The position numbers and the translations under genes were made by a program. 64,000 nt of DNA from contig CAVZGV010000003.1 in NCBI GenBank assembly GCA_963774955.1, positions 386,981-450,980 on the forward strand. Reading direction: 5' to 3'. The notes under the pieces were generated by a model that ran no database searches, was not told the origin of the DNA, and was given only the letters and a program-made list of their open reading frames with translations. Positions 1 through 64,000 of the stretch are shown piece after piece (position 1 is the first letter of the stretch; every line of letters begins with the position of its first letter). The DNA comes from Candidatus Falkowbacteria bacterium. Lineage in GTDB: Bacteria > Patescibacteriota > Patescibacteriia > CAIXNZ01.

Positions 1-311
1 TCGCTGGCGCCTGTAAAGAACTGGCTAATTATGCACTCGGTACCTGTGAAGCAAATAATCTCATGGCCATGATCACGTTGGCTTATGAAAAGCACGGAGT
101 CAGGAATATTATTTTAACCCAGCACGAAGACTGCGGCGCTTATGGCGGTAAAACCGCATTTGCCAGTGATGAAGCGGAATTAGCCAAAACAATAGGGGAT
201 ATGAAAAAGGCTAAAATGGCTTTGATGGAAAAATTCAAGGATATTCATGTGGAAATGTTCAGGATTACGGTGAAAGGTGAGGGGTGGGAGTTTGAGGCGG
301 TTAGTGATTAG
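1..311 (+). CDS. 3' part of a hypothetical protein; ORF is open to the 5' window edge
   Basis: Reading frame continues upstream of the ORF-track ATG at 63 (…AGACKELANYALGTCEANNLMAM…). Contains an HEDCGAYGG motif weakly reminiscent of the beta-carbonic-anhydrase HxxCG signature. Confidence 0.4.
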   Translation, partial: AGACKELANYALGTCEANNLMAMITLAYEKHGVRNIILTQHEDCGAYGGKTAFASDEAELAKTIGDMKKAKMALMEKFKDIHVEMFRITVKGEGWEFEAVSD

Positions 312-428
312 AGTTTTAGGTTTTAAAGTCGCCGATTCAAAATGAGGTCTTTTTTAATTGAAGATTTAATAATTTTGATAATTTAGAATTAAATCGGTTC
401 CTGTTTTTTAAATTTAGGAGGTGGAGAA

Positions 429-1139
429 ATGTTAGATATAGGTGTCTTTATCGTCTTAATGTTGATTGCAGCTTTTTGCCTGTTATGTTCCGTTATGGTA
501 ATTTTTCAAGAAGGCCAGGGCGGAGAATATGACAGAAGTGGTAAAGTCGTTGCCTTTTTGTTTTTCCTGATTATTGGCACAGCCTTGCCGATTTTTCTCG
601 GTTTTTCCAAGTGCGATACGGGCAAAAAGGTGGTCAAATGGAAATTCGGTCAGGAAGCCAAAATTGAAAAAAAGGTTAAGGAACTTAACGATCTCTATTT
701 CACACTTTCTCAAAAACAGAAAGAAATCGTTAATTTGAGAGCTGATTACGGACGTAGCATTAAAGAGCTGGAAAAGGAGATCCGACAGGATAAAAAGAAA
801 TATAAGGTTAGTACGTATGCTCAGGCAAGCCAAAATTCCCGTATCAGCTATGATCTTTCCTTGATTCAGCGCAAACAAGCTTACATAACCAAACTTGATG
901 AAGTGACTGAGCGTTTGCAGTCAGGCACTCTGGAATTGGAATTTTTAAGGCGTCAGTCTGAGGATGATCTAAAAATGATCAAAGTCATGGATCAGGAACA
1001 AATTGATCAGCTGGCCAGCCAGATAAATACGGTGATTGAAAAGTATTTGCCGGAATCAGGCAAATTGGTAATTGAAGTCGATGAAAATTCGCTGGAATCA
1101 CCGGAGAATATCTGGGAAAGGATTAACCTGGGTAAATAA
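429..1139 (+). CDS. membrane-anchored coiled-coil protein carrying the conserved C-terminal module (…KYLPExGxLxIEVDxxSxESPxxIWxRI…)
   Basis: RBS AGGAGGTGGAG upstream of the ATG. N-terminal TM helices, then a K/E-rich coiled coil. The last ~95 aa are paralogous to ORF 2265-2561 and to fragment 1252-1416. Confidence 0.55.
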   Translation: MLDIGVFIVLMLIAAFCLLCSVMVIFQEGQGGEYDRSGKVVAFLFFLIIGTALPIFLGFSKCDTGKKVVKWKFGQEAKIEKKVKELNDLYFTLSQKQKEIVNLRADYGRSIKELEKEIRQDKKKYKVSTYAQASQNSRISYDLSLIQRKQAYITKLDEVTERLQSGTLELEFLRRQSEDDLKMIKVMDQEQIDQLASQINTVIEKYLPESGKLVIEVDENSLESPENIWERINLGK

Positions 1140-1146
1140 TAAGTTA

Positions 1147-1178
1147 AGCCGTCCCGCTAGGTGGGACGGCTTTTATAC
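1147..1178 (+). terminator. rho-independent terminator
   Basis: GCCGTCCCGCTAGGTGGGACGGC hairpin followed by TTTTAT. Confidence 0.7.
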
Positions 1179-1251
1179 TTTTAGAATTGACAGCAGTTAA
1201 ATAATTTGATAATTTTATTGTAATTGGAATAACTGATAGGAGGGATGAAGA

Positions 1252-1416
1252 TGCCAATTTGCAAAAAGATACGAGGTAGAAAAACTTATTGGCGATATTA
1301 ACAAGGTTATTGCCAAGTATCTGCCTGAAGCAGGGGAGTTGGCAGTTGAGGTAGATCCAAAATCAATGCAAACCCCGGAACAGATTTGGCAGCAGATTAC
1401 TTCGGGCAACTGTTAA
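1252..1416 (+). pseudogene. orphan 3' fragment of the C-terminal-module gene family, with no start codon
   Basis: Translates to …YEVEKLIGDINKVIAKYLPEAGELAVEVDPKSMQTPEQIWQQITSGNC*, about 70% identical to the end of ORF 2265-2561. An in-frame TGA lies immediately upstream, so the N-terminal part is missing. Confidence 0.6.
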
Positions 1417-1445
1417 AAAGTCGCTTGGAAGGGCGACTTTTTGGT
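1417..1445 (+). terminator. rho-independent terminator
   Basis: GTCGCTTGGAAGGGCGAC hairpin followed by TTTTT. Confidence 0.6.
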
Positions 1446-1534
1446 CCCTTGACTTGACGTAAAATTACATATAAGTTAAGATTAGGCGAAAATCGTAAAT
1501 TGACAATTAAGCTAATAAGACAGGAGGATATGTC

Positions 1535-2296
1535 ATGACCATATTCATATTAAGTATCGCTGCTGTTGGTTTTCTGGTTTCTTTAATTTTGCTGGTAAGG
1601 CAATTATTACCCAAGGATAAGCCCGCTGATCAGGTGTTTAAGGATCTGGGTAAAAAGGGACAGGATCAATATGCTAAAACATTTAAAAAGGGACAGGAAT
1701 ATGTTGCCAAAACGTCCAAGGCAGTTTTAGTCGCAGAGGCTTTCAGTGACGTCGTGGTGCTGCCAAATTCATTTGGCGGTCGCCTTCGGGGCTTGATTGG
1801 TCAGCTGCGGAATTCAGTGGATTCAGCTGATGCTTTTGTTAAAAACCCTGATATTTTCAAAATGCTGTCCTTGGTCAGTCCTGCGAGTGCTGATGCTTAC
1901 GGTCAAACCAGTGATAATTACACTTTTATTATCACCGAGGATGTTGATGAGCCTTTTCAAGTCAATCAGGAGATTGTTCAGGTGGCTAATAAAATAGTGG
2001 CCGAACAAATTTTCGATGAAGATAAGGCCAGGGCTTTGTTTGACTGGTGCGTCAAAAATATTCCATACGGCACAACCGGCTGGAAAAAACATCAGCGTAG
2101 TATGCGTCATGCTAAAGAGATTTTTGAAGATAAGGAAGGTGTTTGCGCTGAAATGGCTATTCTCTACATTGCCATGGCCAGGGCAGTTGGCTTGGAAGCT
2201 AATTATGCCAGACTTCAGGGCCATGCTTGCGCAGCAGTGAAACTAAACGGCAAATATACAGGCGTTGAGCTTTCAGGTGGCCTTAATTCAGCGTAA
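1535..2296 (+). CDS. membrane-anchored transglutaminase-like cysteine peptidase domain protein
   Basis: RBS CAGGAGGA. N-terminal TM helix. Transglutaminase-core-like pattern …DWCVKNIPYG…GVCAEMAILYIAMARAVGL…GHACAAV (Cys…His). Ends 30 nt inside the next ORF. Confidence 0.55.
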   Translation: MTIFILSIAAVGFLVSLILLVRQLLPKDKPADQVFKDLGKKGQDQYAKTFKKGQEYVAKTSKAVLVAEAFSDVVVLPNSFGGRLRGLIGQLRNSVDSADAFVKNPDIFKMLSLVSPASADAYGQTSDNYTFIITEDVDEPFQVNQEIVQVANKIVAEQIFDEDKARALFDWCVKNIPYGTTGWKKHQRSMRHAKEIFEDKEGVCAEMAILYIAMARAVGLEANYARLQGHACAAVKLNGKYTGVELSGGLNSA

Positions 2297-2561
2297 GGGA
2301 GCCTACATTAGCAAGCTTGAAGAAATATTGCCCAAACTGGATAATGGCGCTAATGAGCTGGAATTTTTACAGCGCCAGACCGAAGATGACATCAAGATGG
2401 AGCGGGTCTTGGGTGACAAGGAAATCGAAAAGCTGGCTAATCAAATCGAGCAGACCATTGCCAAGTATTTGCCTGAAGCGGGTGAACTGGCAATCTCGGT
2501 TGATGAAAGCAAAATGGAGTCACCCCAGCAAATCTGGCAAAGAATTGCCGCAGGAAATTAA
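2265..2561 (+). CDS. third copy of the C-terminal module; possibly a frameshifted 3' extension of 1535-2296
   Basis: TTG start as called by the ORF track. Sequence LIQRKGAYISKLEE…ELEFLQRQTEDDIKM…KYLPEAGELAISVDESKMESPQQIWQRI is paralogous to residues ~140-236 of ORF 429-1139. It overlaps the end of the upstream gene in a different frame. Confidence 0.45.
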   Translation: MSFQVALIQRKGAYISKLEEILPKLDNGANELEFLQRQTEDDIKMERVLGDKEIEKLANQIEQTIAKYLPEAGELAISVDESKMESPQQIWQRIAAGN

Positions 2562-2592
2562 AAGAAAGGAAAAACTTTTCTTAAATCAAATA

Positions 2593-2624
2593 ACGCGTCT
2601 CAGACATTCTGGGACGCGTTTTGC
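2593..2624 (+). terminator. rho-independent terminator
   Basis: ACGCGTCTCAGACATTCTGGGACGCGT hairpin followed by TTTT. Confidence 0.7.
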
Positions 2625-2630
2625 TTGGTC

Positions 2631-2659
2631 TTGACAGTAATTATTTGTTAGTGTAATGT
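2631..2659 (+). promoter_or_regulatory. sigma70-like promoter
   Basis: TTGACA, 17-nt spacer, TAATGT, about 35 nt before the 2696 start. Confidence 0.5.
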
Positions 2660-2695
2660 GAAATGAGCATTAAAATTTTATATGGAGGTAAGTAA

Positions 2696-3007
2696 ATGTC
2701 AGTAGTCTCAGTTGCAAAAGATACCGAGGTTGAGGTAATGACTGGTAAGACAATAATTCAGTTTTGGATTTGTCAGCCGGTCGATCAATTCAGGCAAGGA
2801 CAGCACGTCTATGAAATTAGCGGCAAGAAGTACGTGGTCATTGCCTATTGCAGCGAAAAAAGAATTGCGTTTGGTATGTGCAGTCAGGATCGGATAGTCG
2901 CTAAAATGGAAGTTCATGATTACCATGAAGCTGACAGGTTGGCTCATAAGAAAAATTGGACTTTTTCTGCCTGGATATTACCTTACAAATCCAAGCGCCT
3001 CCGCTGA
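2696..3007 (+). CDS. hypothetical protein
   Basis: RBS GGAGGTAAG. 103 aa, no recognisable motif. Hairpin AAGCGCCTCCGCTGAGGCGCTTTTT overlaps the stop. Confidence 0.5.
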   Translation: MSVVSVAKDTEVEVMTGKTIIQFWICQPVDQFRQGQHVYEISGKKYVVIAYCSEKRIAFGMCSQDRIVAKMEVHDYHEADRLAHKKNWTFSAWILPYKSKRLR

Positions 3008-3036
3008 GGCGCTTTTTATTTAAATCAGTATGGTCC

Positions 3037-3065
3037 TTGACAAAATAACGCAAAGATGTTATTAT
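3037..3065 (+). promoter_or_regulatory. sigma70-like promoter
   Basis: TTGACA, 17-nt spacer, TATTAT. Confidence 0.5.
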
Positions 3066-3195
3066 TAAGAATTAATGAGAGTCTGAAATGTAGTAGGGCT
3101 CTGTTAGAAACAGCTGATTTGAGAAGTTCCGCTTCTCGTCTGGTCCGCCAGAGATCAGCCAAATGTGTATTTCCGAATACAATGAAAAGGAGGCA

Positions 3196-3690
3196 ATGGA
3201 AATGGAATGGTTGAAAATGAATTGGAATTTGTTGGTTGTAGTCATCTTGGGATTGCCGATTCTCCTGGTTTATTCCTCGACACTTCTTAACAAGTTGTAC
3301 AGAGCAAAAAAGGAAAGGCAGTTAAATTTGTGGGAGCAAATTGCTGATTTCGAAGAAGGCCTGGAAAAGGCTTCCAAACAAAATCTCAAAGATGCAACCC
3401 AAACACTTTCTGAACTCGGTTTTTCCATCGGCTATAAAGTGTATAGCCTTCCCGAATTTTTATGGCAGGTAAATCCACATACAATCGCCAAAGCTTTGGT
3501 TACCTACGCTAAAGCATGTGACAAAATCGTCGGGGATGGTACCCTTAATCCTGAAACATATGCCGCAATTGCTAAGGAACTCAGCAAATTGGCAAAGAAA
3601 AAACCTCGGCTGGCTATGATGATTATTTCATTGATGTGTAGGGCTGGAATGCTCCCATGGGGCGGTTATCATTTAGCTTGTTCATTGTGA
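3196..3690 (+). CDS. hypothetical membrane protein
   Basis: RBS AAGGAGG precedes ATG 3196 (MEMEWLKMNWNLLVVVILGLPILLV…). One N-terminal TM helix. The ORF-track start at 3163 is probably too far upstream. Confidence 0.5.
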   Translation: MEMEWLKMNWNLLVVVILGLPILLVYSSTLLNKLYRAKKERQLNLWEQIADFEEGLEKASKQNLKDATQTLSELGFSIGYKVYSLPEFLWQVNPHTIAKALVTYAKACDKIVGDGTLNPETYAAIAKELSKLAKKKPRLAMMIISLMCRAGMLPWGGYHLACSL

Positions 3691-3779
3691 CAAAATTTTC
3701 ATAGTTATTTAATAAAAGCGCATCCGCAGGGAAGCGCTTTTCATTTTACAATTAATTGAATTTAAGATAAAATTTAAAT

Positions 3780-4784
3780 ATGAATATTACAAAATTACCA
3801 ACAATTTTAAAGCAGGAGCCTGCTTTTCGGCTGAAACAGGCTAAAGAGGCAATATATAAGCAACTAATTACTGATTGGTCGCAGGCTTTGAATTTTCCGA
3901 AAGAATTACGGGATAAATTAAATAAGAAGTGCTCTTTGGACATTGACGCACAGGTGCTGGAGTCCAACGATAAAAAATCAGTCAAAGCCGCTATAACTTT
4001 GACTGACGGAATGAAAATTGAAACAGTCTTATTGCGCCATGGTTATAGAAATACGGTTTGCCTGTCTTCACAGGTTGGCTGTCCCTTAGGTTGTTTATTT
4101 TGTGCCACTGGTCAGGCCGGGTTTAAGCGTAATTTAGAAATAGAGGAAATTATTGAGCAGGTTTTATTTTTTAACCGTTATTTAAAGCTCAGAGGTGAAA
4201 AGGTTGATAATTTAGTTTTTATGGGCATGGGTGAACCGTTTTTAAATTATGATAATGTTATGGGGGCAATTAAGCAATTAAATTCAGAGGAGACATTTAA
4301 TATCGGTGCCCGTCATATCTCCATTTCCACCATCGGTATTATTCCGGGTATACTAAAATTGGCGGCTGAAAAACTGCAAATAAATCTGGCTATTTCTTTG
4401 CATGCAGCTGATGATCAAGTCAGGTCAAGAATAATCCCAATTAACGATAGATATAAAATTACAAATTTAATTGATGCAGCCGGTGATTACCTGAAAAAGA
4501 CTAAAAGACAGCTGATGTTTGAGTATATTATGCTTGAACACTATAATGATTCAAAACTTCAGGCCGCGGAATTAGCAGATCTGCTTAAGCATTTGCCCAA
4601 ACATCTGTATATGGTTAATCTCATCCAATATAATACCACTAAGGGTTTCAGACCATCAGCAACCATGGCCATTAAAAAATTTCAGCAGGTTCTAGTACAA
4701 AACGGCATTAAAACCACGGTTCGCCTGCGTTTAGGCAGGGAAGTTAAAGGTGCCTGCGGGCAGTTGGTGGGTAATGTTGAATAA
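3780..4784 (+). CDS. rlmN: 23S rRNA (adenine2503-C2)-methyltransferase RlmN, radical SAM
   Basis: CPLGCLFCATG radical-SAM CxxxCxxC motif in the RlmN/Cfr family context (…FRLKQAKEAIYK…, MGMGEP, second conserved Cys region). Confidence 0.85.
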   Translation: MNITKLPTILKQEPAFRLKQAKEAIYKQLITDWSQALNFPKELRDKLNKKCSLDIDAQVLESNDKKSVKAAITLTDGMKIETVLLRHGYRNTVCLSSQVGCPLGCLFCATGQAGFKRNLEIEEIIEQVLFFNRYLKLRGEKVDNLVFMGMGEPFLNYDNVMGAIKQLNSEETFNIGARHISISTIGIIPGILKLAAEKLQINLAISLHAADDQVRSRIIPINDRYKITNLIDAAGDYLKKTKRQLMFEYIMLEHYNDSKLQAAELADLLKHLPKHLYMVNLIQYNTTKGFRPSATMAIKKFQQVLVQNGIKTTVRLRLGREVKGACGQLVGNVE

Positions 4785-4859
4785 TGATATAATTTGTTTA
4801 ATGATTGGCTTAGAGTTCTAAGTCCACAGCCCTAAGTTCAATGCAAATAATTTATACTA

Positions 4860-5915
4860 ATGCTCTATAAAGAAAAATACAAACCTCTTAAATTTCCCCG
4901 CGACGAGCAAAAGCATGACCACATTATTGAATGGTGGTATTTTAACGGTAATTTAAAAAGTGAAGACGGCCGTTTGTTTTCCTATATGAACACTTTGTTT
5001 GCGACTAAGCCGAATCTGGTAAAAATTCCGTTTTTGAAAAATATTCCCTTAAAAACTTTGTTTTTCTCCCATTATTTATTAAGTGATAATAATAAACATA
5101 AATTCTGGGAAAAGGTTAACCCTCTATGTTTTTTGGATGCCAATAGTTTTACCAAACCGCTTTTATGGGCTGAATATGATAATTCCTGCTTGATTGAAGA
5201 ATACAAATTGTTTAATTTCCATATTACCAATGATTTTGTGGATCTAAATTTAAAAGCTATAAAAAAGCCTTTACTAATTAATAACAAGGGATTTATTGAC
5301 CTGGGTGTAAAAACAACTTATTATTATTCGTTGCCTCGTTTGCAGACCAGCGGTTTGATTAGGATTAATGATGAGTGGTTGTCAGTTAAAGGCTTAAGTT
5401 GGATGGACCATCAGTGGGCGCAGACTCCAATGACCAAGGATGACAAATGGACCTGGTTTTCTCTGCAATTAAATAATGGCTGGGATATAATGGCGGTAAT
5501 TTACGGTGATCAGGCTAAACTAGCCCATGCCAGCCTTATGGATAAGGGCAATAGGATCAAAACAACAAATAATGTTTTTTTAAAAAATTTACCGATTAAA
5601 TATGCCAGTAAAGAAACCGGCGCCGAATATCAGCTGGGCTATGAAATTTTCTTGCCTGACTGGAATCTCAAAGTTACAGCCAAACCCTATAATAAAGCTC
5701 AGGAAATGGTTTTCGGCACTATAAATTATTGGGAAGGCGGTCTGAAAATCGAAGGTAAAATAGGTGAAAAAAATATCAGCGGCCAGGGATTTTTGGAACT
5801 GGTCGGCAGCCCCATGAAAAAGAGCCTGATGCGGGTATATTTGAATAAATTTGAAAAAAACGGGTTTAAGGGCTGGAAAGCTGAGGTGCTTGACAAAATT
5901 AAAATATATAGGTAA
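4860..5915 (+). CDS. CrtC/AttH-like (hydroxyneurosporene-synthase-type lipocalin fold) protein
   Basis: N-terminal FPRDEQKHDHIIEWWYFNGNL motif is characteristic of the CrtC/AttH family. Assignment rests on this motif only. Confidence 0.45.
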   Translation: MLYKEKYKPLKFPRDEQKHDHIIEWWYFNGNLKSEDGRLFSYMNTLFATKPNLVKIPFLKNIPLKTLFFSHYLLSDNNKHKFWEKVNPLCFLDANSFTKPLLWAEYDNSCLIEEYKLFNFHITNDFVDLNLKAIKKPLLINNKGFIDLGVKTTYYYSLPRLQTSGLIRINDEWLSVKGLSWMDHQWAQTPMTKDDKWTWFSLQLNNGWDIMAVIYGDQAKLAHASLMDKGNRIKTTNNVFLKNLPIKYASKETGAEYQLGYEIFLPDWNLKVTAKPYNKAQEMVFGTINYWEGGLKIEGKIGEKNISGQGFLELVGSPMKKSLMRVYLNKFEKNGFKGWKAEVLDKIKIYR

Positions 5916-5944
5916 GTTAAGTTATTAAAGATTTATCGACTCAT

Positions 5945-7813
5945 ATGGCTATTAACCGCATAAAACTGAATAGCCAGTCACTTAAAAAGGAATTCGCTAA
6001 GGATTACCAGGATTTTTTTTCCAGATCAATGATTATCACCTCGGCTCCGGGGACCATAACCTGGGCTGGTGATTATGCGGTCATGGAGGGCGGATTTGCC
6101 ATTCTGCAAAAAATTCCCCTGAGAGTCTATATCGGTTTGGAACTTAATACTAATGACAAAACTGAAATCGGAGACTTTAAGTATTTTTCAAAGTCCAAGG
6201 GACAGTTTAAAAATTGCGAATTGGAACTGCCGGTAAAAAATAACCTGGTAAGATTTGTCGACCATTACCTGGAAGATGTGGAAAAGGATATTCATCTGAA
6301 AATAAATATTTTAAGTGAAGTATCTCCAGGCAGGGGACTTAATCTCTCGGGTGCCTTATCAGCCAGTTTAGCTTTGGCTTTGGAATTGTATTTCAAAAAA
6401 ATAAAAATCAAGGAGATGGAAAAATGGAAACAGACTGACTTGACCACTTTAACCAGAAAAATCGACCTTAAATTCGATCAGGTCTTTCGTTTGTCATGGA
6501 AGATGAACGCTATCTTTCACGGTAATGTCTCTTCGGGCGGTTCTTCATTTGCCCCATTTATTTATACGCCTTTTCCGGTGGTCTATTTTTCCGAAAAAAG
6601 AGCAGAAATAAACGATAAGGAGAATTTTTCTAATATTAGATTCCCCAAGTATTTGGACGGAGATTGGCGGGGGTATGAGCAGATATTTTATGGGGCCATT
6701 AAGTTTGAAGAATTATTTAATTATAAATCATTACCCAATTGGCCGATTGATTTCGGGGCAATATATTCCGGGGATGAAAGAATGACGGCGACAACACATG
6801 GAACGATCGGCGAAATCAGAGATATCCTGAAGACAACAACTGATTTGGTTAAGGAAGATTTCGCGCCTTATATGGCGAATTTGCCGGTAACTCCCTATTT
6901 TTATAAATTAGCGACCAAACACGGCTGGCGCGGACTGTGGAATATTTACGTGGATCCGACTATTGTTTCCAGTATGGAAGTCTTAAATGCTTTTCGTGAT
7001 TTATTTGAAAAAGGTTTGGCCGATAAATCAATTAAAAATCTTTTTGCCGCTTTGAACAGAATGTCTGCAATTTATCAGGTTTTGGAATTATCTTCGCCGT
7101 TATTCCAATATATTCAGAAATATCTTAATGATGATATGATAAGGTTGGGAGACCCTCACGGCGCGGCTACCAAGCCGTTGGGGTGCGGTAAAAAGGGGGA
7201 TTTGTTATTTGTTTTGCCTTATCATGGACTCCGCGATCAGATTGATAGGGTCATTAACGAGATGATTGAAGAAACCAAGGAACATATGTATCTGGATTAT
7301 GCTTCATGGTATGACGGTATTGAAGAGGAAGGGGCTAAACTCGAGCAATTTCTGGAAGGCAAAATATATTCTGAGTTTATTTCACGTGGGGCTGTTTTGA
7401 TCAAACATTTAAATTATAAAGGATTTATTCATAAAGATTTGTATACTCAGGAGGAGTTTCATAAAATGATACCCGACGCGGATTTACTGATGGATGAAAT
7501 CGACGGTAAAATTTATATTAAAGGTACACAACTGACATCTAAAGAATTGCATTCCGCAACGGCTACTATAAGTATTCTTAAGGAGCTAATTAATAAGCCG
7601 GGTGAAGCCGTGGCCAATGCTACTTTACCAATCAGTAGTTATACTCAGGACAGAAATGAACTGCAAAGCAAGATTATTACGCCCCTATGCAAAATTATCC
7701 AAAAGAATACTGGCCGTAAACTGTCATTTAAAATTAACGGCGGTATCACTAATTTCACCGTTAAATTGGGTAGCACAGGTGTGGATATCCTTTTGGTAAA
7801 AAGAATTTTTTAA
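5945..7813 (+). CDS. GHMP-kinase-family-like protein, unusually long (622 aa)
   Basis: N-terminal SAPGTITWAGDYAVMEGG resembles the GHMP APG…GEH motif. SPGRGLNLSGALSASLALAL resembles the PxGSGLGSSAA phosphate-binding loop. The C-terminal ~300 aa are unassigned. Confidence 0.45.
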   Translation: MAINRIKLNSQSLKKEFAKDYQDFFSRSMIITSAPGTITWAGDYAVMEGGFAILQKIPLRVYIGLELNTNDKTEIGDFKYFSKSKGQFKNCELELPVKNNLVRFVDHYLEDVEKDIHLKINILSEVSPGRGLNLSGALSASLALALELYFKKIKIKEMEKWKQTDLTTLTRKIDLKFDQVFRLSWKMNAIFHGNVSSGGSSFAPFIYTPFPVVYFSEKRAEINDKENFSNIRFPKYLDGDWRGYEQIFYGAIKFEELFNYKSLPNWPIDFGAIYSGDERMTATTHGTIGEIRDILKTTTDLVKEDFAPYMANLPVTPYFYKLATKHGWRGLWNIYVDPTIVSSMEVLNAFRDLFEKGLADKSIKNLFAALNRMSAIYQVLELSSPLFQYIQKYLNDDMIRLGDPHGAATKPLGCGKKGDLLFVLPYHGLRDQIDRVINEMIEETKEHMYLDYASWYDGIEEEGAKLEQFLEGKIYSEFISRGAVLIKHLNYKGFIHKDLYTQEEFHKMIPDADLLMDEIDGKIYIKGTQLTSKELHSATATISILKELINKPGEAVANATLPISSYTQDRNELQSKIITPLCKIIQKNTGRKLSFKINGGITNFTVKLGSTGVDILLVKRIF

Positions 7814-7840
7814 ACGTAAAATATAATAAGTTTTTGAAAA

Positions 7841-7866
7841 AACCGGGTTTTGTCCCGGTTTTTTCT
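7841..7866 (+). terminator. rho-independent terminator
   Basis: AACCGGGTTTTGTCCCGGTTTTTT. Confidence 0.65.
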
Positions 7867-8169
7867 TTTTGTGTCCTTAGACTGTATGGCTCCTGATGAT
7901 TTATGATCAAGGCAGAGAATCAAAAATAGATCTTTACAACCAAATATATTAAGAAGTTTGCAATCAGCCAGTTTAACCTTAAATTACTTTTTATCGGTCT
8001 ACTTATTATCATTTTCTTTGTTTTGATTTTAAAGGTCAATATTATATCGACCTATATGAACATACATAAATAAAATCAACAAAGGATATAAATAGATTGA
8101 TAACAATTAAGATAAACCGGCTGTTTCCAGATTTTTTGCTGATAAACAATGTAACAAGGAGGTCTTGTC

Positions 8170-8484
8170 ATGGCAACGGAAATTGTTATTTTATCGGTTC
8201 ATACTGAAGGCAATGACAGCTGGGAAACTCCCCATGCTCACTGTCCCAAACATGGGTCAAAAATTTATGCCCATGACGGAAGGGTTAACAAGATTACCTG
8301 CGATTTTTGCGGGTCTATCATTGTTTATGGGGGTTGCAGCAAATGTACCGGGAGTGTAAATCATCCTTTCTGTGACGAGTGCGGCCGAGATTTTTGCCCC
8401 AATTGTGCCGGCAGATCCAGGTTGGGCGGTTATAGCCCCGGTGGCGGTTTGTGTGCCAGTTTTTTGTGCAAGAAGTGCGGTTAG
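8170..8484 (+). CDS. small Cys-rich (multi-CxxC zinc-ribbon-like) protein
   Basis: RBS AAGGAGG. 104 aa with seven or more CxxC/CxxxC pairs (CPKHG…CDFCG…CSKCTG…CDECG…CPNCAG…CKKCG). Confidence 0.55.
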   Translation: MATEIVILSVHTEGNDSWETPHAHCPKHGSKIYAHDGRVNKITCDFCGSIIVYGGCSKCTGSVNHPFCDECGRDFCPNCAGRSRLGGYSPGGGLCASFLCKKCG

Positions 8485-8587
8485 AACTTATTGACTGAAA
8501 AAAAGGGGGTGGTAAAAACAAGTTAGTGTAAATTAGGCGGGTAATGCTTTTCTCCGAATAATCAAACTCAAAACAGGGAGGGGCAAA

Positions 8588-8797
8588 ATGCCTTGTATCA
8601 ATTGTCCTATGCTCGGCGGATCGAGTGGGGCGGATCTTTTCAACCGTGAAATGGATCGGCTGAGAGACCCGCTCAATTTTTCAGGATTGATGAATCGTAT
8701 TAACGATCCTACAGGGTTGCAACGTACAGGAAGTCTTTTTCGTTATCAACCTTCGACTGCGCTCTTGCGTGCATGGGAAGATGCGAAGAAGCCTTAA
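8588..8797 (+). CDS. hypothetical small protein
   Basis: RBS GGGAGGGG. 69 aa. Sits in a locally GC-richer patch. Confidence 0.35.
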   Translation: MPCINCPMLGGSSGADLFNREMDRLRDPLNFSGLMNRINDPTGLQRTGSLFRYQPSTALLRAWEDAKKP

Positions 8798-8860
8798 AGA
8801 CGCGTCGGTCCTTAACCAAACAACTTAACATCAAACAAAAAACAAAAAGGAGACTTCAAA

Positions 8861-9054
8861 TGAGCGGCATCGCACCCATCAACCCCGGCCAGACGTTCAA
8901 TATTTTCGAAAACGATCATCTCACGCAGATCCAGCATCATGAAACTTACGTGGATGTGGTCGACCATTTCGATCATGGCGATCTGGAGGTCGATTGCCAT
9001 CTGGTCCACAAGATTGACCGTCTCGGCAACATCGACCTCGACATCTTGCCGTAA
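8861..9054 (+). CDS. hypothetical small acidic His/Asp-rich protein
   Basis: RBS AAAGGAGA precedes ATG 8861. Preferred over the overlapping minus-strand ORF 8812-9117, which lacks an RBS. Confidence 0.35.
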
Positions 9055-9228
9055 GGCAAAACCAAAATCAGGGTTTTCAAAAAAACTCGTTGAATCAAAA
9101 AAATTCCGCGAGACCATGGATCCACAGGATCCATAAAGGGGTTGCTTAAAAAACAGCCCCTTTTCTATAAAATTTGCCTTATTAATATATTTATGTTAAA
9201 TTTCAGCATCAATCTCAAGGAGGCTAAA

Positions 9229-9870
9229 ATGACTGAAAAAGAACTGCTGGAGAAACTGGCCACTTTTTCGTTGATTGAAGAATTGAAGTACCTTTTTATT
9301 TACGGCAGCAACAGCGATCTGGAAGCCGATGACAAGGATATTGATTTACTGGCTGTTGTTAATAATCCCAGAGGATATCTTTATTACAAGGTTGAAAAGA
9401 CCGATCAGGTTGATTTAATCATTGTAAATGAGGATTACTTCCAGCGGGCTATCAGCAACTTCGAACCATTGGTGCTAGAACCGTTGCTTAAAGGCCGACT
9501 TTTGCGAAGTTTTGCTTCAGTAGAAGTGGATTTCAGACAAAAGATATGGCAGCAGGAATTTCACAAGAAAAATCTGGTTTATCTGACCAGCTTTGCCTTT
9601 ACCCTCCTGTGCTGGGCTTTTGAACGCTGGGACAAGAAGAACTATGAAGAATGCCTGATGAACCTGACCTATGTTTTTAGCTATGCAGCCATGGCTGAAA
9701 ATTTAAGCAAATACAAAGAACCGGTTTTTTACTGGCAACTTTTGGCTCATCCTGATTATGGCTGTCTGAGAAAAATCAGGGCGAGTTTGAAACTTAAACA
9801 GTTTGATCAGACAGAAGAATTGCTAAACGAAACTTTTGCCTGGTTAAAGGGTCAGCTGAGTAAATTATAA
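9229..9870 (+). CDS. nucleotidyltransferase-fold (MNT-like) domain protein
   Basis: RBS AAGGAGG precedes ATG 9229 (MTEKELL…). YGSNSDLEADDKDIDLLAVV fits the minimal nucleotidyltransferase GS…[DE]x[DE] motif. A helical C-terminal half follows. Confidence 0.5.
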   Translation: MTEKELLEKLATFSLIEELKYLFIYGSNSDLEADDKDIDLLAVVNNPRGYLYYKVEKTDQVDLIIVNEDYFQRAISNFEPLVLEPLLKGRLLRSFASVEVDFRQKIWQQEFHKKNLVYLTSFAFTLLCWAFERWDKKNYEECLMNLTYVFSYAAMAENLSKYKEPVFYWQLLAHPDYGCLRKIRASLKLKQFDQTEELLNETFAWLKGQLSKL

Positions 9871-9905
9871 GTTTAAGCCGTTCCGACATGTCGGAACGGC
9901 TTTTT
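9871..9905 (+). terminator. rho-independent terminator
   Basis: GCCGTTCCGACATGTCGGAACGGC followed by TTTTT. Immediately followed by the TTTTTGTCC x2 motif. Confidence 0.75.
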
Positions 9906-9976
9906 GTCCTTTTTTGTCCTTAGTCAGTTGCAGGGTAATTAAATTATGATAAAAGTATTATTATTAATCTAGTTTT

Positions 9977-12142
9977 ATGAAAAAATTAATTAGAGTTACA
10001 TTTTTTCTGGGGATCCTGGTGATTTTAGGTTTTAGTAGTCACAGTTCCTTTGCCGCTCAAAGCAATTTAACCTCCAGGGTTAAAGGCTATATTGTACTCA
10101 GCGTTGAAGAACACGGGGAAGCATATTATGTTGATCCCGTAACTTTAAAAGCGTATTACATGCAAAGTCCTGACAAGGCTTTTGAAATAATGAGAACTTT
10201 CGGCTTGGGGATTACTGATGAAAATTTGGCAAAAATTCCTTTGGCTGGAACTAGTCAAACAGGGGATTGGCAATTACGTAATAAATTAGCCGGGCGGATA
10301 TTATTACAGGTGCAAAAAAACGGGGAAGCCTGGTATGTCTACCCTGGCGATTTAAAAAGATATTATTTGGGTAGCCCGTTTGGAGCCTTTAATTTAATGA
10401 GAGCAAAAGGTTTGGGTATTTCCCACACTGATTTGTCTGATTTAACTGTTTGGAATGTTACAAATCCCATTAAATATAGTAACTCAGTGGAGACCATGAA
10501 AATGCTGACCGCCAAGGCAATTGAAAGTAGATATATAAGCTATACTTTGTCAGGTGACTATGAGAAATATGCTGAAAATAAATATTATGCCTATGGCGGA
10601 CTTGATTTAACATTTTATTGTCCACCACCACAAAGCTCTTTTCCTAATGCTTATTTGATTACTGGATATGGCGCTAGTGTGCCGTATGAGTGGGAACCAA
10701 TCAATCCCGTAGCGACCTATTGGCAATCGGTAAACAAGCTTTCTATGGTAGCCTATTCTCAGGATTTTACCATGGTCTGTCAAAAAAATGATGGTAGTTT
10801 GTATAAGAAAACTATTACTATCACCGAAAAAACAAGACCGCTTAGCACTCTTACTCAGTCAAAAGAAAATATTTGGGATTTTACCAAATGGCATGATGAA
10901 TCATCCGGCCCAGGTTTGGACAGCGGCTTAGCAGAGACTTATTATGACGGTACAGGAAAAAAAGTCATTAAATTAAATTCCATGAAAGGTGGTAATTATT
11001 ATATGGAAAAGTCATATTATTTAACGGTTGATAACAGTAGTGACCTGAATAATATTGTCAGTTGGGATTGGAAACAAGATTCGATTGATTCTCCTTACGG
11101 TTATGTCGGGGTGTATATTCAGTTTATGAATGCCCAAAAATTTACTAACCGCAGTACAGAATCATCTTATGTTCTTGGTACATATGATCTGTTTCGCCAT
11201 ACCGGTGATTTCTACAAATATAGCTGTGACAATCGCTATGCCGAATCAACTTTAGGCCCCAGTAAATATAACTGCAATGAGGAAATCGGAGCCAAAGACA
11301 GCTGGCAAAATGTGCAGTTAAATCTTCAGAATATCCTAAACAATAAGCTTTATGGGGTAGCCAAAGATCAGATTAAAGCTGTAAAAATAAAAATTGTATC
11401 ATACAATAATGCAGGCAGCGGTGCTGTGGCGTATTGGCGTGATTTTCAGATTAATTCAACCTCAGCCGGGACTTTGCAATCTGCTGACTATTTCAAGTTA
11501 AGCCCATATAATTTTAGCGTTAAAAAAGGCGGCGATCTTATTACTACCGACGGCGAGTATGTTAGCCCGTGGGATGGTAACTATTCATTTGGTTATAACG
11601 GTGATTATCTTTTCAAAGGAGTTAATTCAAAGCCTGCGGAAGGGTGTAATATACGTAAGTTTATTTATAATTTTCAGGATTTTGAAAATAAAACCGTGGA
11701 AATTACTTTTAAACGAAGTGCTTATGGGGCTTTGGATTTTTCTTTACAAAACGAGGCCGGTCAGTTTGTAGATTTTGACAGCGATTCAAATGATGTGCCG
11801 TCTAATCTGGTTCGGGCCTGTAATAATTATTTTAAATGTGATTATACCTGTAATGATTATGCCGGCGGCTGGATAGGCAGTGAATATGACTGGGGTCAGC
11901 TGACCAATGACAATCAGTGGCATACTTTATCAATCAGTAAATTTCCGGATAAATTTATTTTTAACCTCGATAATGGTAAAAAGATTAAAGAGGTTAGCTC
12001 AGTCTTCGGCTGTAATTTGGCCGGTAATGTCAGGGGGATGGATTATTCCGGCCAAGTCAGTTTAATGGTTAGCGGCTGGAGCTGTAAATGGAAAAGCGAT
12101 GATTTGAATTATGAAGTCAAGGAAATTAAAATAAGCCGATAA
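9977..12142 (+). CDS. large secreted protein with two ~50-aa 'ILLQVxxxGEAWYVYPxxxxRYYL…GLGI' repeats
   Basis: Signal peptide MKKLIRVTFFLGILVILGFSSHSSFAAQ. Repeats at ~aa 35-90 and 105-160. The same repeat pair occurs in ORF 29443-30405. Confidence 0.6.
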   Translation: MKKLIRVTFFLGILVILGFSSHSSFAAQSNLTSRVKGYIVLSVEEHGEAYYVDPVTLKAYYMQSPDKAFEIMRTFGLGITDENLAKIPLAGTSQTGDWQLRNKLAGRILLQVQKNGEAWYVYPGDLKRYYLGSPFGAFNLMRAKGLGISHTDLSDLTVWNVTNPIKYSNSVETMKMLTAKAIESRYISYTLSGDYEKYAENKYYAYGGLDLTFYCPPPQSSFPNAYLITGYGASVPYEWEPINPVATYWQSVNKLSMVAYSQDFTMVCQKNDGSLYKKTITITEKTRPLSTLTQSKENIWDFTKWHDESSGPGLDSGLAETYYDGTGKKVIKLNSMKGGNYYMEKSYYLTVDNSSDLNNIVSWDWKQDSIDSPYGYVGVYIQFMNAQKFTNRSTESSYVLGTYDLFRHTGDFYKYSCDNRYAESTLGPSKYNCNEEIGAKDSWQNVQLNLQNILNNKLYGVAKDQIKAVKIKIVSYNNAGSGAVAYWRDFQINSTSAGTLQSADYFKLSPYNFSVKKGGDLITTDGEYVSPWDGNYSFGYNGDYLFKGVNSKPAEGCNIRKFIYNFQDFENKTVEITFKRSAYGALDFSLQNEAGQFVDFDSDSNDVPSNLVRACNNYFKCDYTCNDYAGGWIGSEYDWGQLTNDNQWHTLSISKFPDKFIFNLDNGKKIKEVSSVFGCNLAGNVRGMDYSGQVSLMVSGWSCKWKSDDLNYEVKEIKISR

Positions 12143-12155
12143 ATTAAAAATTAAA

Positions 12156-12190
12156 AAACTGCCAAGATACTTCTGCGGCAGTTTTTTAAA
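12156..12190 (+). terminator. rho-independent terminator
   Basis: ACTGCCAAGATACTTCTGCGGCAGT followed by TTTTTT. A second hairpin AAGATCCCGCGTGGCAGGATCTT follows at 12197-12219. Confidence 0.6.
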
Positions 12191-12224
12191 TAAAAAAAGA
12201 TCCCGCGTGGCAGGATCTTGGGGG

Positions 12225-12450
12225 TGTAAGGAGTGGGCGGCGCCTGCATAAAGGAGGAGTTACTGACTCGAAGGGAAAAAGGGGCAGGCGCCGCCCGTGG
12301 GTTGGTTAAAGAACTAAAAGATTTTAGAGAGGGGCCGTTCCTGCTTAACAATTTGATCAGAAGCTTTGCTTTGGAAGTTCTGAATAATTGGTCGCTGCTT
12401 ATCCGAGGGATTTGGTCTCAGCATTAGGACTAAGCAGGAACGGCCCGAAG
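12225..12450. ncRNA. candidate structured RNA or structured element of unknown class
   Basis: GC-rich island between convergent genes. A perfect 13-bp stem GGGCGGCGCCTGC (12233-12245) pairs with GCAGGCGCCGCCC (12284-12296). A perfect 16-bp stem GGGCCGTTCCTGCTTA (12332-12347) pairs with TAAGCAGGAACGGCCC (12431-12446). Extra internal pairing AGAACT/AGTTCT. Only short overlapping ORFs are present on both strands. Confidence 0.35.
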
Positions 12451-12507
12451 TAAATTCGATATTACTAGTCTAACAAAACTTTTTAGTTGAGTCAATTAAA
12501 TAAATAA

Positions 12508-12534
12508 AGCCTTCCGCATAGCGGAAGGCTTTTT
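12508..12534. terminator. bidirectional rho-independent terminator
   Basis: AAGCCTTCCGCATAGCGGAAGGCTTTTT, with A/T runs on both sides. Serves the minus-strand operon ending at 12539. Confidence 0.65.
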
Positions 12535-12538
12535 GTCA

Positions 12539-12739
12539 TCATTTGATGGTGATTTCAGTCTGGCAATTGGGGCAGGTAATTGTTGCCCCTTTGCTGACAA
12601 CCAAAATGTTGTTTGTGGTCAGTGCATGTTTTTGATCTTCGTTTAAATCTGCTTCAAGCACATGGAACCTGATTTCGGTTTTGCACCGGCAGATAAACGA
12701 TTCGACTATTAACGGCGCAGGCTGGTCATTCGTATCCAT
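12539..12739 (-). CDS. small zinc-ribbon-like protein
   Basis: 66 aa with CRC…CPNC. Lies 17 nt downstream of the 12757-13722 gene on the same strand, so probably operonic. Confidence 0.45.
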   Translation of the reverse strand: MDTNDQPAPLIVESFICRCKTEIRFHVLEADLNEDQKHALTTNNILVVSKGATITCPNCQTEITIK

Positions 12740-12756
12740 GATTACCTCCTTGGGTT

Positions 12757-13722
12757 TTAGTTTTGCTTAAGAAAGGTTTCAATGCGGTCAAAAAGTTGTT
12801 CTTGATCGAACTGGCTGCTTCCATTACGAGGGGAACCGCCAATGGAATCAGAGCCGTCCCAACGGTCAGTGTTGTCCGGGGCAATGCCTTCAAGTTCGTT
12901 GAGATAGTTAAAAAGTGTTTTGGGATCAAAGTCCGGAGCGACCAGATTGGAACGCTTGCCAATGACAAAGCGATGTTTAGCTTTGGAGTTTTGACCCAGA
13001 TAAATGACATAACAATTGATGCCGTCTTTGAACAGACCGTAACGAGCCTGGCGTCCGATTTCTTTGACCATGGCCCAGCCAGTTCCTGATTTGATCAGTT
13101 CATAGCGCATGTCAGCACCGATTGTTTGGCCCTGACCAATGGCATATTTCATGATGTTGTCCATCAGCGCCTGAAGCAGAATCAGCATTTCGGATGCAGA
13201 CAGTACGGCCAGCTTGCCTTCGGTGCGCAACTGGTCATATGGCTGAAAGATCCAGAAAATCGATTCCATGACATGCAGGTTGGGGAAGTATGGATATGAT
13301 CCGGCTGTGGCATCCAGGTTGCCTTCGACATTGACCAGCGCGTTAAGCGGTGCGCCGGCAGAATGGCTGGGGTTTAAAAGCAGCCAGATGGCCAGGGCAG
13401 TATCCTGGTCAATGTCATTGACCCAGATATGGCCTTTGATCTGGCCCTTGTCCCGGAAATTATCCAGTAAGCCCAGGTTTAGCGCGACCTGAACTTGGCC
13501 GCAGGTGGCTCGGGCAGCCAGACGCAGAATGCCGTCATGATGGTCAAAGTTGTATTTGCCGGCACGAGTTTCTGTAAACGGACCTCCGTTACAAAAACCG
13601 TCCAGGGCAATTGAATTTTTAGGGAACTTATTACTTAAAAATTCTTCCCGGGTCACAACTTTGCCAGGGATGATGTGAACTTCAAAAGTTCCGCTGTTAA
13701 ATATGATTTCATTCTCCATTCT
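12757..13722 (-). CDS. hypothetical protein (321 aa)
   Basis: RBS AAGGAGGAAG precedes ATG at 13722 (MENEIIF…). The upstream extension in the ORF track lacks an RBS. No confident family; the FDHHDG motif was noted but the other DHH-family motifs are absent. Confidence 0.5.
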   Translation of the reverse strand, partial: RMENEIIFNSGTFEVHIIPGKVVTREEFLSNKFPKNSIALDGFCNGGPFTETRAGKYNFDHHDGILRLAARATCGQVQVALNLGLLDNFRDKGQIKGHIWVNDIDQDTALAIWLLLNPSHSAGAPLNALVNVEGNLDATAGSYPYFPNLHVMESIFWIFQPYDQLRTEGKLAVLSASEMLILLQALMDNIMKYAIGQGQTIGADMRYELIKSGTGWAMVKEIGRQARYGLFKDGINCYVIYLGQNSKAKHRFVIGKRSNLVAPDFDPKTLFNYLNELEGIAPDNTDRWDGSDSIGGSPRNGSSQFDQEQLFDRIETFLKQN

Positions 13723-13774
13723 CTTCCTCCTTGTAAAGAACCCTGTGATATTTATGAAATTACTACTTTTTGTG

Positions 13775-13850
13775 AATTTTGTCAAGTAAGATTAATCCTG
13801 AAATTTTAACTAATTTCAGCTTGACAAAATTGGGTAGTTTTGCTTAAATA
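13775..13850. promoter_or_regulatory. divergent promoter region with inverted TTGACA-containing repeats
   Basis: AATTTTGTCAAG … CTTGACAAAATT inverted repeat. Each copy supplies a -35 box for one of the divergent genes (13722 minus strand, 13906 plus strand). Confidence 0.4.
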
Positions 13851-13905
13851 TATTGATGGATAGAACCTTTAAAATTAGAGGAAAATAAAGATGAAGGAGG
13901 AAGAA

Positions 13906-14937
13906 ATGTCCAAGAAAATTCAGGTACCCACTACTGATTATTACGCCTTGTTGGGCGTACATGCCTGCGCCAGAGAGGAAGTTATTCAGGCGGCTCAAAA
14001 AGCACTGCAGAAAATTTATCATCCTGATAATATTAAAACCGGTGACGAAAAAATGTCACAACAGATCAATGAAGCTGCTACGGTGCTTTTGACTCCCAAG
14101 AAGCGTTCCGAATATGATCGCGAGCGCCTCAAAGCAGCTGAACAGCCGATTGTCGGCTATCGCTTGCTTAAAGAAATCGCCGAAGGCGGGTTTGGGACGA
14201 CATATCTGGCTGAACATCTTTTAACCGGAGAATATGTCTGCATCAAACACTGTCATCGCATTTCTGCTGCGGATAATGAGATTATTCTGCAGGAAGCCAA
14301 GGCTATCTGGAATCTGCGTCATTTTGCGATTCCGATTGTCCGTGATCTAATCAAAATGGCCGACGGCAGCCTGGCTCTGGTTATGTCCTATATTGAAGGA
14401 CCGACATTGGAACAGGTTGTCAAAAAGAAGGGCGCGCTGCATCCTGAAAATGTCTGCTGGATTACCCAGCGGATTTTGAATGCTCTGAAGTACATGCATT
14501 TTCACGGGGTGATTCACGGCGATGTCAAGCCGGCGAATACGATTGTTCAGCCCAAAGAGCACCTGATTACCTTGGTTGATTATGGCCTGGCCATGATCCG
14601 GCCGCGAGTTGATTCTGAAAGTCTGGGGTATACGCCTTACTTTGCTCCTCCGGAGCAGGAGAGAGGCGAGACCCTGCTGCCGGAATCTGATTTCTATGCG
14701 CTGGGTATGACCATGATTTTCGCCTTAAGCGGGGATATTGATCTGGTCGTAAAAAAGGAAGTGCCGGAAGACACGCCTGAGCCACTGTGCAAGTTTATCA
14801 GTAAACTGATTGTGCGCGATGTGCTGGGCCGTCCCAATTGGCAAAAGCTCGACCTCTTTGAAGAAATTCAAAAGGTCAGGGAACAATGTTTTGGACGTAA
14901 AGAGTCCAATCTTAAAGACTTGTTTGACGACAAATGA
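13906..14937 (+). CDS. J-domain (DnaJ N-terminal) fused to a Ser/Thr protein kinase domain
   Basis: RBS GAAGGAGGAAG precedes ATG 13906. J domain DYYALLGV…KIYHPDN (HPD motif). Kinase Gly loop EGGFGTTY, VCIKH (Lys), catalytic loop HGDVKPANT, DYG (DFG-like), PYFAPPE (APE). Confidence 0.75.
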   Translation: MSKKIQVPTTDYYALLGVHACAREEVIQAAQKALQKIYHPDNIKTGDEKMSQQINEAATVLLTPKKRSEYDRERLKAAEQPIVGYRLLKEIAEGGFGTTYLAEHLLTGEYVCIKHCHRISAADNEIILQEAKAIWNLRHFAIPIVRDLIKMADGSLALVMSYIEGPTLEQVVKKKGALHPENVCWITQRILNALKYMHFHGVIHGDVKPANTIVQPKEHLITLVDYGLAMIRPRVDSESLGYTPYFAPPEQERGETLLPESDFYALGMTMIFALSGDIDLVVKKEVPEDTPEPLCKFISKLIVRDVLGRPNWQKLDLFEEIQKVREQCFGRKESNLKDLFDDK

Positions 14938-14965
14938 ACAAGTAGAAAAAGAAAGGAGCAAGAAA

Positions 14966-15970
14966 ATGTCTGAAAGCGGTGATTACAGTCCCGGTGTATG
15001 GAAAGGTCATGATTTTAATAGCGCTCGCAAGCGTTATGATAATCATGTCGGCCGCAGTTATGCTGATGCTAAGGTAGAAAAAAAGACTCAAAAGGACATG
15101 ATTCCCAAGTCAATGGAAACCAAGAGTCAATCGCCTTTGGTAATCGTCTGCGATCAGACCGGTTCCATGGGCGACTGGCCGGCAACCATGTTTTCCAAAT
15201 TGCCTTATCTGGAACTGGAAGGCCAGGAATATCTGGGTAAGGACATGGAAATCAGCTGGGCCGCCATTGGCGATGCCCACAATAACGAGGATTATCCGCT
15301 TCAGGGCCGTCCCTTTACCAAGGGGACGACGCTGAAAACCGAACTTGAAAAATTAGTCATCGAAGGCAAGGGCGGGGGGCAGTATCATGAAACCTATGAA
15401 CTGGCAGCCTTGTATTATGCCCGCAATGTCAGCATGCCCAAAGCCATTCGTCCGATAATCATATTTATCGGTGATGAGATGCCCTATGACACAGTAACGG
15501 AAGACGATGCCCAAACCTATTCATTGGTCAAGACCGAAAAAAGTCTTTCAGTTAAAGAAATCTTCCAGGAACTGCAGGCCAAATTCGCAGTTTACGTCAT
15601 TCTCAAGCCATATAATCTTGATAGCGGCGATAATGACAGCATGAATCAGCAGGTTTACAAAACCTGGCTCGAATTGGTAGATGGTGATCATATCGCTGTC
15701 TTGCCTGATCCTCAACGCGTCGTGGACATCATATTCGGCATCCTCGCCAAGGAAACCGGCCGAGTCGAATACTTCCGCGAGGAAATCGAAGGTCGGCAAA
15801 AACCCGACCAGATAAAGGTGGCTTATAAGGCGTTAACCACCATCCATACGGAGACGGATGACAAGGGCAAAAAGCAACCGGCGCTACCTGAACACAAATC
15901 AGTGATGCGCAAGTCAACCGGCGGCAAGAAAAGCAAAAAGCTCCTGGTCAGTGACAGTGATGACGAGTAA
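14966..15970 (+). CDS. vWA (von Willebrand factor A-like) domain protein with a Lys/Asp-rich C-terminal tail
   Basis: RBS AAAGGAG precedes ATG 14966 (MSESGDY…). MIDAS-like LVIVCDQTGSMGD, then further downstream T and D residues. The ORF-track 5' extension overlaps the kinase gene and is rejected. Confidence 0.55.
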   Translation: MSESGDYSPGVWKGHDFNSARKRYDNHVGRSYADAKVEKKTQKDMIPKSMETKSQSPLVIVCDQTGSMGDWPATMFSKLPYLELEGQEYLGKDMEISWAAIGDAHNNEDYPLQGRPFTKGTTLKTELEKLVIEGKGGGQYHETYELAALYYARNVSMPKAIRPIIIFIGDEMPYDTVTEDDAQTYSLVKTEKSLSVKEIFQELQAKFAVYVILKPYNLDSGDNDSMNQQVYKTWLELVDGDHIAVLPDPQRVVDIIFGILAKETGRVEYFREEIEGRQKPDQIKVAYKALTTIHTETDDKGKKQPALPEHKSVMRKSTGGKKSKKLLVSDSDDE

Positions 15971-15984
15971 GGAGGCGACTGACA

Positions 15985-16944
15985 ATGTTTTGGCAAAGAA
16001 AAAAGCTTAAACAAAAATCAATCCCTCTGACCCTGATGGCTACGCTCTGGCCGAGCTTTCCGCATTTTAGCCGCTTTGCGCAGGATGATAGACTGGAGGC
16101 AATCAGGCTCAATAGTGCCATGATCACCAACGCCCAGCTTGATCAGGAACTGGATTTGGCTTTAAAGCCTGAAATAACTGTGCCTTTGTACTTTGATGTC
16201 AAAGGTCGGCAGCTGAGGGTGACAGAAGTCCATCTTAATGACAACTATCTGGATCTGACGTTGAATCATCCGATCAAAGTCAAGACGCCGACCATGGTGT
16301 TGTTCAAAGCCGGTGAAGACAGGTGTTTACTCAAAGAGGTCAGAGAAGACGGACGTAGACTGATTTTCGACGGCGGGCCTGACTTCATGGTCATTGCCGG
16401 AGAATCAATTCATATCCGTGATTCAAGCCTGCAGGTTTTTGGCTCGGTCTTTACGGATTCGGAAAAAGCCAAGATCGACAAGGTCTACAACGCCGGTTTT
16501 CGCAAGTTTTTTCTGTCTTATGTTCAGGCTCAGCGTGATATCGACGAATTCATGGAATTGGTCGGTTCTGACGTTGAGATTATGCTCAAGATAGAAAATA
16601 AGCAGGGCCTGGCTTTCGTAGCCAACGGCTTCAAGAAAAAGGAAAACCACAGACTGGTGGCAGCCCGGGGTGACATGTACGTGGAGATTGATCGTCCCCA
16701 TCAGATCATGGCCGCCCTGAAGCTGATCATTGCCAAAGATCCGCAGGCCAATGTGGGGTCGCGGATGCTTTTATCCATCGTGCATGAACCAGTGCCGTCC
16801 TGCGCTGACTTTCTGGAGTTGGCCTGGCTTTATGACATCGGTTATCGATCCATGATGCTCTGCGATGAGCTTTGCCTGAAAGAAGATTTGCTGGCAACAG
16901 CAGTCAATGCCTGGCACAGTTTCAAAGAAGAGTATACAAGTTAA
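15985..16944 (+). CDS. pyruvate-kinase-like TIM-barrel (A-domain only) protein
   Basis: RBS GGAGG. Matches three PK A-domain signatures: DVKGRQLRV (cf. DTKGPEIR), KIENKQGL (cf. KIENQEG), VAARGDMYVEI…AALKLII (cf. MVARGDLGVEIP…QK.II). Lacks the B (cap) and C domains of canonical PK. Confidence 0.5.
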   Translation: MFWQRKKLKQKSIPLTLMATLWPSFPHFSRFAQDDRLEAIRLNSAMITNAQLDQELDLALKPEITVPLYFDVKGRQLRVTEVHLNDNYLDLTLNHPIKVKTPTMVLFKAGEDRCLLKEVREDGRRLIFDGGPDFMVIAGESIHIRDSSLQVFGSVFTDSEKAKIDKVYNAGFRKFFLSYVQAQRDIDEFMELVGSDVEIMLKIENKQGLAFVANGFKKKENHRLVAARGDMYVEIDRPHQIMAALKLIIAKDPQANVGSRMLLSIVHEPVPSCADFLELAWLYDIGYRSMMLCDELCLKEDLLATAVNAWHSFKEEYTS

Positions 16945-16952
16945 CCAAACAA

Positions 16953-16974
16953 GGGAGCAGCAATGCTCCCTTTT
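16953..16974 (+). terminator. rho-independent terminator
   Basis: GGGAGCAGCAATGCTCCC followed by TTTT. Confidence 0.7.
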
Positions 16975-16989
16975 ATAATAGGTTTAATC

Positions 16990-17018
16990 TTGACAGCACG
17001 GGTTATTTTTGTTATAAT
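16990..17018 (+). promoter_or_regulatory. consensus sigma70 promoter
   Basis: TTGACA, 17-nt spacer, TATAAT. Both hexamers are perfect consensus. About 58 nt upstream of the 17077 start. Confidence 0.7.
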
Positions 17019-17076
17019 AGATTGAAGCTTAGTTCTTTACATTAAAAAAGGTATTAGATAGTTTAAGGAGGCATAG

Positions 17077-17886
17077 ATGAGGAAATTTTGGTTGTTTGCA
17101 GTCATCGTCTTTATTTCTTTTTCAATGGTAATGAGCTGCGCTCAAGAGCCTGAAGAAAAGGACAAAATCAAAGTTACTCTGCCAGACAAACATTCTGATT
17201 CACCCGACTGGCAAAGCATCTATGAAGACAATATCAGATCAATCCCACAAATAGTCATTGAACAATGTTTTTTGAGCACTCATTATTGCCAGGAGTATTC
17301 CCAGGGCACAGCCTTTGTGGTTGATCAGGGAGTAGTGGCTACCAATTACCATCTGGCAGAATATTATTCTCTGACTGAGAAATCCAGTTCAGAGACGATT
17401 TTCTATCAGCTTTATCTTCGCTATCCTGCAACTAACACTCGCGAGGACAATTACTTTTTACCGGACAGATATTATGTCACAGGTTCTTATGGGTTAATTA
17501 ATCGGGACATGGCTCTGCTTCAAGTCAATACCTTGGGTAATGTTCCGGTTAAAATCACTGCTGCTGACTTTTGGTCATTGCAGACGGGCGACAAGATATT
17601 TATTGTCAGTTATCCCGGCAGCAGGGAATTTGTCGGGTCTGAAGGTAAAATATACGATATTTTTCGTAATGATGGCCTGGCTGACTGGATCGCCAATGAC
17701 ACCAAACTGATTGAGCACACAGCCGACACCTATTACGGCAGCAGCGGCGGACCAATTTTTAATGCCAAAGGTGAAGTCATTGGTATTCATTTTGCCGGTT
17801 TTGGCGACGGTTCGCCAACATCCCTGGCACTTTCGATTACCTATCTGCAAGGGATAGATTTCGAAAATGTACCTTTCGATTTTTGA
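17077..17886 (+). CDS. secreted/lipoprotein trypsin-like (S1 family) serine protease
   Basis: Signal peptide ending in Cys (…FSMVMSCAQ). Catalytic triad context GTAFVV…ATNYHL (His), DMALLQV (Asp), YYGSSGGPIF (Ser). Confidence 0.7.
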   Translation: MRKFWLFAVIVFISFSMVMSCAQEPEEKDKIKVTLPDKHSDSPDWQSIYEDNIRSIPQIVIEQCFLSTHYCQEYSQGTAFVVDQGVVATNYHLAEYYSLTEKSSSETIFYQLYLRYPATNTREDNYFLPDRYYVTGSYGLINRDMALLQVNTLGNVPVKITAADFWSLQTGDKIFIVSYPGSREFVGSEGKIYDIFRNDGLADWIANDTKLIEHTADTYYGSSGGPIFNAKGEVIGIHFAGFGDGSPTSLALSITYLQGIDFENVPFDF

Positions 17887-17891
17887 ATCAC

Positions 17892-17920
17892 AAAAGACAG
17901 AATCCAATTCTGTCTTTTTT
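17892..17920 (+). terminator. rho-independent terminator
   Basis: AAAAGACAGAATCCAATTCTGTCTTTTTT. Confidence 0.75.
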
Positions 17921-18004
17921 CTTTTTTAAAAATTAACTTCGTTGCGTTATGTTTTTAGGTCAGATGAACTATAAAAAAAGATCGCACAACTTAGCGCGAT
18001 CTAA

Positions 18005-18631
18005 TTAATTTTGATTTATTTTTAGTTTGTTTTTTGTCCAGGTACGTTTCCAATGGTCATCTGTTTGTACATGACCTTGCCGTACCCATTTGGCAATTGA
18101 TACATTGAATTCAGACAGTGGGAATGAATCAACCAGTCTGACAACATATCCTTCAATCTGATTTCCAAAATTTGACTTGGGTGGCAAATCGAACTTTTGA
18201 GGAAAAATTCCTTCATATAAAATCGGCACATAGGCCAATCCGAGCTGACAACAGAGAGTTATCGTCTCTTCAACTGACAGGACCATTTTTTTGTTTAAAT
18301 CAATGGCAGAAAACACGAAATACCATTGAGTTAATTGGTCATAAAAAATTGAATGTTTGGCATAAAGATATTCTCCGGAAATTTGGATATTAGCCGGAAT
18401 GTGATATCTAATTTGAGCATGCAAAGACTTGATAAAGCTTTGAGACTGATGGTTCATGTTGTTCTGGCTACGAGCATGGATCCTATCTCTATATAAAGAG
18501 ATATTTTCGCCGTCAAGTTTTTCCATGATGACAACATTTTTACCATTAAAACATGCTTTGGATTTTAATACTTTGTCATCACGAGTAATGCCTGGGGAAT
18601 TGGGCAGATGGTATATTTTGGGCCATTTCAT
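18005..18631 (-). CDS. ATP-dependent RNA ligase (Rnl-type nucleotidyltransferase)
   Basis: Motif I KxDG in VIMEKLDGENISLY. Downstream nucleotidyltransferase motifs: ISGEYLY, EGYVVRL (motif IV-like), KWVR (motif V-like). Terminator hairpin GATCGCGCTAAGTTGTGCGATC plus T-run on the minus strand at ~17980-18004. Confidence 0.6.
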   Translation of the reverse strand: MKWPKIYHLPNSPGITRDDKVLKSKACFNGKNVVIMEKLDGENISLYRDRIHARSQNNMNHQSQSFIKSLHAQIRYHIPANIQISGEYLYAKHSIFYDQLTQWYFVFSAIDLNKKMVLSVEETITLCCQLGLAYVPILYEGIFPQKFDLPPKSNFGNQIEGYVVRLVDSFPLSEFNVSIAKWVRQGHVQTDDHWKRTWTKNKLKINQN

Positions 18632-18852
18632 TATAATAACCTCCTGAAATTTTAAGGTTCATACTGATTATTTAATTTAGCATAGTAATTGTATTTTGTC
18701 AATTATGATTGATTGGTCAAACTGTTAAAATTCGTGTAAAATAACATTATATTTTAATATGATCGAAAATAAAGAAAAATTTAATATGCAGCCCGCCTTC
18801 GCTCTTCATGCTTCAGAGCTACGGCGGACTCCTTGGTTAAGAAATCAAAGTT

Positions 18853-21819
18853 ATGAAAGAAAATAGCAAATTTAATTTGCAGCAGCAAAAGGCCATTACC
18901 TTTGGTAACGGGCCGCTTTTGATTGTGGCCGGAGCCGGCACAGGCAAGACTATGGTTATTACCCAAAGGATTTCTCATTTGATTTTGGATAAAAAAGTAA
19001 ATACAGACGCGATTTTGGCTTTGACTTTTACTGAAAAAGCAGCCGGAGAAATGCAGGAACGCGTGGATAAACTTATGCCGATCGGCTATGTTGATCTGTG
19101 GATTTCCACCTTTCATTCTTTTTGTCAGAAAATGCTGGAACAGCATGCTTTGGATATTGGCATACCCAATGATTTTAAATTACTGGATCAGACTGCAGCC
19201 TGGCTTTTGGTCCGTCAAAATTTGGACAAGTTTAATTTGGATTATTATAAACCCTTAGGCAATCCGACTAAATTTATTCATGCGCTTTTGACTCATTTTT
19301 CCCGCTGTAAAGACGAGGAAATTTATCCGGCTCAATATTTGGAGTATGCGGAAAAACAGGAATTGGATCTGGATAGTAAACAAGGTGATGAAAGTTTAGT
19401 TGACGAAGTTAGGCGGCTGAAAGAAATTGCTAATGCTTATCATGTGTATCAACAATTACTTTTGGATAATAATGCTCTGGATTTTGGCGATCTGATAAAT
19501 TATACCTTGAAATTGTTCAATCAGCGCAAAAATATTTTAAAAAAATATCAGGAGCAGTTTGAATATATTTTGGTTGATGAATTTCAGGACACAAATTTTG
19601 CTCAATACAATCTGGTTAAACTTTTGGCAGGGGACAAGAAGAATTTGACAGTGGTGGCTGATGATGATCAGTCCATCTATAAATTCCGCGGGGCTTCGGT
19701 GTCCAATATTTTACAGTTTAAAAAAGATTATCCGGAGGCTGTCGATATTGTGCTGACCGAAAATTACCGTTCCTGTCAGGAGATTCTGGACTTAGCCTAT
19801 AATTTTATCCAGCAGAATAATCCCAATCGGCTGGAAGCGCAAAAAGGTTCTAAGATTAAGAAAAAACTTAAGGCCAATAAAGATTGTTCAGCGCAAATTG
19901 AACATCTGCATTTTACGGCGCTTGATGATGAAGTCAGGGGAGTGATTCAAAAGATATTAGATATTAAAAAGAAAGATAAGGATGTTTCTTGGCAGGATTT
20001 TGCTATTTTAGTGCGCGCCAATGACAGCGCCACCAGTTTTATTAATTTTTTGCGCAAAACTAATGTGCCTTATCAGTTTGTGGCCATGCGCGGTCTGTAC
20101 GCTAAAGCGATTATTCTGGATATTATTAATTATTTTAAACTGCTTGATAATTATCATGAAAGCGCCGCTGTTTTTCGGTTACTGCGTTCACCGATAGTAA
20201 ATATTACTGACGAGGAATTAACGAAACTGTGTCATTTTGCTAATAAGAAAAATTTCTCTTTATATGAAGCTTTAAAAATTGCCTCTACGGTTTTTGGCGT
20301 TTCAACCGAAACAATTTCTCAGATTAATTTCTTTTTATCTCTGATTGAAAAGCATACCGCGTTATCCCGGGAAAAAACAGTCGGGGAAGTCATGCTGGCC
20401 TTTATGCAGGATTCCAAGTATCTGGAAAAAATTCTTCAGGCTGATGAGGCAATTGCCAAACAAAATGCGGATTATTTAAACCAGTTTTATAACCGCATTA
20501 AAAAATTTGAAGAAAGTACTAATGACCCATCTTTGCAAAATTTTATGGCGGAAATGGAACTGGAATTGGAATCAGGTGAAGCCGGTTCATTGAAGTTTGA
20601 TCTTGAACTCGGTCCTGATGTGATCAAAATTATGACCGTGCATGCGGCTAAGGGTTTGGAATTTGAATATGTGTTTATTCCCAATATGGTGGATCAGCGT
20701 TTTCCGACCAATAAAAGGGGAGAGCCGATTGAAATTCCTGAGCCTTTGATTAAGGATATTTTGCCTGAAGGCGATTTTCATATCCAGGAAGAAAGACGTT
20801 TATTTTATGTGGCCATGACTCGCGCCAAAAAAGGTTTATTTTTTACCTCGGCTGATGATTACGGCGGTGCCAGAACCAAAAAATTATCGCGGTTTCTGGT
20901 GGAACTGGAAGAAACCAATAAAGGCTTCAAATTGGACAAGAAAGTTACCAAGCAAGAAAAGGAAGTTCAAGCAGTGGCCGAACCGGTTGCGGCTAAAAAA
21001 ATTAAAGCCGGTTTTGAAATTCCCAAACAGTTTTCTTTTTCCCAGATCGCGGCTTTTCAAAAATGTCCTTATCAGTATAAATTGTCATTTATTTATAAAA
21101 TCCCGGTTTTTGGCAAGGGAGTTTTTTCCTATGGCAAAAGCATGCACTCGGCTTTACAGAAGTTTTTTGTTTTAGCCAATCAGAGAGTTACCACAAATCA
21201 GGCTGATTTGTTTAGCCCCAAAGATAAAGTTAAATCCAAAAAAATCGGGGCCCTGGTCAGTTTGGAAGAATTTAAAAAGATTTTTGAGGAATCCTGGCTG
21301 GATGAATGGTACAACAGTAAAGAAGACAAGGAAAAATACTGGCTCAAGGGTCGGGAATTTATCAAATTGTTTTATGACGCCAATAAAGATAAGGACTTGA
21401 TGACCCTAGCCTTGGAAAAAGGCTTTAATATCAAGTTGGCCAAGGAATACACCATTCGCGGGTTTATTGACCGTTTGGATTTACTGCCTGATCAGACCGT
21501 TGAATTAATTGACTATAAAACCGGAAATCCCAAGGAAAAATTAACTGCGGAAGAAAAGACTCAGTTGCTCTTATATCAATTGGCTTGTTTGAATTTACCG
21601 GAAATTACCGGCGGGCATAAGGTTTCCAAATTGACTTTTTATTATATTGATAATAATTCTCAGTTGTCATTTCTGGGCACAGACAAGGAACTGGATAAGG
21701 TTGAGGCTGAATTCAGTCAGGCCATTAAGGCCATTAAAACCAGTAAGTTTGAAGCCCAGCCAGAACAGCATAAGTGTAATTTCTGTGATTTTAAGAATAT
21801 CTGCGAATTTCGGGTCTAA
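18853..21819 (+). CDS. UvrD/PcrA-family SF1 helicase fused to a C-terminal PD-(D/E)XK nuclease with a Cys cluster (AddA/Cas4-like architecture)
   Basis: Walker A GAGTGKT. UvrD motifs FQDTN, VVADDDQSIY, TVHAAKGLEF, ends of domain at YVAMTRAK. C-terminal block …CPYQYKL…IDRLD…LIDYKTG…QLLLYQL…CNFCDFKNIC. Confidence 0.75.
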   Translation: MKENSKFNLQQQKAITFGNGPLLIVAGAGTGKTMVITQRISHLILDKKVNTDAILALTFTEKAAGEMQERVDKLMPIGYVDLWISTFHSFCQKMLEQHALDIGIPNDFKLLDQTAAWLLVRQNLDKFNLDYYKPLGNPTKFIHALLTHFSRCKDEEIYPAQYLEYAEKQELDLDSKQGDESLVDEVRRLKEIANAYHVYQQLLLDNNALDFGDLINYTLKLFNQRKNILKKYQEQFEYILVDEFQDTNFAQYNLVKLLAGDKKNLTVVADDDQSIYKFRGASVSNILQFKKDYPEAVDIVLTENYRSCQEILDLAYNFIQQNNPNRLEAQKGSKIKKKLKANKDCSAQIEHLHFTALDDEVRGVIQKILDIKKKDKDVSWQDFAILVRANDSATSFINFLRKTNVPYQFVAMRGLYAKAIILDIINYFKLLDNYHESAAVFRLLRSPIVNITDEELTKLCHFANKKNFSLYEALKIASTVFGVSTETISQINFFLSLIEKHTALSREKTVGEVMLAFMQDSKYLEKILQADEAIAKQNADYLNQFYNRIKKFEESTNDPSLQNFMAEMELELESGEAGSLKFDLELGPDVIKIMTVHAAKGLEFEYVFIPNMVDQRFPTNKRGEPIEIPEPLIKDILPEGDFHIQEERRLFYVAMTRAKKGLFFTSADDYGGARTKKLSRFLVELEETNKGFKLDKKVTKQEKEVQAVAEPVAAKKIKAGFEIPKQFSFSQIAAFQKCPYQYKLSFIYKIPVFGKGVFSYGKSMHSALQKFFVLANQRVTTNQADLFSPKDKVKSKKIGALVSLEEFKKIFEESWLDEWYNSKEDKEKYWLKGREFIKLFYDANKDKDLMTLALEKGFNIKLAKEYTIRGFIDRLDLLPDQTVELIDYKTGNPKEKLTAEEKTQLLLYQLACLNLPEITGGHKVSKLTFYYIDNNSQLSFLGTDKELDKVEAEFSQAIKAIKTSKFEAQPEQHKCNFCDFKNICEFRV

Positions 21820-21822
21820 AAG

Positions 21823-21848
21823 TCAGCGCCTTAGCCGCTGGCTTTTTT
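21823..21848 (+). terminator. rho-independent terminator
   Basis: CAGCGCCTTAGCCGCTGGC followed by TTTTTT, then the TTTTTGTCC x2 motif. Confidence 0.55.
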
Positions 21849-21911
21849 GTCCTTTTTTGTCCTTAGGCAAGAAATCCGCAAAAAGCTATGATTTAAGCAT
21901 AATCAAATAAC

Positions 21912-23306
21912 TTGAATAGTATGAAAAAATGCTATCTTTTAATTTTGTTTTTGCTGGTTATTTTGGCTGGTTGCCAATCTCCCGAAGAACCGTTGAGTCA
22001 GAATTTAAAATCCGTCGAAAAGAAAGATGCGCCAGCAGTTGTTAGCGCTAATAAAGATATTGGTCCTGATAAAGAGGAGTCGTTAAGTAAAATAATCTCA
22101 AATTTTTACGATGTTTATAATAATAAGGACTTTGATAAATTGGCTGTTTTTTTTGCCCCGCAGGTCAAGCAGTATATAAGTTTAAAGAACACTACGCCCG
22201 AGGCTATTGTCAGTGACGCCAAGGAGTTTTTTAAAGACAAAGATCCCGTCAAATACGAACCTTTTTTAAAGGCCATGGAAATAAATGGTAAGAACGTACG
22301 TTTAGGTTTGCATATGTCTTCGAGTTGGATAAAGAAAGCCTCGGGAGATGTCGGATATGATACACTGACTGATTCCAGCGTTTATGTGGTAGTCAGTCTG
22401 GATTTTGATGAAAATAATAAAATTGACAACTATACTGAAGAATATATTGTCAGACCGCAGATAAAATTAATTAAGGCCCAGGAACTTGAACCGGTTGCGG
22501 CTGGCGATGACAAGATTAAAGTTCCTGCCGGCACAATTGTATCCAGTAATTTTCAAAGTAGGACGTTTGAGACTGTTTCCTGGTGGAAGATGTATCAGAC
22601 GATGGTAGTTTACAAGGGTGAAAAATATTGGGCGACTTCTTTTACTTATCATGCTGCTGATTATGACAATACGGCTGAATATTATTTAGAAGATTCCACG
22701 GTCAGCTTGCCCGATAATTACAAAAAGTATTTTAAATATAATTATTACCTAGACAAAGAGATCAAAGACGAGAAGGAAAATTATTCTTTGATGGTATTTG
22801 ATCCTGATACTTTCGCACCCAAAGAAGTCTATGCTTTTAGCAATTCCGAAGGCGACCGTTTTGAATTGGGCGATCTGTTCGGAGGTAAAATTTTGGAAAT
22901 AGCTGTCATCTGGGTCCCGTCTTATATCAACCCAAGATGCTTTAACGTGGAGACTCGAGAATTTTTACCCATCGAACACTCCCGGGGAGTGACCTTGGTC
23001 GGTAACAACTTTTATTTTCTGCAGTTTCATGATGCTCCGTTTAACGTCCATTATTACTACGGCGATGAGGTTGACCGGGGCGGATATTATGATGAACTAC
23101 TGATGATAAACATTAAGGACAATAAAATTAAAGATGTATACAAGGCGAATTTCGGGACCTTGGGAATTAAGGCAATTACTGATACCCAAATTGTTTTAAC
23201 AGAAACATTATTTGATAATGCTAAAGAATTAAATTACCAATCGACACCTGAGGAGGTTAACTCTGTGTTTTTGGGGGAGAAAGACGTTGTTATACCTTTA
23301 GATTAA
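21912..23306 (+). CDS. hypothetical lipoprotein
   Basis: Lipobox LVILAGCQSP. 464 aa, no assignable domain. Confidence 0.55.
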   Translation: MNSMKKCYLLILFLLVILAGCQSPEEPLSQNLKSVEKKDAPAVVSANKDIGPDKEESLSKIISNFYDVYNNKDFDKLAVFFAPQVKQYISLKNTTPEAIVSDAKEFFKDKDPVKYEPFLKAMEINGKNVRLGLHMSSSWIKKASGDVGYDTLTDSSVYVVVSLDFDENNKIDNYTEEYIVRPQIKLIKAQELEPVAAGDDKIKVPAGTIVSSNFQSRTFETVSWWKMYQTMVVYKGEKYWATSFTYHAADYDNTAEYYLEDSTVSLPDNYKKYFKYNYYLDKEIKDEKENYSLMVFDPDTFAPKEVYAFSNSEGDRFELGDLFGGKILEIAVIWVPSYINPRCFNVETREFLPIEHSRGVTLVGNNFYFLQFHDAPFNVHYYYGDEVDRGGYYDELLMINIKDNKIKDVYKANFGTLGIKAITDTQIVLTETLFDNAKELNYQSTPEEVNSVFLGEKDVVIPLD

Positions 23307-23324
23307 TATTTATAAAATAAGTTT

Positions 23325-24473
23325 ATGAAAAAATTATATTTACTTTCATTAATTGTCCTGACCCTGGTTTTAACCGGTTGTCTGAATGATAAAGTTGGTC
23401 AGCCTTTAGCAGTCGGAGATTCCCTGAATTTTGATCAGTCATTGGTTATTAATCAGCAGCCGGCCGAGAATGTAGAAATTCCCAGCGTTTTTAAGCCGGG
23501 TGACAAGGCTAAGGTTTTTCCCGAATTAATTAACGGACCCGAAGATATTAGCCAGTTTGACAAGATTGGAGATTATTATATTTTACAGACTGAAAAAATC
23601 GGCGAGCGCAATATTTATCTTTTGGCGCAGAATTATAAGATCGAAAAAGTTGAAGCCTGGTTCGGGGCGCCTACGGGCATAACCCAGACAGGAACATTTT
23701 ATTTTTATCAGGGTGATATCAATCAGTTTAATCAGGATAAGGTTGTTAAGATAGGGGACTTTAATTTTACCGGCAGAAAAATATATTCTAGTCTGAATCA
23801 GCTTAAAAGCAGCAAGTATCAGAATGAACATTTTGTTATGATTGAACAGTATGAAATGAATAATTTTTCCAGATTTTATTTTTGGCTGGTGAAAGCCGAT
23901 TCAATAACGCCGGTTAAATTTAACGACTATAATTCAGTGATGTCGGGTTGGACATTCAATAGTATTGAATTTAATGATTTGTATATTACAACATATGGTT
24001 ATTGGGGTGGCCAGCCTTTTGATTACAGCGAAACTTTTGATGACTGGTACTGGGATGGCAGTAATTTTGAACTGATTATGCGCAAAACTATCATCAGCAA
24101 ATTAGAACATAAATATTCATTCTTTACTTCCCAAGATAAGCAAAAACCTACCTGGGAAGTAACCTGGCCTTTTGACAGCATTATTGTTGACTACTTTTTA
24201 ACTTCCGACCGAAATAAGCTGGTCTATGTAGAGACAGTAGCAGGCGGTGATGCCATTAAAATTCGCAATCTGAAGACTGGTTTAGAACAGCCTATAATTT
24301 CGGAGCCGGAAACAGTCTATGAGTTTATTAATGATAAATGTACTGATAAGCTTATATATTATGCGGCAACAGGATTTGACAGCCCGCCCTTTGAGTATCA
24401 ATACAATCTGGAGACTGGGGAGATTATTTATACGCATAATCTTGATCAATATTTTGAAAGATTTAAATTTTAA
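23325..24473 (+). CDS. hypothetical lipoprotein
   Basis: Lipobox LVLTGCLND. 382 aa. Terminator GCCCCGCGTCGCGGGGC plus T7 at 24488-24511. Confidence 0.55.
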   Translation: MKKLYLLSLIVLTLVLTGCLNDKVGQPLAVGDSLNFDQSLVINQQPAENVEIPSVFKPGDKAKVFPELINGPEDISQFDKIGDYYILQTEKIGERNIYLLAQNYKIEKVEAWFGAPTGITQTGTFYFYQGDINQFNQDKVVKIGDFNFTGRKIYSSLNQLKSSKYQNEHFVMIEQYEMNNFSRFYFWLVKADSITPVKFNDYNSVMSGWTFNSIEFNDLYITTYGYWGGQPFDYSETFDDWYWDGSNFELIMRKTIISKLEHKYSFFTSQDKQKPTWEVTWPFDSIIVDYFLTSDRNKLVYVETVAGGDAIKIRNLKTGLEQPIISEPETVYEFINDKCTDKLIYYAATGFDSPPFEYQYNLETGEIIYTHNLDQYFERFKF

Positions 24474-24576
24474 ATTATAGCCTAATAGCCCCGCGTCGCG
24501 GGGCTTTTTTTGTACGACACCTTGACAAATACTTTGTTTTTGCTAAGATCAAATATCAGGTAAAGGAGGTGCCAAA

Positions 24577-24843
24577 GTGAACAACGGCAAACAGCGGAAA
24601 AGGCATGGTATGGCCAATCTGGTAAAATATAGTTTAACAGTAGATGGCAAAAGGCTGCTGCTGACTTCTGATGAGCTGGCTGAAATTCAGTCGGTCAAAA
24701 ATGAAATGGAAGAGAATAACCCCAGCATGACTCTGGCCATCGAAAATTTCGGGGTCAGGCCGGATCCCAAAACATCTTTCGGCTGTCAATATCGTGATTT
24801 TAAAAAAGTCAGGGGCTATTCGCTCTGGCAGGTGCTCAAATAA
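24577..24843 (+). CDS. hypothetical small protein
   Basis: RBS AAAGGAGG then GTG start (per ORF track). TTGACA-type promoter at ~24521. Terminator at ~24842-24870. Confidence 0.4.
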   Translation: MNNGKQRKRHGMANLVKYSLTVDGKRLLLTSDELAEIQSVKNEMEENNPSMTLAIENFGVRPDPKTSFGCQYRDFKKVRGYSLWQVLK

Positions 24844-24993
24844 AGCGTTCCGAGGTACGGAATGCTTTTTATTTTAATTTATAATAAAAGCGGTTGACTA
24901 AGGCCATGAAATAGTATAAATTAATTTCCAGTACCTTCTACAAAATCAGGCTACACTTTTTAGCAGCTTTAGTGGACGAAAGGAGATAATATT

Positions 24994-25779
24994 ATGAGTG
25001 AGACGGAATATACCCGTGTAAGTAATTTTGAAATCGTTGATAAGTGGGGCAGTTTCACAACCCTGGAAGAACGGCGTTTTTATCTGAAACGTCTGGTCAG
25101 ATTCGAGTCGGATAATATGATCAGAAATTCTGAAATTATTCCCGGCGGTTACGACCTGCACACTTCCAACCTTTTTAGCGTGAATGAGAACTCTATTGAC
25201 ACCTTGGTCAGATATCAGCTTGATGTTTTGGATGAAGTCTGGGCTTTGCCGCCCAATATCAGGTTTCAATCCGAAGCATGGCAGATTTTACAGGCAGCGA
25301 TGATCCCTATGTCGCGGGAATTCAAAATTCATCTGCAGCCAAGAGAAGACTTTGTGCCCGTGGTTGTCAGTCGCCTGGTGGAACTGATTATGTCTGACAG
25401 TTTTTTACAGCAAAACATCATTGCTTTCAAATGCAAGGTTATTTTTCAGAGCCGTGAACCAGAGTATAACCGGGCAATTATCATCATCTATTTGTCTTTG
25501 CTGGAAAAACGCAAAATGGCCAGACAAATGTGCGCTCTGGTTCTGCGCAAACTTAAGGACGGACTGGCTGAATATGAAGCTTACTCCAACGGCAAGTTGC
25601 CGATTATAAATTTTCCGGTAACAGATCTGATGTCTTTTATTCAGATCGGCACTGACACTAAGTTTCGGCTGTACAAGATTTTGGGCGAAAAAAGGTTTAA
25701 TCAGCTTTTTCCGGTCGAATTTCATCAGGCGTTATTGATGGATGAAAAACCGGAATATTTTTTGGGACAGGATCCCTAA
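24994..25779 (+). CDS. hypothetical protein
   Basis: RBS AAAGGAGA. 261 aa, no recognisable motif. Confidence 0.5.
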   Translation: MSETEYTRVSNFEIVDKWGSFTTLEERRFYLKRLVRFESDNMIRNSEIIPGGYDLHTSNLFSVNENSIDTLVRYQLDVLDEVWALPPNIRFQSEAWQILQAAMIPMSREFKIHLQPREDFVPVVVSRLVELIMSDSFLQQNIIAFKCKVIFQSREPEYNRAIIIIYLSLLEKRKMARQMCALVLRKLKDGLAEYEAYSNGKLPIINFPVTDLMSFIQIGTDTKFRLYKILGEKRFNQLFPVEFHQALLMDEKPEYFLGQDP

Positions 25780-25840
25780 ACACCTGCAGAGGAACATTGA
25801 TTAATGTCGGGCGTTTTTCTTTCTTGAAAAGGAGGTAACC

Positions 25841-26179
25841 ATGGCTACTGAAGAAGAAGATAAAAGTGCATTTGATCTTTTAATGGCTTATCATGAAGGT
25901 GAAAAAACTCAAGCCCAGCTGAAAAAAATCGTTTTACAGCTGGCTGAACTTTTAGCCTTGTTCCCTGACTGGCCGGAAAATTTGGACTGGCTGACTTGTG
26001 ATGCTGCCTTGACTTATGTTAAGTCAAAAAACCGGGAAGATCATGAATTAGCCGTCTTTGAAGCTCATTGCGGAGACTGCAAATTTTGCCGGCAACATCA
26101 GAAGGAAATTTTTTTCCTTGTTTACAGGCAAAGCCCCCAGGAACTGGCTTTATTAGCCAAGATGATCATGAACGAATAA
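25841..26179 (+). CDS. hypothetical protein with a C-terminal HCGDCKFC…H cluster
   Basis: RBS AAAGGAGG. Terminator CAAGCGCCCAGTA…TACTGGGCGCTTTTT at 26183-26218. Confidence 0.5.
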   Translation: MATEEEDKSAFDLLMAYHEGEKTQAQLKKIVLQLAELLALFPDWPENLDWLTCDAALTYVKSKNREDHELAVFEAHCGDCKFCRQHQKEIFFLVYRQSPQELALLAKMIMNE

Positions 26180-26219
26180 CCAAGCGCCCAGTACCATAAT
26201 GATACTGGGCGCTTTTTAT

Positions 26220-26612
26220 AATATTTATGGTACAGGGTGTGTGCGTTTAGATCGAAGCTATCGGGACAACGCGTTATAATACATTAAATATAAAAAAATT
26301 GGTTAACAAAGAAAATAGTATTTAAACCAAAATTCAATAAATTACGCCTTCGGCGACTTACTTTTTTATAACTAAAAAAGTAAGCAAAAAAGTTTTGGGG
26401 GTCCTCAATGCGCTAGTTCTTATAGCTCGTTTGTAGTATTAATAGCGACGCTTATTCGGCCCCCCAAACCCCCAGGGAGGGTTGAAATACGTCAGTGCAA
26501 TTATATTAATCAAAACGTTTAGCTCCGCGATTCGGGGCAAGATAAATACCCACGGCTATTTTGCCGGCGGTAGCTTATTGACATAAAGTAGGGCTTATGA
26601 TAATTTATTATA
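26220..26612. other. ~390-nt non-coding structured region; candidate ncRNA or leader
   Basis: No ORF with an RBS. Perfect hairpin CTTACTTTTTT-ATAACT-AAAAAAGTAAG (26358-26390). UUCG-tetraloop hairpin CGCCTTCGGCG (~26341-26351). Long-range pairing TTTGGGGGTCC (26392-26403) with GGCCCCCCAAA (26457-26467), then CCCCCAGGGAGGG. Confidence 0.3.
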
Positions 26613-26642
26613 TTGATTCAAGTATTTAAGGAGGACATTGAA

Positions 26643-27092
26643 ATGAAAGATGAAGGCTTTCGTCCATTTGTAAATTCAGCCGTGGTTGGCGGCATATTGT
26701 GGCTAATCAGTGGCGGGATTGTCCATGCCTATTTAGTCTGTCTTGACTGGACTGCAATGGGGCAGAATGCAACCATTATCATTACCAGCCAGCAAATTTG
26801 TTTCGTCATCCTGTGCGGATTTGTTCTGGGCTTGGCAGTGGAAATCGGAAAGTTTATCGGCGCACTTTTTGAATCACCGGGTTCAGTACTTTTACTGCCT
26901 GGTATTGCCGGTGCCATAATCGGCGGTTTGCAGGGAAAATATATTGCCGCTGATTGGCTGAACTCTTCTGGGAATTTGCTGTTTCGGCCGGAAAATATCC
27001 GCATTTTATCCGGGGCAATCATCGGTTTTATTATCAGTTATCCCATTGTCATTGGGGGTATTATCAGCCGGCAGAAGGGACGTCCTTATTAA
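26643..27092 (+). CDS. hypothetical polytopic membrane protein
   Basis: RBS AAGGAGG precedes ATG 26643 (MKDEGF…). About four Gly-rich TM helices. Confidence 0.5.
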   Translation: MKDEGFRPFVNSAVVGGILWLISGGIVHAYLVCLDWTAMGQNATIIITSQQICFVILCGFVLGLAVEIGKFIGALFESPGSVLLLPGIAGAIIGGLQGKYIAADWLNSSGNLLFRPENIRILSGAIIGFIISYPIVIGGIISRQKGRPY

Positions 27093-27102
27093 GGAGGGAA
27101 CA

Positions 27103-27405
27103 ATGGCTAAAAAAAGTTTACCGAACTGCCATAACTGGCCCTTGGTTGAATGGGGAGAAATTCCTGAAGCCTGCTATCATGATATTACTGTCAGTTACTG
27201 GGTTTGTCCTAAATGCAAGGACATTCTGGCTGAAATTAATTGCCCGGGCGGTCAGCGTTTTCATTGCGATGATTGTCGTCGAAAAAGAAAATGCCGACGC
27301 CTTTTGACCAAACAGGGCAAAATTACCATCTTTACCTGTGCCAATGACCATGAATGCCGGCAGCCGCTGACAGATGAAGAACATCGTAAGGTTTTTGAAT
27401 ACTGA
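27103..27405 (+). CDS. small Cys-rich (zinc-ribbon-like) protein
   Basis: RBS AAGGAGGG precedes ATG 27103 (MAKKSLPNCHNWP…CPKCKD…CPGGQRFHCDDCRRKRKCRR…CANDHEC). Terminator at 27412-27440. Confidence 0.5.
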   Translation: MAKKSLPNCHNWPLVEWGEIPEACYHDITVSYWVCPKCKDILAEINCPGGQRFHCDDCRRKRKCRRLLTKQGKITIFTCANDHECRQPLTDEEHRKVFEY

Positions 27406-27585
27406 ATTTAAGCCGTCCCTGAATACAGGGGCGGCTTTTTAATATGCTTGACAACATATTGTCCATATAGTAAATTACTATATCAGTTATTTGATAATTC
27501 ATTCAAGGGGAATTTATATAGAGGAGCAAGGGTGGGTATTGGGTCAAGTTAAAACAGTCGTACGCAAACCGCAAAGGAGTCAGTT

Positions 27586-28362
27586 ATGAAAAGACGGGTT
27601 ATTTTCGGCAAGGTTTTGGTCTTGGGCTTGGTTTTGGTCCTGCTGGCCATCTCGAGCTGCATCAAGAATGACCAGCCAGTTTCCACAGAGCCCATTAAAG
27701 TGGCTTTTGTGCCACAAGGGGTGATTCCGGACATGAACAGTATCCGGAGGCCGAGTAATGCAAAAGTCATTTTCAGCTGGAGTGCCGGTGGCGGAAACAT
27801 TTATAATGAAACCAGTCGGAATACCGGAAGCGATATCGTCGCCTATCCTGGTTCGGCTAAGCCGATTCAGGTGACCACTCCGGGCGGACAAGCTATGCTT
27901 ATCCGGGCAGTAACTGGTAAGGATTCCAATTTCGGGATGCCGAAAAACATCGAAGTGCCTGCAGGTTATCGGCTTGAAGTCATCGCCTGCTATGCCACTC
28001 AGCCCAATGGACGTGGCCCGTCGTTCCGTTTAGGCGCGGACTGGCGTACCTGTGACAATTGCCAGTCAACCTCATTCAAAGGTTCCACTCATTTGGATGT
28101 TTTTGGCGACAGTCTGCGCAGTCAAAATGGTGACTGGAGAGTGCTCAAATTGTCAGAATCGCCGAATTTATATTCTGGCAAGCCCGATGAATGGTGGAGA
28201 GTTTACAATTCCGGTCCGAGCATTACGTCACCACCGAATCACCGCTGGGTAGTGGGCTGGTGCCAGTTCCTGGGCCAGCAGTATCCGGGCGTCAATGACA
28301 TCTGGGAAGGCGGCGATGCCTATCTGGCCTGGATGATAGTCTGGTACGAGCCGGTCAATTAA
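27586..28362 (+). CDS. hypothetical lipoprotein (GC-richer than the surrounding genes)
   Basis: Signal peptide plus lipobox LLAISSCIKN. Terminator ACGTCCTTATAGAAATATAAGGACGT plus T6 at 28380-28410. Confidence 0.5.
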   Translation: MKRRVIFGKVLVLGLVLVLLAISSCIKNDQPVSTEPIKVAFVPQGVIPDMNSIRRPSNAKVIFSWSAGGGNIYNETSRNTGSDIVAYPGSAKPIQVTTPGGQAMLIRAVTGKDSNFGMPKNIEVPAGYRLEVIACYATQPNGRGPSFRLGADWRTCDNCQSTSFKGSTHLDVFGDSLRSQNGDWRVLKLSESPNLYSGKPDEWWRVYNSGPSITSPPNHRWVVGWCQFLGQQYPGVNDIWEGGDAYLAWMIVWYEPVN

Positions 28363-28479
28363 AAAAGCTCAGGCAAATAACGTCCTTATAGAAATATAAG
28401 GACGTTTTTTAATACTTGCTTAATTAAACCAATTGCTTTATCCTACAAAAGGAATGAAAATTTCTTAAGGAGGTGTCAA

Positions 28480-28707
28480 ATGATTGAAATCATTGGAATC
28501 TTATTTCTCTGCCTGTTATTTTGCGGTCTAATTTATCACGAGTATAAGAAAAACAATCATTGTCCGCAGTGCGGCAGTAAATTAGACTGGCAGGACAGAG
28601 GCAGGGTGGATTCACCACTGGGCTCTTATGCCCTTAAGCAGGCGGGTTATTGTCCTTTATGTCAAAAAGACAGGGGAGAACGGTACCAGGATGATAGGTA
28701 CTATTGA
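28480..28707 (+). CDS. small membrane-anchored zinc-ribbon protein
   Basis: RBS AAGGAGG. N-terminal TM helix, then CPQCGS…CPLCQ. Confidence 0.45.
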   Translation: MIEIIGILFLCLLFCGLIYHEYKKNNHCPQCGSKLDWQDRGRVDSPLGSYALKQAGYCPLCQKDRGERYQDDRYY

Positions 28708-28809
28708 AAAAATGCTAGCCGTTATAGGGTAGTATTTTTTTAATATTTACTCTCTTGATTTTAACGGCTAATAGGATTAAAATTAGAATATAAATAATAA
28801 TTTTTATAA

Positions 28810-29136
28810 ATGGAGACTCCAATTAATATTCTAAAACATAAAATCGTCAGAATTCGCTGTAATAAGTGTCAGCGTGACATGGAACCGCAGCAGCCTGGGC
28901 AGGGCTGTCCGTTTTGCGGGGAAAAAAATAATCTGACCTTTATCTATGATAACGGTCAGGAACTTAACCTGGGGATAAAAAAGCCCAAATATCCACCAAT
29001 AGTGTACGCGGCGACCCTGGTTAGTACCATAATTTTATTTGCTGCCTACAAACTTTTACCGTTTAATCTGGTTGCTTTTGTTTTTGTGGCCGTCGTAGCC
29101 TTTGATTTGATTATAGCCTATAAATATAAAAAATAA
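28810..29136 (+). CDS. small zinc-ribbon protein with a C-terminal TM anchor
   Basis: CNKCQR…CPFCGE followed by two hydrophobic helices. Confidence 0.45.
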   Translation: METPINILKHKIVRIRCNKCQRDMEPQQPGQGCPFCGEKNNLTFIYDNGQELNLGIKKPKYPPIVYAATLVSTIILFAAYKLLPFNLVAFVFVAVVAFDLIIAYKYKK

Positions 29137-29140
29137 TTGT

Positions 29141-29419
29141 ATGAAAAAAACAGCCTTAATTTTATTTTTATTGTTATTTGTTTTAGGCGGTTGCGGAGCC
29201 AAAGGTTATGTCCAGCTGCAAAATGAGTGCGAAAGTAACAATGCTATCTGGCAGGCTGATTATCATGAATGCGATGACGGCGGTATCTCTTCAGCCTGGG
29301 ATATGAAAGACTGGTGCGATAAAAATGGCGGCGCCTATAATAACTGTGCTTCGCCCTGCAGACATTTTGAGAATAAAGGCGCCTGTATTCAGGTATGTTA
29401 TCGCATGTGCTCATATTAA
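29141..29419 (+). CDS. small secreted Cys-rich lipoprotein
   Basis: Lipobox FVLGGCGAK. 10 Cys in 92 aa. Confidence 0.45.
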   Translation: MKKTALILFLLLFVLGGCGAKGYVQLQNECESNNAIWQADYHECDDGGISSAWDMKDWCDKNGGAYNNCASPCRHFENKGACIQVCYRMCSY

Positions 29420-29442
29420 ATAAACTAAATATTTTTTAAGCT

Positions 29443-30405
29443 ATGAAAAAACTATTACTTTTTTTTCTGCTGGTTATTTTTGTTTTTCCGACAACTGCCA
29501 AGGCAGCAATTAGCGATACTGTCCGGGGCATGATTTTGCTTCAGGTGGAGTCCAATGGTGAAGCCTGGTATGTTTATCCGGCTGATAATAATCGTTATTA
29601 TATGAAAGATGGACAGGTGGCGTATCAGATGATGCGTAATTTTGGACTGGGTATTACTGATACTGATTTGGCCAAAATACCGACCGTGGCCGATACTGCA
29701 GCTATGAAGAATTCAAGTAGTGTTTGTGCCGCAAATGCTTTAGCTAATAAACTCAAGGGTAAGATTTTACTGCAGGTACAGCAGCACGGTGAAGCCTGGT
29801 ATATATATCCGCAAACCTGCCGTCGAATTTATCTGAAAGACGGCGCTGCAGCTTATGAAATTATGCGTTTTCTAGGGCTGGGCATTACCAATCTTAATTT
29901 GGCTTTGGTACCGGTAGTGCCGGTGCCTTCAACTCAGTTTACCAGCTGTTTGGATTCGAAAAAATATCTGGATAAAGTCAACACTGATGTGGCTTTAGCT
30001 AAAAGTCTGGGGGTTGAAGCTACGCCGACCTCATTTTTAAATGACAATAAGTATCAGGGTGCTATGGATCAGACTACCTGGGAAAGCATTGTTAAATTAG
30101 CTGAGCAGACCAACCCCGGCCAGCCCATTGTCATCCAGACTTTCTCAGATTTTCAATGTCCTTATTGCAGTCGTCAGGCAGCGGTTTTTGATCAGTTGGC
30201 AGCCAAACATAGTAATGTTTCTCTTGATTTCCATCATTTCCCTTTATTTTTTCATGCCTTGGCTGAAACTGCGGCCTTGGCGGCTGAATGCGCCAGAGAA
30301 CAGGGTAAGTTCAAAGCCATGCACGATGCTTTATTTGTCCTGACAGATACCGGGAAAATGTCTTATAATAATATTCTCAAAGCTGCGGCTGAATTGGGAT
30401 TATAA
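29443..30405 (+). CDS. secreted DsbA-like thiol:disulfide oxidoreductase with two N-terminal GEAWYVYP-type repeats
   Basis: Signal peptide. Two repeats GMILLQVESNGEAWYVYP… and GKILLQVQQHGEAWYIYP…. C-terminal thioredoxin-fold block IQTFSDFQCPYCSRQ (CPYC active site) …FHHFPL…. Confidence 0.6.
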   Translation: MKKLLLFFLLVIFVFPTTAKAAISDTVRGMILLQVESNGEAWYVYPADNNRYYMKDGQVAYQMMRNFGLGITDTDLAKIPTVADTAAMKNSSSVCAANALANKLKGKILLQVQQHGEAWYIYPQTCRRIYLKDGAAAYEIMRFLGLGITNLNLALVPVVPVPSTQFTSCLDSKKYLDKVNTDVALAKSLGVEATPTSFLNDNKYQGAMDQTTWESIVKLAEQTNPGQPIVIQTFSDFQCPYCSRQAAVFDQLAAKHSNVSLDFHHFPLFFHALAETAALAAECAREQGKFKAMHDALFVLTDTGKMSYNNILKAAAELGL

Positions 30406-30480
30406 ATAATTTTTCAGCAATAAATGTTTTATCAGCGCCCCCTGATCCCGCATTGCGGGGCTCGGGGCGTTTTGTTTAAA

Positions 30481-30516
30481 ATAAAAAAACGGAGCCGGTT
30501 AAAGCTCCGTTGGTTT
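30481..30516. terminator. bidirectional terminator hairpin
   Basis: AAAAAAACGGAGCCGGTTAAAGCTCCGTTGGTTTT. Serves the minus-strand genes ending at 30535. A further GC hairpin at 30425-30470 follows the + gene. Confidence 0.55.
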
Positions 30517-30534
30517 TGTTAATAAGAGTCAGTG

Positions 30535-30975
30535 TTAGTTAGAACGTCCGAAGCCTATTTGAATGACTTGGATACCGGATCTTTGATCCTGCATCCGTTC
30601 CGCAGCCTCGTCGTTGATGACCACGATCTGAAAGCCTTCACGGACACCCAGACTGCTTTCGTGCCTGTTGAGCCGATCTTCGAGCAGCTGCCAAAAAAGC
30701 GCGTGCAGGGTTTCAGCTTGCTTGCCGATCATTTTCACTCTGGCGCATTTGTCACTGGCTCTGTCTTCGATCGTGTCGTCACAAGCATCGCAAGTGGCTT
30801 GGCACTCGGCAATTTTTTGATGGGAAAGAGTAAAGACAGCTTTTTCCAGAGCCGTGCATTCGCCGATGACTTCTTCACTGTCTTCGTCGACAGCGGTTTC
30901 GGGATCAGTGAAATTTGCGCCGGTTAGCTGATCGTCGATTTCCTGAAAAATAGTTCCCTTGAAAGTTTCGTTCAT
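30535..30975 (-). CDS. hypothetical protein; tandem paralog of 31005-31466
   Basis: RBS AAGGAGAAAAG precedes ATG at 30975 (MNETFKGTIFQEIDD…GECTALEKAVFTL…FWQLLEDRLN…REGFQIV…). GC-richer than the surroundings. Confidence 0.55.
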   Translation of the reverse strand: MNETFKGTIFQEIDDQLTGANFTDPETAVDEDSEEVIGECTALEKAVFTLSHQKIAECQATCDACDDTIEDRASDKCARVKMIGKQAETLHALFWQLLEDRLNRHESSLGVREGFQIVVINDEAAERMQDQRSGIQVIQIGFGRSN

Positions 30976-31004
30976 TCTTTTCTCCTTGTCTTGATTTTGT
31001 TGGT

Positions 31005-31466
31005 TTATTCCAGGTCCAAAAGCTTGGCCAGTCCGCTGCCGCCGAGACCAATGATTTGGATTCTCGAACCACGGTGGTGCAGCCGTTCAGCAGCCTGCTT
31101 GCTGAGTTCCACGATCCGGAAACCCTCGCGAATGCTCATTTCTGCATTGGGTTCATTCAGCCGGTCCATAATGAGCTGCCAGAACATCCGTCTCAGGACA
31201 TTGACCTGCGATTCGAGCTTGTTTTTACGTTCGTGCGCGGCCTGAGAGCCGTCCTTGCAGAGCTCGGACAGGGCCTGATGAATGGTAGCGATTTCCTTGG
31301 CCTTGTTGAGAAAAAGGGTGAAAACTGCCTTTTCCAGGTCAGTGCATTCGCCGAGAAGCAAATCGTCTGCTTCAGGCGGAGGAGCTGACTCCGTCTGGCT
31401 AAAATTACCACTGGTTACGATGGCATCGATTTCCTCAATCAATGTCCCTTGGTACGCTTCGTTCAT
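31005..31466 (-). CDS. hypothetical protein; tandem paralog of 30535-30975
   Basis: RBS AAGGAGG precedes ATG at 31466 (MNEAYQGTLIEEIDA…GECTDLEKAVFTL…FWQLIMDRLN…REGFRIV…). The ORF-track extension to 31520 lacks an RBS. Confidence 0.55.
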   Translation of the reverse strand: MNEAYQGTLIEEIDAIVTSGNFSQTESAPPPEADDLLLGECTDLEKAVFTLFLNKAKEIATIHQALSELCKDGSQAAHERKNKLESQVNVLRRMFWQLIMDRLNEPNAEMSIREGFRIVELSKQAAERLHHRGSRIQIIGLGGSGLAKLLDLE

Positions 31467-31694
31467 TCTTTGCCTCCTTGTGTCTGTTGGTTTAAAGTCC
31501 AGAACTTCAATTTCCTTCAATAATGTAGTAATTTAGCAGAATTGAAATGAATTGTCAAGCGGTGATTTGCTTCGTTGTCCCTCCTTTTTCTAGCTTGATT
31601 TTTCGTGGTAAAAATTGTAAAATTAAATCAGAATATAGACAAATATAACAGTGTAAATAATAAATTCTAAACGGTTTAAGCTGGATTTATTTAT

Positions 31695-34600
31695 ATGAAA
31701 AAATCATTTGAACAAATGAAAGCCCAGACTAAAGCAGTTGAATTGCATCAGAAACTTAAGGGCAGAGAGGGAGCTCTCGGAAATTTTGGTTATCAAGAAC
31801 TTAATTATAAGGAAATAATTCAGGCTTTAAGCGGACCCCAGCCGGGTGAACATTGGCTTTTTTATAAAAAATATCTTGAGGACCTCAGGGCCATGCGCCG
31901 GGAAGAAAGAAAAAAATACCGTCAGGCTGGTAAAAGTTTTAAAGAGCCGACCATCGATGCTCTGGCGGAAAAGCTGAGTTTTGGCAGTCTGAGGCTGAAA
32001 CAACTGGAAAGGCTGCAGCAAGATAATGGCCTGGGGCAAGTGACCAGAATTTTTACTGATGAACAGGTTCTTGAAGCTAGTAAAGATCAGGCGGCTTTTA
32101 AACGGACTATAGATGATGTCCTGGCTAAGCGACCAGAGACGATTTTTAAAATTTTAACTAATTTGCCTAATTTGATCCCGGTAGAACAGGCCAAGCAGTT
32201 AGTACTTAAGGAGATCAAAGATTCGTCACACGTTGGTTTGGGGGAATTGGATGCCTGTGTTGGAATTTTTTCACCCGGTGAAGTCAGGCAAATCATCACT
32301 GAAGCTATTACAGATAAAAAGCTCGATCCTTTTTCATTGTTTTCTTATAAAGATTATAAAAAATATTTGCCCAAAGATGAGGTCACGATCCTTTTGAAAA
32401 ATGATTTACTGACACAGGATTATGTTTATTTTTACGATTTTGAGAAATATATAGCTGACGGCTATCTGACTTTTGAGGATCAGACCGCTTATATTATGAC
32501 TAAGCTGAGTCAGACTGAAATTAATAATGATTTTATAAGCAAATTATCCGAGCAGAATATGGCTGAAATGGTTTATAATAAATTGGCAGCAGAAGACCTG
32601 CAAAAAATCGGCGGACTTTTAGTCAAATATTTTTCCGGTGATCCGGCCGGTTTGTATCATTTGCCTGCTTTTGTCAGAATGAATCTGACCAGTCATGAGC
32701 AGGCGGTTGATATTGTCAGACAGTGTATTAAAAATGAAAAATTTCCGCTCTGGAATCTGGATACGGCTTTAAAATTTTTAGCTGCTGATGAAATCCAGCC
32801 GCTGTTAGCTCGCGCCATTACTGCAAACCCCGATGAGATAATCAGAAATTTTCGCACTTACAGCAAATATATGACTGCAGAACAGGCGACCACGGCGATT
32901 ATGGAAGCGGTTTCGTCCCGGCCGACGGTAGTGGCCGAGAATTCGGATTTAATTAATGAGCATATCAAAGATCCGGATGTGCGCCAAAAATTGTTAAATC
33001 AGGTTATTGGCAGTATCAGTCCAAATGCATTTTGTCGGAACGCAGATGAGTTGTTTGAGGCTTTAAAAATTAGCGATGCCACTGAACAGAAAACCATGAT
33101 TACCAAAAAATTGTTTGAAGAGCCGAGCTTTGAATATTTAAGTAACAGTAAGATCGTCTCACGTTTCAGCCCCCAGGAAATTGAAGAGATTGTGGCTAAA
33201 CAGCTAGAGCTGGGGCTGGGCAATATGCTGGAAAATTTGGAAAGCGTCCGCCAGGTAGTCGGTGGGGATAAGGAGCTAAAAAAGATTATTCTGGACGGGG
33301 TAGACAAGGATCCTTCGGGATTTTTTACGGGTATTGAAAAAATTCAGTATCTTTTTTCGACTGCTGATTTTGAATTTCTGATCAAACGGGCGACCAAGAC
33401 CCCTCAGGGTATCCACAGCGGTATTTTTGGCTTTGATAAATGGGTACCGCTGGTCAATCCGGAATTTACGGCTGATTTTCTCAGAGAGAGCAGCCCGTAT
33501 TCAGTGGAGTTTTTGTTTTATCAGATCGGTAAATTTTGGAATTATCTGCCTGAAGCTGAGCGGCGTGATTTTTATCTGAAATTGATTGAATATCAGCCGC
33601 TGCTGGCGCTTGATAACGAAAAACAGCTGGCCACGAAATTGCCGGATATCAGCCGAAAAAAAATAATTGAAATTGCCTATCAAAGTGAAAATATGGCTTT
33701 TGCGCCCAAAAGTCTGGATGAAATTTTTCAGCAATTGGACAAAGAAACAGATGATGAAACCAGAATTAATCTGATCGGGCAGGGAGCTCATATTCATCTG
33801 GCCATCAGTCAGATTAAAAAAAATAATTTGAGCCAGAGTTATTTGAAATTATTAAATCAGGAAAGTCTGGGCGTCAAGCGTGAAGCTGAATTGCTGTCAA
33901 CGTTTGAGTGCCTGTCCATGCTGAAGGAAAACAATCCCAAACTGGGTGCGCAGCTGGATAAAATTGAAAATCAGGAGGCGGCTCAGAAAATAATTTTTAA
34001 AGAACTGGCAGCGCTGACAGGACTCAAGGAAAAAATTTCCGACCAGCAGATTGTAAGTTTTTCCCGGGCCATGGAATCGCCGGTGCCCTTTACTATTTAT
34101 TTTTTGCAATACAAAGATTCACCTGAACATGCACAGATTCTGAAGGAAATTTTCCTGTCACTTTTAGACGGAAATTTTAGCGACTGGAAATACGGTGAAC
34201 TGGAAGTCCAAAAAGCCCATAATTATCTGCCGCATAATTTGACGCCGGAGCAATACCAGGCCTGGCAGCAGGATGACAGTCTGACTTTGTTTGAAAGTCT
34301 GGCTTTGAGCACTCATGAAGCGGCTGTGGCTATCCGACAGGAAATAGTCAATAATGCCTTTCATTTTAAGATTGAAGGCTTGGAAGATCAGGAATTGGCT
34401 GTAGATCTGTTGCCCGACATTGCCAAGGAAGCTGTCGTTATCGGCCAGGAACTGGCCAAAACCAATAAGGCGATTGCGGAACTGAAAAAGAGCGGTCAGG
34501 CTGAGTCGGACCAGATGAAAGAACTCCTGGTTTCCCGCGACCAGCTGCAGGCCAATCGTCAGATGCTTTTGACTATCCGCAGTCTAGTCCGTCTGGCCAA

Positions 34601-35327
34601 TCTCAACCCAGAGGAAGTCGCCAGCGGTTATCTGCTTGAGGGTAAAGACAAGAAGAAAAAAGGTGAGACTTTAAAACAGGTGCTTACCGGGATTCGCCGC
34701 GGCACAGCAGCGGAGGGCGCTTTTGTTTTAGATAATATTGAAAGGAAATTAGCCGGATTTCGAAGTCAGAACCAGTCTAAACAAAATTTAATCTGTACTG
34801 ATTCGGGCACGGCCGAAGATTTTCTGCTGGTCGGTGCCAGACCGGTCAATTCCTGCCAGCATTATGCCGATGGCGGTTATAATGATTGCCTGCTGGGTTA
34901 TAGCGGACCGGAAGTCAAGATTCTGATGCTTAAAAATGAAAAGGACAAGCCGGTGGCCCGGGCTATTTTCCGGATACTAAGCGATGAGAAAGGCAATCCC
35001 TGTCTGCATGTGGAACATATTTATTCAGCCTCTATGAACAGCGGAGTTTACCGTTCAATTTACAGCCAGGCTCTGAAAAAAGCCGAAGCTCTGGGTATCC
35101 CGCTTTTTGTCAGCGCCGTTGATGTTGAAGAAATGACTGAAGGCAAGGATAATCAGCTGGCTAAAGCTTTTAATTTCAGGTCCAGTGACACGGTTTTATA
35201 CTCGCAGATCATTCGTGCGCCCAAAATTTATGTTGATTCAGCCGGTGGCGCCAAATCATTCGGCAAGTATCAGCTGTCAAGGCTGCGACAGGTTGAAAAA
35301 ATTGAGGCCGAAGAGCCAAAATCATAA
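31695..35327 (+). CDS. giant (1210 aa) predominantly alpha-helical hypothetical protein
   Basis: Single uninterrupted ORF. No recognisable catalytic motif. The C-terminal ~200 aa are Cys/His-containing and globular-looking. Confidence 0.55.
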   Translation: MKKSFEQMKAQTKAVELHQKLKGREGALGNFGYQELNYKEIIQALSGPQPGEHWLFYKKYLEDLRAMRREERKKYRQAGKSFKEPTIDALAEKLSFGSLRLKQLERLQQDNGLGQVTRIFTDEQVLEASKDQAAFKRTIDDVLAKRPETIFKILTNLPNLIPVEQAKQLVLKEIKDSSHVGLGELDACVGIFSPGEVRQIITEAITDKKLDPFSLFSYKDYKKYLPKDEVTILLKNDLLTQDYVYFYDFEKYIADGYLTFEDQTAYIMTKLSQTEINNDFISKLSEQNMAEMVYNKLAAEDLQKIGGLLVKYFSGDPAGLYHLPAFVRMNLTSHEQAVDIVRQCIKNEKFPLWNLDTALKFLAADEIQPLLARAITANPDEIIRNFRTYSKYMTAEQATTAIMEAVSSRPTVVAENSDLINEHIKDPDVRQKLLNQVIGSISPNAFCRNADELFEALKISDATEQKTMITKKLFEEPSFEYLSNSKIVSRFSPQEIEEIVAKQLELGLGNMLENLESVRQVVGGDKELKKIILDGVDKDPSGFFTGIEKIQYLFSTADFEFLIKRATKTPQGIHSGIFGFDKWVPLVNPEFTADFLRESSPYSVEFLFYQIGKFWNYLPEAERRDFYLKLIEYQPLLALDNEKQLATKLPDISRKKIIEIAYQSENMAFAPKSLDEIFQQLDKETDDETRINLIGQGAHIHLAISQIKKNNLSQSYLKLLNQESLGVKREAELLSTFECLSMLKENNPKLGAQLDKIENQEAAQKIIFKELAALTGLKEKISDQQIVSFSRAMESPVPFTIYFLQYKDSPEHAQILKEIFLSLLDGNFSDWKYGELEVQKAHNYLPHNLTPEQYQAWQQDDSLTLFESLALSTHEAAVAIRQEIVNNAFHFKIEGLEDQELAVDLLPDIAKEAVVIGQELAKTNKAIAELKKSGQAESDQMKELLVSRDQLQANRQMLLTIRSLVRLANLNPEEVASGYLLEGKDKKKKGETLKQVLTGIRRGTAAEGAFVLDNIERKLAGFRSQNQSKQNLICTDSGTAEDFLLVGARPVNSCQHYADGGYNDCLLGYSGPEVKILMLKNEKDKPVARAIFRILSDEKGNPCLHVEHIYSASMNSGVYRSIYSQALKKAEALGIPLFVSAVDVEEMTEGKDNQLAKAFNFRSSDTVLYSQIIRAPKIYVDSAGGAKSFGKYQLSRLRQVEKIEAEEPKS

Positions 35328-35344
35328 TTCGATAATATAAAAAT

Positions 35345-36319
35345 ATGAAAGACCAAATTTTGCCGGAACAGGATCAGGCAAAAATAGCTGACTTGAAAAA
35401 ACAGCTGACCATAGTTGACGGCTGGATTTATTTTGTGATTACGATTTTTCTGGCTTTTATCTGTCTGATATTTTTAATAGATTCTTTCAGTGAAGACAAA
35501 GATTCTATGCTGATGAGTTTTGGATTTAATCAGGCGACCAGCGCCGCCATCTGGAACAATCTGCAGATTGTTGCGGTTTTATTCTTTTTTGTCAGCTTGC
35601 TAACAATCATTGGTTTATTCCAGCGTCATTTTTGGTTACGAAAGAAAATCGGGCTTAAAGGCGTGGATAATCTGACGGATTTATTAATGACTGATATGGT
35701 CAATGTAGCCAAAATTACCACTGGCGAGTCGCCCAATCTTAACGGCAAACCCCGCGTCTTTATCATTCACGGCTGGGGTGGTAAACCCGAAGAAGCCTGG
35801 TTTCCCTGGCTCAAGAAAAAGCTGGAAGCCAAAGGCATCAGCGTCTATGTGCCGGCCATGCCTGACACTGAACATCCGGCTATAGATAAATGGGTGCCGT
35901 ATTTAGCCGCCCAAGTCGGCTGGCCTGACACCAATACTTATTTAGTCGGTCATTCCATTGGCGTGCAGACAATTTTACGCTATTTACAGACACTTGATCG
36001 GCCGGTTGGCGGGGTAGTGGCCGTGGCCGGGTTTTTCACTTTAATCCCAGGATCTTTAGACGGTCCTGGAGAAGAAAAACAAGCCAAGCCCTGGCTGGAA
36101 ACTCCGATTGACACTGACAAAGTTAAGCAAAATACTAATAAAATAATCGCCATTTTTTCTGACACAGATAAGTTTGTGGGATTGGAAAACGTTGATTATT
36201 TTAAAAAACGACTGGGGGCTCAGACATTTGTCTTAAACAAAAAGGGACACATGGGTTCAAGTGACGGCATTCAAGAATTGCCGGAGATTTTGGAGGCAGT
36301 TGAGGAAATAATGAAATAA
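35345..36319 (+). CDS. membrane-anchored alpha/beta hydrolase (YdeN/RBBP9-like serine hydrolase)
   Basis: N-terminal TM helices, then VFIIHGWGGKPEEAWFPWL…VGHSIG (GxSxG nucleophile elbow). Confidence 0.55.
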   Translation: MKDQILPEQDQAKIADLKKQLTIVDGWIYFVITIFLAFICLIFLIDSFSEDKDSMLMSFGFNQATSAAIWNNLQIVAVLFFFVSLLTIIGLFQRHFWLRKKIGLKGVDNLTDLLMTDMVNVAKITTGESPNLNGKPRVFIIHGWGGKPEEAWFPWLKKKLEAKGISVYVPAMPDTEHPAIDKWVPYLAAQVGWPDTNTYLVGHSIGVQTILRYLQTLDRPVGGVVAVAGFFTLIPGSLDGPGEEKQAKPWLETPIDTDKVKQNTNKIIAIFSDTDKFVGLENVDYFKKRLGAQTFVLNKKGHMGSSDGIQELPEILEAVEEIMK

Positions 36320-36429
36320 TAAATTATATAATAAAAGATTTTGGCCGCCCGTTTAGTAGAGACGCATTGCAATGCGCCTCTACCGTCCGCAACCCCATAA
36401 TTAATAGCCAAAATCATAGGTTCAAATAT

Positions 36430-37251
36430 ATGAAACAAATACTATTTTTCTTTGGAACCGTTTTATTCCTGGCCAGTTGCGCGAAGCAAGCGCCGGTTCA
36501 GGTTAATTCTAATCAGCCGGTCAGCCAGAATTGTGAACTCGGGGTAAGTTATGAAAATACAGCGGTCAAACATGTTGGTTGCCAGTGCCCGGAAAACTAT
36601 GAGTTTAAGACCCTGGATATGGGCTGGGGGCCGTGTCCTGAGCCGACAATGAGTGATTGTGCGGCCTCGACTTTAATCTGTGTGAAAAAAGTCGGTACTT
36701 ATCCGCCGATTACAGCTAAAGATTTAACTGATTTATTGGCAGCCGGGGCTGAACTTAATGACACTGATTTGCCGGCTGTTAATTTGCCGGCTGAAATTAA
36801 TTATTACCAGATCGACCGGAAATTTTTTAAACTTGGTGATATTTATCTGGCCTTGGTGAAACAACCATCAATGAATATTAATTTATCCGGGCTGCCTAAT
36901 AATTTTAGTGTCAGTTATGTCGGTCTGATTGCCACCAAAGCCGATCAACAGACCTGGACTGAACTCTTAAAGCTTGAGGACGAAAATCAGACTGACAAAA
37001 ACAATCCCTATTATCTATGGGTTAAAGATAGTAAAATATATTTAAGTGTGGTTGATCAAAACGGCGCTGGCAGCGGCGAAGGCCTGATGAAGGTTTTAAC
37101 TCTCAATGAGCAAAATCACTGGGTTTTGACAGGCTGTTATTATTTTTCTGATACTTTTAATGACGGCGATTATTATCAGCTCAGTCGAGAGCTTGATAAA
37201 TTTGCAGCCAAACCACTGACAGAATGCAGTAATTTACAGTGGCAGGAATAA
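36430..37251 (+). CDS. hypothetical lipoprotein
   Basis: ATG 36430 (MKQILFFFGTVLFLASCAK) gives a signal peptide plus lipobox. The ORF-track start at 36367 is upstream of it. Confidence 0.5.
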   Translation: MKQILFFFGTVLFLASCAKQAPVQVNSNQPVSQNCELGVSYENTAVKHVGCQCPENYEFKTLDMGWGPCPEPTMSDCAASTLICVKKVGTYPPITAKDLTDLLAAGAELNDTDLPAVNLPAEINYYQIDRKFFKLGDIYLALVKQPSMNINLSGLPNNFSVSYVGLIATKADQQTWTELLKLEDENQTDKNNPYYLWVKDSKIYLSVVDQNGAGSGEGLMKVLTLNEQNHWVLTGCYYFSDTFNDGDYYQLSRELDKFAAKPLTECSNLQWQE

Positions 37252-37252
37252 A

Positions 37253-37522
37253 GTGAATTTTATGAAAAAACTTATTCTACTTATAGTCTTAATCTCGGTC
37301 TCGTCGACCCTAACAGCCTGTAATTCTTCGGCAGAATGTGTTAATGATTCTGATTGTAAAATTCTTTTTAGCAATTGTGGTTGCGAGGCCATGTCCGCCA
37401 GCGATCCCAGGACGAAATTGGAAGATGATGATAGAATCTGCGTTATTAATTCGTGCCAAGGGGCCAAGGCCATTTGTGATCAGGGGCGATGTCAGGCGGA
37501 TAAATTTTTAAATAGTAAATAA
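37253..37522 (+). CDS. small Cys-rich lipoprotein
   Basis: Lipobox STLTACNSS. 10 Cys in 89 aa. Confidence 0.45.
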   Translation: MNFMKKLILLIVLISVSSTLTACNSSAECVNDSDCKILFSNCGCEAMSASDPRTKLEDDDRICVINSCQGAKAICDQGRCQADKFLNSK

Positions 37523-37585
37523 TTTTTTAACCAAAATTTTATGTCTAATAAAATTAGATCCGCCTTTGGCGGGAAAAAACATTTT
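37520..37585 (+). repeat. conserved ~45-nt 5' cassette AAATTTTATGTCTAATAA(A/C)ATTAGATCCGCCTTTGGCGGGAAAAA (copy 1 of 3)
   Basis: Near-identical copies at 38075-38140 and 39870-39935. Spans the RBS region, the start codon and the first 13 codons. Contains hairpin CCGCCTTTGGCGG. Confidence 0.65.
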
Positions 37586-38089
37586 TTATTATTAATAATT
37601 TTCGCTTTACTTATATTAAGTGCTGGTTGTGGTGCGCCCACGACTGGGTCTAAAACTCCTGCTGTTCAGGTTGAGTTAACACCGGTTTCCAGTCCTAAAA
37701 CAGGCACAGTCACGTTTTTAGTCCCGACTGCTGATGCCTTAACATATTGTGACGGAGCAAAGATGGATAGTCAGGGTTTTAAAAAAACGATTACTAAGGA
37801 GGTGACTGAAAATCTTGAGGTCACAAATTTGTCAGCCACAGAATTAATAAATAAAACTATGGTTTTAGCGGCCCAAAAAGCTAATTTGACTTCAGTCACT
37901 GATTTGGATCAGGACTTTATCAGAATCAGTAATGGCACTGCCTATATTAAGCCGCTTGATGGCTGGGCAGGCGTCTCGATTTTTTTATGCGCCTGGAAAC
38001 CGTTAGTTGAGACTAATCTTTTATATTTAGCCGATATAACTAAGGTTGTCTGGTTGGATGATTATCAGCAATGGGAGGAATTAAAATAA
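37541..38089 (+). CDS. lipoprotein with the conserved MSN(K/N)IRSAFGGK N-terminus (family member 1)
   Basis: Begins inside the conserved ~45-nt 5' cassette. Lipobox LILSAGCGAP. Confidence 0.55.
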   Translation: MSNKIRSAFGGKKHFLLLIIFALLILSAGCGAPTTGSKTPAVQVELTPVSSPKTGTVTFLVPTADALTYCDGAKMDSQGFKKTITKEVTENLEVTNLSATELINKTMVLAAQKANLTSVTDLDQDFIRISNGTAYIKPLDGWAGVSIFLCAWKPLVETNLLYLADITKVVWLDDYQQWEELK

Positions 38090-38094
38090 ATTTT

Positions 38095-38253
38095 ATGTCT
38101 AATAACATTAGATCCGCCTTTGGCGGGAAAAAATTATTAATCCCAAATCAAGAAAGTTACTCTGCGTTGTTGAAAAGATTTCCTTCTCAATTTCTTGCAT
38201 TTATTCCATATTTAATGAGAGAAATTATCTATAAAAAGAAAAGAACCCCGTAA
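38095..38253 (+). pseudogene. truncated member of the MSNNIRSAFGGK lipoprotein family (52 codons, no signal peptide or lipobox)
   Basis: Carries an identical 5' cassette, but the ORF terminates after 52 aa (MSNNIRSAFGGKKLLIPNQESY…). Confidence 0.4.
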
Positions 38254-38355
38254 GGACAAGCCTTAAAGGGCGCTTTTCGTAGTGATTATATTTATATAAT
38301 CTAGCAATTTATCAGCTTTGTCAGTAGTGTTATACACGTTACCAATCTTAAAAAT

Positions 38356-39867
38356 ATGTCAGAAATAAAACAATTTACTCCTGAAATCAGAGATGAAAAT
38401 AAAGGTCTTGATTCAAATGTGTTTTTTGATCAAAAAGAAGTATTAGAGAAACTGAATCTTGAAAAACTGCCGAAAATGCAGGAATTATATCAGGCTTATG
38501 GTTATGAACAGCCGGAAACTGAAATGGTGGAACAAGAAACTGTAAATTTGAAAACTAATATGGATCAAATTTTTCAGATTTCCCATCAGGCGGCTAGGTT
38601 TGCTTTCAAAGAAATTGCACCGCTGGAAAATATTGCTGAGACTACACCGTTAGGTGAGTTGGAAATGGGTATTAATGTTTATCGAGGGAGTGAGAGCGGT
38701 TTAAGAACTATCAGGTTTAATCTGAATAAAGCCGGGGCTAAAGATAGAGTCGCTAGTTTTTTTATTCAGCAAGACAGTGAAAATGAAAATAACTGGGATC
38801 TGGGGCATCGGTTGATTGAACCCCAGTATCGTAATCAGAATTTAGGTACTAAGATGCTTGAATTAGTAGAGTCAGGTGTTCAGCAAATGGCTGATTTGAA
38901 AAATGAAAATCAGGAGTTAAGTCTGGAAGCCAGTCAGATCGGTGTTATTCTTTTTGCTTTAAAAAACGGTTATCAACCGGCGGAGCCGGAAGACTTGGCG
39001 AGACTCAAAGAAGTTTTAAAAGGTGATAAAGATAAATATTTCCTTACTACTGGTAAAGGGTATCAGCGCGATGGCCGGCAGGTTCCTGGTTATATATATG
39101 AAAGACAAAAGATAACTGAAGCCGTCAAAGAAGCTGGTCAAGAGGTTAGTCCTCAGGAATTGGAAAAATTTAATCTGGATAATATTTTTTACGGTGATCC
39201 TGATGCTTATTTTAATAATTCTGTTAAAATAAAATTAGTCAAAAATTTTACTCCGATCGGTCCGCCTTGGTCGTTAGCAGGGGATGGTAAAACAATAGAA
39301 AAATATTCAGATTTCAATAGGAATGCTTACCTTGAAATGAAATATCCTGATAATCCGTTATTCAAACCTGAATTTTCCAAGGAGATTCCGAAAAATTTTG
39401 TCAGTGTCTATCGTTTAGTGCCGGAAGAAATGCTTAAACAGATCGGGCAGGAGGGGATTAAGGATATTAAAGAAGCCCAGAATCCTTATAGGCAAAAATA
39501 CGACCGGCTGATTGACAGTGTAGCTCCGGCTGGTTTTCACCGAGTAGGCGCAATTTATGCTTATCCTGAATTGAGCAGCCAGCCTGTTCTTGAAGGTGGA
39601 GATTTTATTTTGTTGGAAATAAAAATTGATCCTGATAAGGTCTTGGTTGCTGACGGGGAATGTGCTTTAAGTGTCGGCGATAAACTTTTTAGAAAATGGG
39701 ATGATTCAGCGCTTAAATCTGCGAAAGAATACTGGCAAAAAGCTAAGACTTTGACTGAATATAATAAACAAAGAGGTACTTATCAGTTTAATGCCCCGGA
39801 AATTATTATACCGTTTGATTTGGATGAAAAATATATTAGAGTGCATGATATGACTAATCAATCATAA
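38356..39867 (+). CDS. hypothetical protein with a possible GNAT-like segment
   Basis: 503 aa. IEPQYRNQNLGTKMLELVE resembles GNAT motif A. Weak. Confidence 0.4.
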   Translation: MSEIKQFTPEIRDENKGLDSNVFFDQKEVLEKLNLEKLPKMQELYQAYGYEQPETEMVEQETVNLKTNMDQIFQISHQAARFAFKEIAPLENIAETTPLGELEMGINVYRGSESGLRTIRFNLNKAGAKDRVASFFIQQDSENENNWDLGHRLIEPQYRNQNLGTKMLELVESGVQQMADLKNENQELSLEASQIGVILFALKNGYQPAEPEDLARLKEVLKGDKDKYFLTTGKGYQRDGRQVPGYIYERQKITEAVKEAGQEVSPQELEKFNLDNIFYGDPDAYFNNSVKIKLVKNFTPIGPPWSLAGDGKTIEKYSDFNRNAYLEMKYPDNPLFKPEFSKEIPKNFVSVYRLVPEEMLKQIGQEGIKDIKEAQNPYRQKYDRLIDSVAPAGFHRVGAIYAYPELSSQPVLEGGDFILLEIKIDPDKVLVADGECALSVGDKLFRKWDDSALKSAKEYWQKAKTLTEYNKQRGTYQFNAPEIIIPFDLDEKYIRVHDMTNQS

Positions 39868-39888
39868 CTAATTTTTAAAATAAATTTT

Positions 39889-40392
39889 ATGTCTAATAAC
39901 ATTAGATCCGCCTTTGGCGGGAAAAACATAATCATTTTACTTTTATTGACTTTAAGTCTAAGTTTTTTGACGGGTTGTAAAAAACCGAGTACTGACACTG
40001 TGCCATCGTCCATGACCTATATTGGCACAAAATATGTCAATTGCCGATTAAGTCCGGATTTTCCTGCAGTTGCCGCTAAGGTCACTGAATTATCAGGTTT
40101 AGTCAGCCGTCCTGGTGTTTCTAGGCAGTCGGTATTATTAAACAGCGTAGCCATTGATAATAATGTTTTGTATAATCCGGTTACCAACGATTCTTTTACA
40201 TCTTATAGCGGTTTTCGGGCAGCATTGAATAAACATATTACAGTTAAAGGTTATACTGGCGATAAAATTGATGGCTATAATATATTCTATGTCACTGATG
40301 TTCCTGGCTGGCATTATGTTTGTTGTGATGCGACTTTGGAAGATACCGGGCAAATATCTACGCCCAATGTCTGCCATTGGTTTGAAAAATAA
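39889..40392 (+). CDS. lipoprotein with the conserved MSNNIRSAFGGK N-terminus (family member 3)
   Basis: Same 5' cassette. Lipobox SFLTGCKKP. Confidence 0.55.
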   Translation: MSNNIRSAFGGKNIIILLLLTLSLSFLTGCKKPSTDTVPSSMTYIGTKYVNCRLSPDFPAVAAKVTELSGLVSRPGVSRQSVLLNSVAIDNNVLYNPVTNDSFTSYSGFRAALNKHITVKGYTGDKIDGYNIFYVTDVPGWHYVCCDATLEDTGQISTPNVCHWFEK

Positions 40393-40577
40393 TTATATTT
40401 TCAGCCATTTTCGCCTCGGCTATGATTTTTTTATAAAATATGATATTTTTTAAATAACAAAGTTAATAATGTCTGCCTTGTGCAGGCCAGGAATAAACAA
40501 TTTAACAAAGGCCGCTTAGGCATGAAACTTCCTTCTACGCTTAGGAGGACATGTCAGTGGCCGAAGGGAGGCAGGAA

Positions 40578-40947
40578 AATGTTGAGAATTTCGCGGTTAA
40601 TGGGAGTCCTGTTGTGGCTGTTTTCGTTCCAGGTCTTTGCCTTGATCAGTCAGAGCATGCCGGCGCAGAACTTTTGGCTGGATGTGGGCACGGCCTTGGG
40701 CATGTTCGTGGTCGCCGCCTTCGTGCTCGGTCTCAGCCTCACGGACAATTCGGATTTGTCGTACGTCAGCACCTTGTTTCTGGTCGTGGTGGCCAGTGCT
40801 GTGATGACTTTTCGATTCCTTGGCCAGACGCCCTATGTCTGGTACGACCTGATGATCATCATGGCTGCGCCTCAGGTCATGGCCCTGGCCATTGGTTTTA
40901 GCTTAACCACGCGACAATCCCGGGCCGACTTGCAGTCCAGCCCCTGA
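40578..40947 (+). CDS. hypothetical membrane protein (GC-rich)
   Basis: RBS GGGAGG precedes ATG 40578 (MLRISRLMGVLLWLFSF…). Strong terminator GCGGCACTCTTTCGAAAGAGGCCGC plus T8 at 40968-41000. Confidence 0.45.
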
Positions 40948-41097
40948 CATCCGCACCATCTCAAACAAGCGGCACTCTTTCGAAAGAGGCCGCTTTTTTT
41001 TGTCTCAAAAATCAAATAAAGCCTGTCTTGACTTTTATAAAAATATGCGTTATTATTAAGTGTTCTTTATATTTCAACAAAAACAGGAGGATTGACC

Positions 41098-42189
41098 ATG
41101 AACTGGATAGATTTGCATTTGCATACGGCCTATAGTCGGGAAGCGGATAATTTTTTACCGGAGCGCTTGGCCAGTATTGCTGAGGCCAAGGTCAAGCGGC
41201 CTGGTTTGAAGGTTGCCGGGGTGGTTGATCATGACACGATTAACCACTGGGAACCCATGTACCGGGCCCAGCAAAAATTCGCACCCGGCCAATTACCGAT
41301 TATTTTGCCCGGAGTTGAAATCTCATCTTGTTTTACTTTTCTGGGTAAGGTAATTCAGACTCATGTTTTGGGGTTTTTCCCCAAGCTGATTCGTTATGAC
41401 CGGGAAAAATTGGTGCGGGTGGACAAGATTTTCCGTCAACCTTTAACCGATATTCTCAACGGTCGTTGGGCCAAGAATGTCGAGATCCGCATTCAATATC
41501 TGCTGAAAAACAACCTTCTGCCTGCGGGCTATGATGTCCAAAACATGATTGCCCGAGTCAAAGCCAAGAATCAGCACGATCTTGATTTCGTCAGCCAGGA
41601 ATCGCCCAAAGACGGCGATGTTATCAATCTGCCCCTGACGACTTCGCATCTTTTCGTCCTCGAAGTAATGCTCGAAGACGGCTTGATTGAAAGCATTGAA
41701 GAGGGCATGTTGTACCTTGACCGGCACTATGAAGACAAGGTCGCGAAATTGGCCAAGATTCTGGCCCGACGCGAGCAGATTTCTGACGAACAGGCTTATG
41801 CCAAGGCCAGGGTCCTTCAGGGGAGCTGTCACGGCAGTTATGGCGATGACTGGTTCAAGCTGTCGACTCAGGACGCTTTGAGTCTGATTCGTCTGGCCGG
41901 TGGTGTGGCCATCCTGGCTCATCCCATGGTTTCTTTCAAGAAATTCCCGGGCGGGATAACAGCCTTCTTTGAATTTTGCCGCCAGGAATTAATCATTGCC
42001 GGACTGATGGGCCTGGAAGCTTATTATCCTCGGCAAGACGAATATCAGCCGGCAATTATTGAATTTTGCCGTCAAAACGGCCTGATTATCACCGGTGGTT
42101 CAGACGATCATCAGGATGGTCGCAATCACATCGGCGAAGTCATTTGTCCCTATGAAAATGTGGAGCAAATGATCAGCGCGCATCTGTAA
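41098..42189 (+). CDS. PHP-domain metal-dependent phosphoesterase
   Basis: RBS AGGAGG precedes ATG 41098. N-terminal IDLHLHTAYS (PHP motif I). His/Asp-rich motifs downstream (…VVDHDT…, GGSDDH). Confidence 0.6.
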   Translation: MNWIDLHLHTAYSREADNFLPERLASIAEAKVKRPGLKVAGVVDHDTINHWEPMYRAQQKFAPGQLPIILPGVEISSCFTFLGKVIQTHVLGFFPKLIRYDREKLVRVDKIFRQPLTDILNGRWAKNVEIRIQYLLKNNLLPAGYDVQNMIARVKAKNQHDLDFVSQESPKDGDVINLPLTTSHLFVLEVMLEDGLIESIEEGMLYLDRHYEDKVAKLAKILARREQISDEQAYAKARVLQGSCHGSYGDDWFKLSTQDALSLIRLAGGVAILAHPMVSFKKFPGGITAFFEFCRQELIIAGLMGLEAYYPRQDEYQPAIIEFCRQNGLIITGGSDDHQDGRNHIGEVICPYENVEQMISAHL

Positions 42190-42259
42190 AGATGCGCGCT
42201 TTTTTATATCTAGATTTCAATTGACTTGTCTGCTCTTTGGCTGTAAAATTAGAGTAAAT

Positions 42260-43264
42260 ATGACCAAACAAACCGAAAAATTCAATAAAGGCGAAATCAT
42301 CATTTATCAGCCCAAAACCGGCGGGCCCAGGTTTGAGGTTGAGTTAGAAAAAGAATCAGTATGGCTAACCCAAGATCAAATGGCTCATTTGTTTGATAAA
42401 GGAAGATCTACAATTACTGAACATATTAATAATGTATTCAGAGAGAAAGAATTAAATGAAAAGTCAGTATGTCGGTATTTCCGACGTACTGGTTCTGATG
42501 GCAAAGTATACGAGGTTAAATATTATAATCTTGATGTAATTATATCTGTTGGTTATCGTGTGAAATCTAAACGAGGTACCGACTTCCGCATTTGGGCTAC
42601 TAATGTTCTTAGGACTCACTTAATCAAAGGTTATACTTTGAATCAAAAGCGTCTTAGAGAGACTCAATTAACAGATTTGGAACAGGCAGTGGCTCTGGTT
42701 AAAAATGCCTTGGAAACTAAAAAGCTCAAAGGCGCAGAAGCTAAGGGTTTGCTTGAAGTTATCACCAAATACGCTCAATCCTGGTTATTATTGCAAAAAT
42801 ACGATGAAGATAAATTGGTTTTGCCGGTTAAGCAGGCCAAACCCAAATATGAATTGGATTATAATCAGGCGATTAGTGCAATTTCTGATTTAAAGAACAA
42901 TCTGCTGGCCCAAAAGCAGGCTACTGATATATTTGGCAATGAAAGGGGGGAGGCATTAGCCGGGATTATCGGCAATCTTTACCAGACTTTTGGCGGTAAG
43001 GTCTTATATCCGTCAATTGAAGCCAAGGCTGCTCATCTGCTTTATTTCATCATCAAGGATCATCCGTTTAGCGATGGCAACAAGCGCATCGGCTCGTTTT
43101 TGTTTATCGTATTTTTGAGCAGAAATAATTATTTGCTGGATAAAAAGGGAGAGAGTAAGATAAATGATAATGCCTTGGTTGCTTTAGCTTTACTGATCGC
43201 CGCCAGCGACCCCAAACAAAAAGATGTCTTGGTCAAGCTGGTTATGAACTTTTTGACAAACTAA
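42260..43264 (+). CDS. RhuM-family protein with a C-terminal Fic/Doc domain
   Basis: RhuM N-terminal signature …VWLTQDQMAHLF…TITEHINNVF…YNLDVIISVGYRVKS…FRIWATNVL. Fic motif HPFSDGNKRIG (HPFx[DE]GNxR). Confidence 0.7.
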   Translation: MTKQTEKFNKGEIIIYQPKTGGPRFEVELEKESVWLTQDQMAHLFDKGRSTITEHINNVFREKELNEKSVCRYFRRTGSDGKVYEVKYYNLDVIISVGYRVKSKRGTDFRIWATNVLRTHLIKGYTLNQKRLRETQLTDLEQAVALVKNALETKKLKGAEAKGLLEVITKYAQSWLLLQKYDEDKLVLPVKQAKPKYELDYNQAISAISDLKNNLLAQKQATDIFGNERGEALAGIIGNLYQTFGGKVLYPSIEAKAAHLLYFIIKDHPFSDGNKRIGSFLFIVFLSRNNYLLDKKGESKINDNALVALALLIAASDPKQKDVLVKLVMNFLTN

Positions 43265-43417
43265 AAATTCCGCAAACGGAGCTAAGCTCCGAAGCGTCGG
43301 AGCTTAGCTCCGTCTTTCCCACTAACCAATAACCCCGCCCTCTACTTGCCCTCCGTAGCAATAGCGGAAAATGGGCGAAGGCAAGTAATCCCGCTACGCG
43401 GGAAAACTCTTAAATAT

Positions 43418-44095
43418 ATGGAAAAACAATTAATCATAAAATTACATAAAAATTTTGAAGATTGCGCTCATGAAAACGATGGGGTCGAATTTTGGTATGC
43501 TCGGGAATTGCAGTCTCTTTTAGGCTATGATCGTTGGGAAAATTTTGCCAATGCTGTAGAAAAAGCTAAAATTGCCTGTAAAAATTCTAAACAAAGCCTG
43601 TTAGACCATTTTCGTGACGTTACGAAGATGGTTAATATTGGTTCAGGCGCGAAAAAGGAGGTATCTGATATTATGTTGACCCGTTACGCCTGTTATCTTA
43701 TTGCGCAAAATGGCGACCCGAGAAAAGATGAAATAGCTTTTGCCATGACATATTTTGCGGTCCAGACCAGGAAGCAGGAACTTGTGGAACAGCGAATTGA
43801 AGCCTGGGAAAGATTGCAGGCCAGAGAAAAGCTATCATTATCTGAAAAGGAGTTGTCAGGAGTTTTATTTGAACGGGGAGTCGATGGCGTGGGATTTGCC
43901 AGAATTCGCAGCAAAGGCGACACGGCTTTATTTGGCGGCTATAATACTCAAGAGATGAAAAGCAAGCTTGGCGTATCAGAAAAAAGGCCTCTGGCTGATT
44001 TTCTGCCCAGAATAACCATCAAGGCCAAGGATTTAGCTAACGAGATAACGAGTTTCAATGTACACCACACACCATTCACCAAACCAACATCCTAA
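43418..44095 (+). CDS. DinD-like (DNA-damage-inducible protein D family) protein
   Basis: ATG 43418 (MEKQLII…). …GVEFWYARELQSLLGYDRWENFANAVEKAKIACKNS…DHF… matches the DinD-family core. Confidence 0.5.
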   Translation: MEKQLIIKLHKNFEDCAHENDGVEFWYARELQSLLGYDRWENFANAVEKAKIACKNSKQSLLDHFRDVTKMVNIGSGAKKEVSDIMLTRYACYLIAQNGDPRKDEIAFAMTYFAVQTRKQELVEQRIEAWERLQAREKLSLSEKELSGVLFERGVDGVGFARIRSKGDTALFGGYNTQEMKSKLGVSEKRPLADFLPRITIKAKDLANEITSFNVHHTPFTKPTS

Positions 44096-44124
44096 CCCAA
44101 TCACTATTCACCAACCAATAACCA

Positions 44125-45132
44125 ATGCCAAAATATTTACTTACAATTTCGTGCCTAGTCTTCGCTGGTATCGGCCTGACCACTGCCAGCGCCTTGGCGC
44201 AGGCAACCCGGGACATCTTTTTCCCGACTGAGCAGTCAGTGACTTTTACTGACAGTTTTGGTGATGCCCGAAGCGGGCATTTGCATGAAGGCATTGATCT
44301 GATGGGCACAAAAATGATGCCGTTATACTCGGCCATAGACGGACGAGTGCGTTACACGGTGGATCCTGAAGCAGATTATGGCTACTCAGTTGTTTTGGAA
44401 GACAGTGACAATTACACTTATCATTATTTACATATTAACAATGACACGCCCGGCACAGATGATGGTTTAGGCGGGACAGCCAATGCTTATGCGCCGGGTA
44501 TTGTCCGGCGCGCTGCTGTGACCAAAGGTCAGTTAATCGGCTGGATGGGTGACAGCGGCAATGCTGAGAACGTGGGGCCGCATCTGCATTTTGAGATTCG
44601 TTTGCCTGACGGCACTGCTATTAATCCTTATTTAAGTTTAATCGATGCGCGTTATCCCGGCAGTTACAGTCTGACTGACGCGCTCAACGCCAGTCCTGAC
44701 ATTAATACTGACAAAAGTTTAGTCATTGGTTCAACGCCGGCAACTTGTGTTTCCGGTTCCAGAATCAAGCTCAAAGGCGCCACCACTGTTTATTATTGCG
44801 GGGCTGACTGTAAGCGTTATGTTTTTCCCACTGACAAGGTTTATTATTCCTGGTTTACCAGTTTTACCGGGGTGACTATTGTCACGGCCGAGCAGATGGC
44901 AGCTTTACCGCTTGGCGGCAATGTGACTTATCGTCCGGGCAGCAAGATGGTCAAGATTCAATCTGACACCAATGTTTATGCGGTGGAACAAGGCGGTGTT
45001 TTACGCTGGATGGTGTCAGCTGAGACTGCGACAGCGCTTTACGGCTCCACCTGGAAAAACAAGATAGACGATGTTTCCGATGCTTTTTTTATTAATTATA
45101 AAATGGGGGAGCCGGTTTTATCGGCGAGGTAA
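44125..45132 (+). CDS. secreted M23-family (LytM-type) metallopeptidase
   Basis: Signal peptide. HEGIDL (HxxxD) and GDSGNAENVGPHLHFEI (HxH) motifs. Confidence 0.7.
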   Translation: MPKYLLTISCLVFAGIGLTTASALAQATRDIFFPTEQSVTFTDSFGDARSGHLHEGIDLMGTKMMPLYSAIDGRVRYTVDPEADYGYSVVLEDSDNYTYHYLHINNDTPGTDDGLGGTANAYAPGIVRRAAVTKGQLIGWMGDSGNAENVGPHLHFEIRLPDGTAINPYLSLIDARYPGSYSLTDALNASPDINTDKSLVIGSTPATCVSGSRIKLKGATTVYYCGADCKRYVFPTDKVYYSWFTSFTGVTIVTAEQMAALPLGGNVTYRPGSKMVKIQSDTNVYAVEQGGVLRWMVSAETATALYGSTWKNKIDDVSDAFFINYKMGEPVLSAR

Positions 45133-45141
45133 GGTTGAAAA

Positions 45142-46524
45142 TTGATTGATTCGAAAACTTTTTCACTTGTCTCGGCTTTAGACGGAAAAAAAGTTTCACA
45201 AAAACTTGATTTGTTAATTATATTAGCTATGTGGCCAATATTTAAAAATGAAATTATAGAGGTGGTAAGACTTCTAGAAAATGAGAAATGGTTTGTTTTT
45301 GGTGGCTATACTATATATTTACAAAATATTAATCACAATCCCAAGGATATAGATATAATAACTACGTTAGAAGGTTTGACTAATTTAAAAACTAAGATTG
45401 GTAAGTATTCTAACGAGAAAGGAGATAATTGGATTGGGATAACATTTAAGTTAGGAGATGTGGAATTTGAAGTTATTACTGAAGAGAGTTCGGATTTACA
45501 ATATTATCAAGAATTTTTAGAGAATAGCGAGTATATTTTTATAACCTTGACTACGGCAGATGGTATACAAATACCCTGCTTATCTTTGTTAAAACAGGCT
45601 CAGGGTTATTATAATGTATACTGTGATGGTAAGGGTAGCCAAGACCCAATGATTAAAATAAAATTGATTGCAAATTTTTTAAATTTAGATCCCAATAAAT
45701 TTTTCGAATCATTAGAAAGAGAGTATAAAATTAAAAAGATAAAGTATTATATAAATAAAGGGCTTTCGTATGAACAGATTGGAAAAATACTGAATATTTC
45801 CCGGGCCAGGGTTCATCAATTGTATAAAAAATATTATCCCAAAAGAATAAATAATAATTTGAAGAAAATAGTTTTTGCTAGCGATAATATGCAGTGTCAA
45901 TGGCACAATATTTGCAGGGATAAGAAAGTTTTGAGATCTGATTTAGTGATTCATCATCTTGATGGAGACAATACCAATAATAATTTAGATAATTTAGTAA
46001 CTCTTTGTCGGTTTTGCTCAGCAGCATTTAATAAAATTAGAGATAAAGGGTATAAAGAATATATTTGTGATATATGCCAAAAAAAGTATAATCTTAAAGA
46101 AGGTAAGCTAATTAAAGATAAGTTTATCTGCAAATCATGCATAGAGGTGCGGAAAAATAAGAAAAATATATATTGGTGTGAAAAGTATAAACTTTCAAAA
46201 TGTGTCATCTGTGGAGAAAATAAAATAAGACATTTTGGGAATGGATTGTGTAGAAGATGTTATGGTAAGTTGAGATTTAGTGATACTGAAAATAAAATAA
46301 AACACAAAGAATCAATGAGAAAATGGCGAATTAAAAATTTAGAAAAAATAAAGTCAAAACAAAGGAAATATCATAAGAAATATTATTCAAAAAACAGGGA
46401 GATGTTATTGCGACAACAGAAAGAAAGAATGCAGGATATAAAGTTGAATGACCCCATTAAATATAAAGAGTTAAAAGAAAAGTGGACATTATATAACAAA
46501 AATAAATCCAAGCTTGCTCATTAG
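45142..46524 (+). CDS. AT-rich multidomain protein: NTase-like N-terminus, sigma70-region-4-like HTH, HNH endonuclease, multiple zinc ribbons
   Basis: TTG start per ORF track. FGGYTIYLQ…KDIDII (NTase-like). GLSYEQIGKILNISRARVHQLYKK (HTH). LVIHHLDGDNTNNNLDNLVTLCRFC (HNH). Then repeated CxxC pairs. Markedly lower GC than its flanks. Confidence 0.55.
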   Translation: MIDSKTFSLVSALDGKKVSQKLDLLIILAMWPIFKNEIIEVVRLLENEKWFVFGGYTIYLQNINHNPKDIDIITTLEGLTNLKTKIGKYSNEKGDNWIGITFKLGDVEFEVITEESSDLQYYQEFLENSEYIFITLTTADGIQIPCLSLLKQAQGYYNVYCDGKGSQDPMIKIKLIANFLNLDPNKFFESLEREYKIKKIKYYINKGLSYEQIGKILNISRARVHQLYKKYYPKRINNNLKKIVFASDNMQCQWHNICRDKKVLRSDLVIHHLDGDNTNNNLDNLVTLCRFCSAAFNKIRDKGYKEYICDICQKKYNLKEGKLIKDKFICKSCIEVRKNKKNIYWCEKYKLSKCVICGENKIRHFGNGLCRRCYGKLRFSDTENKIKHKESMRKWRIKNLEKIKSKQRKYHKKYYSKNREMLLRQQKERMQDIKLNDPIKYKELKEKWTLYNKNKSKLAH

Positions 46525-46650
46525 GTAAATGGCCATATATGATGTTAAAGTTAATTTATAAATTAAGATAAAAAGTCCTCTGGCGGAAGAGGATTTTTTG
46601 TGGATAACTTATATTGACTACTGACTAAACAGTCAGTACAATATAAGTAT

Positions 46651-47274
46651 ATGAAAACCTCAATTATCACCCCCAGGCAAAAGCAATTACTTCAAATTAT
46701 CCATGACTGGTTAAAAACTGAAGGTAATATTCCTTCATTTGAAGAAATGAAAAATGAACTTGGCGTAAACTCAAACCAAGCAGTTTTGGATTTATTAGAG
46801 AAATTGGAGGAGAAGAAAATGATTAAAAGAAACGAAGGACTAGCAAGATCAATAAATATTTTACAAAAGGGTTATGAATCACTTGAAGTTGCGCCTTTAG
46901 TAAATGTTGTTGGATTGGGTTCATGCGGACCTTTAGTTGAATTATTTGAGCAGAAAGATGTTTGGATGGAATTATCTCCGGAAGTTCATCAGTTTTCACA
47001 TGAGTTAATTATTATTAGGGCATTTGGCGATTCCATGATTGGGGCTGGTATTATTGATGGCGATTTGTTGCTTTTTACTAAAGCTAAAGAATTTAAGGAT
47101 AATGAAATTGTATTAGCCAGAACTATGGATGGTACAACCGTTAAACGATTAATAAATCGCGATAAAAAAACATATTTTCAGCCTGAAAATCCTAAATATG
47201 AAAGAATACCCGTGACTGAAGAAACTTATATTTTAGGTAAATTAATTAAAAATTTATCAAGAAATTATGCTTAA
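46651..47274 (+). CDS. lexA: LexA-like repressor (wHTH plus S24 peptidase)
   Basis: N-terminal LTPRQKQLLQIIHDWL…PSFEEMKNELG…NQAVLDLLEKLEEKKMIKR. C-terminal S24 block AFGDSMIGAGIIDGDLLL…TVKRL (Ser/Lys dyad). Stop overlaps the next gene start by 8 nt. Confidence 0.75.
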   Translation: MKTSIITPRQKQLLQIIHDWLKTEGNIPSFEEMKNELGVNSNQAVLDLLEKLEEKKMIKRNEGLARSINILQKGYESLEVAPLVNVVGLGSCGPLVELFEQKDVWMELSPEVHQFSHELIIIRAFGDSMIGAGIIDGDLLLFTKAKEFKDNEIVLARTMDGTTVKRLINRDKKTYFQPENPKYERIPVTEETYILGKLIKNLSRNYA

Positions 47275-49210
47275 AAAAGAATTATCTAGCCAAATCATAA
47301 ATAAAATCTTCAAAGATCCCGAAGTGCAGTATGGGCTAAAAGAATTTAAGGGCATTAAGCTTGCTGATGTCTTGGAAATTTTTGAAATTGAAAAAGGTAA
47401 GTATTATATAAAGGATCCTGTACGCGCTAAGGATATTTTAGTTTATAATGAGGAAAAAAATTTAAGCAAACCGGAGGAAATTATCCGTCAGCTTTGGCTT
47501 CATAAGATTATTAAAGATTATGGCTACCCGATAGATCGTATTGGGATTGAAAAAGACATCCATTTTGGCAGAGAAATTCATGGCAAAGCCGCTGATATTG
47601 TCATTTATCAAAAAGACAAGGAAACACCTTGGGTAATTATTGAATTAAAAAGTCCTGATGAGAAAAAAGGGTTGGAACAGTTAAAAAGTTATGTTAATTC
47701 CGAAGGAGCACCAATCGGCGTTTGGTCAAACGGCAACGAAAGAGTGATTTTATACCGATCACACCCTCATGAATTTGAAAATACTTTAAGGGATATCCCC
47801 AGAGCCGATCAATCAATTGAAGATGTGTTGGCAGAAGATGTGACCTTATCTGACTTGGAAAGCGATTTTGATTTGGTGGATATTATTAAAATTTTGGAAG
47901 AATTGGTTTTGGCTAATTCCGGGATGGATAGTTTTAATGAGATTTTTAAGCTGATATACGCAAAACTTTTTGATGAAAAAGAAGCTAAGAAGCGCGAAAA
48001 AAAGATTTTATATTTTAGACAATATAAGGATCCTGAATTGACCATGGCGCAAGTCAGCAAATTATTTGATTCAGCCAGGAAAGAATGGCCGGGAATCTTT
48101 AATGATTATGAGAAGATAGAATTGTCTCCCAATCATCTGGACGTCTGCGTGGGGCAATTGGAAAGAATTAAATTATATGATGCTAATCTGGAAGTTATTG
48201 ATTCCGCTTTTGAATATTTATTGCCTGATGTTGCTAAGGGCAAGAAGGGACAGTATTTTACGCCTCGCCATGTAATTAATATGGCGGTAAAAATGTTAAG
48301 TCCTCAGCCAAATGAATATGTCATTGACCCAGCCTGCGGTTCCGGCGGATTTTTAATTCACGCCATGCGTTATGTGTATGATAATTATTTGCATTTGGAT
48401 AGGGAGGCAATGAGTGATTACGCCAAAAAATATTTATTCGGCATTGATTTTGACGACAAATCAGTTAAGATTTCCCGCGCGCTCATGCTGATTGCCGGTG
48501 ATGGCAAATCTCATATTTTTAAATTAAATTCTTTAAATCCTAGGGATTGGATGGGGAATGAGGCGGAAAAGGAAAGAGCCAGAGGCGAATTAAGAAATTT
48601 GCTGCATAAATTTGATGATTATGATAAAAATAAAGACAATCAGGAAAATTTTAGATTCTTTGATTACGACATTTTACTTTCCAACCCTCCCTTTGCCGGA
48701 GAAATAATTGAAAAGTCGCTTTTAAACCAATATGAATTGTCAAAAAATGAAGCCGGTAAATTAAAAAATAAAATGGAACGCCATATTTTATTTATTGAGC
48801 GTTCATTGCAATTGGTCAAACCAGGCGGCAGATTGGCAATAGTTTTACCGCAAGGCGTTTTTAATAATACCAACATGCAGCAGATAAGGCAGTTTTTAAT
48901 GGACAAGGCAAGAATTTTAGCGGTAGTCGGGCTGAATGTGAATACTTTTAGACCTCATGCAGGAGTGAAAACATCAGTCCTATTTTTACAAAAATTTAAG
49001 GATAAGGAAAAACAGCCCAAAGATTATAATATTTTTATGGCCGTCTCCAAAAAGTCAGGCAAGGACAATTCAGGGGATTATGTTTATAAAAAAGATGCTG
49101 AAGGCAAGTTGGCGGTTGACATGAAAGGTAAGAAGGTTTTAGATCATGATTTGGACGAAATTGCGGAAGAATTTTTAAAGTTTGCGAAAAAGGAGGGTTT
49201 TAATTTTTAA
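47267..49210 (+). CDS. fused PD-(D/E)xK endonuclease / gamma-class N6-adenine DNA methyltransferase (Type IIB BcgI-A-like or Type IIG-like RM subunit)
   Basis: N-terminal AADIVIY…VIIELKSP (D…ExK). MTase motif I VIDPACGSGGFL and motif IV LSNPPF. 647 aa. Followed by a separate HsdS-like gene. Confidence 0.65.
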   Translation: MLKKELSSQIINKIFKDPEVQYGLKEFKGIKLADVLEIFEIEKGKYYIKDPVRAKDILVYNEEKNLSKPEEIIRQLWLHKIIKDYGYPIDRIGIEKDIHFGREIHGKAADIVIYQKDKETPWVIIELKSPDEKKGLEQLKSYVNSEGAPIGVWSNGNERVILYRSHPHEFENTLRDIPRADQSIEDVLAEDVTLSDLESDFDLVDIIKILEELVLANSGMDSFNEIFKLIYAKLFDEKEAKKREKKILYFRQYKDPELTMAQVSKLFDSARKEWPGIFNDYEKIELSPNHLDVCVGQLERIKLYDANLEVIDSAFEYLLPDVAKGKKGQYFTPRHVINMAVKMLSPQPNEYVIDPACGSGGFLIHAMRYVYDNYLHLDREAMSDYAKKYLFGIDFDDKSVKISRALMLIAGDGKSHIFKLNSLNPRDWMGNEAEKERARGELRNLLHKFDDYDKNKDNQENFRFFDYDILLSNPPFAGEIIEKSLLNQYELSKNEAGKLKNKMERHILFIERSLQLVKPGGRLAIVLPQGVFNNTNMQQIRQFLMDKARILAVVGLNVNTFRPHAGVKTSVLFLQKFKDKEKQPKDYNIFMAVSKKSGKDNSGDYVYKKDAEGKLAVDMKGKKVLDHDLDEIAEEFLKFAKKEGFNF

Positions 49211-49236
49211 GCATTTAATTATTAATAATTAGGAAT

Positions 49237-50052
49237 ATGAAAGATCTTATATCTCAAATTAAACAAAGTACCATATTTCTCGGGTTTATGAGAAATAATG
49301 AACCTGTCTATGTTGGAACTGGGTTTCTTATTCAGGTTGATGATGTTTTTTATGTTGTTACGGCAAAACATGTTGTTGAAAAAAAATATAGTCAAATGTA
49401 TATATTCCTAAATAATAAAAATTTTGGTGTAAATTTTAAGTCTATTCAAGAAATACTTAATCAGGGCTGGTCATGGAAAAAACATGGTGACAATGATGTT
49501 GACATCGCTTTATTGCCATTCCCGTTAGCTCCAACTGATAAATCAAAATTTATTCCACATACTTTATTTATTCAAGAAATAGCTGACATATCAGAACTTG
49601 TAAATTTATTTTTTTTATCGTATCAGCCAGGCATCAATGAGCTAAAAAATGATTCATCAATAAATCCTATAATTAGGAAGGGCGTAATATCAAGAATTAA
49701 TTACGATAAAACTTTTTTTATGGATGGGTTTGCATTCCCTGGAAATAGCGGCAGTCCCGTATTTTTGTTGCCAACGCCTATAAAAATTCAAAATGGTTTA
49801 ATGCAAATTGGAGGGCCGGTAGAAATTAAATTGGCAGGAATAATTGGGGCATATATTCCATACAGAGATGTAGCAGTAAGTGAGCAAACCGGAGAAGTTA
49901 GAGCTATTTTTACTGAAAACACTGGGATAGCACTTGTTCACTCAACAGCTCTTCTCCAGGAGATTATTAAGGGTGAAGATTTTCAAGAACAACATAAAAA
50001 ATTGACAAAAATAAAATTGATTCCTCAGGCGGAAAAAGAGCATTCTTCTTAG
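49237..50052 (+). CDS. cytoplasmic trypsin-like (S1/chymotrypsin fold) serine peptidase
   Basis: No signal peptide. His in VVTAKHVV, Asp in VDIALLPF, Ser in FPGNSGSPVFL. Confidence 0.55.
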   Translation: MKDLISQIKQSTIFLGFMRNNEPVYVGTGFLIQVDDVFYVVTAKHVVEKKYSQMYIFLNNKNFGVNFKSIQEILNQGWSWKKHGDNDVDIALLPFPLAPTDKSKFIPHTLFIQEIADISELVNLFFLSYQPGINELKNDSSINPIIRKGVISRINYDKTFFMDGFAFPGNSGSPVFLLPTPIKIQNGLMQIGGPVEIKLAGIIGAYIPYRDVAVSEQTGEVRAIFTENTGIALVHSTALLQEIIKGEDFQEQHKKLTKIKLIPQAEKEHSS

Positions 50053-50129
50053 TAGTTGGTATCTTTATTGATATTTTATCCCTATCTGTAGCCGTAAGTG
50101 GATAATCAAAATTAACTTAATTTTATTAT

Positions 50130-50966
50130 ATGGATGAGCGATTAAATAAAATGATTCTCGATATGGGAAAGCAATATGGCGAACATGCTAAAATTTTGAG
50201 CGAAAAAGTCAATGCGGAAATGAAAAAAAATTTTAAGGTAATCCATGAGATTACAGAAAGTTTAAAAAAACAAATTGAAGATATCAGCCCCGCAATTTTA
50301 ATGGTTCAAGAATCTATTCGGCAATTTGAGGAATCTAAGGAGTTTCATAAATTTGAGCAGCAAGCGTTTAATAATAGTGGTTGGTGGATAACCCCTTCAT
50401 TAATGGAAGTTCCAGTATACAAATTCCGTAATGCTGTAATTAAATACAATAAGGGTCAAAAAATTGCTATAACTAATTTGTATATATCGATTTATCAAAA
50501 GAATAATTGTAAATATTTGGGGCAGGTATTAAATAGTTGGGATAGTAATAAATACTTTAAACCATGGATGAAAATTATAAGGCAAGCATTAGAAGCTCAT
50601 GTGGATAAAAAATATTTTCTGTCAGTACCCGCATTATTGTTAGTAGCCGAGGGTATTTCAACTAATTATTGTAAAAAAAATAAGATTAAAATTCCCTATA
50701 AAGAAAATTCAAAAGGAGGTGAGAAAATCAAAAAAGCATTAAATTATATTAAAAATAATAAAGAAATTGAATTTTTAAATGCAGATTTTTTTATACTTGC
50801 TCTTGATAATATTATCTATGCTCAGACTTATAAAATTAATAAAAAAACTTTTAAATATTTCCTTAATCGCCATGCGGTTTTGCATGGTGGAACTACAGAC
50901 TATGGCACTTTGAAGAATTCATTAAAGTGTTTTATGTTGTTAGATTTTTTAAGTATTTTAAAATAA
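50130..50966 (+). CDS. hypothetical protein (278 aa), partner of the trypsin-like peptidase
   Basis: No recognisable motif. AT-rich. Its stop abuts the HsdS start (50966/50967). Confidence 0.5.
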   Translation: MDERLNKMILDMGKQYGEHAKILSEKVNAEMKKNFKVIHEITESLKKQIEDISPAILMVQESIRQFEESKEFHKFEQQAFNNSGWWITPSLMEVPVYKFRNAVIKYNKGQKIAITNLYISIYQKNNCKYLGQVLNSWDSNKYFKPWMKIIRQALEAHVDKKYFLSVPALLLVAEGISTNYCKKNKIKIPYKENSKGGEKIKKALNYIKNNKEIEFLNADFFILALDNIIYAQTYKINKKTFKYFLNRHAVLHGGTTDYGTLKNSLKCFMLLDFLSILK

Positions 50967-52292
50967 ATGACTTACTCAATAATCCCCAAATCCCACTTGG
51001 AAGGCGCTCTGCGTCTAGACCCGGAATACTATCAGCCGGAGTATTTGGAATTGATAAAAAAACTCGAGAAGTTGACTGATAAAAAATTGAAAGATTATGC
51101 TATTAACATTTCCAGGGGGTTTAAACCAATCAAGGGCGACTTTTTTAATTATATTGAAATATCAGAAATTGATTTAGGGAATGGTACTTTTAATGAATCT
51201 AAAATTCTAGGTGAGGAAGCACCGGATAGGGCGCAAAAAGTTGTAAAAGAGGGCGACGTTATTGTGTCTACTGTCAGGCCTAATAGAAATGCTGTTTCTT
51301 TGATCAGGGCAGAGCATAACAATTTTGTTGCTTCGAGCGGTTTTTGCAATATTGAACCTCGAAAAGTTTCTTCAGAGTATTTATTCGCTTATCTAAAAAC
51401 TAATCATGTTATAAAGCTATTGGACAGATTGACTTCCGCAAGCATGTATCCCGCGGTAACAGAGGAAGACATAATGAATTTACCTTTTTATGTTAAAAAT
51501 GAGCAAGCTATTATTAAATTAGTAAAAGAAGTTTTTGAGCAAATTGAGAAATCGAAATCGCTTTACGCCCAAGCCGAAGATTTACTGCTTGAAGAATTGG
51601 GTATTAATGATTTGGAATCAGAAGAAGATTTAACTTTTACAGCTACTTTAAAGGATTGCCTGCAAGCTGTTCGTATTGATGCTGATTTTTTTCAGCCGAA
51701 GTATGAGAGGATTTTAAGTAAAATAAAAGTTAAAAGGGAGAAATTAAGTAATTTAGTTTCTTTACAAAAGGGGATTGAGCCAGGCAGTGAAGAATATGCG
51801 GAAGAAGGCAAGCCGTTTATTCGCGTATCCAATATGTCCAAGTTCGGCTTAAATGATAATAATCAGCAATATTTGAGCGAGAAAATGTATAATGAATTGA
51901 AAGATAAATATCAGCCTCAAAAGGGAGATATTTTATTAAGTAAGGATGCGACTCCTGGCATTGCGGTTTTACTAGAAAAAGATGTTGAGGGTATTATCTC
52001 TGGCGGTACTTTACGATTAAAAATAAAAGATAAAACTTTAGTTCCTCAATACTTATCTTTAGTTTTAAATTCTGTAATTTGCCAAATGCAAATCGAAAGA
52101 GATGCTGGTGGGTCAATTATTATTCACTGGAGACCTGATCAAGTGGAAAATACAATTATTCCTATTTTACCCATCAAAATCCAGCAAAAAATTGCTGATT
52201 TGGTCAGTGAATCTTTTAAGTTAAGAAAAGAGGCCAAGGAACTACTAGAAGAAGCGAAAAAGAGGGTGGAGGAGGAGATTGAGAAGAAATAA
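50967..52292 (+). CDS. hsdS: restriction-modification specificity subunit (HsdS-like, two TRDs)
   Basis: GDVIVSTVRPNRNAV, YPAVTEEDIMNLPFYV, IPILPIKIQQKIADLV and a C-terminal coiled-coil spacer. 441 aa. Confidence 0.7.
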   Translation: MTYSIIPKSHLEGALRLDPEYYQPEYLELIKKLEKLTDKKLKDYAINISRGFKPIKGDFFNYIEISEIDLGNGTFNESKILGEEAPDRAQKVVKEGDVIVSTVRPNRNAVSLIRAEHNNFVASSGFCNIEPRKVSSEYLFAYLKTNHVIKLLDRLTSASMYPAVTEEDIMNLPFYVKNEQAIIKLVKEVFEQIEKSKSLYAQAEDLLLEELGINDLESEEDLTFTATLKDCLQAVRIDADFFQPKYERILSKIKVKREKLSNLVSLQKGIEPGSEEYAEEGKPFIRVSNMSKFGLNDNNQQYLSEKMYNELKDKYQPQKGDILLSKDATPGIAVLLEKDVEGIISGGTLRLKIKDKTLVPQYLSLVLNSVICQMQIERDAGGSIIIHWRPDQVENTIIPILPIKIQQKIADLVSESFKLRKEAKELLEEAKKRVEEEIEKK

Positions 52293-52295
52293 ATA

Positions 52296-52320
52296 AAAAT
52301 CTCATCTAAAATATTTTTTA
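52296..52320. repeat. REP-like intergenic motif AAAAATCTCATCTAAAATATTTTTTA (copy 1)
   Basis: Variants at 54369-54395, 54714-54740, 55689-55715, 59652-59688 (CCCCTAAGGGG variant), 60718-60745 and 62154-62181. Always sits between a stop and the next start. Confidence 0.6.
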
Positions 52321-52336
52321 AAATAACTAAAAATCT

Positions 52337-53923
52337 ATGGAAGCAGGTAAGAGAAACATCTCAGATATATTTAATCGCGCGCATAAATTATCAGTCCCTC
52401 ATTTTCAGCGAGCGTATGTTTGGGATGAGGAACAGTGGGAAAGATTTTTGGAGGATGTGGACTATGCTTCACGGGCAAATCCCCCTTATTTTATGGGGTC
52501 TATTATCTTGAAACAGCAAGAGACTACAATTAAGCAAGGCGATATACGTACAATTATTGATGGCCAGCAAAGATTGACGACATTTATTTTATTCTTTAAA
52601 GTACTCTATGATAAGCTAGGATTACCCGAAAAATTTAAGGAAATTTTCACCACTTTTGGCGGTGATATAATTCTGGAACATAATTATTCCGACAGGCCAA
52701 TCTTTGAAAAAATTTTACTGGGTGATGAATTGGGTAAAAAGGAAAAGAAGACAAGAATTTATAAATGTTATGATTATTTTTTGAATAATATTGATGAAAA
52801 AGTAATTAGCCCCAATAACTTACTGTCAAATATATTATTTGTGGGTATTGAGTTGCAATATCATGAAGATGAGCAGCAAATTTTTGATACTATTAATTCA
52901 TTGGGTGTTAGACTGACAACTGCCGAATTGTTGAAGAATTATTTATTTAAGGATGATCTTGATTTTTATAATAAGAATTGGCGCGATGTATTTGAAAAAG
53001 AGGATGAAATTAAGGAATACTGGGACCAGGGAGTAACTTCCGGCCGAAATATTAGAAATAATATTGACCTATTCTTGCAGTCTTATTTATTTATTAAGAT
53101 TCAAGAGAAAGACATTAATGTGAGCTCTGAGGATAAAGAACGTTATTTTAAGATTGATTCCGTTTTTAATTCGTATAAGGAATTCATGAATAAATACAAA
53201 CAGGATAGGGATTCGATCATCAATGAGTTAAAGGATTATGCGCTTATTTATAAGGATACTATTAATCCCGAAATTGTTGAGCAAGATTTAAATGCAGATG
53301 ATTATGTGCAGCGGATAAACTTGGTAATGTTTGGATTAGATACTGCAACGATTATTCCATATGTGCTGTATGTATCCAAAAAAGTGAGAGATGAGGAGGA
53401 AAAAAATAAGATTTTTAGATATCTTGAAGCGTATTTGATGAGACGGCTTGTTTCGAAAAAAACTACTAAAAATTACAATCAATTATTTAGGGGTTTTATT
53501 AATAATGAGATTGATACATTGGAAAAATTAAAGGATGCAATTGAGAAAAAGGGCGAAAAGATTAATAATATGCCAACAGACAATGATGTAATGGAGGGCG
53601 TAAATAAATCCCAGCTAACTAATAAACAAGCAAGGGGCATCCTTTATTTGATTGAGAGGTCAATCAGAAGCGATCTAAACGCTACTGAGCTAAAATTTCT
53701 TAATGAATATAGTCTTGAACACGTAATGCCAAAGAAATGGAGGAATAATTGGGGAGGTAATGAATTAACTGATGAACAGAAAAAAGAGCGAGATGATATA
53801 TTGTTGACATTGGGTAATTTGACATTAATTACTAAAAAATTAAATTCGTCAATTAGAGATTCTGACTGGCAGAAAAAGAAAAAGGGTAGGGGAAGCCATA
53901 AAGGATTGCTAGAGTATGCTTAA
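52337..53923 (+). CDS. GmrSD-like Type IV restriction enzyme (DUF262 ParB-like N-domain plus DUF1524 His-Me C-domain)
   Basis: N-terminal …HFQRAYVW…IIDGQQRLTT (DGQQR). C-terminal …LEHVMPKKW…LGNLTLI (His-Me finger-like). Confidence 0.6.
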   Translation: MEAGKRNISDIFNRAHKLSVPHFQRAYVWDEEQWERFLEDVDYASRANPPYFMGSIILKQQETTIKQGDIRTIIDGQQRLTTFILFFKVLYDKLGLPEKFKEIFTTFGGDIILEHNYSDRPIFEKILLGDELGKKEKKTRIYKCYDYFLNNIDEKVISPNNLLSNILFVGIELQYHEDEQQIFDTINSLGVRLTTAELLKNYLFKDDLDFYNKNWRDVFEKEDEIKEYWDQGVTSGRNIRNNIDLFLQSYLFIKIQEKDINVSSEDKERYFKIDSVFNSYKEFMNKYKQDRDSIINELKDYALIYKDTINPEIVEQDLNADDYVQRINLVMFGLDTATIIPYVLYVSKKVRDEEEKNKIFRYLEAYLMRRLVSKKTTKNYNQLFRGFINNEIDTLEKLKDAIEKKGEKINNMPTDNDVMEGVNKSQLTNKQARGILYLIERSIRSDLNATELKFLNEYSLEHVMPKKWRNNWGGNELTDEQKKERDDILLTLGNLTLITKKLNSSIRDSDWQKKKKGRGSHKGLLEYA

Positions 53924-54065
53924 GGAATTGAGATATTTTCAAAATATTTACAGAAGGAGTCATGGGGTGAGGAGGGAATAAAGGAACGCGCAAATGAACT
54001 TTATGATTATATGGTTAAGAATGTTTGGAACTTGAAGTTTTAAAAAACAGAGGAATTTTATATTT

Positions 54066-54365
54066 ATGATAAAAGCTATCAGTATGAATGATGAGGGCAG
54101 GGTTAAGAATTTTATTCAAAGCAACCATTGGATTTTCGCTAAAACTTATGCTAAGACTGCTCCTCACGAATATGTCTGTCGGGATTATCTTGATGACTCA
54201 ATGAAAAATGAATTTGTTTGGTTTGTTGAATTTATCAGAAAAAACGGAAACCCGGAAAAGTTTTTCAATTCAGAATATATTTATTTTCCTATCGACGGAT
54301 ATAAATACTGGACTATGGGTAATCCAATTGACGAAACTACTATTATAAATAGAGCGATTGTTTAA
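54066..54365 (+). CDS. hypothetical small protein
   Basis: 99 aa. Flanked on both sides by the REP-like motif. Confidence 0.4.
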   Translation: MIKAISMNDEGRVKNFIQSNHWIFAKTYAKTAPHEYVCRDYLDDSMKNEFVWFVEFIRKNGNPEKFFNSEYIYFPIDGYKYWTMGNPIDETTIINRAIV

Positions 54366-54397
54366 AATAAAAATCACATCTAAAATATTTTTTAGAT

Positions 54398-54715
54398 ATG
54401 TCGAAAAATCCTAATAAACAATTCATTGTTAATTTACAGGAGATGCAACTCGAGCGGGTTTGTTTTATAAAAATATCAGTCAGTAAGTCTCAGATTATTA
54501 AAAGAATCGGAGCCAAGCTTAGTGCGGAGATTTTAAGCCATGTCAAACCAATGAAGCTTTATGGCGTGAGCCGATATTTATACGCGGATATTAAAAAATA
54601 TTTAAATAAGACCAGTCAGGGCAGGGATTTGTTTATAGAACTCGTCGGCGGACAATCGTGTTTTTTGCCTCCAATCAATAAACATAGACAGGGGAAGCTA
54701 TTTATTAAGTCATAA
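54398..54715 (+). CDS. hypothetical small basic protein
   Basis: 105 aa. Flanked on both sides by the REP-like motif. Confidence 0.4.
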   Translation: MSKNPNKQFIVNLQEMQLERVCFIKISVSKSQIIKRIGAKLSAEILSHVKPMKLYGVSRYLYADIKKYLNKTSQGRDLFIELVGGQSCFLPPINKHRQGKLFIKS

Positions 54716-54737
54716 AAATTTCATCTAAAAAATTTTT

Positions 54738-55340
54738 ATGAAAAAACTCTCCCATCTCCTCATCCTCACCACCCTCATCCTCACCCTCACCGCCTGTTCT
54801 GAAGCGGGGACACTGGTTGTTAATACTAACCAGTGTCGGGATGTGGAATTGGCCAAACCAAATATTAATCAAATAGTTGCGCCTGAAAATAATGTTCCGG
54901 AACCTGTTTCTGATTTATACCCTGTGACCAAAGTCGTTGACGGCGATACCATCGATGTAAATATTGACGGCACAGTTGAGAGGATCAGGTTGATCGGCAT
55001 TGATACTCCGGAAATAGTTGATCCCAGAAAACCCGTGGAATGTTTCGGACTTGAGGCTTCCAATAAAGCCAAGGCAGTTTTGACCGGCCAACAAGTCAGA
55101 TTGGAAAAAGATAATTCTCAGGCCAATCGGGATGTTTATAATCGTTTGTTACGATACGTCTTTTTGGCTGACGGTATAAATTTTAATAAGATGATGATTG
55201 AACAGGGTTATGCTTATGAATATACTTATGACCTGCCCTATAAATACCAGACAGAATTTAAACAAGCGCAAAAATATGCGCAGGACAATAAATTAGGGCT
55301 TTGGCAGGATAATGTTTGCCCGGGTACGACATTAAAATGA
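54738..55340 (+). CDS. lipoprotein thermonuclease (SNase-like)
   Basis: Lipobox LTLTACSEA. VVDGDTIDVNIDG…RIRLIGIDTPE SNase active-site region. Confidence 0.7.
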   Translation: MKKLSHLLILTTLILTLTACSEAGTLVVNTNQCRDVELAKPNINQIVAPENNVPEPVSDLYPVTKVVDGDTIDVNIDGTVERIRLIGIDTPEIVDPRKPVECFGLEASNKAKAVLTGQQVRLEKDNSQANRDVYNRLLRYVFLADGINFNKMMIEQGYAYEYTYDLPYKYQTEFKQAQKYAQDNKLGLWQDNVCPGTTLK

Positions 55341-55395
55341 GGTTTGACGTATTTAAAATAATTTTAAAGATAAAAATCTGCCTTTTCATGTTATT

Positions 55396-55714
55396 TTTCA
55401 TTGAAAGAGAATGATGATTTTGGCCAATCGGAAGGTAGAGACACGGTTAACCGTGTCTCTACAGAACGTAAATTCGGTTCAGTCCCGCCAAAATCATTGT
55501 CATCAATTGTTAATACATTTAAAGGCGGCGTAACCCGTCGTTGTCATGAAAATAAATTGGATTTCAAATGGCAATCAAATTATCACGAACATATCATCCG
55601 CGACGAGGACGATTATGCCCGGATCTGCGAATATATCCGCTGTAACCCGGGTAAATGGTCTGAAGATCGAAATAATCCTTTAAATATAAAAAATCTCATC
55701 TAAAATATTTTTTA
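55396..55714 (+). mobile_element. 5'-truncated copy of the IS200/RAYT-type HuH transposase gene, about 99% identical to the 3' ~320 nt of copy 61600-62181
   Basis: Encodes …DFGQSEGRDTVNRVSTERKF…WQSNYHEHIIRDEDDYARI… (catalytic-Tyr region) but lacks the HVH motif. Ends in the REP-like motif. Confidence 0.6.
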
Positions 55715-55754
55715 AAATTTCAGTCAGCTATTTTAGGTCTGTTGATAAAAAATT

Positions 55755-55795
55755 TGACACTATATTTAAGTGTGGTATAATAATACCACACCTTT
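55755..55795 (+). promoter_or_regulatory. strong sigma70 promoter with an operator-like inverted repeat overlapping -10
   Basis: TTGACA, 16-nt spacer, TATAAT. GTGTGGTA…TACCACAC 8-bp inverted arms span the -10 box. Directly upstream of the XRE-family gene. Confidence 0.55.
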
Positions 55796-55815
55796 AATTT
55801 ATAAAAAAAATCGCT

Positions 55816-56196
55816 ATGCCAAACGCTAATTTAAAAAAATTCGGCGAGCTTTTGAAAGCTTTAAGAATGAAGCAGGATTTAAGCTTGCGGGACGTATGCA
55901 AAAAGGTTAATTATGACCCCAGCAACTGGAGCAAGATTGAAAGAGGTATGATTTCTCCGCCCAGCGAGGAGGTTGTTTTAGGCCAATGGGCATTGGCCTT
56001 AGGTCTGGCCAAAGAGAGCAAAGAGTATTATGAATTTATTGATTTGGCCAATATTGCCCAGGGCATTATTCCGGATTACATTATGCAGGAAAAAGACTTG
56101 GTCAGAGCTTTGCCGGCTTTTTTCAGGACGGTTAGAAATGAAAAACCGACCAAAAAAGAGATTGACGATTTAATCAATCTGATTAAGAATAATTAG
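55816..56196 (+). CDS. XRE-family HTH transcriptional regulator
   Basis: LKALRMKQDLSLRDVCKKVNYDPSNWSKIERG (HTH_3). Confidence 0.65.
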   Translation: MPNANLKKFGELLKALRMKQDLSLRDVCKKVNYDPSNWSKIERGMISPPSEEVVLGQWALALGLAKESKEYYEFIDLANIAQGIIPDYIMQEKDLVRALPAFFRTVRNEKPTKKEIDDLINLIKNN

Positions 56197-56203
56197 GAAA
56201 TTA

Positions 56204-56779
56204 ATGCAAACACCTTATTTCAAAAATCAGGAGCTTAAGCACAAAGCTGATGAGTTCAGAATTAAGCATTGGGGCAATGATGTGCCGGTAGATATTGAGC
56301 AGATTATTGAAGTTAAGCTGGGTATGGATATTATTCCGGTTCCCGGTTTATATAAACAATGCAATACCGATGCTTTGATTTCTTCGGACTGGAAGACGAT
56401 TTATGTGGATAATGATAATTATATTGATGACAGATGTTATAACCGCATTCGTTTCTCTTTGGCGCATGAAATCGGCCATTTTATTTTGCATCAGGAGCTT
56501 TATGCATCTTTTGGCATTATGAGCGTTGAGGATTTTTATAATATAATTGATGGGTTAAATAATGATTATGGGATAATTGAAGGCCATGCCAATCGCTTTG
56601 CCAATTTTTTGCTGGTACCGAGAGAAAAATTGGAAATTGAAAAGGTCAAAGCCTTGCAAGCCCACCCCGAAATAAAGGAATTGGAAGCTGCAACTGTAAA
56701 TTCCTACATTGCTATTCCCTTAAGTAAAATATTTGAGGTTAATGAAGGAGTCGTGGAAATTAGCCTAAATAACAAATAA
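56204..56779 (+). CDS. ImmA/IrrE-family metallopeptidase
   Basis: HExxH in SLAHEIGHFILH. Immediately downstream of the XRE gene, the classic ImmR/ImmA arrangement. Confidence 0.65.
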   Translation: MQTPYFKNQELKHKADEFRIKHWGNDVPVDIEQIIEVKLGMDIIPVPGLYKQCNTDALISSDWKTIYVDNDNYIDDRCYNRIRFSLAHEIGHFILHQELYASFGIMSVEDFYNIIDGLNNDYGIIEGHANRFANFLLVPREKLEIEKVKALQAHPEIKELEAATVNSYIAIPLSKIFEVNEGVVEISLNNK

Positions 56780-56802
56780 AGAGTTTATTTTAAAATACCC
56801 CT

Positions 56803-57553
56803 ATGACCCAATACTATAACCCCAACCGCGCCCCAGACTGGAACTATGGCGGGAAAAATTGGAAACTGTCACGATCAAAAATTGACCTTTTTGTAGAGTG
56901 TCCCAGATGTTTTTATGTTGATAATAAACTTGGCACCAAACGACCACCAGGATTTCCGTTTAATATAAATTCAGCAGTTGATAAATTATTGAAGCAAGAA
57001 TTTGATGTTCATCGCTCCAATGGCACTCAGCACCCATTGCAAAAAAAATATAAAATTGACGCAGTACCTGCCCCGCATGAAAGCATTGATATTTGGCGGG
57101 ATAATTTTAAAGGCGTTTCAATATTTGCATAAAGCTACCGGCATGACCATCTCCGGCGCGATTGATGATCTTTGGATTAATTCAAAGGGCGAATATATGG
57201 TGGTTGATTATAAAGCCACTGCAAAGGAAGAGGCCGTGACAGAACTTGATCAGGAATGGCAAGATGGTTATAAACGCCAAATGGAAGTTTATCAGTGGTT
57301 ATTGCGTAAAAATAAATTAAAAGTCTCTAATACCGGCTATTTTGTTTATTGTACCGGCCGTACAGACGTTGAGGCATTTGACGGTAAAATAGAATTTAAT
57401 GTAAATGTGATTCCTTATACAGGTTCTGATAAATGGGTTGAAAAAACCATTAAAGAAACTCATAAATGTTTGGAAAATAATAAAATCCCTTCTTCAGGCG
57501 CTGATTGTGATTATTGTAAATATGTGGATGCGAGGAATAAGTATGTTAAGTAG
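56803..57553 (+). pseudogene. Cas4/RecB-like PD-(D/E)xK nuclease with Cys cluster, split by a frameshift (ORFs 56803-57132 and 57002-57553)
   Basis: N-terminal …FVECPRCFYVD. Core IDDLWINSKGEYMVVDYK (D…E.K) plus QMEVYQWLL (QxxxY). C-terminal C-x12-CDYC. The two ORFs overlap in different frames; the frame switch falls between ~57060 and 57130, downstream of an A8 run at ~57043. Confidence 0.45.
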
Positions 57554-57629
57554 AAATCTCATCCCCAAAGCCAATCCCAATTGCGCTTATTGCAATTATC
57601 GGTCAGAGGCAAGGGAAGTGGAGGAATAA
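57543..57629 (+). CDS. candidate 28-aa Cys-containing peptide (MLSRNLIPKANPNCAYCNYRSEAREVEE)
   Basis: ATG preceded by GAGGAATAAGT. Overlaps the stop of the Cas4-like gene. Lies ~40 nt upstream of the rSAM/SPASM gene. Contains CAYC. Confidence 0.25.
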   Translation: MLSRNLIPKANPNCAYCNYRSEAREVEE

Positions 57630-57667
57630 AAATTTTATTTAAAATATTTTCAAAACAATTTTTTAAG

Positions 57668-59653
57668 ATGAATAATGATGATCCAAAATTAAAATTTCTC
57701 TCGCTAGAACTCTCGCCCGAATGCGACCAGAACTGTAAGCATTGTTATGCTAATTCATTGAAGTCTCAGGTTGAAAATATACTTACCTTTGAACAATGGC
57801 TTGACGTTATTAAGGCTGCTAAAAAAATAGGTTGTGAAGAAATACGCTTAACCGGTGGGGAGCCAACACTTAGTCCTTATTTTTTTAAAATAATAAAAGC
57901 CGCTCATCAAATAGGTCTTAAAATTGGCTTTAATACTCACGGCGTTCTTAGTAATGCAATTTTGGCTAAAATAGTCAGCGCTGCGCCTGAGAGGATTTTT
58001 ATCAGTTTTGAGGGCTCGCCAAAGACTGATGCGGAAATAAGGGGCAAGAAACATTTTCAGCGGGCGTTTAATAGTGCAAAGTTTTTAAAACAGGCGGGGC
58101 TTGAGGTGTTGATGAATGTACATTTAAGAAAGAGTAATTATCGAGAAATTGAAAAGTTGTCCAAAATAGCGGTTGAAAATAATTTTATTCTCAAATTGCC
58201 ATTTCTTCGTCCAATTGGGCGAGCCGCAGAATGCCTGACTGAAGAAATATTAAATCCAGATCAAACCTTGGTTGTTGCTAAGGAAACAGAAAGAGTTAAA
58301 ATTAAATATCCTGCTTTAAAAATAACAAGCGATTACCAACTGCTAGGTGATGTTCAGCAGCATATGCTGAATCATTGTCCTGCCGGGATAGTTTCTATCC
58401 ATATTAATCCTGATGGCACTGCTTTCCCCTGTGGTTTTATGAGAGCAGATGATTTTAAGTTGGGAAATATTAAAAAAATTTCTTTGAAACAAATTTGGTT
58501 TAAATCGCCACTGTTAATTAAAATGAGAAAGGTTACGGGGGCACCAAAATGTCAGCATTGTGAATATTTTAAAAGTAAATGTTCTGGACCTGCTAGATGC
58601 TTTTCTTATTACCTTAATGGTAAGTTATTCAGCGATGATCCAATTTGTTTTGCCAAAAGTAAGAGTGAAGAAATTGGACTTGAATTTTTAAAGAAGAAAG
58701 TAGGCAGGTTGCCCAAAAAAGAAAGGGAATTATTTAATAAAATATTTGATTTGAAAATAGATAAATCTGAAAAAGGGGATAACATTATAAGTTTAAGAAA
58801 CAAAATTGAAATGACTCAAGGGATTTATAATGTAGCTTCAAGACAGGGGAGACCCATTGATCCTGTAAAGTTAAAAAAAATCAGAAAACTTTGTGACCAG
58901 GTATCTGATTGTAAGATTTGTAAAAAAGGCCGGGGGAAACAGCAGTTTTTAGATGCTTTGCCCGGAGCTTATACCAAACATCATAAGGTTTTGTTTTTTG
59001 ACAAACACAATCCCACCAATATAACGCCATCATTGGTTACTGCTTGTTTAAAGGCATCCGTTTGCTGGTCTCAAAAAGAAGCTTTTCAAAAGAAGAAATA
59101 TTATCCTTATATATTTTGGAATACGTTAATCGGGTCTGAAATCCATGGCCATGCGCATTTGATTTTAGCGGAAGATCTGCAATTTGCTGAAGTTGAAGAT
59201 CTTTCAATCAAAGCCAAATCGTTTGGTGAAATTAAAGGCAAGAATTATTGGGAATCTTTATTTAAAGCCCATTTATTAGTCGGTTTGGCAAAACAAGTAG
59301 GGCGATTTAAATATTTTATGAATCTTGTCCCTAAATCGTCAAGGGAAATTTTTATCTTTGGCAAAACCGGCTTGGATGAAATGGCAATAACTAGTTTATC
59401 GCTGCTAGTTTCAAAAATTTGTCAGAATTGGATTAATCGAACACCCTTTAGGGTGCCGGCGCTAAGTATTTTTATAAGTTATCCTTTGCCCCAGAAAGTA
59501 AACAAGGACAAATTAACTATTGTCCGAATTGTTGATAGAAGATATCCGTTATTGGGAAAGACTGACAGAGGTACGGTTGAAGAATTTGCTTTTAAGGTTG
59601 TGACACATGATCCCTTTGAGGAATGGAAACAATTAGAAAAAACGCTTAAATAA
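57668..59653 (+). CDS. radical SAM/SPASM-domain protein fused to a C-terminal HIT-like (His-triad) domain
   Basis: ATG 57668 (MNNDDPK…). CDQNCKHC (CxxxCxxC), LTGGEPTL. SPASM Cys pattern CPAGIVSIHINPDGTAFPCGF…CQHCEYFKSKCSG…C. C-terminal …GSEIHGHAHLIL (HxHxHxx). Confidence 0.6.
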   Translation: MNNDDPKLKFLSLELSPECDQNCKHCYANSLKSQVENILTFEQWLDVIKAAKKIGCEEIRLTGGEPTLSPYFFKIIKAAHQIGLKIGFNTHGVLSNAILAKIVSAAPERIFISFEGSPKTDAEIRGKKHFQRAFNSAKFLKQAGLEVLMNVHLRKSNYREIEKLSKIAVENNFILKLPFLRPIGRAAECLTEEILNPDQTLVVAKETERVKIKYPALKITSDYQLLGDVQQHMLNHCPAGIVSIHINPDGTAFPCGFMRADDFKLGNIKKISLKQIWFKSPLLIKMRKVTGAPKCQHCEYFKSKCSGPARCFSYYLNGKLFSDDPICFAKSKSEEIGLEFLKKKVGRLPKKERELFNKIFDLKIDKSEKGDNIISLRNKIEMTQGIYNVASRQGRPIDPVKLKKIRKLCDQVSDCKICKKGRGKQQFLDALPGAYTKHHKVLFFDKHNPTNITPSLVTACLKASVCWSQKEAFQKKKYYPYIFWNTLIGSEIHGHAHLILAEDLQFAEVEDLSIKAKSFGEIKGKNYWESLFKAHLLVGLAKQVGRFKYFMNLVPKSSREIFIFGKTGLDEMAITSLSLLVSKICQNWINRTPFRVPALSIFISYPLPQKVNKDKLTIVRIVDRRYPLLGKTDRGTVEEFAFKVVTHDPFEEWKQLEKTLK

Positions 59654-59789
59654 AAATCTCATCCCCTAAGGGGCAGGCTAAAAAATTTACTTGTGGATAA
59701 GGCAGCTTGTATTCGGTTTTTGTTCGGGTTATAATTAATCATGGAATGTACTAACATTCTATTGTTAATTATTTAAAATCAGAAAGTAT

Positions 59790-60236
59790 ATGAAAATAAA
59801 TGATAAAATCGCCTTGTTTGAAGGCAAAACAATACGACGACATTGGGATGAGGAAAAAGAAAAATGGTATTTCTCGGTGGTGGATATTGTTGGGATTTTA
59901 AGTGAAAGCGCTGATCCGAGAAATTATTGGAAAGTTCTTAAAAATCGCCTTAAAGCAGAAGGTAGTGAGTTGGTTACAAAATGTAACCAACTGAAATTTT
60001 TGGCTAATGACGGTAAATATTATCTTTCCGATGCCGCTGATACCGAAACCTTGTTGCGTCTTATCCAGTCTGTGCCTAGTCCCAAGGCCGAGCCGGTTAA
60101 ACTATGGCTGGCAAAAGTCGGCTATGAAAGAATTCAAGAAACATTAGACCCTGAAAAATCTATAAATAGAGGTCGAGTAACTTGGCAAAGAATGGGTCAT
60201 AGTCAAAAATGGATCTTGGCAAAGATCGTAAATTAG
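59790..60236 (+). CDS. Bro-N-domain (phage antirepressor-like) protein
   Basis: IALFEGKTIRRHWDEEKEKWYFSVVDIVGIL fits the Bro-N pattern. Confidence 0.45.
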   Translation: MKINDKIALFEGKTIRRHWDEEKEKWYFSVVDIVGILSESADPRNYWKVLKNRLKAEGSELVTKCNQLKFLANDGKYYLSDAADTETLLRLIQSVPSPKAEPVKLWLAKVGYERIQETLDPEKSINRGRVTWQRMGHSQKWILAKIVN

Positions 60237-60366
60237 ACCGTTGGCAGGGACATGATGATAAAATAACAAAAAACAAATTCCAAATAACAAATAAATCTCA
60301 AATAACAAATATATAAATAACAAACGTTTGGTATTTGAGGTTTGGCTAATGTAATTTATTTGTGAT

Positions 60367-60745
60367 TTGATGCTTGAAATTTGGGATTTCAATATCATGC
60401 CCAATCATGTACACGTTGTTTTTTTATTGAAAGAGAATAATGATTTTGGCCAATCGGACGGTAGAGACACGGTTAACCGTGTCTCTACAGAACGTAAATT
60501 CGGTTCAGTCCCGCCAAAATCATTGTCATCAATTGTTAATACATTTAAAGGCGGCGTAACCCGTCGTTGTCATGAAAATAAATTGGATTTCCAATGGCAA
60601 TCAAATTATTACGAACATATCATCCGTGATGAAGACGATTATGCCCGCATTAAGGAATACATTTTCTGTAATCCCGGCAAATGGGCAGAAGACCGCAATA
60701 ATCCCATTAATATTAAATAAAAATCTTATCTGAAATATTTTTAAA
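60367..60745 (+). mobile_element. diverged, 5'-truncated copy of the IS200/RAYT-type transposase gene
   Basis: Retains MPNHVHVVF (HuH) and …WQSNYYEHIIRDEDDYARI. Lacks the first ~70 codons. Ends in a variant REP-like motif. Confidence 0.55.
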
Positions 60746-60777
60746 TATTATAACGTGAAATTATGTTGAATAAGACT

Positions 60778-61581
60778 ATGTCCAGCGAAGCGGAATCCCG
60801 CGTCTCGGGAAAAAAACTCGGATTGATCATATTGCCAATGTTGATCTTAATTATTTCAGGTTGCAGTCTGCCTTGGCAGGCGCCGCAACAGGTTGGCTGC
60901 GACCTGGACGCCAAACTTTGTCCGGATGGATCAGCTGTCGGCCGTAGCGGACCAAACTGCGAGTTTGCGGCTTGCCCGCAGATTGATATCAACCCTGCGA
61001 TTACTGATTTTAATTCCTGTTCCGCGGCCGGTTATCCGATTATGGAAAGTTATCCCCGACAATGCCGGGCTAATGGCCGGACTTATACGGAAAGATTGAT
61101 TGATAATAACAGCTCTAGTTGCACGATTAGTCCTAATTGCCAGCTGCCAATGGATTATGCGGTTCGTTCTAATTGTCCATACCAAGCTTATTGTTATAAT
61201 CAAAAATGCGTAGTCGGCTGTCCGTTATGGGATGAACCAACAAATTCTTGGGAGGTAAAATGTTCGGTTGATAAAGATTGTAATTGTGCTGCCTGGAATG
61301 AACAGGAAAATTATACTTGCGCTTGTGTGGACGGCCAATGCGCTTCTATTGTCTCCGGTCCAAGTTCTGAACAACCTGGTCCGGCCGCAGGCGATTATGC
61401 TGCTGATTGTCTCAAAAACAATGGTAATTGGCTGGAACAATATCGTGAGTGTGAATATAGCAGCCAAACCTGGTGTGATCAGGCTGGCGGTGTGTTTAAA
61501 GAATGTGAATCAGCTTGCCGCCATGATCCGCAGGCACAAATGTGCACCTTGCAATGCGTGCCCGTGTGCCAGTTGAAATAA
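60778..61581 (+). CDS. secreted Cys-rich lipoprotein
   Basis: ATG 60778 (MSSEAE…LILIISGCSLP). More than 30 Cys. Confidence 0.5.
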   Translation: MSSEAESRVSGKKLGLIILPMLILIISGCSLPWQAPQQVGCDLDAKLCPDGSAVGRSGPNCEFAACPQIDINPAITDFNSCSAAGYPIMESYPRQCRANGRTYTERLIDNNSSSCTISPNCQLPMDYAVRSNCPYQAYCYNQKCVVGCPLWDEPTNSWEVKCSVDKDCNCAAWNEQENYTCACVDGQCASIVSGPSSEQPGPAAGDYAADCLKNNGNWLEQYRECEYSSQTWCDQAGGVFKECESACRHDPQAQMCTLQCVPVCQLK

Positions 61582-61599
61582 AAACCTCAAAAAATAAAA

Positions 61600-62181
61600 A
61601 TGGATCGTGAATATTTTAAAAATCAATACCGTACCTCAACCAATCGGTTAAATTGTTGGGATTATAATTTGGCGGCAAAGTATTTTGTGACCATTTGCAC
61701 CCATGACCGCCAATGTTGCCTCGGTGAAGTCAAGAACGACAAGGTTATTTTGTTGGAGATTGGGAAGATGGTTTTTGAGGATTTGATGAATATACCCAAA
61801 TTACGCCCATATGTGTTGGTGGATGATTATGTCATCATGCCGAATCATGTACACATTGTTTTTTTATTGAAAGAGAATAATGATTTTGGCCAATCGGACG
61901 GTAGAGACACGGTTAACCGTGTCTCTACAGAACGTAAATTCGGTTCAGTCCCGCCAAAATCATTGTCATCAATTGTTAATACATTTAAAGGCGGCGTAAC
62001 CCGTCGTTGTCATGAAAATAAATTGGATTTCAAATGGCAATCAAATTATCACGAACATATCATCCGCGACGAGGACGATTATGCCCGGATCTGCGAATAT
62101 ATCCGCTGTAACCCGGGTAAATGGTCTGAAGATCGAAATAATCCTTTAAATATAAAAAATCTCATCTAAAATATTTTTTAA
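61600..62181 (+). mobile_element. tnpA: intact IS200/IS605-family (RAYT-like, Y1 HuH) transposase gene (CDS 61600-62169) plus 3' REP-like motif
   Basis: 189 aa with HuH motif MPNHVHIVF and catalytic-Tyr region WQSNYHEHIIRDEDDYARICEYIRCNPGKW. Contains a perfect 28-bp palindrome GTAGAGACACGGTTAACCGTGTCTCTAC (61901-61928). Confidence 0.7.
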
Positions 62182-62198
62182 TAATTAATTTTATCAGT

Positions 62199-62444
62199 AT
62201 GCAAATTCCTTTTATTTTAATGGCAGTGATTGCGGTGACGATTATTGTCCTGCTGGTTGTTTTTTTAAAAAAAGGAAAACCTCAACCTTTGACACCCTTA
62301 ACCAGTCTGGCTTTTGTTTTAATTATTGCCGGAATAATCGGTAATTCCGTACTGGATAACAGATTTATCAGTTATGGGTTATTTGGTTTGGGCGTGGTTT
62401 TGGCGGTAATTGATATTGCGCTCAAGGCCAGAAAACAAAAATAA
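62199..62444 (+). CDS. small membrane protein
   Basis: Two TM helices. 81 aa. Confidence 0.4.
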   Translation: MQIPFILMAVIAVTIIVLLVVFLKKGKPQPLTPLTSLAFVLIIAGIIGNSVLDNRFISYGLFGLGVVLAVIDIALKARKQK

Positions 62445-62670
62445 ATATGGATTTGAAAAAATGTAAATTACAAGCCAGTCGAAGGGTGGTCCGAAGATCA
62501 GAATAACTCCCTCGTTATCCGAAGCTCCGTAGGAGCGAAGGATAAGCGAATATTTTGTAATTATTTTTCCCTTGACATTTTTAGATTTTTATGATAAGTT
62601 TGATTGAAATATTGTTATTTCAAACAAATCAAAACCATCCAAGCATAAAGCTTGAGATGGTAAGGAGGAG

Positions 62671-63885
62671 ATGATGTCGTATAAGTTGGAAATGAAAATG
62701 CGGCCGAATATGATCGAGCGTCTGGAAATCGTGCCTGATTATATGGGCAGGGTTTACGATGCCATCGATTATTGGGACAGCCAGCTGAAATGCGAGCTGA
62801 CCATTCCGCTTCGCGGTCGGGAACAGAGCATTAAGTTTGTCTATGCGCCGCCTTCTTTTCTCAACTATCTGGGCGAAGGCGAAGTTTTCGGCGTCTACCT
62901 GGGTGATATGATTTTCATCAATGCCAATATCGGCGAAAATCGGCCCAACTGGGTGCCCTATATCATCCTTAAACTCTGGTCTGAACGTTTCGTTGATCAG
63001 GGCCTGGATGAAACCGGCAGAGTCAAGCATCTTCAGTCGTTGTGGGCCACCATTCGTTTTGCCGGCACGCAAATGCAGGCCGACGAATTGCGGGAATTCC
63101 TCAGCGCGCTGATGAAGCATGAAAGTACGGGTTATTTCCGTCTTGACGAGGAAGTCCGTAATTTCATTGAGGACGGCGGCGGCGATCCCAAAGCAGCCAA
63201 ACGCAAGTATCTGGAAAACCACCATCAGAGCCGTTGGGTTGTACGCGGCCGGATCGAGGAAGATCTGGTTTCAGCTCTGGGCGTCACAGCCTTTGACGGC
63301 TATCGTAATCATGCCGAGGCTATCCTGTCAGTCATCGGCGAGCTTGACGAGAAAAATCTGTACGTCATGGCGGTCTTTTTGCATGAGCTGGCCAGACTGG
63401 AACCCGGACGGGAATTGATCATCCAGCCGCCGTTTACATCCCTGGCGTATACGCTGACCAAAGAGTGCAACGGGTTTGTCGACCTGATCAAATTTTTGGA
63501 TCAGCCTGATAATCCTCAGGCAGAAGATGTGATTTGCCGTTTACCGTCAAAGCGGACAACCTGGCAGGCCCTGGGCAAGCGCATTACCTATCGCATCAGC
63601 AAGGCTGAAGAAAAGGTCAAAGCTTTGATTGAAACCGAGCAAAAGCGCCTGGCTGAAACTCTGAGCACTGCCCAGCAGGTCAATCAGCAGTTTGAAGTCT
63701 CAATGGCCACAGCCAAAAGCGCCCTGGCCAGAGTCAATGGTTTTGACGAAGCCAAACAGCTGCTGCAAAAGACCGGTGTTCAATTCCAGGGTGACATTGA
63801 AGCCCTGAGTTTGCTCAGCCGGACCACGGCGCAGAATCTGGCAGACCTTTCTCATCTGCAGATGATTCTGTTCGAACAGATCTAA
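62671..63885 (+). CDS. hypothetical protein (GC-rich, ~50% GC)
   Basis: RBS AAGGAGGAG precedes ATG. 404 aa, no recognisable motif. The overlapping minus-strand ORF 62629-63225 is rejected. Terminator at 63889-63922. Confidence 0.55.
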   Translation: MMSYKLEMKMRPNMIERLEIVPDYMGRVYDAIDYWDSQLKCELTIPLRGREQSIKFVYAPPSFLNYLGEGEVFGVYLGDMIFINANIGENRPNWVPYIILKLWSERFVDQGLDETGRVKHLQSLWATIRFAGTQMQADELREFLSALMKHESTGYFRLDEEVRNFIEDGGGDPKAAKRKYLENHHQSRWVVRGRIEEDLVSALGVTAFDGYRNHAEAILSVIGELDEKNLYVMAVFLHELARLEPGRELIIQPPFTSLAYTLTKECNGFVDLIKFLDQPDNPQAEDVICRLPSKRTTWQALGKRITYRISKAEEKVKALIETEQKRLAETLSTAQQVNQQFEVSMATAKSALARVNGFDEAKQLLQKTGVQFQGDIEALSLLSRTTAQNLADLSHLQMILFEQI

Positions 63886-63948
63886 AATCTTTAACCGCTT
63901 AGGCCATCAGGCTTAGGCGGTTTTATAATTCAGCTGATTTTGTATTGA

Positions 63949-64000
63949 AAGAGCATGATGATTTTGGCCAACCGGAAGGTAGAGACACGGTTAACCGTGT
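63949..64000 (+). mobile_element. start of a further 5'-truncated IS200/RAYT-type copy (runs off the window)
   Basis: TTGAAAGAGCATGATGATTTTGGCCAACCGGAAGGTAGAGACACGGTTAACCGTGT begins at the same internal breakpoint as copy 55396. Confidence 0.5.

Follow-up and report, generated by a model that had tools for sequence, protein, structure and literature searches.

An in-frame REP palindrome in a predicted subclass 2.4 RAYT gene and its partial copies in a Parcubacteria defence island

A 64-kb stretch of Parcubacteria DNA (the window) carries one intact HuH transposase gene and three partial copies, and all four were confirmed to contain the same palindrome, copy D being cut by the window end. The locus raises the question of whether these copies are products of an active IS200-like element, as the original prediction argued from their number, or remnants of a gene family reshaped by other processes. 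The account considered probable is that of a RAYT paralogue family with an in-frame cognate REP, in which the partial copies are fragments left by deletion and recombination rather than products of an active insertion sequence. The features on which this account is built are collected in Table 1.

Table 1. Features of the RAYT family in the window
Feature	Position	Strand	Basis or remark
Intact RAYT gene (TnpA_REP subclass 2.4, by motifs and predicted fold)	61600-62169	+	ORF, 189 aa
Nested hairpin in intact RAYT, ~86 nt, REP at tip	61879-61964	+	Folding, covariation
Double-foot REP, perfect 28-bp palindrome GTAG…CTAC	61901-61928	+	Encodes (G)RDTVNRVS(T)
Gene-end motif AAAAATCTCATCTAAAATATTTTT, A/T-rich	62155-62178	+	3' end of RAYT copies
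Copy A, 5'-truncated RAYT fragment	~55385-55716	+	Starts within HuH codons
Nested hairpin of copy A	55414-55497	+	REP 55435-55462
Copy B, decayed hybrid pseudogene (predicted)	60209-60745	+	tblastn, synteny, blastn
Nested hairpin of copy B	60439-60524	+	REP 60461-60488
Copy D, RAYT fragment	~63930-64000	+	5' breakpoint as copy A; cut by window end; REP from 63979
Solo non-coding nested REP element	36335-36417	+	In 110-nt intergenic gap

Family assignment of the intact gene

Assignment followed the subclass table of PMC6006769. RAYT class 2 is defined there by a HuH motif together with a Y-x-x-x-N-P tyrosine motif, and subclass 2.4 by the key motifs NH[IFV]H, WQ and YIxNNP (PMC6006769). The intact protein carries the corresponding NHVH (residues 82-85), W146-Q147 and YIRCNP (167-172), and thus the HVH (83-85) and catalytic tyrosine (Tyr167) already recognized in the original prediction. 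In an alignment with 35 homologues (36 sequences), N171 is invariant and P172 nearly so, while position 170 is C here and N in the consensus, close homologues reading YIANNP or YIAHNP. An IS200/IS605 (subclass 1.1) identity was rejected, as DH[VI]H and Y-x-x-x-Q would be expected and NHVH and YIRCNP were observed.

A profile search of PDB sequences with the intact RAYT gave 4ER8 as its sole match (E 6.7e-10). In addition, Foldseek ranked 4ER8 first for the AlphaFold model (pLDDT 83), ahead of ISDra2 and IS608, with an rmsd of 3.5 Å over 165 columns. Family models scored the intact protein below their cutoffs, at 64.8 bits for NCBIfam REP_Tyr_transpos (NF047646, cutoff 80) and 22 bits for Pfam Y1_Tnp (PF01797, cutoff 23), probably because a loop insertion splits the match; the copy B ORF clears PF01797 at 28.6. 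The public annotation starts at an internal GTG and gives 160 aa. Around the intact gene no subterminal hairpins were found, the intergenic gaps being just 18 and 29 nt, and no tnpB-like ORF was found. By its motifs and modelled fold, the gene is a RAYT/TnpA_REP of subclass 2.4 (Bertels group 4) within the Y1 HuH transposase family. From the earlier label of an IS200/RAYT-type HuH transposase, the RAYT and Y1 HuH parts were therefore retained, whereas an IS200-like insertion sequence is contradicted by the Y---NP and NHVH motifs, the match to 4ER8, and the lack of flanking hairpins and tnpB.

The in-frame REP and its nested hairpin

The palindrome GTAGAGACACGGTTAACCGTGTCTCTAC occurs exactly at 55435, 60461 and 61901, where shuffles expect 0, and its first 22 nt recur at 63979, running into the window end. 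Its 14-nt arms run from a GTAG foot to CTAC, as in the long or double-foot REPs with a 5' GT[AG]G foot of subclass 2.4. The REP forms codons 101-110 of the intact gene. In the AlphaFold model, residues 91-120 are unstructured between a strand (83-90) and a helix (122-139), which corresponds to the beta-3/alpha-C insertion of subclass 2.4, and the REP-encoded peptide lies in a disordered loop (residues 97-109, pLDDT < 50). The identical 28-mer is present in RAYT genes of 56-70% amino acid identity (related loci L001, L023, L024 and L026), and 8 of 9 REP codon columns show no variation, compared with 14 of 41 outside the REP (p=0.0065). These two results support the earlier view that the palindrome is a conserved cis element and not a chance occurrence. 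On the codon alignment, the REP is frozen at synonymous sites, indicating a DNA-level constraint. Every RAYT gene examined in eight related loci has a perfect 28-29-bp double-foot palindrome whose inner sequence differs per paralogue, and 50 of 120 homologues encode a reverse-complement-codable peptide whose arms reach 5 aa or more, against 3% of shuffles.

For subclass 2.4 genes, in-frame REPs located after the HuH and before the Tyr motif have already been reported (Quentin et al., 2018; PMC6006769), and Table S1 of that study contains 28-29-nt double-foot REPs, GTAGAGAC…GTCTCTAC. Since a palindrome inside the coding sequence is a published hallmark of this subclass, the finding is largely ordinary, though real. 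The REPtron arrangement was not found, as no REPs flank the intact RAYT within ±1 kb; between 54.5 and 64 kb, no GTAG-foot palindrome lies outside the gene copies, the nearest solo being 25 kb off, at 36356.

The REP forms the tip of a larger structure, in which an outer stem pairs AATGATTTTGGC (61879-61890, codons NDFG) with GCCAAAATCATT (61953-61964, codons PKSL), leaving a 5' spacer of 10 nt and a 3' spacer of 24 nt. The predicted DNA fold has an MFE of -24.7 kcal/mol (z -7.8) and the RNA fold -44.6 kcal/mol (z -9.7). Covariation analysis of 10 sequences found 95% of outer-stem cells paired, with 9 pairs changed on both sides, whereas shuffles gave 3.1±1.4 such pairs and slid controls no more than 2. 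The solo in the window has the outer stem of the RAYT genes (GATTTTGGC/GCCAAAATC) and a spacer geometry of 10/23 nt, its inner palindrome being a different one (GTAGAGACGCATTGCAATGCGCCTCTAC, 36356-36383, 1 mismatch). Further solos were found in related metagenome loci (L022, L023, L025 and L029). Non-coding solos with the inner palindrome and nested geometry of the genes occur in either orientation. In some solos the outer stem is still RAYT-like, GATTT(T/G)GGC, and the spacers preserve traces of the KFG codons. The covarying outer stem around the REP, the non-coding solos and the synonymous-site freezing of the REP codons go beyond PMC6006769.

Alternatively, the hairpin could be maintained chiefly for a role in the mRNA, where a mid-ORF stem-loop of -45 kcal/mol would throttle translation or trigger decay and so keep RAYT expression low, a form of self-limitation. 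Such a role would fit the very stable RNA fold, the G·U character of some outer-stem pairs on the sense strand, and the limitation of IS200 transposase by RNA structure, as cited in PMC3733652. However, the palindrome folds equally on both strands, and non-coding solos with the same palindrome and nested geometry in either orientation point to a DNA element, making a primarily RNA-level function quite improbable. The mRNA reading could hold alongside the main explanation, as the two do not exclude each other.

Origin of the partial copies

Copy A was predicted to be nearly identical to the 3' ~320 nt of the intact gene, and only 2 of 316 positions differ from ATTGAAAGAG to the end of homology; both differences recur in copy D and are absent from the intact gene and copy B. 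Its T-run is shortened by a 1-nt deletion, and an open ORF of 100 aa runs from TTG 55401. The sequence ATTGAAAGAG, which precedes the palindrome by 35 nt, lies at 55400, 60426, 61866 and 63944; these positions differ by a few bases from the numbers first given. Neither copy A nor copy D is significantly homologous to the 5' half of the intact gene, and no orphan RAYT 5' halves were found in the window. Comparison with homologues in L023, L026 and L029 revealed that copy A extends ~15 bases further 5' (TTCATGTTATTTTT, which begins at the second His codon and matches L023 exactly) and that copy D retains ATTCAGCTGATTTT. The common breakpoint proposed for the two copies, both without a complete HuH motif, is thus real, but these extra bases place it inside the HuH codons, at ~55385 and ~63930, and not after the T-run. 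Copy D directly follows the terminator hairpin of gene 62671-63885 and has no ORF in the protein collection.

Copy B, previously described as diverged and differently truncated, has a more complex structure. A RAYT1-type N-terminus (60209-60259, true start MDLGKDRKLDRWQGHD) is followed by low-complexity filler, decayed codons 46-76 (60316-60393) and a well-preserved 3' part (60394-60720). Counted from ATTGAAAGAG, it matches the intact copy at every base between -10 and +165 and is ~20% diverged beyond. The divergence holds, whereas the retained start contradicts simple truncation. Copy B lies directly upstream of a lipoprotein gene, as does the RAYT gene in L023, and related Parcubacteria loci carry full-length RAYT genes at this position. 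Relative to L029, the Bro-N/RAYT junction is a 1.7-kb deletion across an 11-nt microhomology, CAAAAATGGAT. These alignments make copy B a RAYT gene cut down by deletions. The intact gene, which matches copy A from +34 to +315 in addition to its match with copy B, is a B-type/A-type mosaic.

The copies lie within one low-GC defence island, and the 565,549-bp source contig has three annotated RAYT ORFs, none of which lies outside the window. An active IS200-like element is consequently not what the multiple copies argue for, as copy B is deletion-derived, the copies are mosaics apparently homogenised by recombination, and the annotated copies all sit in one island. The partial copies look like recombination debris. 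An origin as assembly artefacts or collapsed repeats is highly improbable: near-identical 300-nt repeats can confuse short-read assemblers, but each copy has unique flanks into intact neighbours, private substitutions and a distinct mosaic pattern, alignment with L029 accounts for the junctions of copy B down to the single base, and the public 565-kb contig has separate ORFs for three of the copies. It is scarcely conceivable that the 5'-less copies are silent cassettes that donate, by programmed gene conversion initiated at the hairpin, to the 3' half of an expressed RAYT in the manner of pilE/pilS. One expressed copy does stand beside promoter-less 3' copies, and the crossover interval of the mosaic contains the hairpin; yet just two sequence types exist, varying the 3' half brings no obvious benefit, and ordinary ectopic conversion between repeats accounts for the mosaic.

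The breakpoint shared by copies A and D is harder to accommodate. Lying ~30 nt 5' of the outer stem, it needs either duplication of a truncated piece or a site-specific process, and is not predicted by plain decay. In the latter case, the ~320-bp piece of hairpin, 3' coding remnant and 3' motif would be a non-autonomous single-stranded DNA element, cut 5' of the hairpin by the intact RAYT and pasted elsewhere like an IS200/IS605 left end. The two copies occupy unrelated loci with 5' boundaries equal within a few bases and two common substitutions, the boundary lies close to the foot of a strong covarying hairpin, and HuH Y1 enzymes cut near hairpins, the left end of IS608 having a 19-nt spacing. 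Nevertheless, this shared breakpoint is the sole support, in just two examples, and copy B is clearly deletion-derived. The two copies have diverged over their initial ~15 nt, unlike a functional end, and their junction lacks the CT or CA dinucleotide at which tested RAYTs cut (PMC8266576). At the 3' end there is no hairpin or GTAG. The supposed REP-like end is an A/T-rich generic gene-end motif of the lineage, AAAAATCTCATCTAAAATATTTTT, found at the other RAYT copies (55689 and 60719) and after unrelated genes (52295, 54369, 54714 and 57628), and was rejected as a transposon end. Furthermore, genome and metagenome scans found no additional ~320-bp units among 6 exact-palindrome loci, which comprise 4 full or near-full-length genes and 2 solos. 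Mobilization in trans is therefore regarded as unlikely. A similarly doubtful proposal treats the nested ~83-86-nt hairpin in the RAYT ORF as master copy for a REPIN-like mobile element, which the enzyme would excise or copy to seed intergenic solos. If the same enzyme cut its own gene 5' of this structure, 5'-truncated units of the A/D type would result. If true, the transposase would carry its own transposon within its reading frame.

The intact copy lies downstream of the lipoprotein gene, a position without a RAYT in L029, which implies that one or more full-length copies have changed place. This relocation, the A/D breakpoint, the absent flanking REPs and the sub-cutoff HMM scores are points against the main explanation.

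Proposed mechanism and relation to known systems

In the favoured account of a RAYT paralogue family, each gene would contain its cognate REP within the reading frame, after the HuH strand and before helix alpha-C. This REP would cap a ~86-nt nested hairpin with an outer stem built from NDFG and PKSL codons. The encoded peptide falls in a disordered loop at the surface, so the protein would tolerate it. Homology with E. coli TnpA_REP suggests that the REP DNA may act as a single-stranded hairpin that the enzyme binds and nicks alongside, and this predicted substrate role may explain its constancy. A REP copy inside the ORF would tie the enzyme to its substrate, with a very stable hairpin in the RAYT mRNA as a side effect. 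Partial copies would arise from deletion and from homologous or microhomology-mediated recombination between paralogues. A and D would go back to a single truncation within the HuH codons, and the fragments would stay patchily identical through gene conversion.

Subclass 2.4 (RAYT group 4) shares with this family the NH[IFV]H, WQ and Y-I-x-x-N-P motifs and the in-frame 28-29-nt GTAG…CTAC double-foot REP, and its REP loop is predicted to be peripheral (PMC6006769). It averages 1.5 copies of ~40% identity (PMC6006769), whereas several near-identical and truncated copies occur here, no REPs flank the gene, conserved codons form a covarying outer stem, and the host belongs to the Parcubacteria (CPR), a phylum without mention in that study. 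E. coli TnpA_REP and its REPtron (4ER8; Ton-Hoang 2012; Messing 2012; Corneloup 2021) represent the best sequence and fold relative, at ~21% identity. The GTAG at the hairpin foot and the WQ…R region that contacts it in 4ER8 are conserved, but the E. coli REPs are imperfect, bulged, extragenic and flank the gene, while the palindrome here is perfect and inside the ORF. IS200/IS605 elements (IS608, ISDra2) have in common the Y1 HuH fold, a hairpin-dependent logic of single-stranded DNA cleavage, and partial or highly similar copies. They differ in Y---Q and DH[VI]H motifs, subterminal hairpins and often a tnpB, and the RAYT copies here are not dispersed. As with REPINs (Bertels and Rainey, 2011), the repeats here are short, non-autonomous, hairpin-forming and linked to a RAYT, and solo copies are intergenic. 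A REPIN, however, consists of two inverted REPs as a stem, whereas here a single double-foot palindrome sits atop an outer stem of variable sequence; the nested-element spacers are asymmetric (6-13 and 19-25 nt), and one solo was counted in the 64-kb window.

Altogether, current views are not overturned. REP/RAYT systems, mostly studied in Proteobacteria, Cyanobacteria and Bacteroidetes, are extended to the ultra-small genomes of Parcubacteria. The locus provides a clean example of a presumed substrate frozen at synonymous sites inside the ORF of its own enzyme, within a larger covarying hairpin. One protein and one 86-nt oligonucleotide would make a compact test system for the recognition of perfect double-foot palindromes by group 4 RAYTs and for self-gene cutting. 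In addition, RAYT paralogues would act as recombination substrates that reshuffle the defence island.

Family assignment of the intact transposase

The intact HuH gene, three partial copies and perfect palindrome of the original prediction are confirmed by the reading frame, by exact matches and by alignment of the copies. The public annotation starts the intact gene at an internal GTG and gives a 160-aa product, excluding 61600-61686; the 189-aa frame from the ATG at 61600 is the better call because the 29 upstream residues are conserved in homologues. Pfam Y1_Tnp and NCBIfam REP_Tyr_transpos both match the protein with scores below their cut-offs, and the Y1 domain match is split by a loop insertion. 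With a profile of 36 homologues, one solved structure was matched, the E. coli REP-associated tyrosine transposase (RAYT, or TnpA_REP) 4ER8, which was also the top fold match of the AlphaFold model (pLDDT 83), followed by the ISDra2 and IS608 transposases. The proposed IS200-like identity was rejected: IS200 subclass 1.1 is defined by DH[VI]H and Y---Q motifs (PMC6006769), whereas this protein carries NHVH, WQ and Y-I-x-x-N-P. Motifs and modelled fold establish it as a RAYT family member, and the motifs match subclass 2.4 (Bertels group 4) of TnpA_Y1 class 2. Among the 120 homologues listed, the nearest belong to Parcubacteria MAGs, and none is an additional RAYT from the source contig (565,549 bp), on which three RAYT ORFs are annotated (107, 100 and 160 aa), all of them window copies. 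A protein scan of viral contigs for relatives returned two distant ones only.

Features of the RAYT locus and related elements (window positions)
Feature	Position	Strand	Remarks
Intact RAYT ORF	61600-62169	+	189 aa; HVH residues 83-85, Tyr167
Copy A (partial)	~55385-55716		
Copy B (partial)	60209-60745		
Copy D (partial)	~63930-64000		cut by window end
Landmark ATTGAAAGAG	55400, 60426, 61866, 63944	+	one in each of four copies; 35 nt before palindrome
Perfect 28-bp palindrome GTAGAGACACGGTTAACCGTGTCTCTAC	55435, 60461, 61901	+	exact matches, 0 expected by chance
Nested hairpin of intact gene	61879-61964		~86 nt
Solo non-coding nested REP	36335-36417	+	outer stem as in RAYT-internal hairpin; spacers 10 and 23 nt
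3' gene-end motif (TAAAT)AAAAATCTCATCTAAAATATTTTT	52295-52318, 54369-54392, 54714-54737, 55689-55712, 57628-57651, 60719-60742, 62155-62178	+	A/T-rich, ~24-30 nt

The in-gene REP and its nested hairpin

The palindrome, of the form GTAG…CTAC with 14-nt arms, is the cognate REP of the RAYT; a fourth copy starts at 63979 and is interrupted by the window end. It encodes (G)RDTVNRVS(T), within residues 97-109, a stretch that is disordered in the AlphaFold model between the HuH strand (83-90) and the helix at 122-139. [quoted passage not shown] 2018, PMC6006769), with REPs of 28-29 nt, GTAGAGAC…GTCTCTAC, in Table S1. The window palindrome matches these in double foot and arms, in-frame coding and loop position, and an in-gene REP is already known for the subclass. 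Literature searches for RAYTs in Patescibacteria and for the peptide and DNA strings of the palindrome found none.

Homologous genes conserve the palindrome. The exact 28-mer recurs in RAYT genes of 56-70% protein identity at four related loci (L001, L023, L024, L026), and, across amino-acid-conserved columns, a single codon is used in 8 of 9 REP columns versus 14 of 41 elsewhere (Fisher p=0.0065). Other paralogues carry different perfect palindromes of equal length and feet (e.g. GTAGAGACGCGGTTAACCGCGTCTCTAC, GTAGAGACACGGTATACCGTGTCTCTAC, GTAGAGACAGGGTATACCCTGTCTCTAC, GTAGGGAACGTTCTAGAACGTTCCCTAC, GTAGGGGCACGATGCATCGTGCCCCTAC), differences that amount to large-scale compensatory change. Furthermore, 50 of the 120 homologues contain a peptide whose arms, 5 aa or longer, could be encoded by mutually reverse-complementary codons (RDAINRVS, RDMARHVS and RGTMHRAP among them), compared with 3% of shuffled proteins. 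A degenerate palindrome scan of viral contigs yielded 20 loci, all of the Bacteroidota-type variant GCGATTAATCGC / AGAGACGCGATTAATCGCGTCTCT and mostly extragenic; all 26 matches in these 20 contigs are complementary at the four free positions.

The REP forms the tip of a larger hairpin, whose outer stem is made up of AATGATTTTGGC (codons NDFG) and GCCAAAATCATT (codons PKSL), with spacers of 10 and 24 nt. Folding energies are -24.7 kcal/mol as DNA (z -7.8, equal on both strands) and -44.6 as RNA (z -9.7). Across ten sequences, 95% of cells are paired, and nine pairs have changed on both sides, for instance GATTTTGG/CCAAAATC to GATTTCGG/CCGAAATC and AATGATT/AATCATT to AAAGATT/AATCTTT; shuffles gave 3.1±1.4 such pairs (0/500 reaching nine) and slid controls at most two. 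The nested in-ORF hairpin is under nucleotide-level constraint and covaries. Neither Rfam families nor tRNAs were found in scans covering the entire window.

Nested REPs also occur outside RAYT genes as solo elements. The solo in the window has an inner palindrome, GTAGAGACGCATTGCAATGCGCCTCTAC with one mismatch, that differs from the RAYT REP, and no RAYT with this inner REP was seen within the window. More solos are present at related metagenome loci; their outer stems measure 9-14 bp and their two spacers 6-13 and 19-25 nt. Those at L022 (1122, 2637), L025 (1535), L023 (1289, 2349) and L029 (5816) are double-foot REPs, each enclosed by an outer inverted repeat that varies in sequence and has spacers of unequal length; at L023, the right spacers of the solos are similar to the RAYT coding spacer (p 0.003-0.007). 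Where a solo has the inner REP of the RAYTs (L022, L025), its outer stem is unrelated to theirs, and the converse holds too, so inner palindrome and outer context have been shuffled. Two explanations present themselves: movement or conversion of the 28-mer irrespective of its surroundings, or its insertion into hairpins that already existed. The covarying outer stem and the solos are structural detail additional to PMC6006769.

Partial copies and history of the locus

Copy A, described as near-identical to the 3' part of the intact gene, indeed shows two differences from it in 316 positions, and copy D has the same two private substitutions; A and D form a single lineage. Counted from the landmark, copy B equals the intact gene from -10 to +165 and is ~20% diverged beyond. 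The intact gene is itself mosaic: its B-type part ends somewhere in the interval +34 to +165, and the remainder up to +315 is A-type.

The common start of A and D stands as a shared breakpoint, but it lies further 5' than claimed. Relative to L023, L026 and L029, both retain ~15 more bases, and A carries TTCATGTTATTTTT, identical to the HuH region of L023, and has lost one nucleotide of the T-run; both copies therefore start inside HuH codons, at ~55385 and ~63930. Their first 15 nt are diverged, and conservation is continuous from TTG 55401. Upstream of the landmark, local alignments with shuffle controls revealed no significant similarity of A or D to the 5' half of the intact gene. A weak upstream similarity between A and B (p 0.04-0.12) was set aside as chance. 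No orphan 5' halves, a sign of a gene split by insertion, were seen within the window.

B occupies the position where related loci have RAYT genes. The window and L029 have in common PD-(D/E)XK, Bro-N (95% nt) and lipoprotein (85% nt) genes, and L029 has two RAYT paralogues between the latter two. In a comparison of window 59790-60259 with L029 4580-6842, the window's Bro-N stops at 60215 (codon 148), fused to a RAYT1-type gene start, MDLGKDRKLDRWQGHD, which begins at 60209. An 11-nt microhomology, CAAAAATGGAT, spans the junction, which represents a 1.7-kb deletion relative to L029, from a related MAG. After its RAYT start, B consists of filler, decayed codons and a well-kept RAYT2-type 3' part, followed by the lipoprotein gene, as after the RAYT in L023. 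B thus has a history of deletion and recombination, the copies are mosaic, and the recombination history of the locus is locally messy. A 13-nt flank match between the gene downstream of the intact copy and L029 was dismissed as chance, the proteins not being homologous.

All copies lie within 8.6 kb, inside a low-GC island (33-36% versus ~40-43%) with restriction and defence genes. Between 44000 and 60000, it encodes a Type I RM specificity subunit, GmrSD, an SNase-like nuclease and an XRE and ImmA/IrrE pair. Its PD-(D/E)XK gene is split into two ORFs (56803-57132 and 57002-57553), and its radical SAM/SPASM protein (690 aa) has a long uncharacterised C-terminal half.

Possible mobilisation, gene-end motif and proposed mechanism

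In the original prediction, truncated units with a REP-like end may be mobilised in trans by the intact enzyme, a model that we consider improbable. The breakpoint shared by A and D speaks for it, being the sole feature unpredicted by plain decay. In exact-palindrome scans of 185,579 genomes and a metagenome collection, the loci recovered were four full-length or nearly full-length genes and two solos; truncated RAYT units were absent. The supposed REP-like end, AAAAATCTCATCTAAAATATTTTT, present at the 3' end of each copy, was rejected as a REP or transposon end: it lacks a GC-rich palindrome and stands at or just past the stop codons of unrelated + strand genes, including an HsdS gene, two small ORFs and the PD-(D/E)XK region. 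Confined within the window to the 52-62 kb island, with a weaker copy 3' of the PD-(D/E)XK gene in L029 (3883), it marks gene ends in this lineage, with promoter, terminator and processing signal as candidate roles. Separately, a 61-nt intergenic repeat occurs in three copies (37527-37587, 38081-38141, 39875-39935; 85-93% identical) and contains a hairpin resembling a terminator, CCGCCTTTGGCGG, with an A-run after it on the + strand. The original observation was genuine and accurately described, and its interpretation too ambitious.

The RAYT here is a Parcubacteria example of an already described kind with an in-gene REP. Two divergent paralogues (~38% identity), each with its own inner REP sequence, are present at L029 (6763-7332, 8001-8561) and at L031 (493-1056, 8001-8594), and loci with more than one RAYT may be frequent in this Parcubacteria clade. 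By analogy with TnpA_REP (PMC3333891, PMC3479197, PMC8266576), the enzyme would bind the folded single strand via the GTAG foot and hairpin and would nick at CT or CA nearby. By retaining one REP in a loop of the ORF that tolerates it, the gene would couple enzyme and substrate.

Follow-up and report, generated by a model that had tools for sequence, protein, structure and literature searches.

A singleton fusion of a radical SAM/SPASM enzyme and a GalT-type double-HIT domain in a Patescibacteria defence island

The radical SAM and HIT superfamilies are both well known. Among radical SAM enzymes, members of the SPASM subfamily (MftC, PqqE, anSME, CteB and SuiB; also AhbD and NirJ) have in common a CX3CX2C motif, a GGE motif, a seven-cysteine SPASM domain and an overall fold. 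The GalT branch of the HIT superfamily comprises galactose-1-phosphate uridylyltransferase, the Arabidopsis ADP-glucose phosphorylase At5g18200, the yeast Ap4A phosphorylase Apa2 and DUF4931, which share the motif HxHx(Q/H). Prokaryotic viperins (pVips) are likewise built on a radical SAM core, but lack a SPASM domain and carry a C-terminal NTP-binding extension of their own. In CapH/CapP and ImmR/ImmA pairs, the gene for an HTH repressor is followed by one for an HExxH metallopeptidase, with an autoregulatory palindrome over the -10 element. CapH is the repressor cleaved by CapP, which consists of a Zn-peptidase, a linker and, at its C-terminus, a GAF domain.

The window analyzed here, the whole stretch of 64,000 nucleotides from a Candidatus Falkowbacteria bacterium, contains elements comparable to each of these systems. 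Its host is a tiny-genome bacterium of the Patescibacteria. The features of the locus, in window coordinates, are as follows.

55740–56779, + strand: autonomous XRE/ImmA cassette, ~89% nucleotide identity to a Candidatus Parcubacteria MAG locus (L014)
55754–55781: sigma-70-type promoter, 12/12, with extended TG
55770–55791: operator palindrome, perfect 9-4-9, GTGTGGTAT-AATA-ATACCACAC, over the -10
55816–56196, + strand: XRE (HTH_31 match)
56204–56779, + strand: ImmA-like metallopeptidase, 191 aa (Peptidase_M78 match; HEIGH at residue 88)
56803–57553, + strand: PD-(D/E)XK (“Cas4-like”) nuclease gene (PF12705), 249 codons after removal of one extra T at ~57118
57543–57629, + strand: 28-codon ORF, remnant of a second nuclease copy, of which it keeps the last ~27 codons (C-terminal HMM)
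57554–57566, + strand: 13-nt direct repeat AAATCTCATCCCC, left copy, directly 3' of the nuclease stop codon
57668–59653, + strand: fusion gene, uninterrupted ORF, 661 aa, radical SAM/SPASM plus GalT-type double-HIT domain
57707–58159, + strand: radical SAM core, residues 14–164 (PF04055 match)
57722–57745, + strand: CX3CX2C (CDQNCKHC; C19/C23/C26)
57854–57871, + strand: GGEPTL, residues 63–68 (GGE 63–65 is the SAM-binding motif)
58376–58648, + strand: SPASM domain with seven cysteines (PF13186)
58700–59650, + strand: GalT-type (HIT branch III) domain, residues 345–661
59144–59158, + strand: HGHAH, H493/H495/H497
59534–59557, + strand: DRRYPLLG
59654–59666, + strand: 13-nt direct repeat, right copy, directly 3' of the fusion stop codon
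59790–60236, + strand: truncated Bro-N gene (PF02498), downstream context and not part of the enzyme

The first half of the fusion protein belongs to the radical SAM superfamily and its SPASM subfamily, both by motif and by Pfam score (PF04055, 77.1 bits against a gathering threshold of 29.5; PF13186, 41.3 bits against a cut-off of 21.5). It has the CX3CX2C, GGE and seven-cysteine signatures and the overall fold of the described SPASM enzymes, and its structure was predicted with a pLDDT of 81.8 and a pTM of 0.83. The SPASM cysteines (C237, C255, C295, C298, C305, C311 and C327) are spaced CX12GX4C ... CX2CX6CX5C ... C, slightly non-canonical compared with CX9-15GX4C ... CX2CX5CX3C ... C, and the final DPxCF is common to the radical SAM/SPASM proteins of two related loci described below (L016 and L017). 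Judging by the seven-cysteine pattern, two auxiliary Fe-S clusters would accompany one SAM cluster. However, no named radical SAM/SPASM equivalog cut-off in NCBIfam was reached: scores fall 2- to 5-fold below every cut-off, the best being MftC (123.8 bits against 265), and other equivalogs score lower relative to their own cut-offs. Viperin is absent from the best 25 of the 72 NCBIfam matches. An assignment to viperin/pVip was rejected, as the PADLOC pVip profiles align to the radical SAM core only (positions 6–151 of 257) and the protein has a SPASM domain; its defence-island location and a nucleotide substrate may be further traits in common with pVips.

The C-terminal ~320 residues belong to the HIT superfamily, specifically to the GalT/ADP-glucose phosphorylase/Apa2 branch, on the evidence of profile and structure searches, and show the double-HIT fold of that branch (predicted with a pLDDT of 90 and a pTM of 0.91). 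H493 and H495 are invariant across 40 aligned sequences (alignment A1), while the third motif position, Q in most of the family, is H497 here, giving HGHAH rather than the HxHxQ of the GalT branch. By alignment, a CxxC (C415/C418) and a histidine occupy the GalT zinc-site positions, and an alignment to GalT and ADP-glucose phosphorylase would put covalent nucleotidylation on H495. Identity to solved GalT-branch structures is only 11–18%, the HIT profile matches PDB sequences with E values of only 3e-4 to 0.3, and no Pfam or NCBIfam model, those of the GalT and DUF4921/DUF4931 families included, matches the domain or any of eight full-length standalone relatives. A further difference from the GalT branch is that the domain is joined to a radical SAM enzyme.

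The preliminary description had recorded this ORF, with a canonical radical SAM core, SPASM cysteines and a HIT-like C-terminal domain, in an architecture that it did not recognize. All of these points held, every feature that it described lies in the sequence at the coordinates given, and the HIT assignment could be narrowed to the branch named above. The junction lies ~10 residues past the last SPASM cysteine, a ~10-residue linker separates the two halves, and the HIT half aligns with the standalone proteins over nearly their full length, beginning close to their N-terminus. Judged by these alignments, the fusion is a precise, end-to-end join of two complete proteins. The identical 661-aa protein occurs in three assemblies (a 565-kb contig and two independent read-run assemblies), and so the fusion is no isolated artefact of assembly. 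The architecture is nevertheless a singleton: no second radical SAM/SPASM plus GalT-type protein was found among ~15 billion proteins searched, no relative in the phage, plasmid or viral-contig collections searched, and nothing relevant to such a combination in the literature searched. Within these searches, the combination is previously undescribed, and a C-terminal nucleotidyl-transferase domain is unprecedented for a SPASM enzyme.

A singleton of this kind could be non-functional debris, a decaying or accidental chimera left in a recombination graveyard. Around the gene lie a frameshifted nuclease, the remnant of a gene's 3' end, a truncated Bro-N gene and three incomplete copies of a transposase. 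Yet the ORF is open over 661 codons in DNA of 35% GC, all cofactor and catalytic motifs of both halves are intact, model confidence is good for each half, the junction precisely joins two full-length proteins and the sequence is identical in all three assemblies. We regard this reading as very improbable.

Used as a Rosetta stone, the fusion led to a GalT-like clade whose standalone members close radical SAM operons in both loci retrieved. Six cluster representatives make up the small clade with which its HIT domain groups; in a midpoint-rooted NJ tree the domain is sister to P0045/47/48/85, with the fusion on a long branch. Two features define this clade: the motif DRGWP[LM]LG, which the fusion carries in the diverged form DRRYPLLG, and a deletion of 3 residues ahead of GS..HxH, which the fusion shares. 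At the P0045 locus (L016), genes for a radical SAM/SPASM enzyme, a 265-aa protein and the HIT protein overlap in that order. At the P0048 locus (L017/L018, from two samples), a B12-dependent radical SAM gene, three radical SAM/SPASM genes and one further radical SAM gene precede the HIT gene. The standalone HIT gene comes last in both (2/2 loci); the operon link consists of these two independent loci plus the fusion, and does not take in two further clade members on long contigs, P0047 and P0085. SIR2_2, RHS and transposase genes lie near the L017 operon.

The operons (L016; L017/L018, GCA_029976205.1) thus contain the same HIT clade and the same order, radical SAM before HIT, as the fusion. 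They differ from it in encoding separate proteins, with up to five radical SAM genes, in having high-GC hosts (60–65%), and in sharing only 24–28% identity with it. The radical SAM half finds its best match in the L017 protein rSPASM_364 (28% over 329 aa, 177 bits, E 3e-53); the L016 radical SAM/SPASM protein matches at 26% identity (132 bits). No operon member reached an NCBIfam cut-off, and none of the radical SAM genes fits a curated family. In the main HIT family, seven loci representing five distinct contexts had no radical SAM/SPASM gene adjacent; several adjoin GlgC-like or glycogen-synthase-like genes. As standalone clade members end radical SAM/SPASM operons in both retrieved loci and the best match found for the radical SAM half is a protein from one of them, we take the pairing to be ancestral and not accidental. 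This supports a real functional pairing of radical SAM and HIT proteins in an uncharacterised pathway.

We give roughly even credence to the fusion being a bifunctional enzyme, derived from this ancestral pairing, whose halves would act consecutively on one nucleotide-linked substrate. The second half, a putative GalT-type double-HIT nucleotidyl-transferase/phosphorylase, would act on a phosphorylated intermediate by way of a His-NMP adduct, adding, exchanging or removing an NMP, and the radical SAM half would perform hydrogen-abstraction chemistry on the same molecule, with the nucleotide as a handle. Candidate substrates include a sugar-nucleotide, a nucleotide, or a nucleotidylated peptide or lipid. 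Against this we count the restriction of the operon link to two loci and the fusion, the long-branch NJ placement and the 26–28% identity to the operon radical SAM proteins, as well as the singleton status and surrounding gene debris, given which a loss of function has to be allowed for. Moreover, the solved structures nearest to the radical SAM half are peptide-modifying SPASM enzymes, and so a small-molecule substrate is not implied. For enzymologists, the fusion is a compact single protein suited to studying the contribution of a nucleotidyl-transferase to radical SAM chemistry.

Alternatively, the radical SAM/SPASM half could cross-link or modify a peptide as a RiPP or protein maturase; an earlier version of this reading, in the preliminary description, proposed a 28-aa Cys peptide as a plausible substrate or leader. 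MftC, PqqE, WgkB and StsB are among the best NCBIfam matches, and multi-radical-SAM operons such as L017 are typical of RiPP clusters. The 28-codon ORF is present as reported: there is an 11-nt overlap with the upstream gene's stop, an RBS-like AGGA lies 6 nt ahead of the ATG, two cysteines are encoded, and the ORF ends 38 nt short of the radical SAM ATG. However, it matches an HMM built from the C-terminal 32 residues of 120 nuclease homologues with 31.5 bits (E 1e-8), compared with 10.4 bits for the best of 2000 shuffles, and aligns to the extreme C-terminus of the nuclease family (...VEE*; in the L008 homologue, ...IPASGSSCDWCAYASARKGVEE*). We therefore rejected a precursor or leader role: the ORF is what remains of the C-terminus of another copy of the upstream nuclease. 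Nor is it conserved beside homologues, as nothing comparable occurs in L016 or L017; nor was a convincing small ORF found upstream of the L017 operon. For the version with this peptide as substrate, the evidence already amounts to refutation, and the locus shows how a gene-end relic can mimic a precursor peptide.

The broader maturase reading is distinctly unlikely. Unlike the SPASM enzymes cited, the fusion lacks both a partner peptide and an RRE/PqqD-like domain: PF05402 is unmatched, the radical SAM core begins at residue ~10, and no such partner gene was seen among the neighbours. Its NCBIfam scores are all far below cut-off, and a HIT domain is not known to have a role in RiPP maturation. 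Some distant homologues do carry PF05402.

The upstream nuclease itself had been described as Cas4/RecB-like and split into two frames. The split stands, as a 1-nt frameshift between ...FKGV and QYLHK... (tblastn), whereas the Cas4 identity was rejected: TIGR00372 scores 33.4 bits against a cut-off of 65, and there is no CRISPR-like repeat array in the 64-kb window. The gene belongs, by sequence comparison, to a PD-(D/E)XK family found very commonly in Patescibacteria. All 8000 candidates scored were significant, and 120 homologues among the matches listed are 68–82% identical and ~249 aa long, all named ones being from Patescibacteria. Three homologue contexts inspected adjoin RM or housekeeping genes.

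Further upstream, the XRE repressor with a palindrome over its own -10, followed by an ImmA-type metallopeptidase, was seen as first described, and this arrangement matches that of CapH/CapP and ImmR/ImmA. Its membership of one module with the nuclease, the peptide and the radical SAM gene did not hold. At L014, similarity extends from ~55740 to the ImmA stop, beyond which come a terminator-like hairpin and unrelated genes, with neither the nuclease nor the radical SAM gene; the pair is therefore not part of the fusion's module but a separate, autonomous ~1-kb cassette, mobile without the fusion gene. From the XRE promoter through to the fusion, the genes all run in one direction, and among the sites listed by the scan there was no + strand terminator-like one from the ImmA stop to that of the fusion. 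The fusion may be read through from this promoter.

Such read-through is part of a reading of the fusion as an antiviral effector, making a modified nucleotide in a viperin-like manner and switched on once ImmA cleaves XRE after DNA damage or infection. The HIT half has a nucleotide-handling fold, and ImmA and XRE match PADLOC capP (E 6e-17) and capH (E 2e-4); the L014 cassette adjoins a PDC-S06 candidate defence ATPase, and the genes noted near the L017 operon point the same way. The low-GC island, confirmed as rich in restriction and nuclease genes, also holds GmrSD, a type I methyltransferase and S subunit, SNase (+LTD), a PDC-S45-like protease and Bro-N/PDC-S13. On the other hand, no defence family model matched beyond the generic radical SAM core, viperins have no SPASM domain, and no relative turned up in the mobile-element collections named above. 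The cassette occurs elsewhere without the fusion, the L016/L017 operon loci have no XRE/ImmA genes, and ImmA matches only the peptidase part of CapP (positions 3–120 of 242), without its GAF domain. A defence role taken from the island setting is guilt by association only, and we consider this reading unlikely. A related and quite improbable version takes the fusion as the minimal single-polypeptide form of an unrecognised pathway that also exists as radical SAM plus HIT operons, in which the GalT-like enzyme would add or remove a nucleotide handle on a substrate then reworked by radical SAM/SPASM enzymes; in this island, the product would be a modified nucleotide or nucleotide conjugate that blocks phage replication. 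If true, radical SAM chemistry would have a second route to antiviral nucleotides, independent of viperin. Those searching for defence systems gain a specific candidate, still to be proven, from the little-explored Patescibacteria.

The GmrSD, RM, SNase and transposon flanks were found as described, the transposon copies being of an IS200-like Y1 transposase. The island is a mosaic, in which XRE/ImmA, the frameshifted nuclease, the 3'-end relic and the truncated Bro-N gene are independent pieces. The last of these covers positions 1–145 of 286 in PADLOC PDC-S13 and 4–146 of 274 in phrog_15286. The two AAATCTCATCCCC copies bracket the relic and the fusion gene, delimiting a 2.1-kb cassette.

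The fusion gene encodes a 661-residue protein without interruption, and the features ascribed to it in the preliminary description (motifs, cysteine pattern and histidine motif) are all present in the sequence.

Features of the fusion protein
57668-59653, + strand: fusion ORF, 661 aa
C19/C23/C26: CX3CX2C motif, in the radical SAM half
residues 63-68: GGEPTL, in the radical SAM half
C237, C255, C295, C298, C305, C311, C327: SPASM pattern of seven cysteines
residues 493-497: HGHAH

The Pfam models scoring above threshold are Radical_SAM (residues 14-164, 77 bits) and SPASM (residues 237-299, 41 bits). MftC, NirJ2, AhbD, PqqE and many other radical SAM/SPASM equivalogs of NCBIfam also match, all far under their cut-offs. 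The PADLOC pVip models cover the radical SAM core and nothing more, and viperin membership was rejected on this ground. Two short contigs assembled from independent sequencing runs encode a protein identical to that of the 565-kb source contig, so the fusion is no assembly accident. The combination of a radical SAM/SPASM half with a GalT-type HIT domain is new. Using the whole fusion as the query, a word-indexed search returned the protein itself and radical SAM-only matches spanning at most 54% of the query, and a scan of JGI metagenome contigs, IMG/VR, plasmids and phages revealed no second fusion and no close relative.

With the C-terminal domain alone (residues 345-661) as the query, no match was obtained in Pfam, NCBIfam, PHROG, PADLOC or the PDB sequences. 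Its family was found through an exhaustive phmmer search of this region against 1.84 billion cluster representatives, followed by profile and structure comparison. The search identified 179 proteins at E ≤ 1e-3, including 54 at E ≤ 1e-10; leaving aside the fusion itself, these lack the radical SAM half and almost always stand alone, with a length of about 350-380 aa. The standalone relatives match no model of Pfam or NCBIfam and, where named, are recorded as "hypothetical protein" of Chloroflexota, Dehalococcoidia, Thermomicrobiales and one Methanomicrobiaceae archaeon.

In an alignment of 40 HIT sequences, W484, H493, H495, R624 and P649 (full-length numbering of the fusion) are invariant. 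In this family the histidine triad has its GalT-type form, HGHxQ, which reads HGHAH in the fusion. A CxxC pair (C415/C418) and a conserved histidine occupy the GalT zinc-binding positions. Compared with PDB sequences, the alignment profile matches the HIT protein 1y23 (E 3e-4), Arabidopsis ADP-glucose phosphorylase 1z84 (E 4e-4), GalT and Apa2. An AlphaFold2 model of the domain, built with the same alignment, reached a pLDDT of 90 and a pTM of 0.91, and its best 21 Foldseek matches in the PDB all belong to the GalT branch of the HIT superfamily. Because the sequence and structure comparisons agree, the earlier "HIT-like" call is correct; to be exact, the C-terminus is a complete double-HIT, GalT-type nucleotidyl-transferase/phosphorylase domain.

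The main standalone family has housekeeping surroundings at the seven loci inspected (five distinct contexts), none of which has an adjacent radical SAM/SPASM gene. Several adjoin GlgC-like or glycogen-synthase-like genes; at L001, L003/L004 and L005, on Chloroflexota-type and archaeal contigs, the neighbors are GlgC-like NTP-transferase or GT5 glycogen-synthase-like genes. There are hints of an ADP-glucose-phosphorylase-like housekeeping role for this family.

The HIT half can be aligned to the standalone proteins from near their N-terminus, and the junction in the fusion lies about 10 residues past the last SPASM cysteine, so the fusion consists of two complete proteins joined end to end. 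A small clade of HIT proteins (cluster representatives P0045, P0047, P0048, P0053, P0055 and P0085) carries the motif DRGWP[LM]LG and has a 3-residue deletion in common with the fusion domain, in which the motif has diverged to DRRYPLLG. In a midpoint-rooted NJ tree the fusion domain is sister to this clade, on a long branch. In both of the small-clade members whose loci were retrieved, the HIT gene is the last gene of a radical SAM operon.

Radical SAM operons ending in a HIT gene
L016: radical SAM/SPASM gene, gene for a 265-aa protein, HIT gene; genes overlap
L017/L018 (one operon in two samples; L017 at 4019-11050 of JARPNY010000646.1, GCA_029976205.1): B12-binding radical SAM gene, three radical SAM/SPASM genes, fifth radical SAM gene, HIT gene

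The best match of the fusion's radical SAM half is the 364-aa radical SAM/SPASM protein of L017 (28% over 329 aa, 177 bits, E 3e-53), and its match to the L016 protein is 26% with 132 bits. We conclude that radical SAM/SPASM and GalT-like HIT proteins form a recurrent uncharacterised partnership, of which our protein is the fused form. None of the operon proteins of L016 and L017 reaches a cut-off of a curated family, and a search for a precursor peptide 5' of the L017 operon gave only high-GC noise ORFs. A SIR2_2 gene, an RtcR-like sigma-54 activator, an RHS toxin and a DDE transposase lie near the L017 operon.

GalT-branch enzymes proceed through a covalent His-NMP intermediate, and for this reason we infer, as the most economical possibility, that the substrate common to the two halves is nucleotide-linked. 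We see an even chance that the fusion would be a bifunctional enzyme of an uncharacterised radical SAM and GalT-like HIT pathway, acting on a nucleotide-linked substrate, with a gene that reached the mosaic island as a cassette. That the gene is instead decaying we regard as very unlikely.

Between about 45 kb and about 60.4 kb the GC content drops to 28-37%, versus roughly 36-52% elsewhere in the window.

Features of the low-GC island and its surroundings
about 45-60.4 kb: LexA; type I methyltransferase and S subunit; trypsin-like PDC-S45 protein; GmrSD; SNase+LTD protein; truncated Bro-N/PDC-S13 gene; several copies of the 3' 300 nt of an IS200-like Y1 transposase gene
43346-44095 and 59790-60236: two Bro-N genes
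55394-55693, 60420-60719, 61860-62159, 63929-64000: 3' copies of the IS200-like (HUH/Y1) transposase gene, 85-99% identical
52297-52321, 54371-54395, 55691-55715, 60721-60745, 62157-62181: 25-nt tail AAATCTCATCTAAAATATTTTTTAA
56803-57553: "Cas4-like" PD-(D/E)XK/Fe-S nuclease gene, 249 aa after removal of one extra T
57543-57629: relic, a 28-codon ORF, LSRNLIPKANPNCAYCNYRSEAREVEE
57554-57566: 13-mer AAATCTCATCCCC, directly after the nuclease stop codon
59654-59666: 13-mer AAATCTCATCCCC, directly after the fusion stop codon

The type I restriction-modification genes, GmrSD, SNase and transposase copies confirm the context rich in restriction and nuclease genes that had been described. This defence setting is real but circumstantial, and we consider it unlikely that the fusion itself serves defence, as the setting might suggest. 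The findings speak neither for nor against the viperin-like reading proposed earlier. No Rfam family, riboswitches included, matches in the window, which also contains no tRNA genes and hence no tRNA attachment site.

One of the four transposase copies belongs to a full-length gene (61600-62169), and every copy has an internal perfect palindrome, GAGACACGGTTAACCGTGTCTC. The tail AAATCTCATCTAAAATATTTTTTAA, found five times with 0-3 mismatches (0 expected), comprises the last codons and trailer of the transposase unit; two copies stand alone directly 3' of unrelated genes, namely that of the S subunit and ORF 54066-54365. The tail resembles either a scar left at a cassette junction or the right end of a transposon. 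Six copies of the 10-mer AAATCTCATC are present, always on the + strand, versus 0.28 expected, and it is absent from all 18 retrieved loci. The two copies of AAATCTCATCCCC, each including AAATCTCATC, flank the relic and the fusion gene as a 2.1-kb unit, and the second continues into the hairpin CCCCTAAGGGG; the pair may reflect a duplicated insertion site or represent a recombination core. Judged from sequence, the repeat arrangement looks like cassette-wise assembly. The Bro-N gene after the fusion covers positions 1-145 of the 286-position PDC-S13 profile and apparently owes its truncation to the transposase fragment at about 60.4 kb. The other Bro-N gene is preceded by a RhuM/Fic gene (42221-43264). 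The 272-aa protein encoded between two transposase copies (60763-61581) is rich in Cys, has a hydrophobic segment at its N-terminus and matches no family.

The relic had been proposed as a Cys-containing precursor peptide, a proposal refuted by its resemblance to the C-terminus of the upstream nuclease (…NNKIPSSGADCDYCKYVDARNKYVK) and to those of homologues such as …EIPASGSSCDWCAYASARKGVEE* in locus L008. An HMM built from the C-terminal 32 residues of 120 nuclease homologues gives it 31.5 bits (E 1e-8), with an alignment that reaches the terminal residue, versus 10.4 bits for the best of 2000 shuffles. The ORF is what is left of the 3' end of another copy of the nuclease gene, and no precursor peptide. 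That the fusion modifies a peptide or protein is decidedly unlikely.

In the nuclease gene, removal of the extra T at ~57118 (GTT-T-CAA) gives a 249-aa PD-(D/E)XK protein. Its Cas4 score is under the cut-off and the 64-kb window contains no CRISPR array, so that the "Cas4-like" label and a CRISPR-related role were rejected. The family is very common among Patescibacteria and well conserved there: every one of the 8000 candidates scored was significant. The 120 matches listed have 68-82% identity, and nearly all are 248-256 aa long; those with a name come from Patescibacteria, Parcubacteria, Woesebacteria and Uhrbacteria, which also identifies the lineage of the host. Of the homologues in three other genomes, two follow restriction-modification genes and one lies among housekeeping genes, with neither XRE/ImmA upstream nor a radical SAM gene downstream of any of them. 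The nuclease gene may be a conserved anchor beside a variable island. LexA and DNA ligase lie near the homologue in the third genome; in the window, LexA lies 10 kb upstream of the nuclease.

The XRE promoter is real (12/12 match plus TG), as is the 9-4-9 palindrome over its -10, previously described as an operator. A Candidatus Parcubacteria MAG (L014) has both XRE/ImmA genes with the same promoter and operator; nucleotide identity is about 89%, and the homology runs from about 55740 up to the stop codon of ImmA, beyond which L014 has a terminator-like hairpin followed by unrelated genes. Given the relic, the nuclease contexts and the L014 cassette, the row of XRE, ImmA, nuclease, peptide and radical SAM genes, taken earlier for one module, is a mosaic whose pieces are independent of one another. 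Transcription from the XRE promoter may read through to the fusion gene, since all these genes point the same way and no + strand terminator-like site was listed by the scan between the operator hairpin and the fusion stop codon. The ImmA peptidase matches no more than the N-terminal half of the CapP profile and, unlike CapP, is too short for a GAF domain. The XRE/ImmA cassette may travel with different defence candidates. In L014, an 869-aa PDC-S06-type candidate defence ATPase (4563-7172; PADLOC E 3e-126) lies upstream of the cassette (7615-8579).
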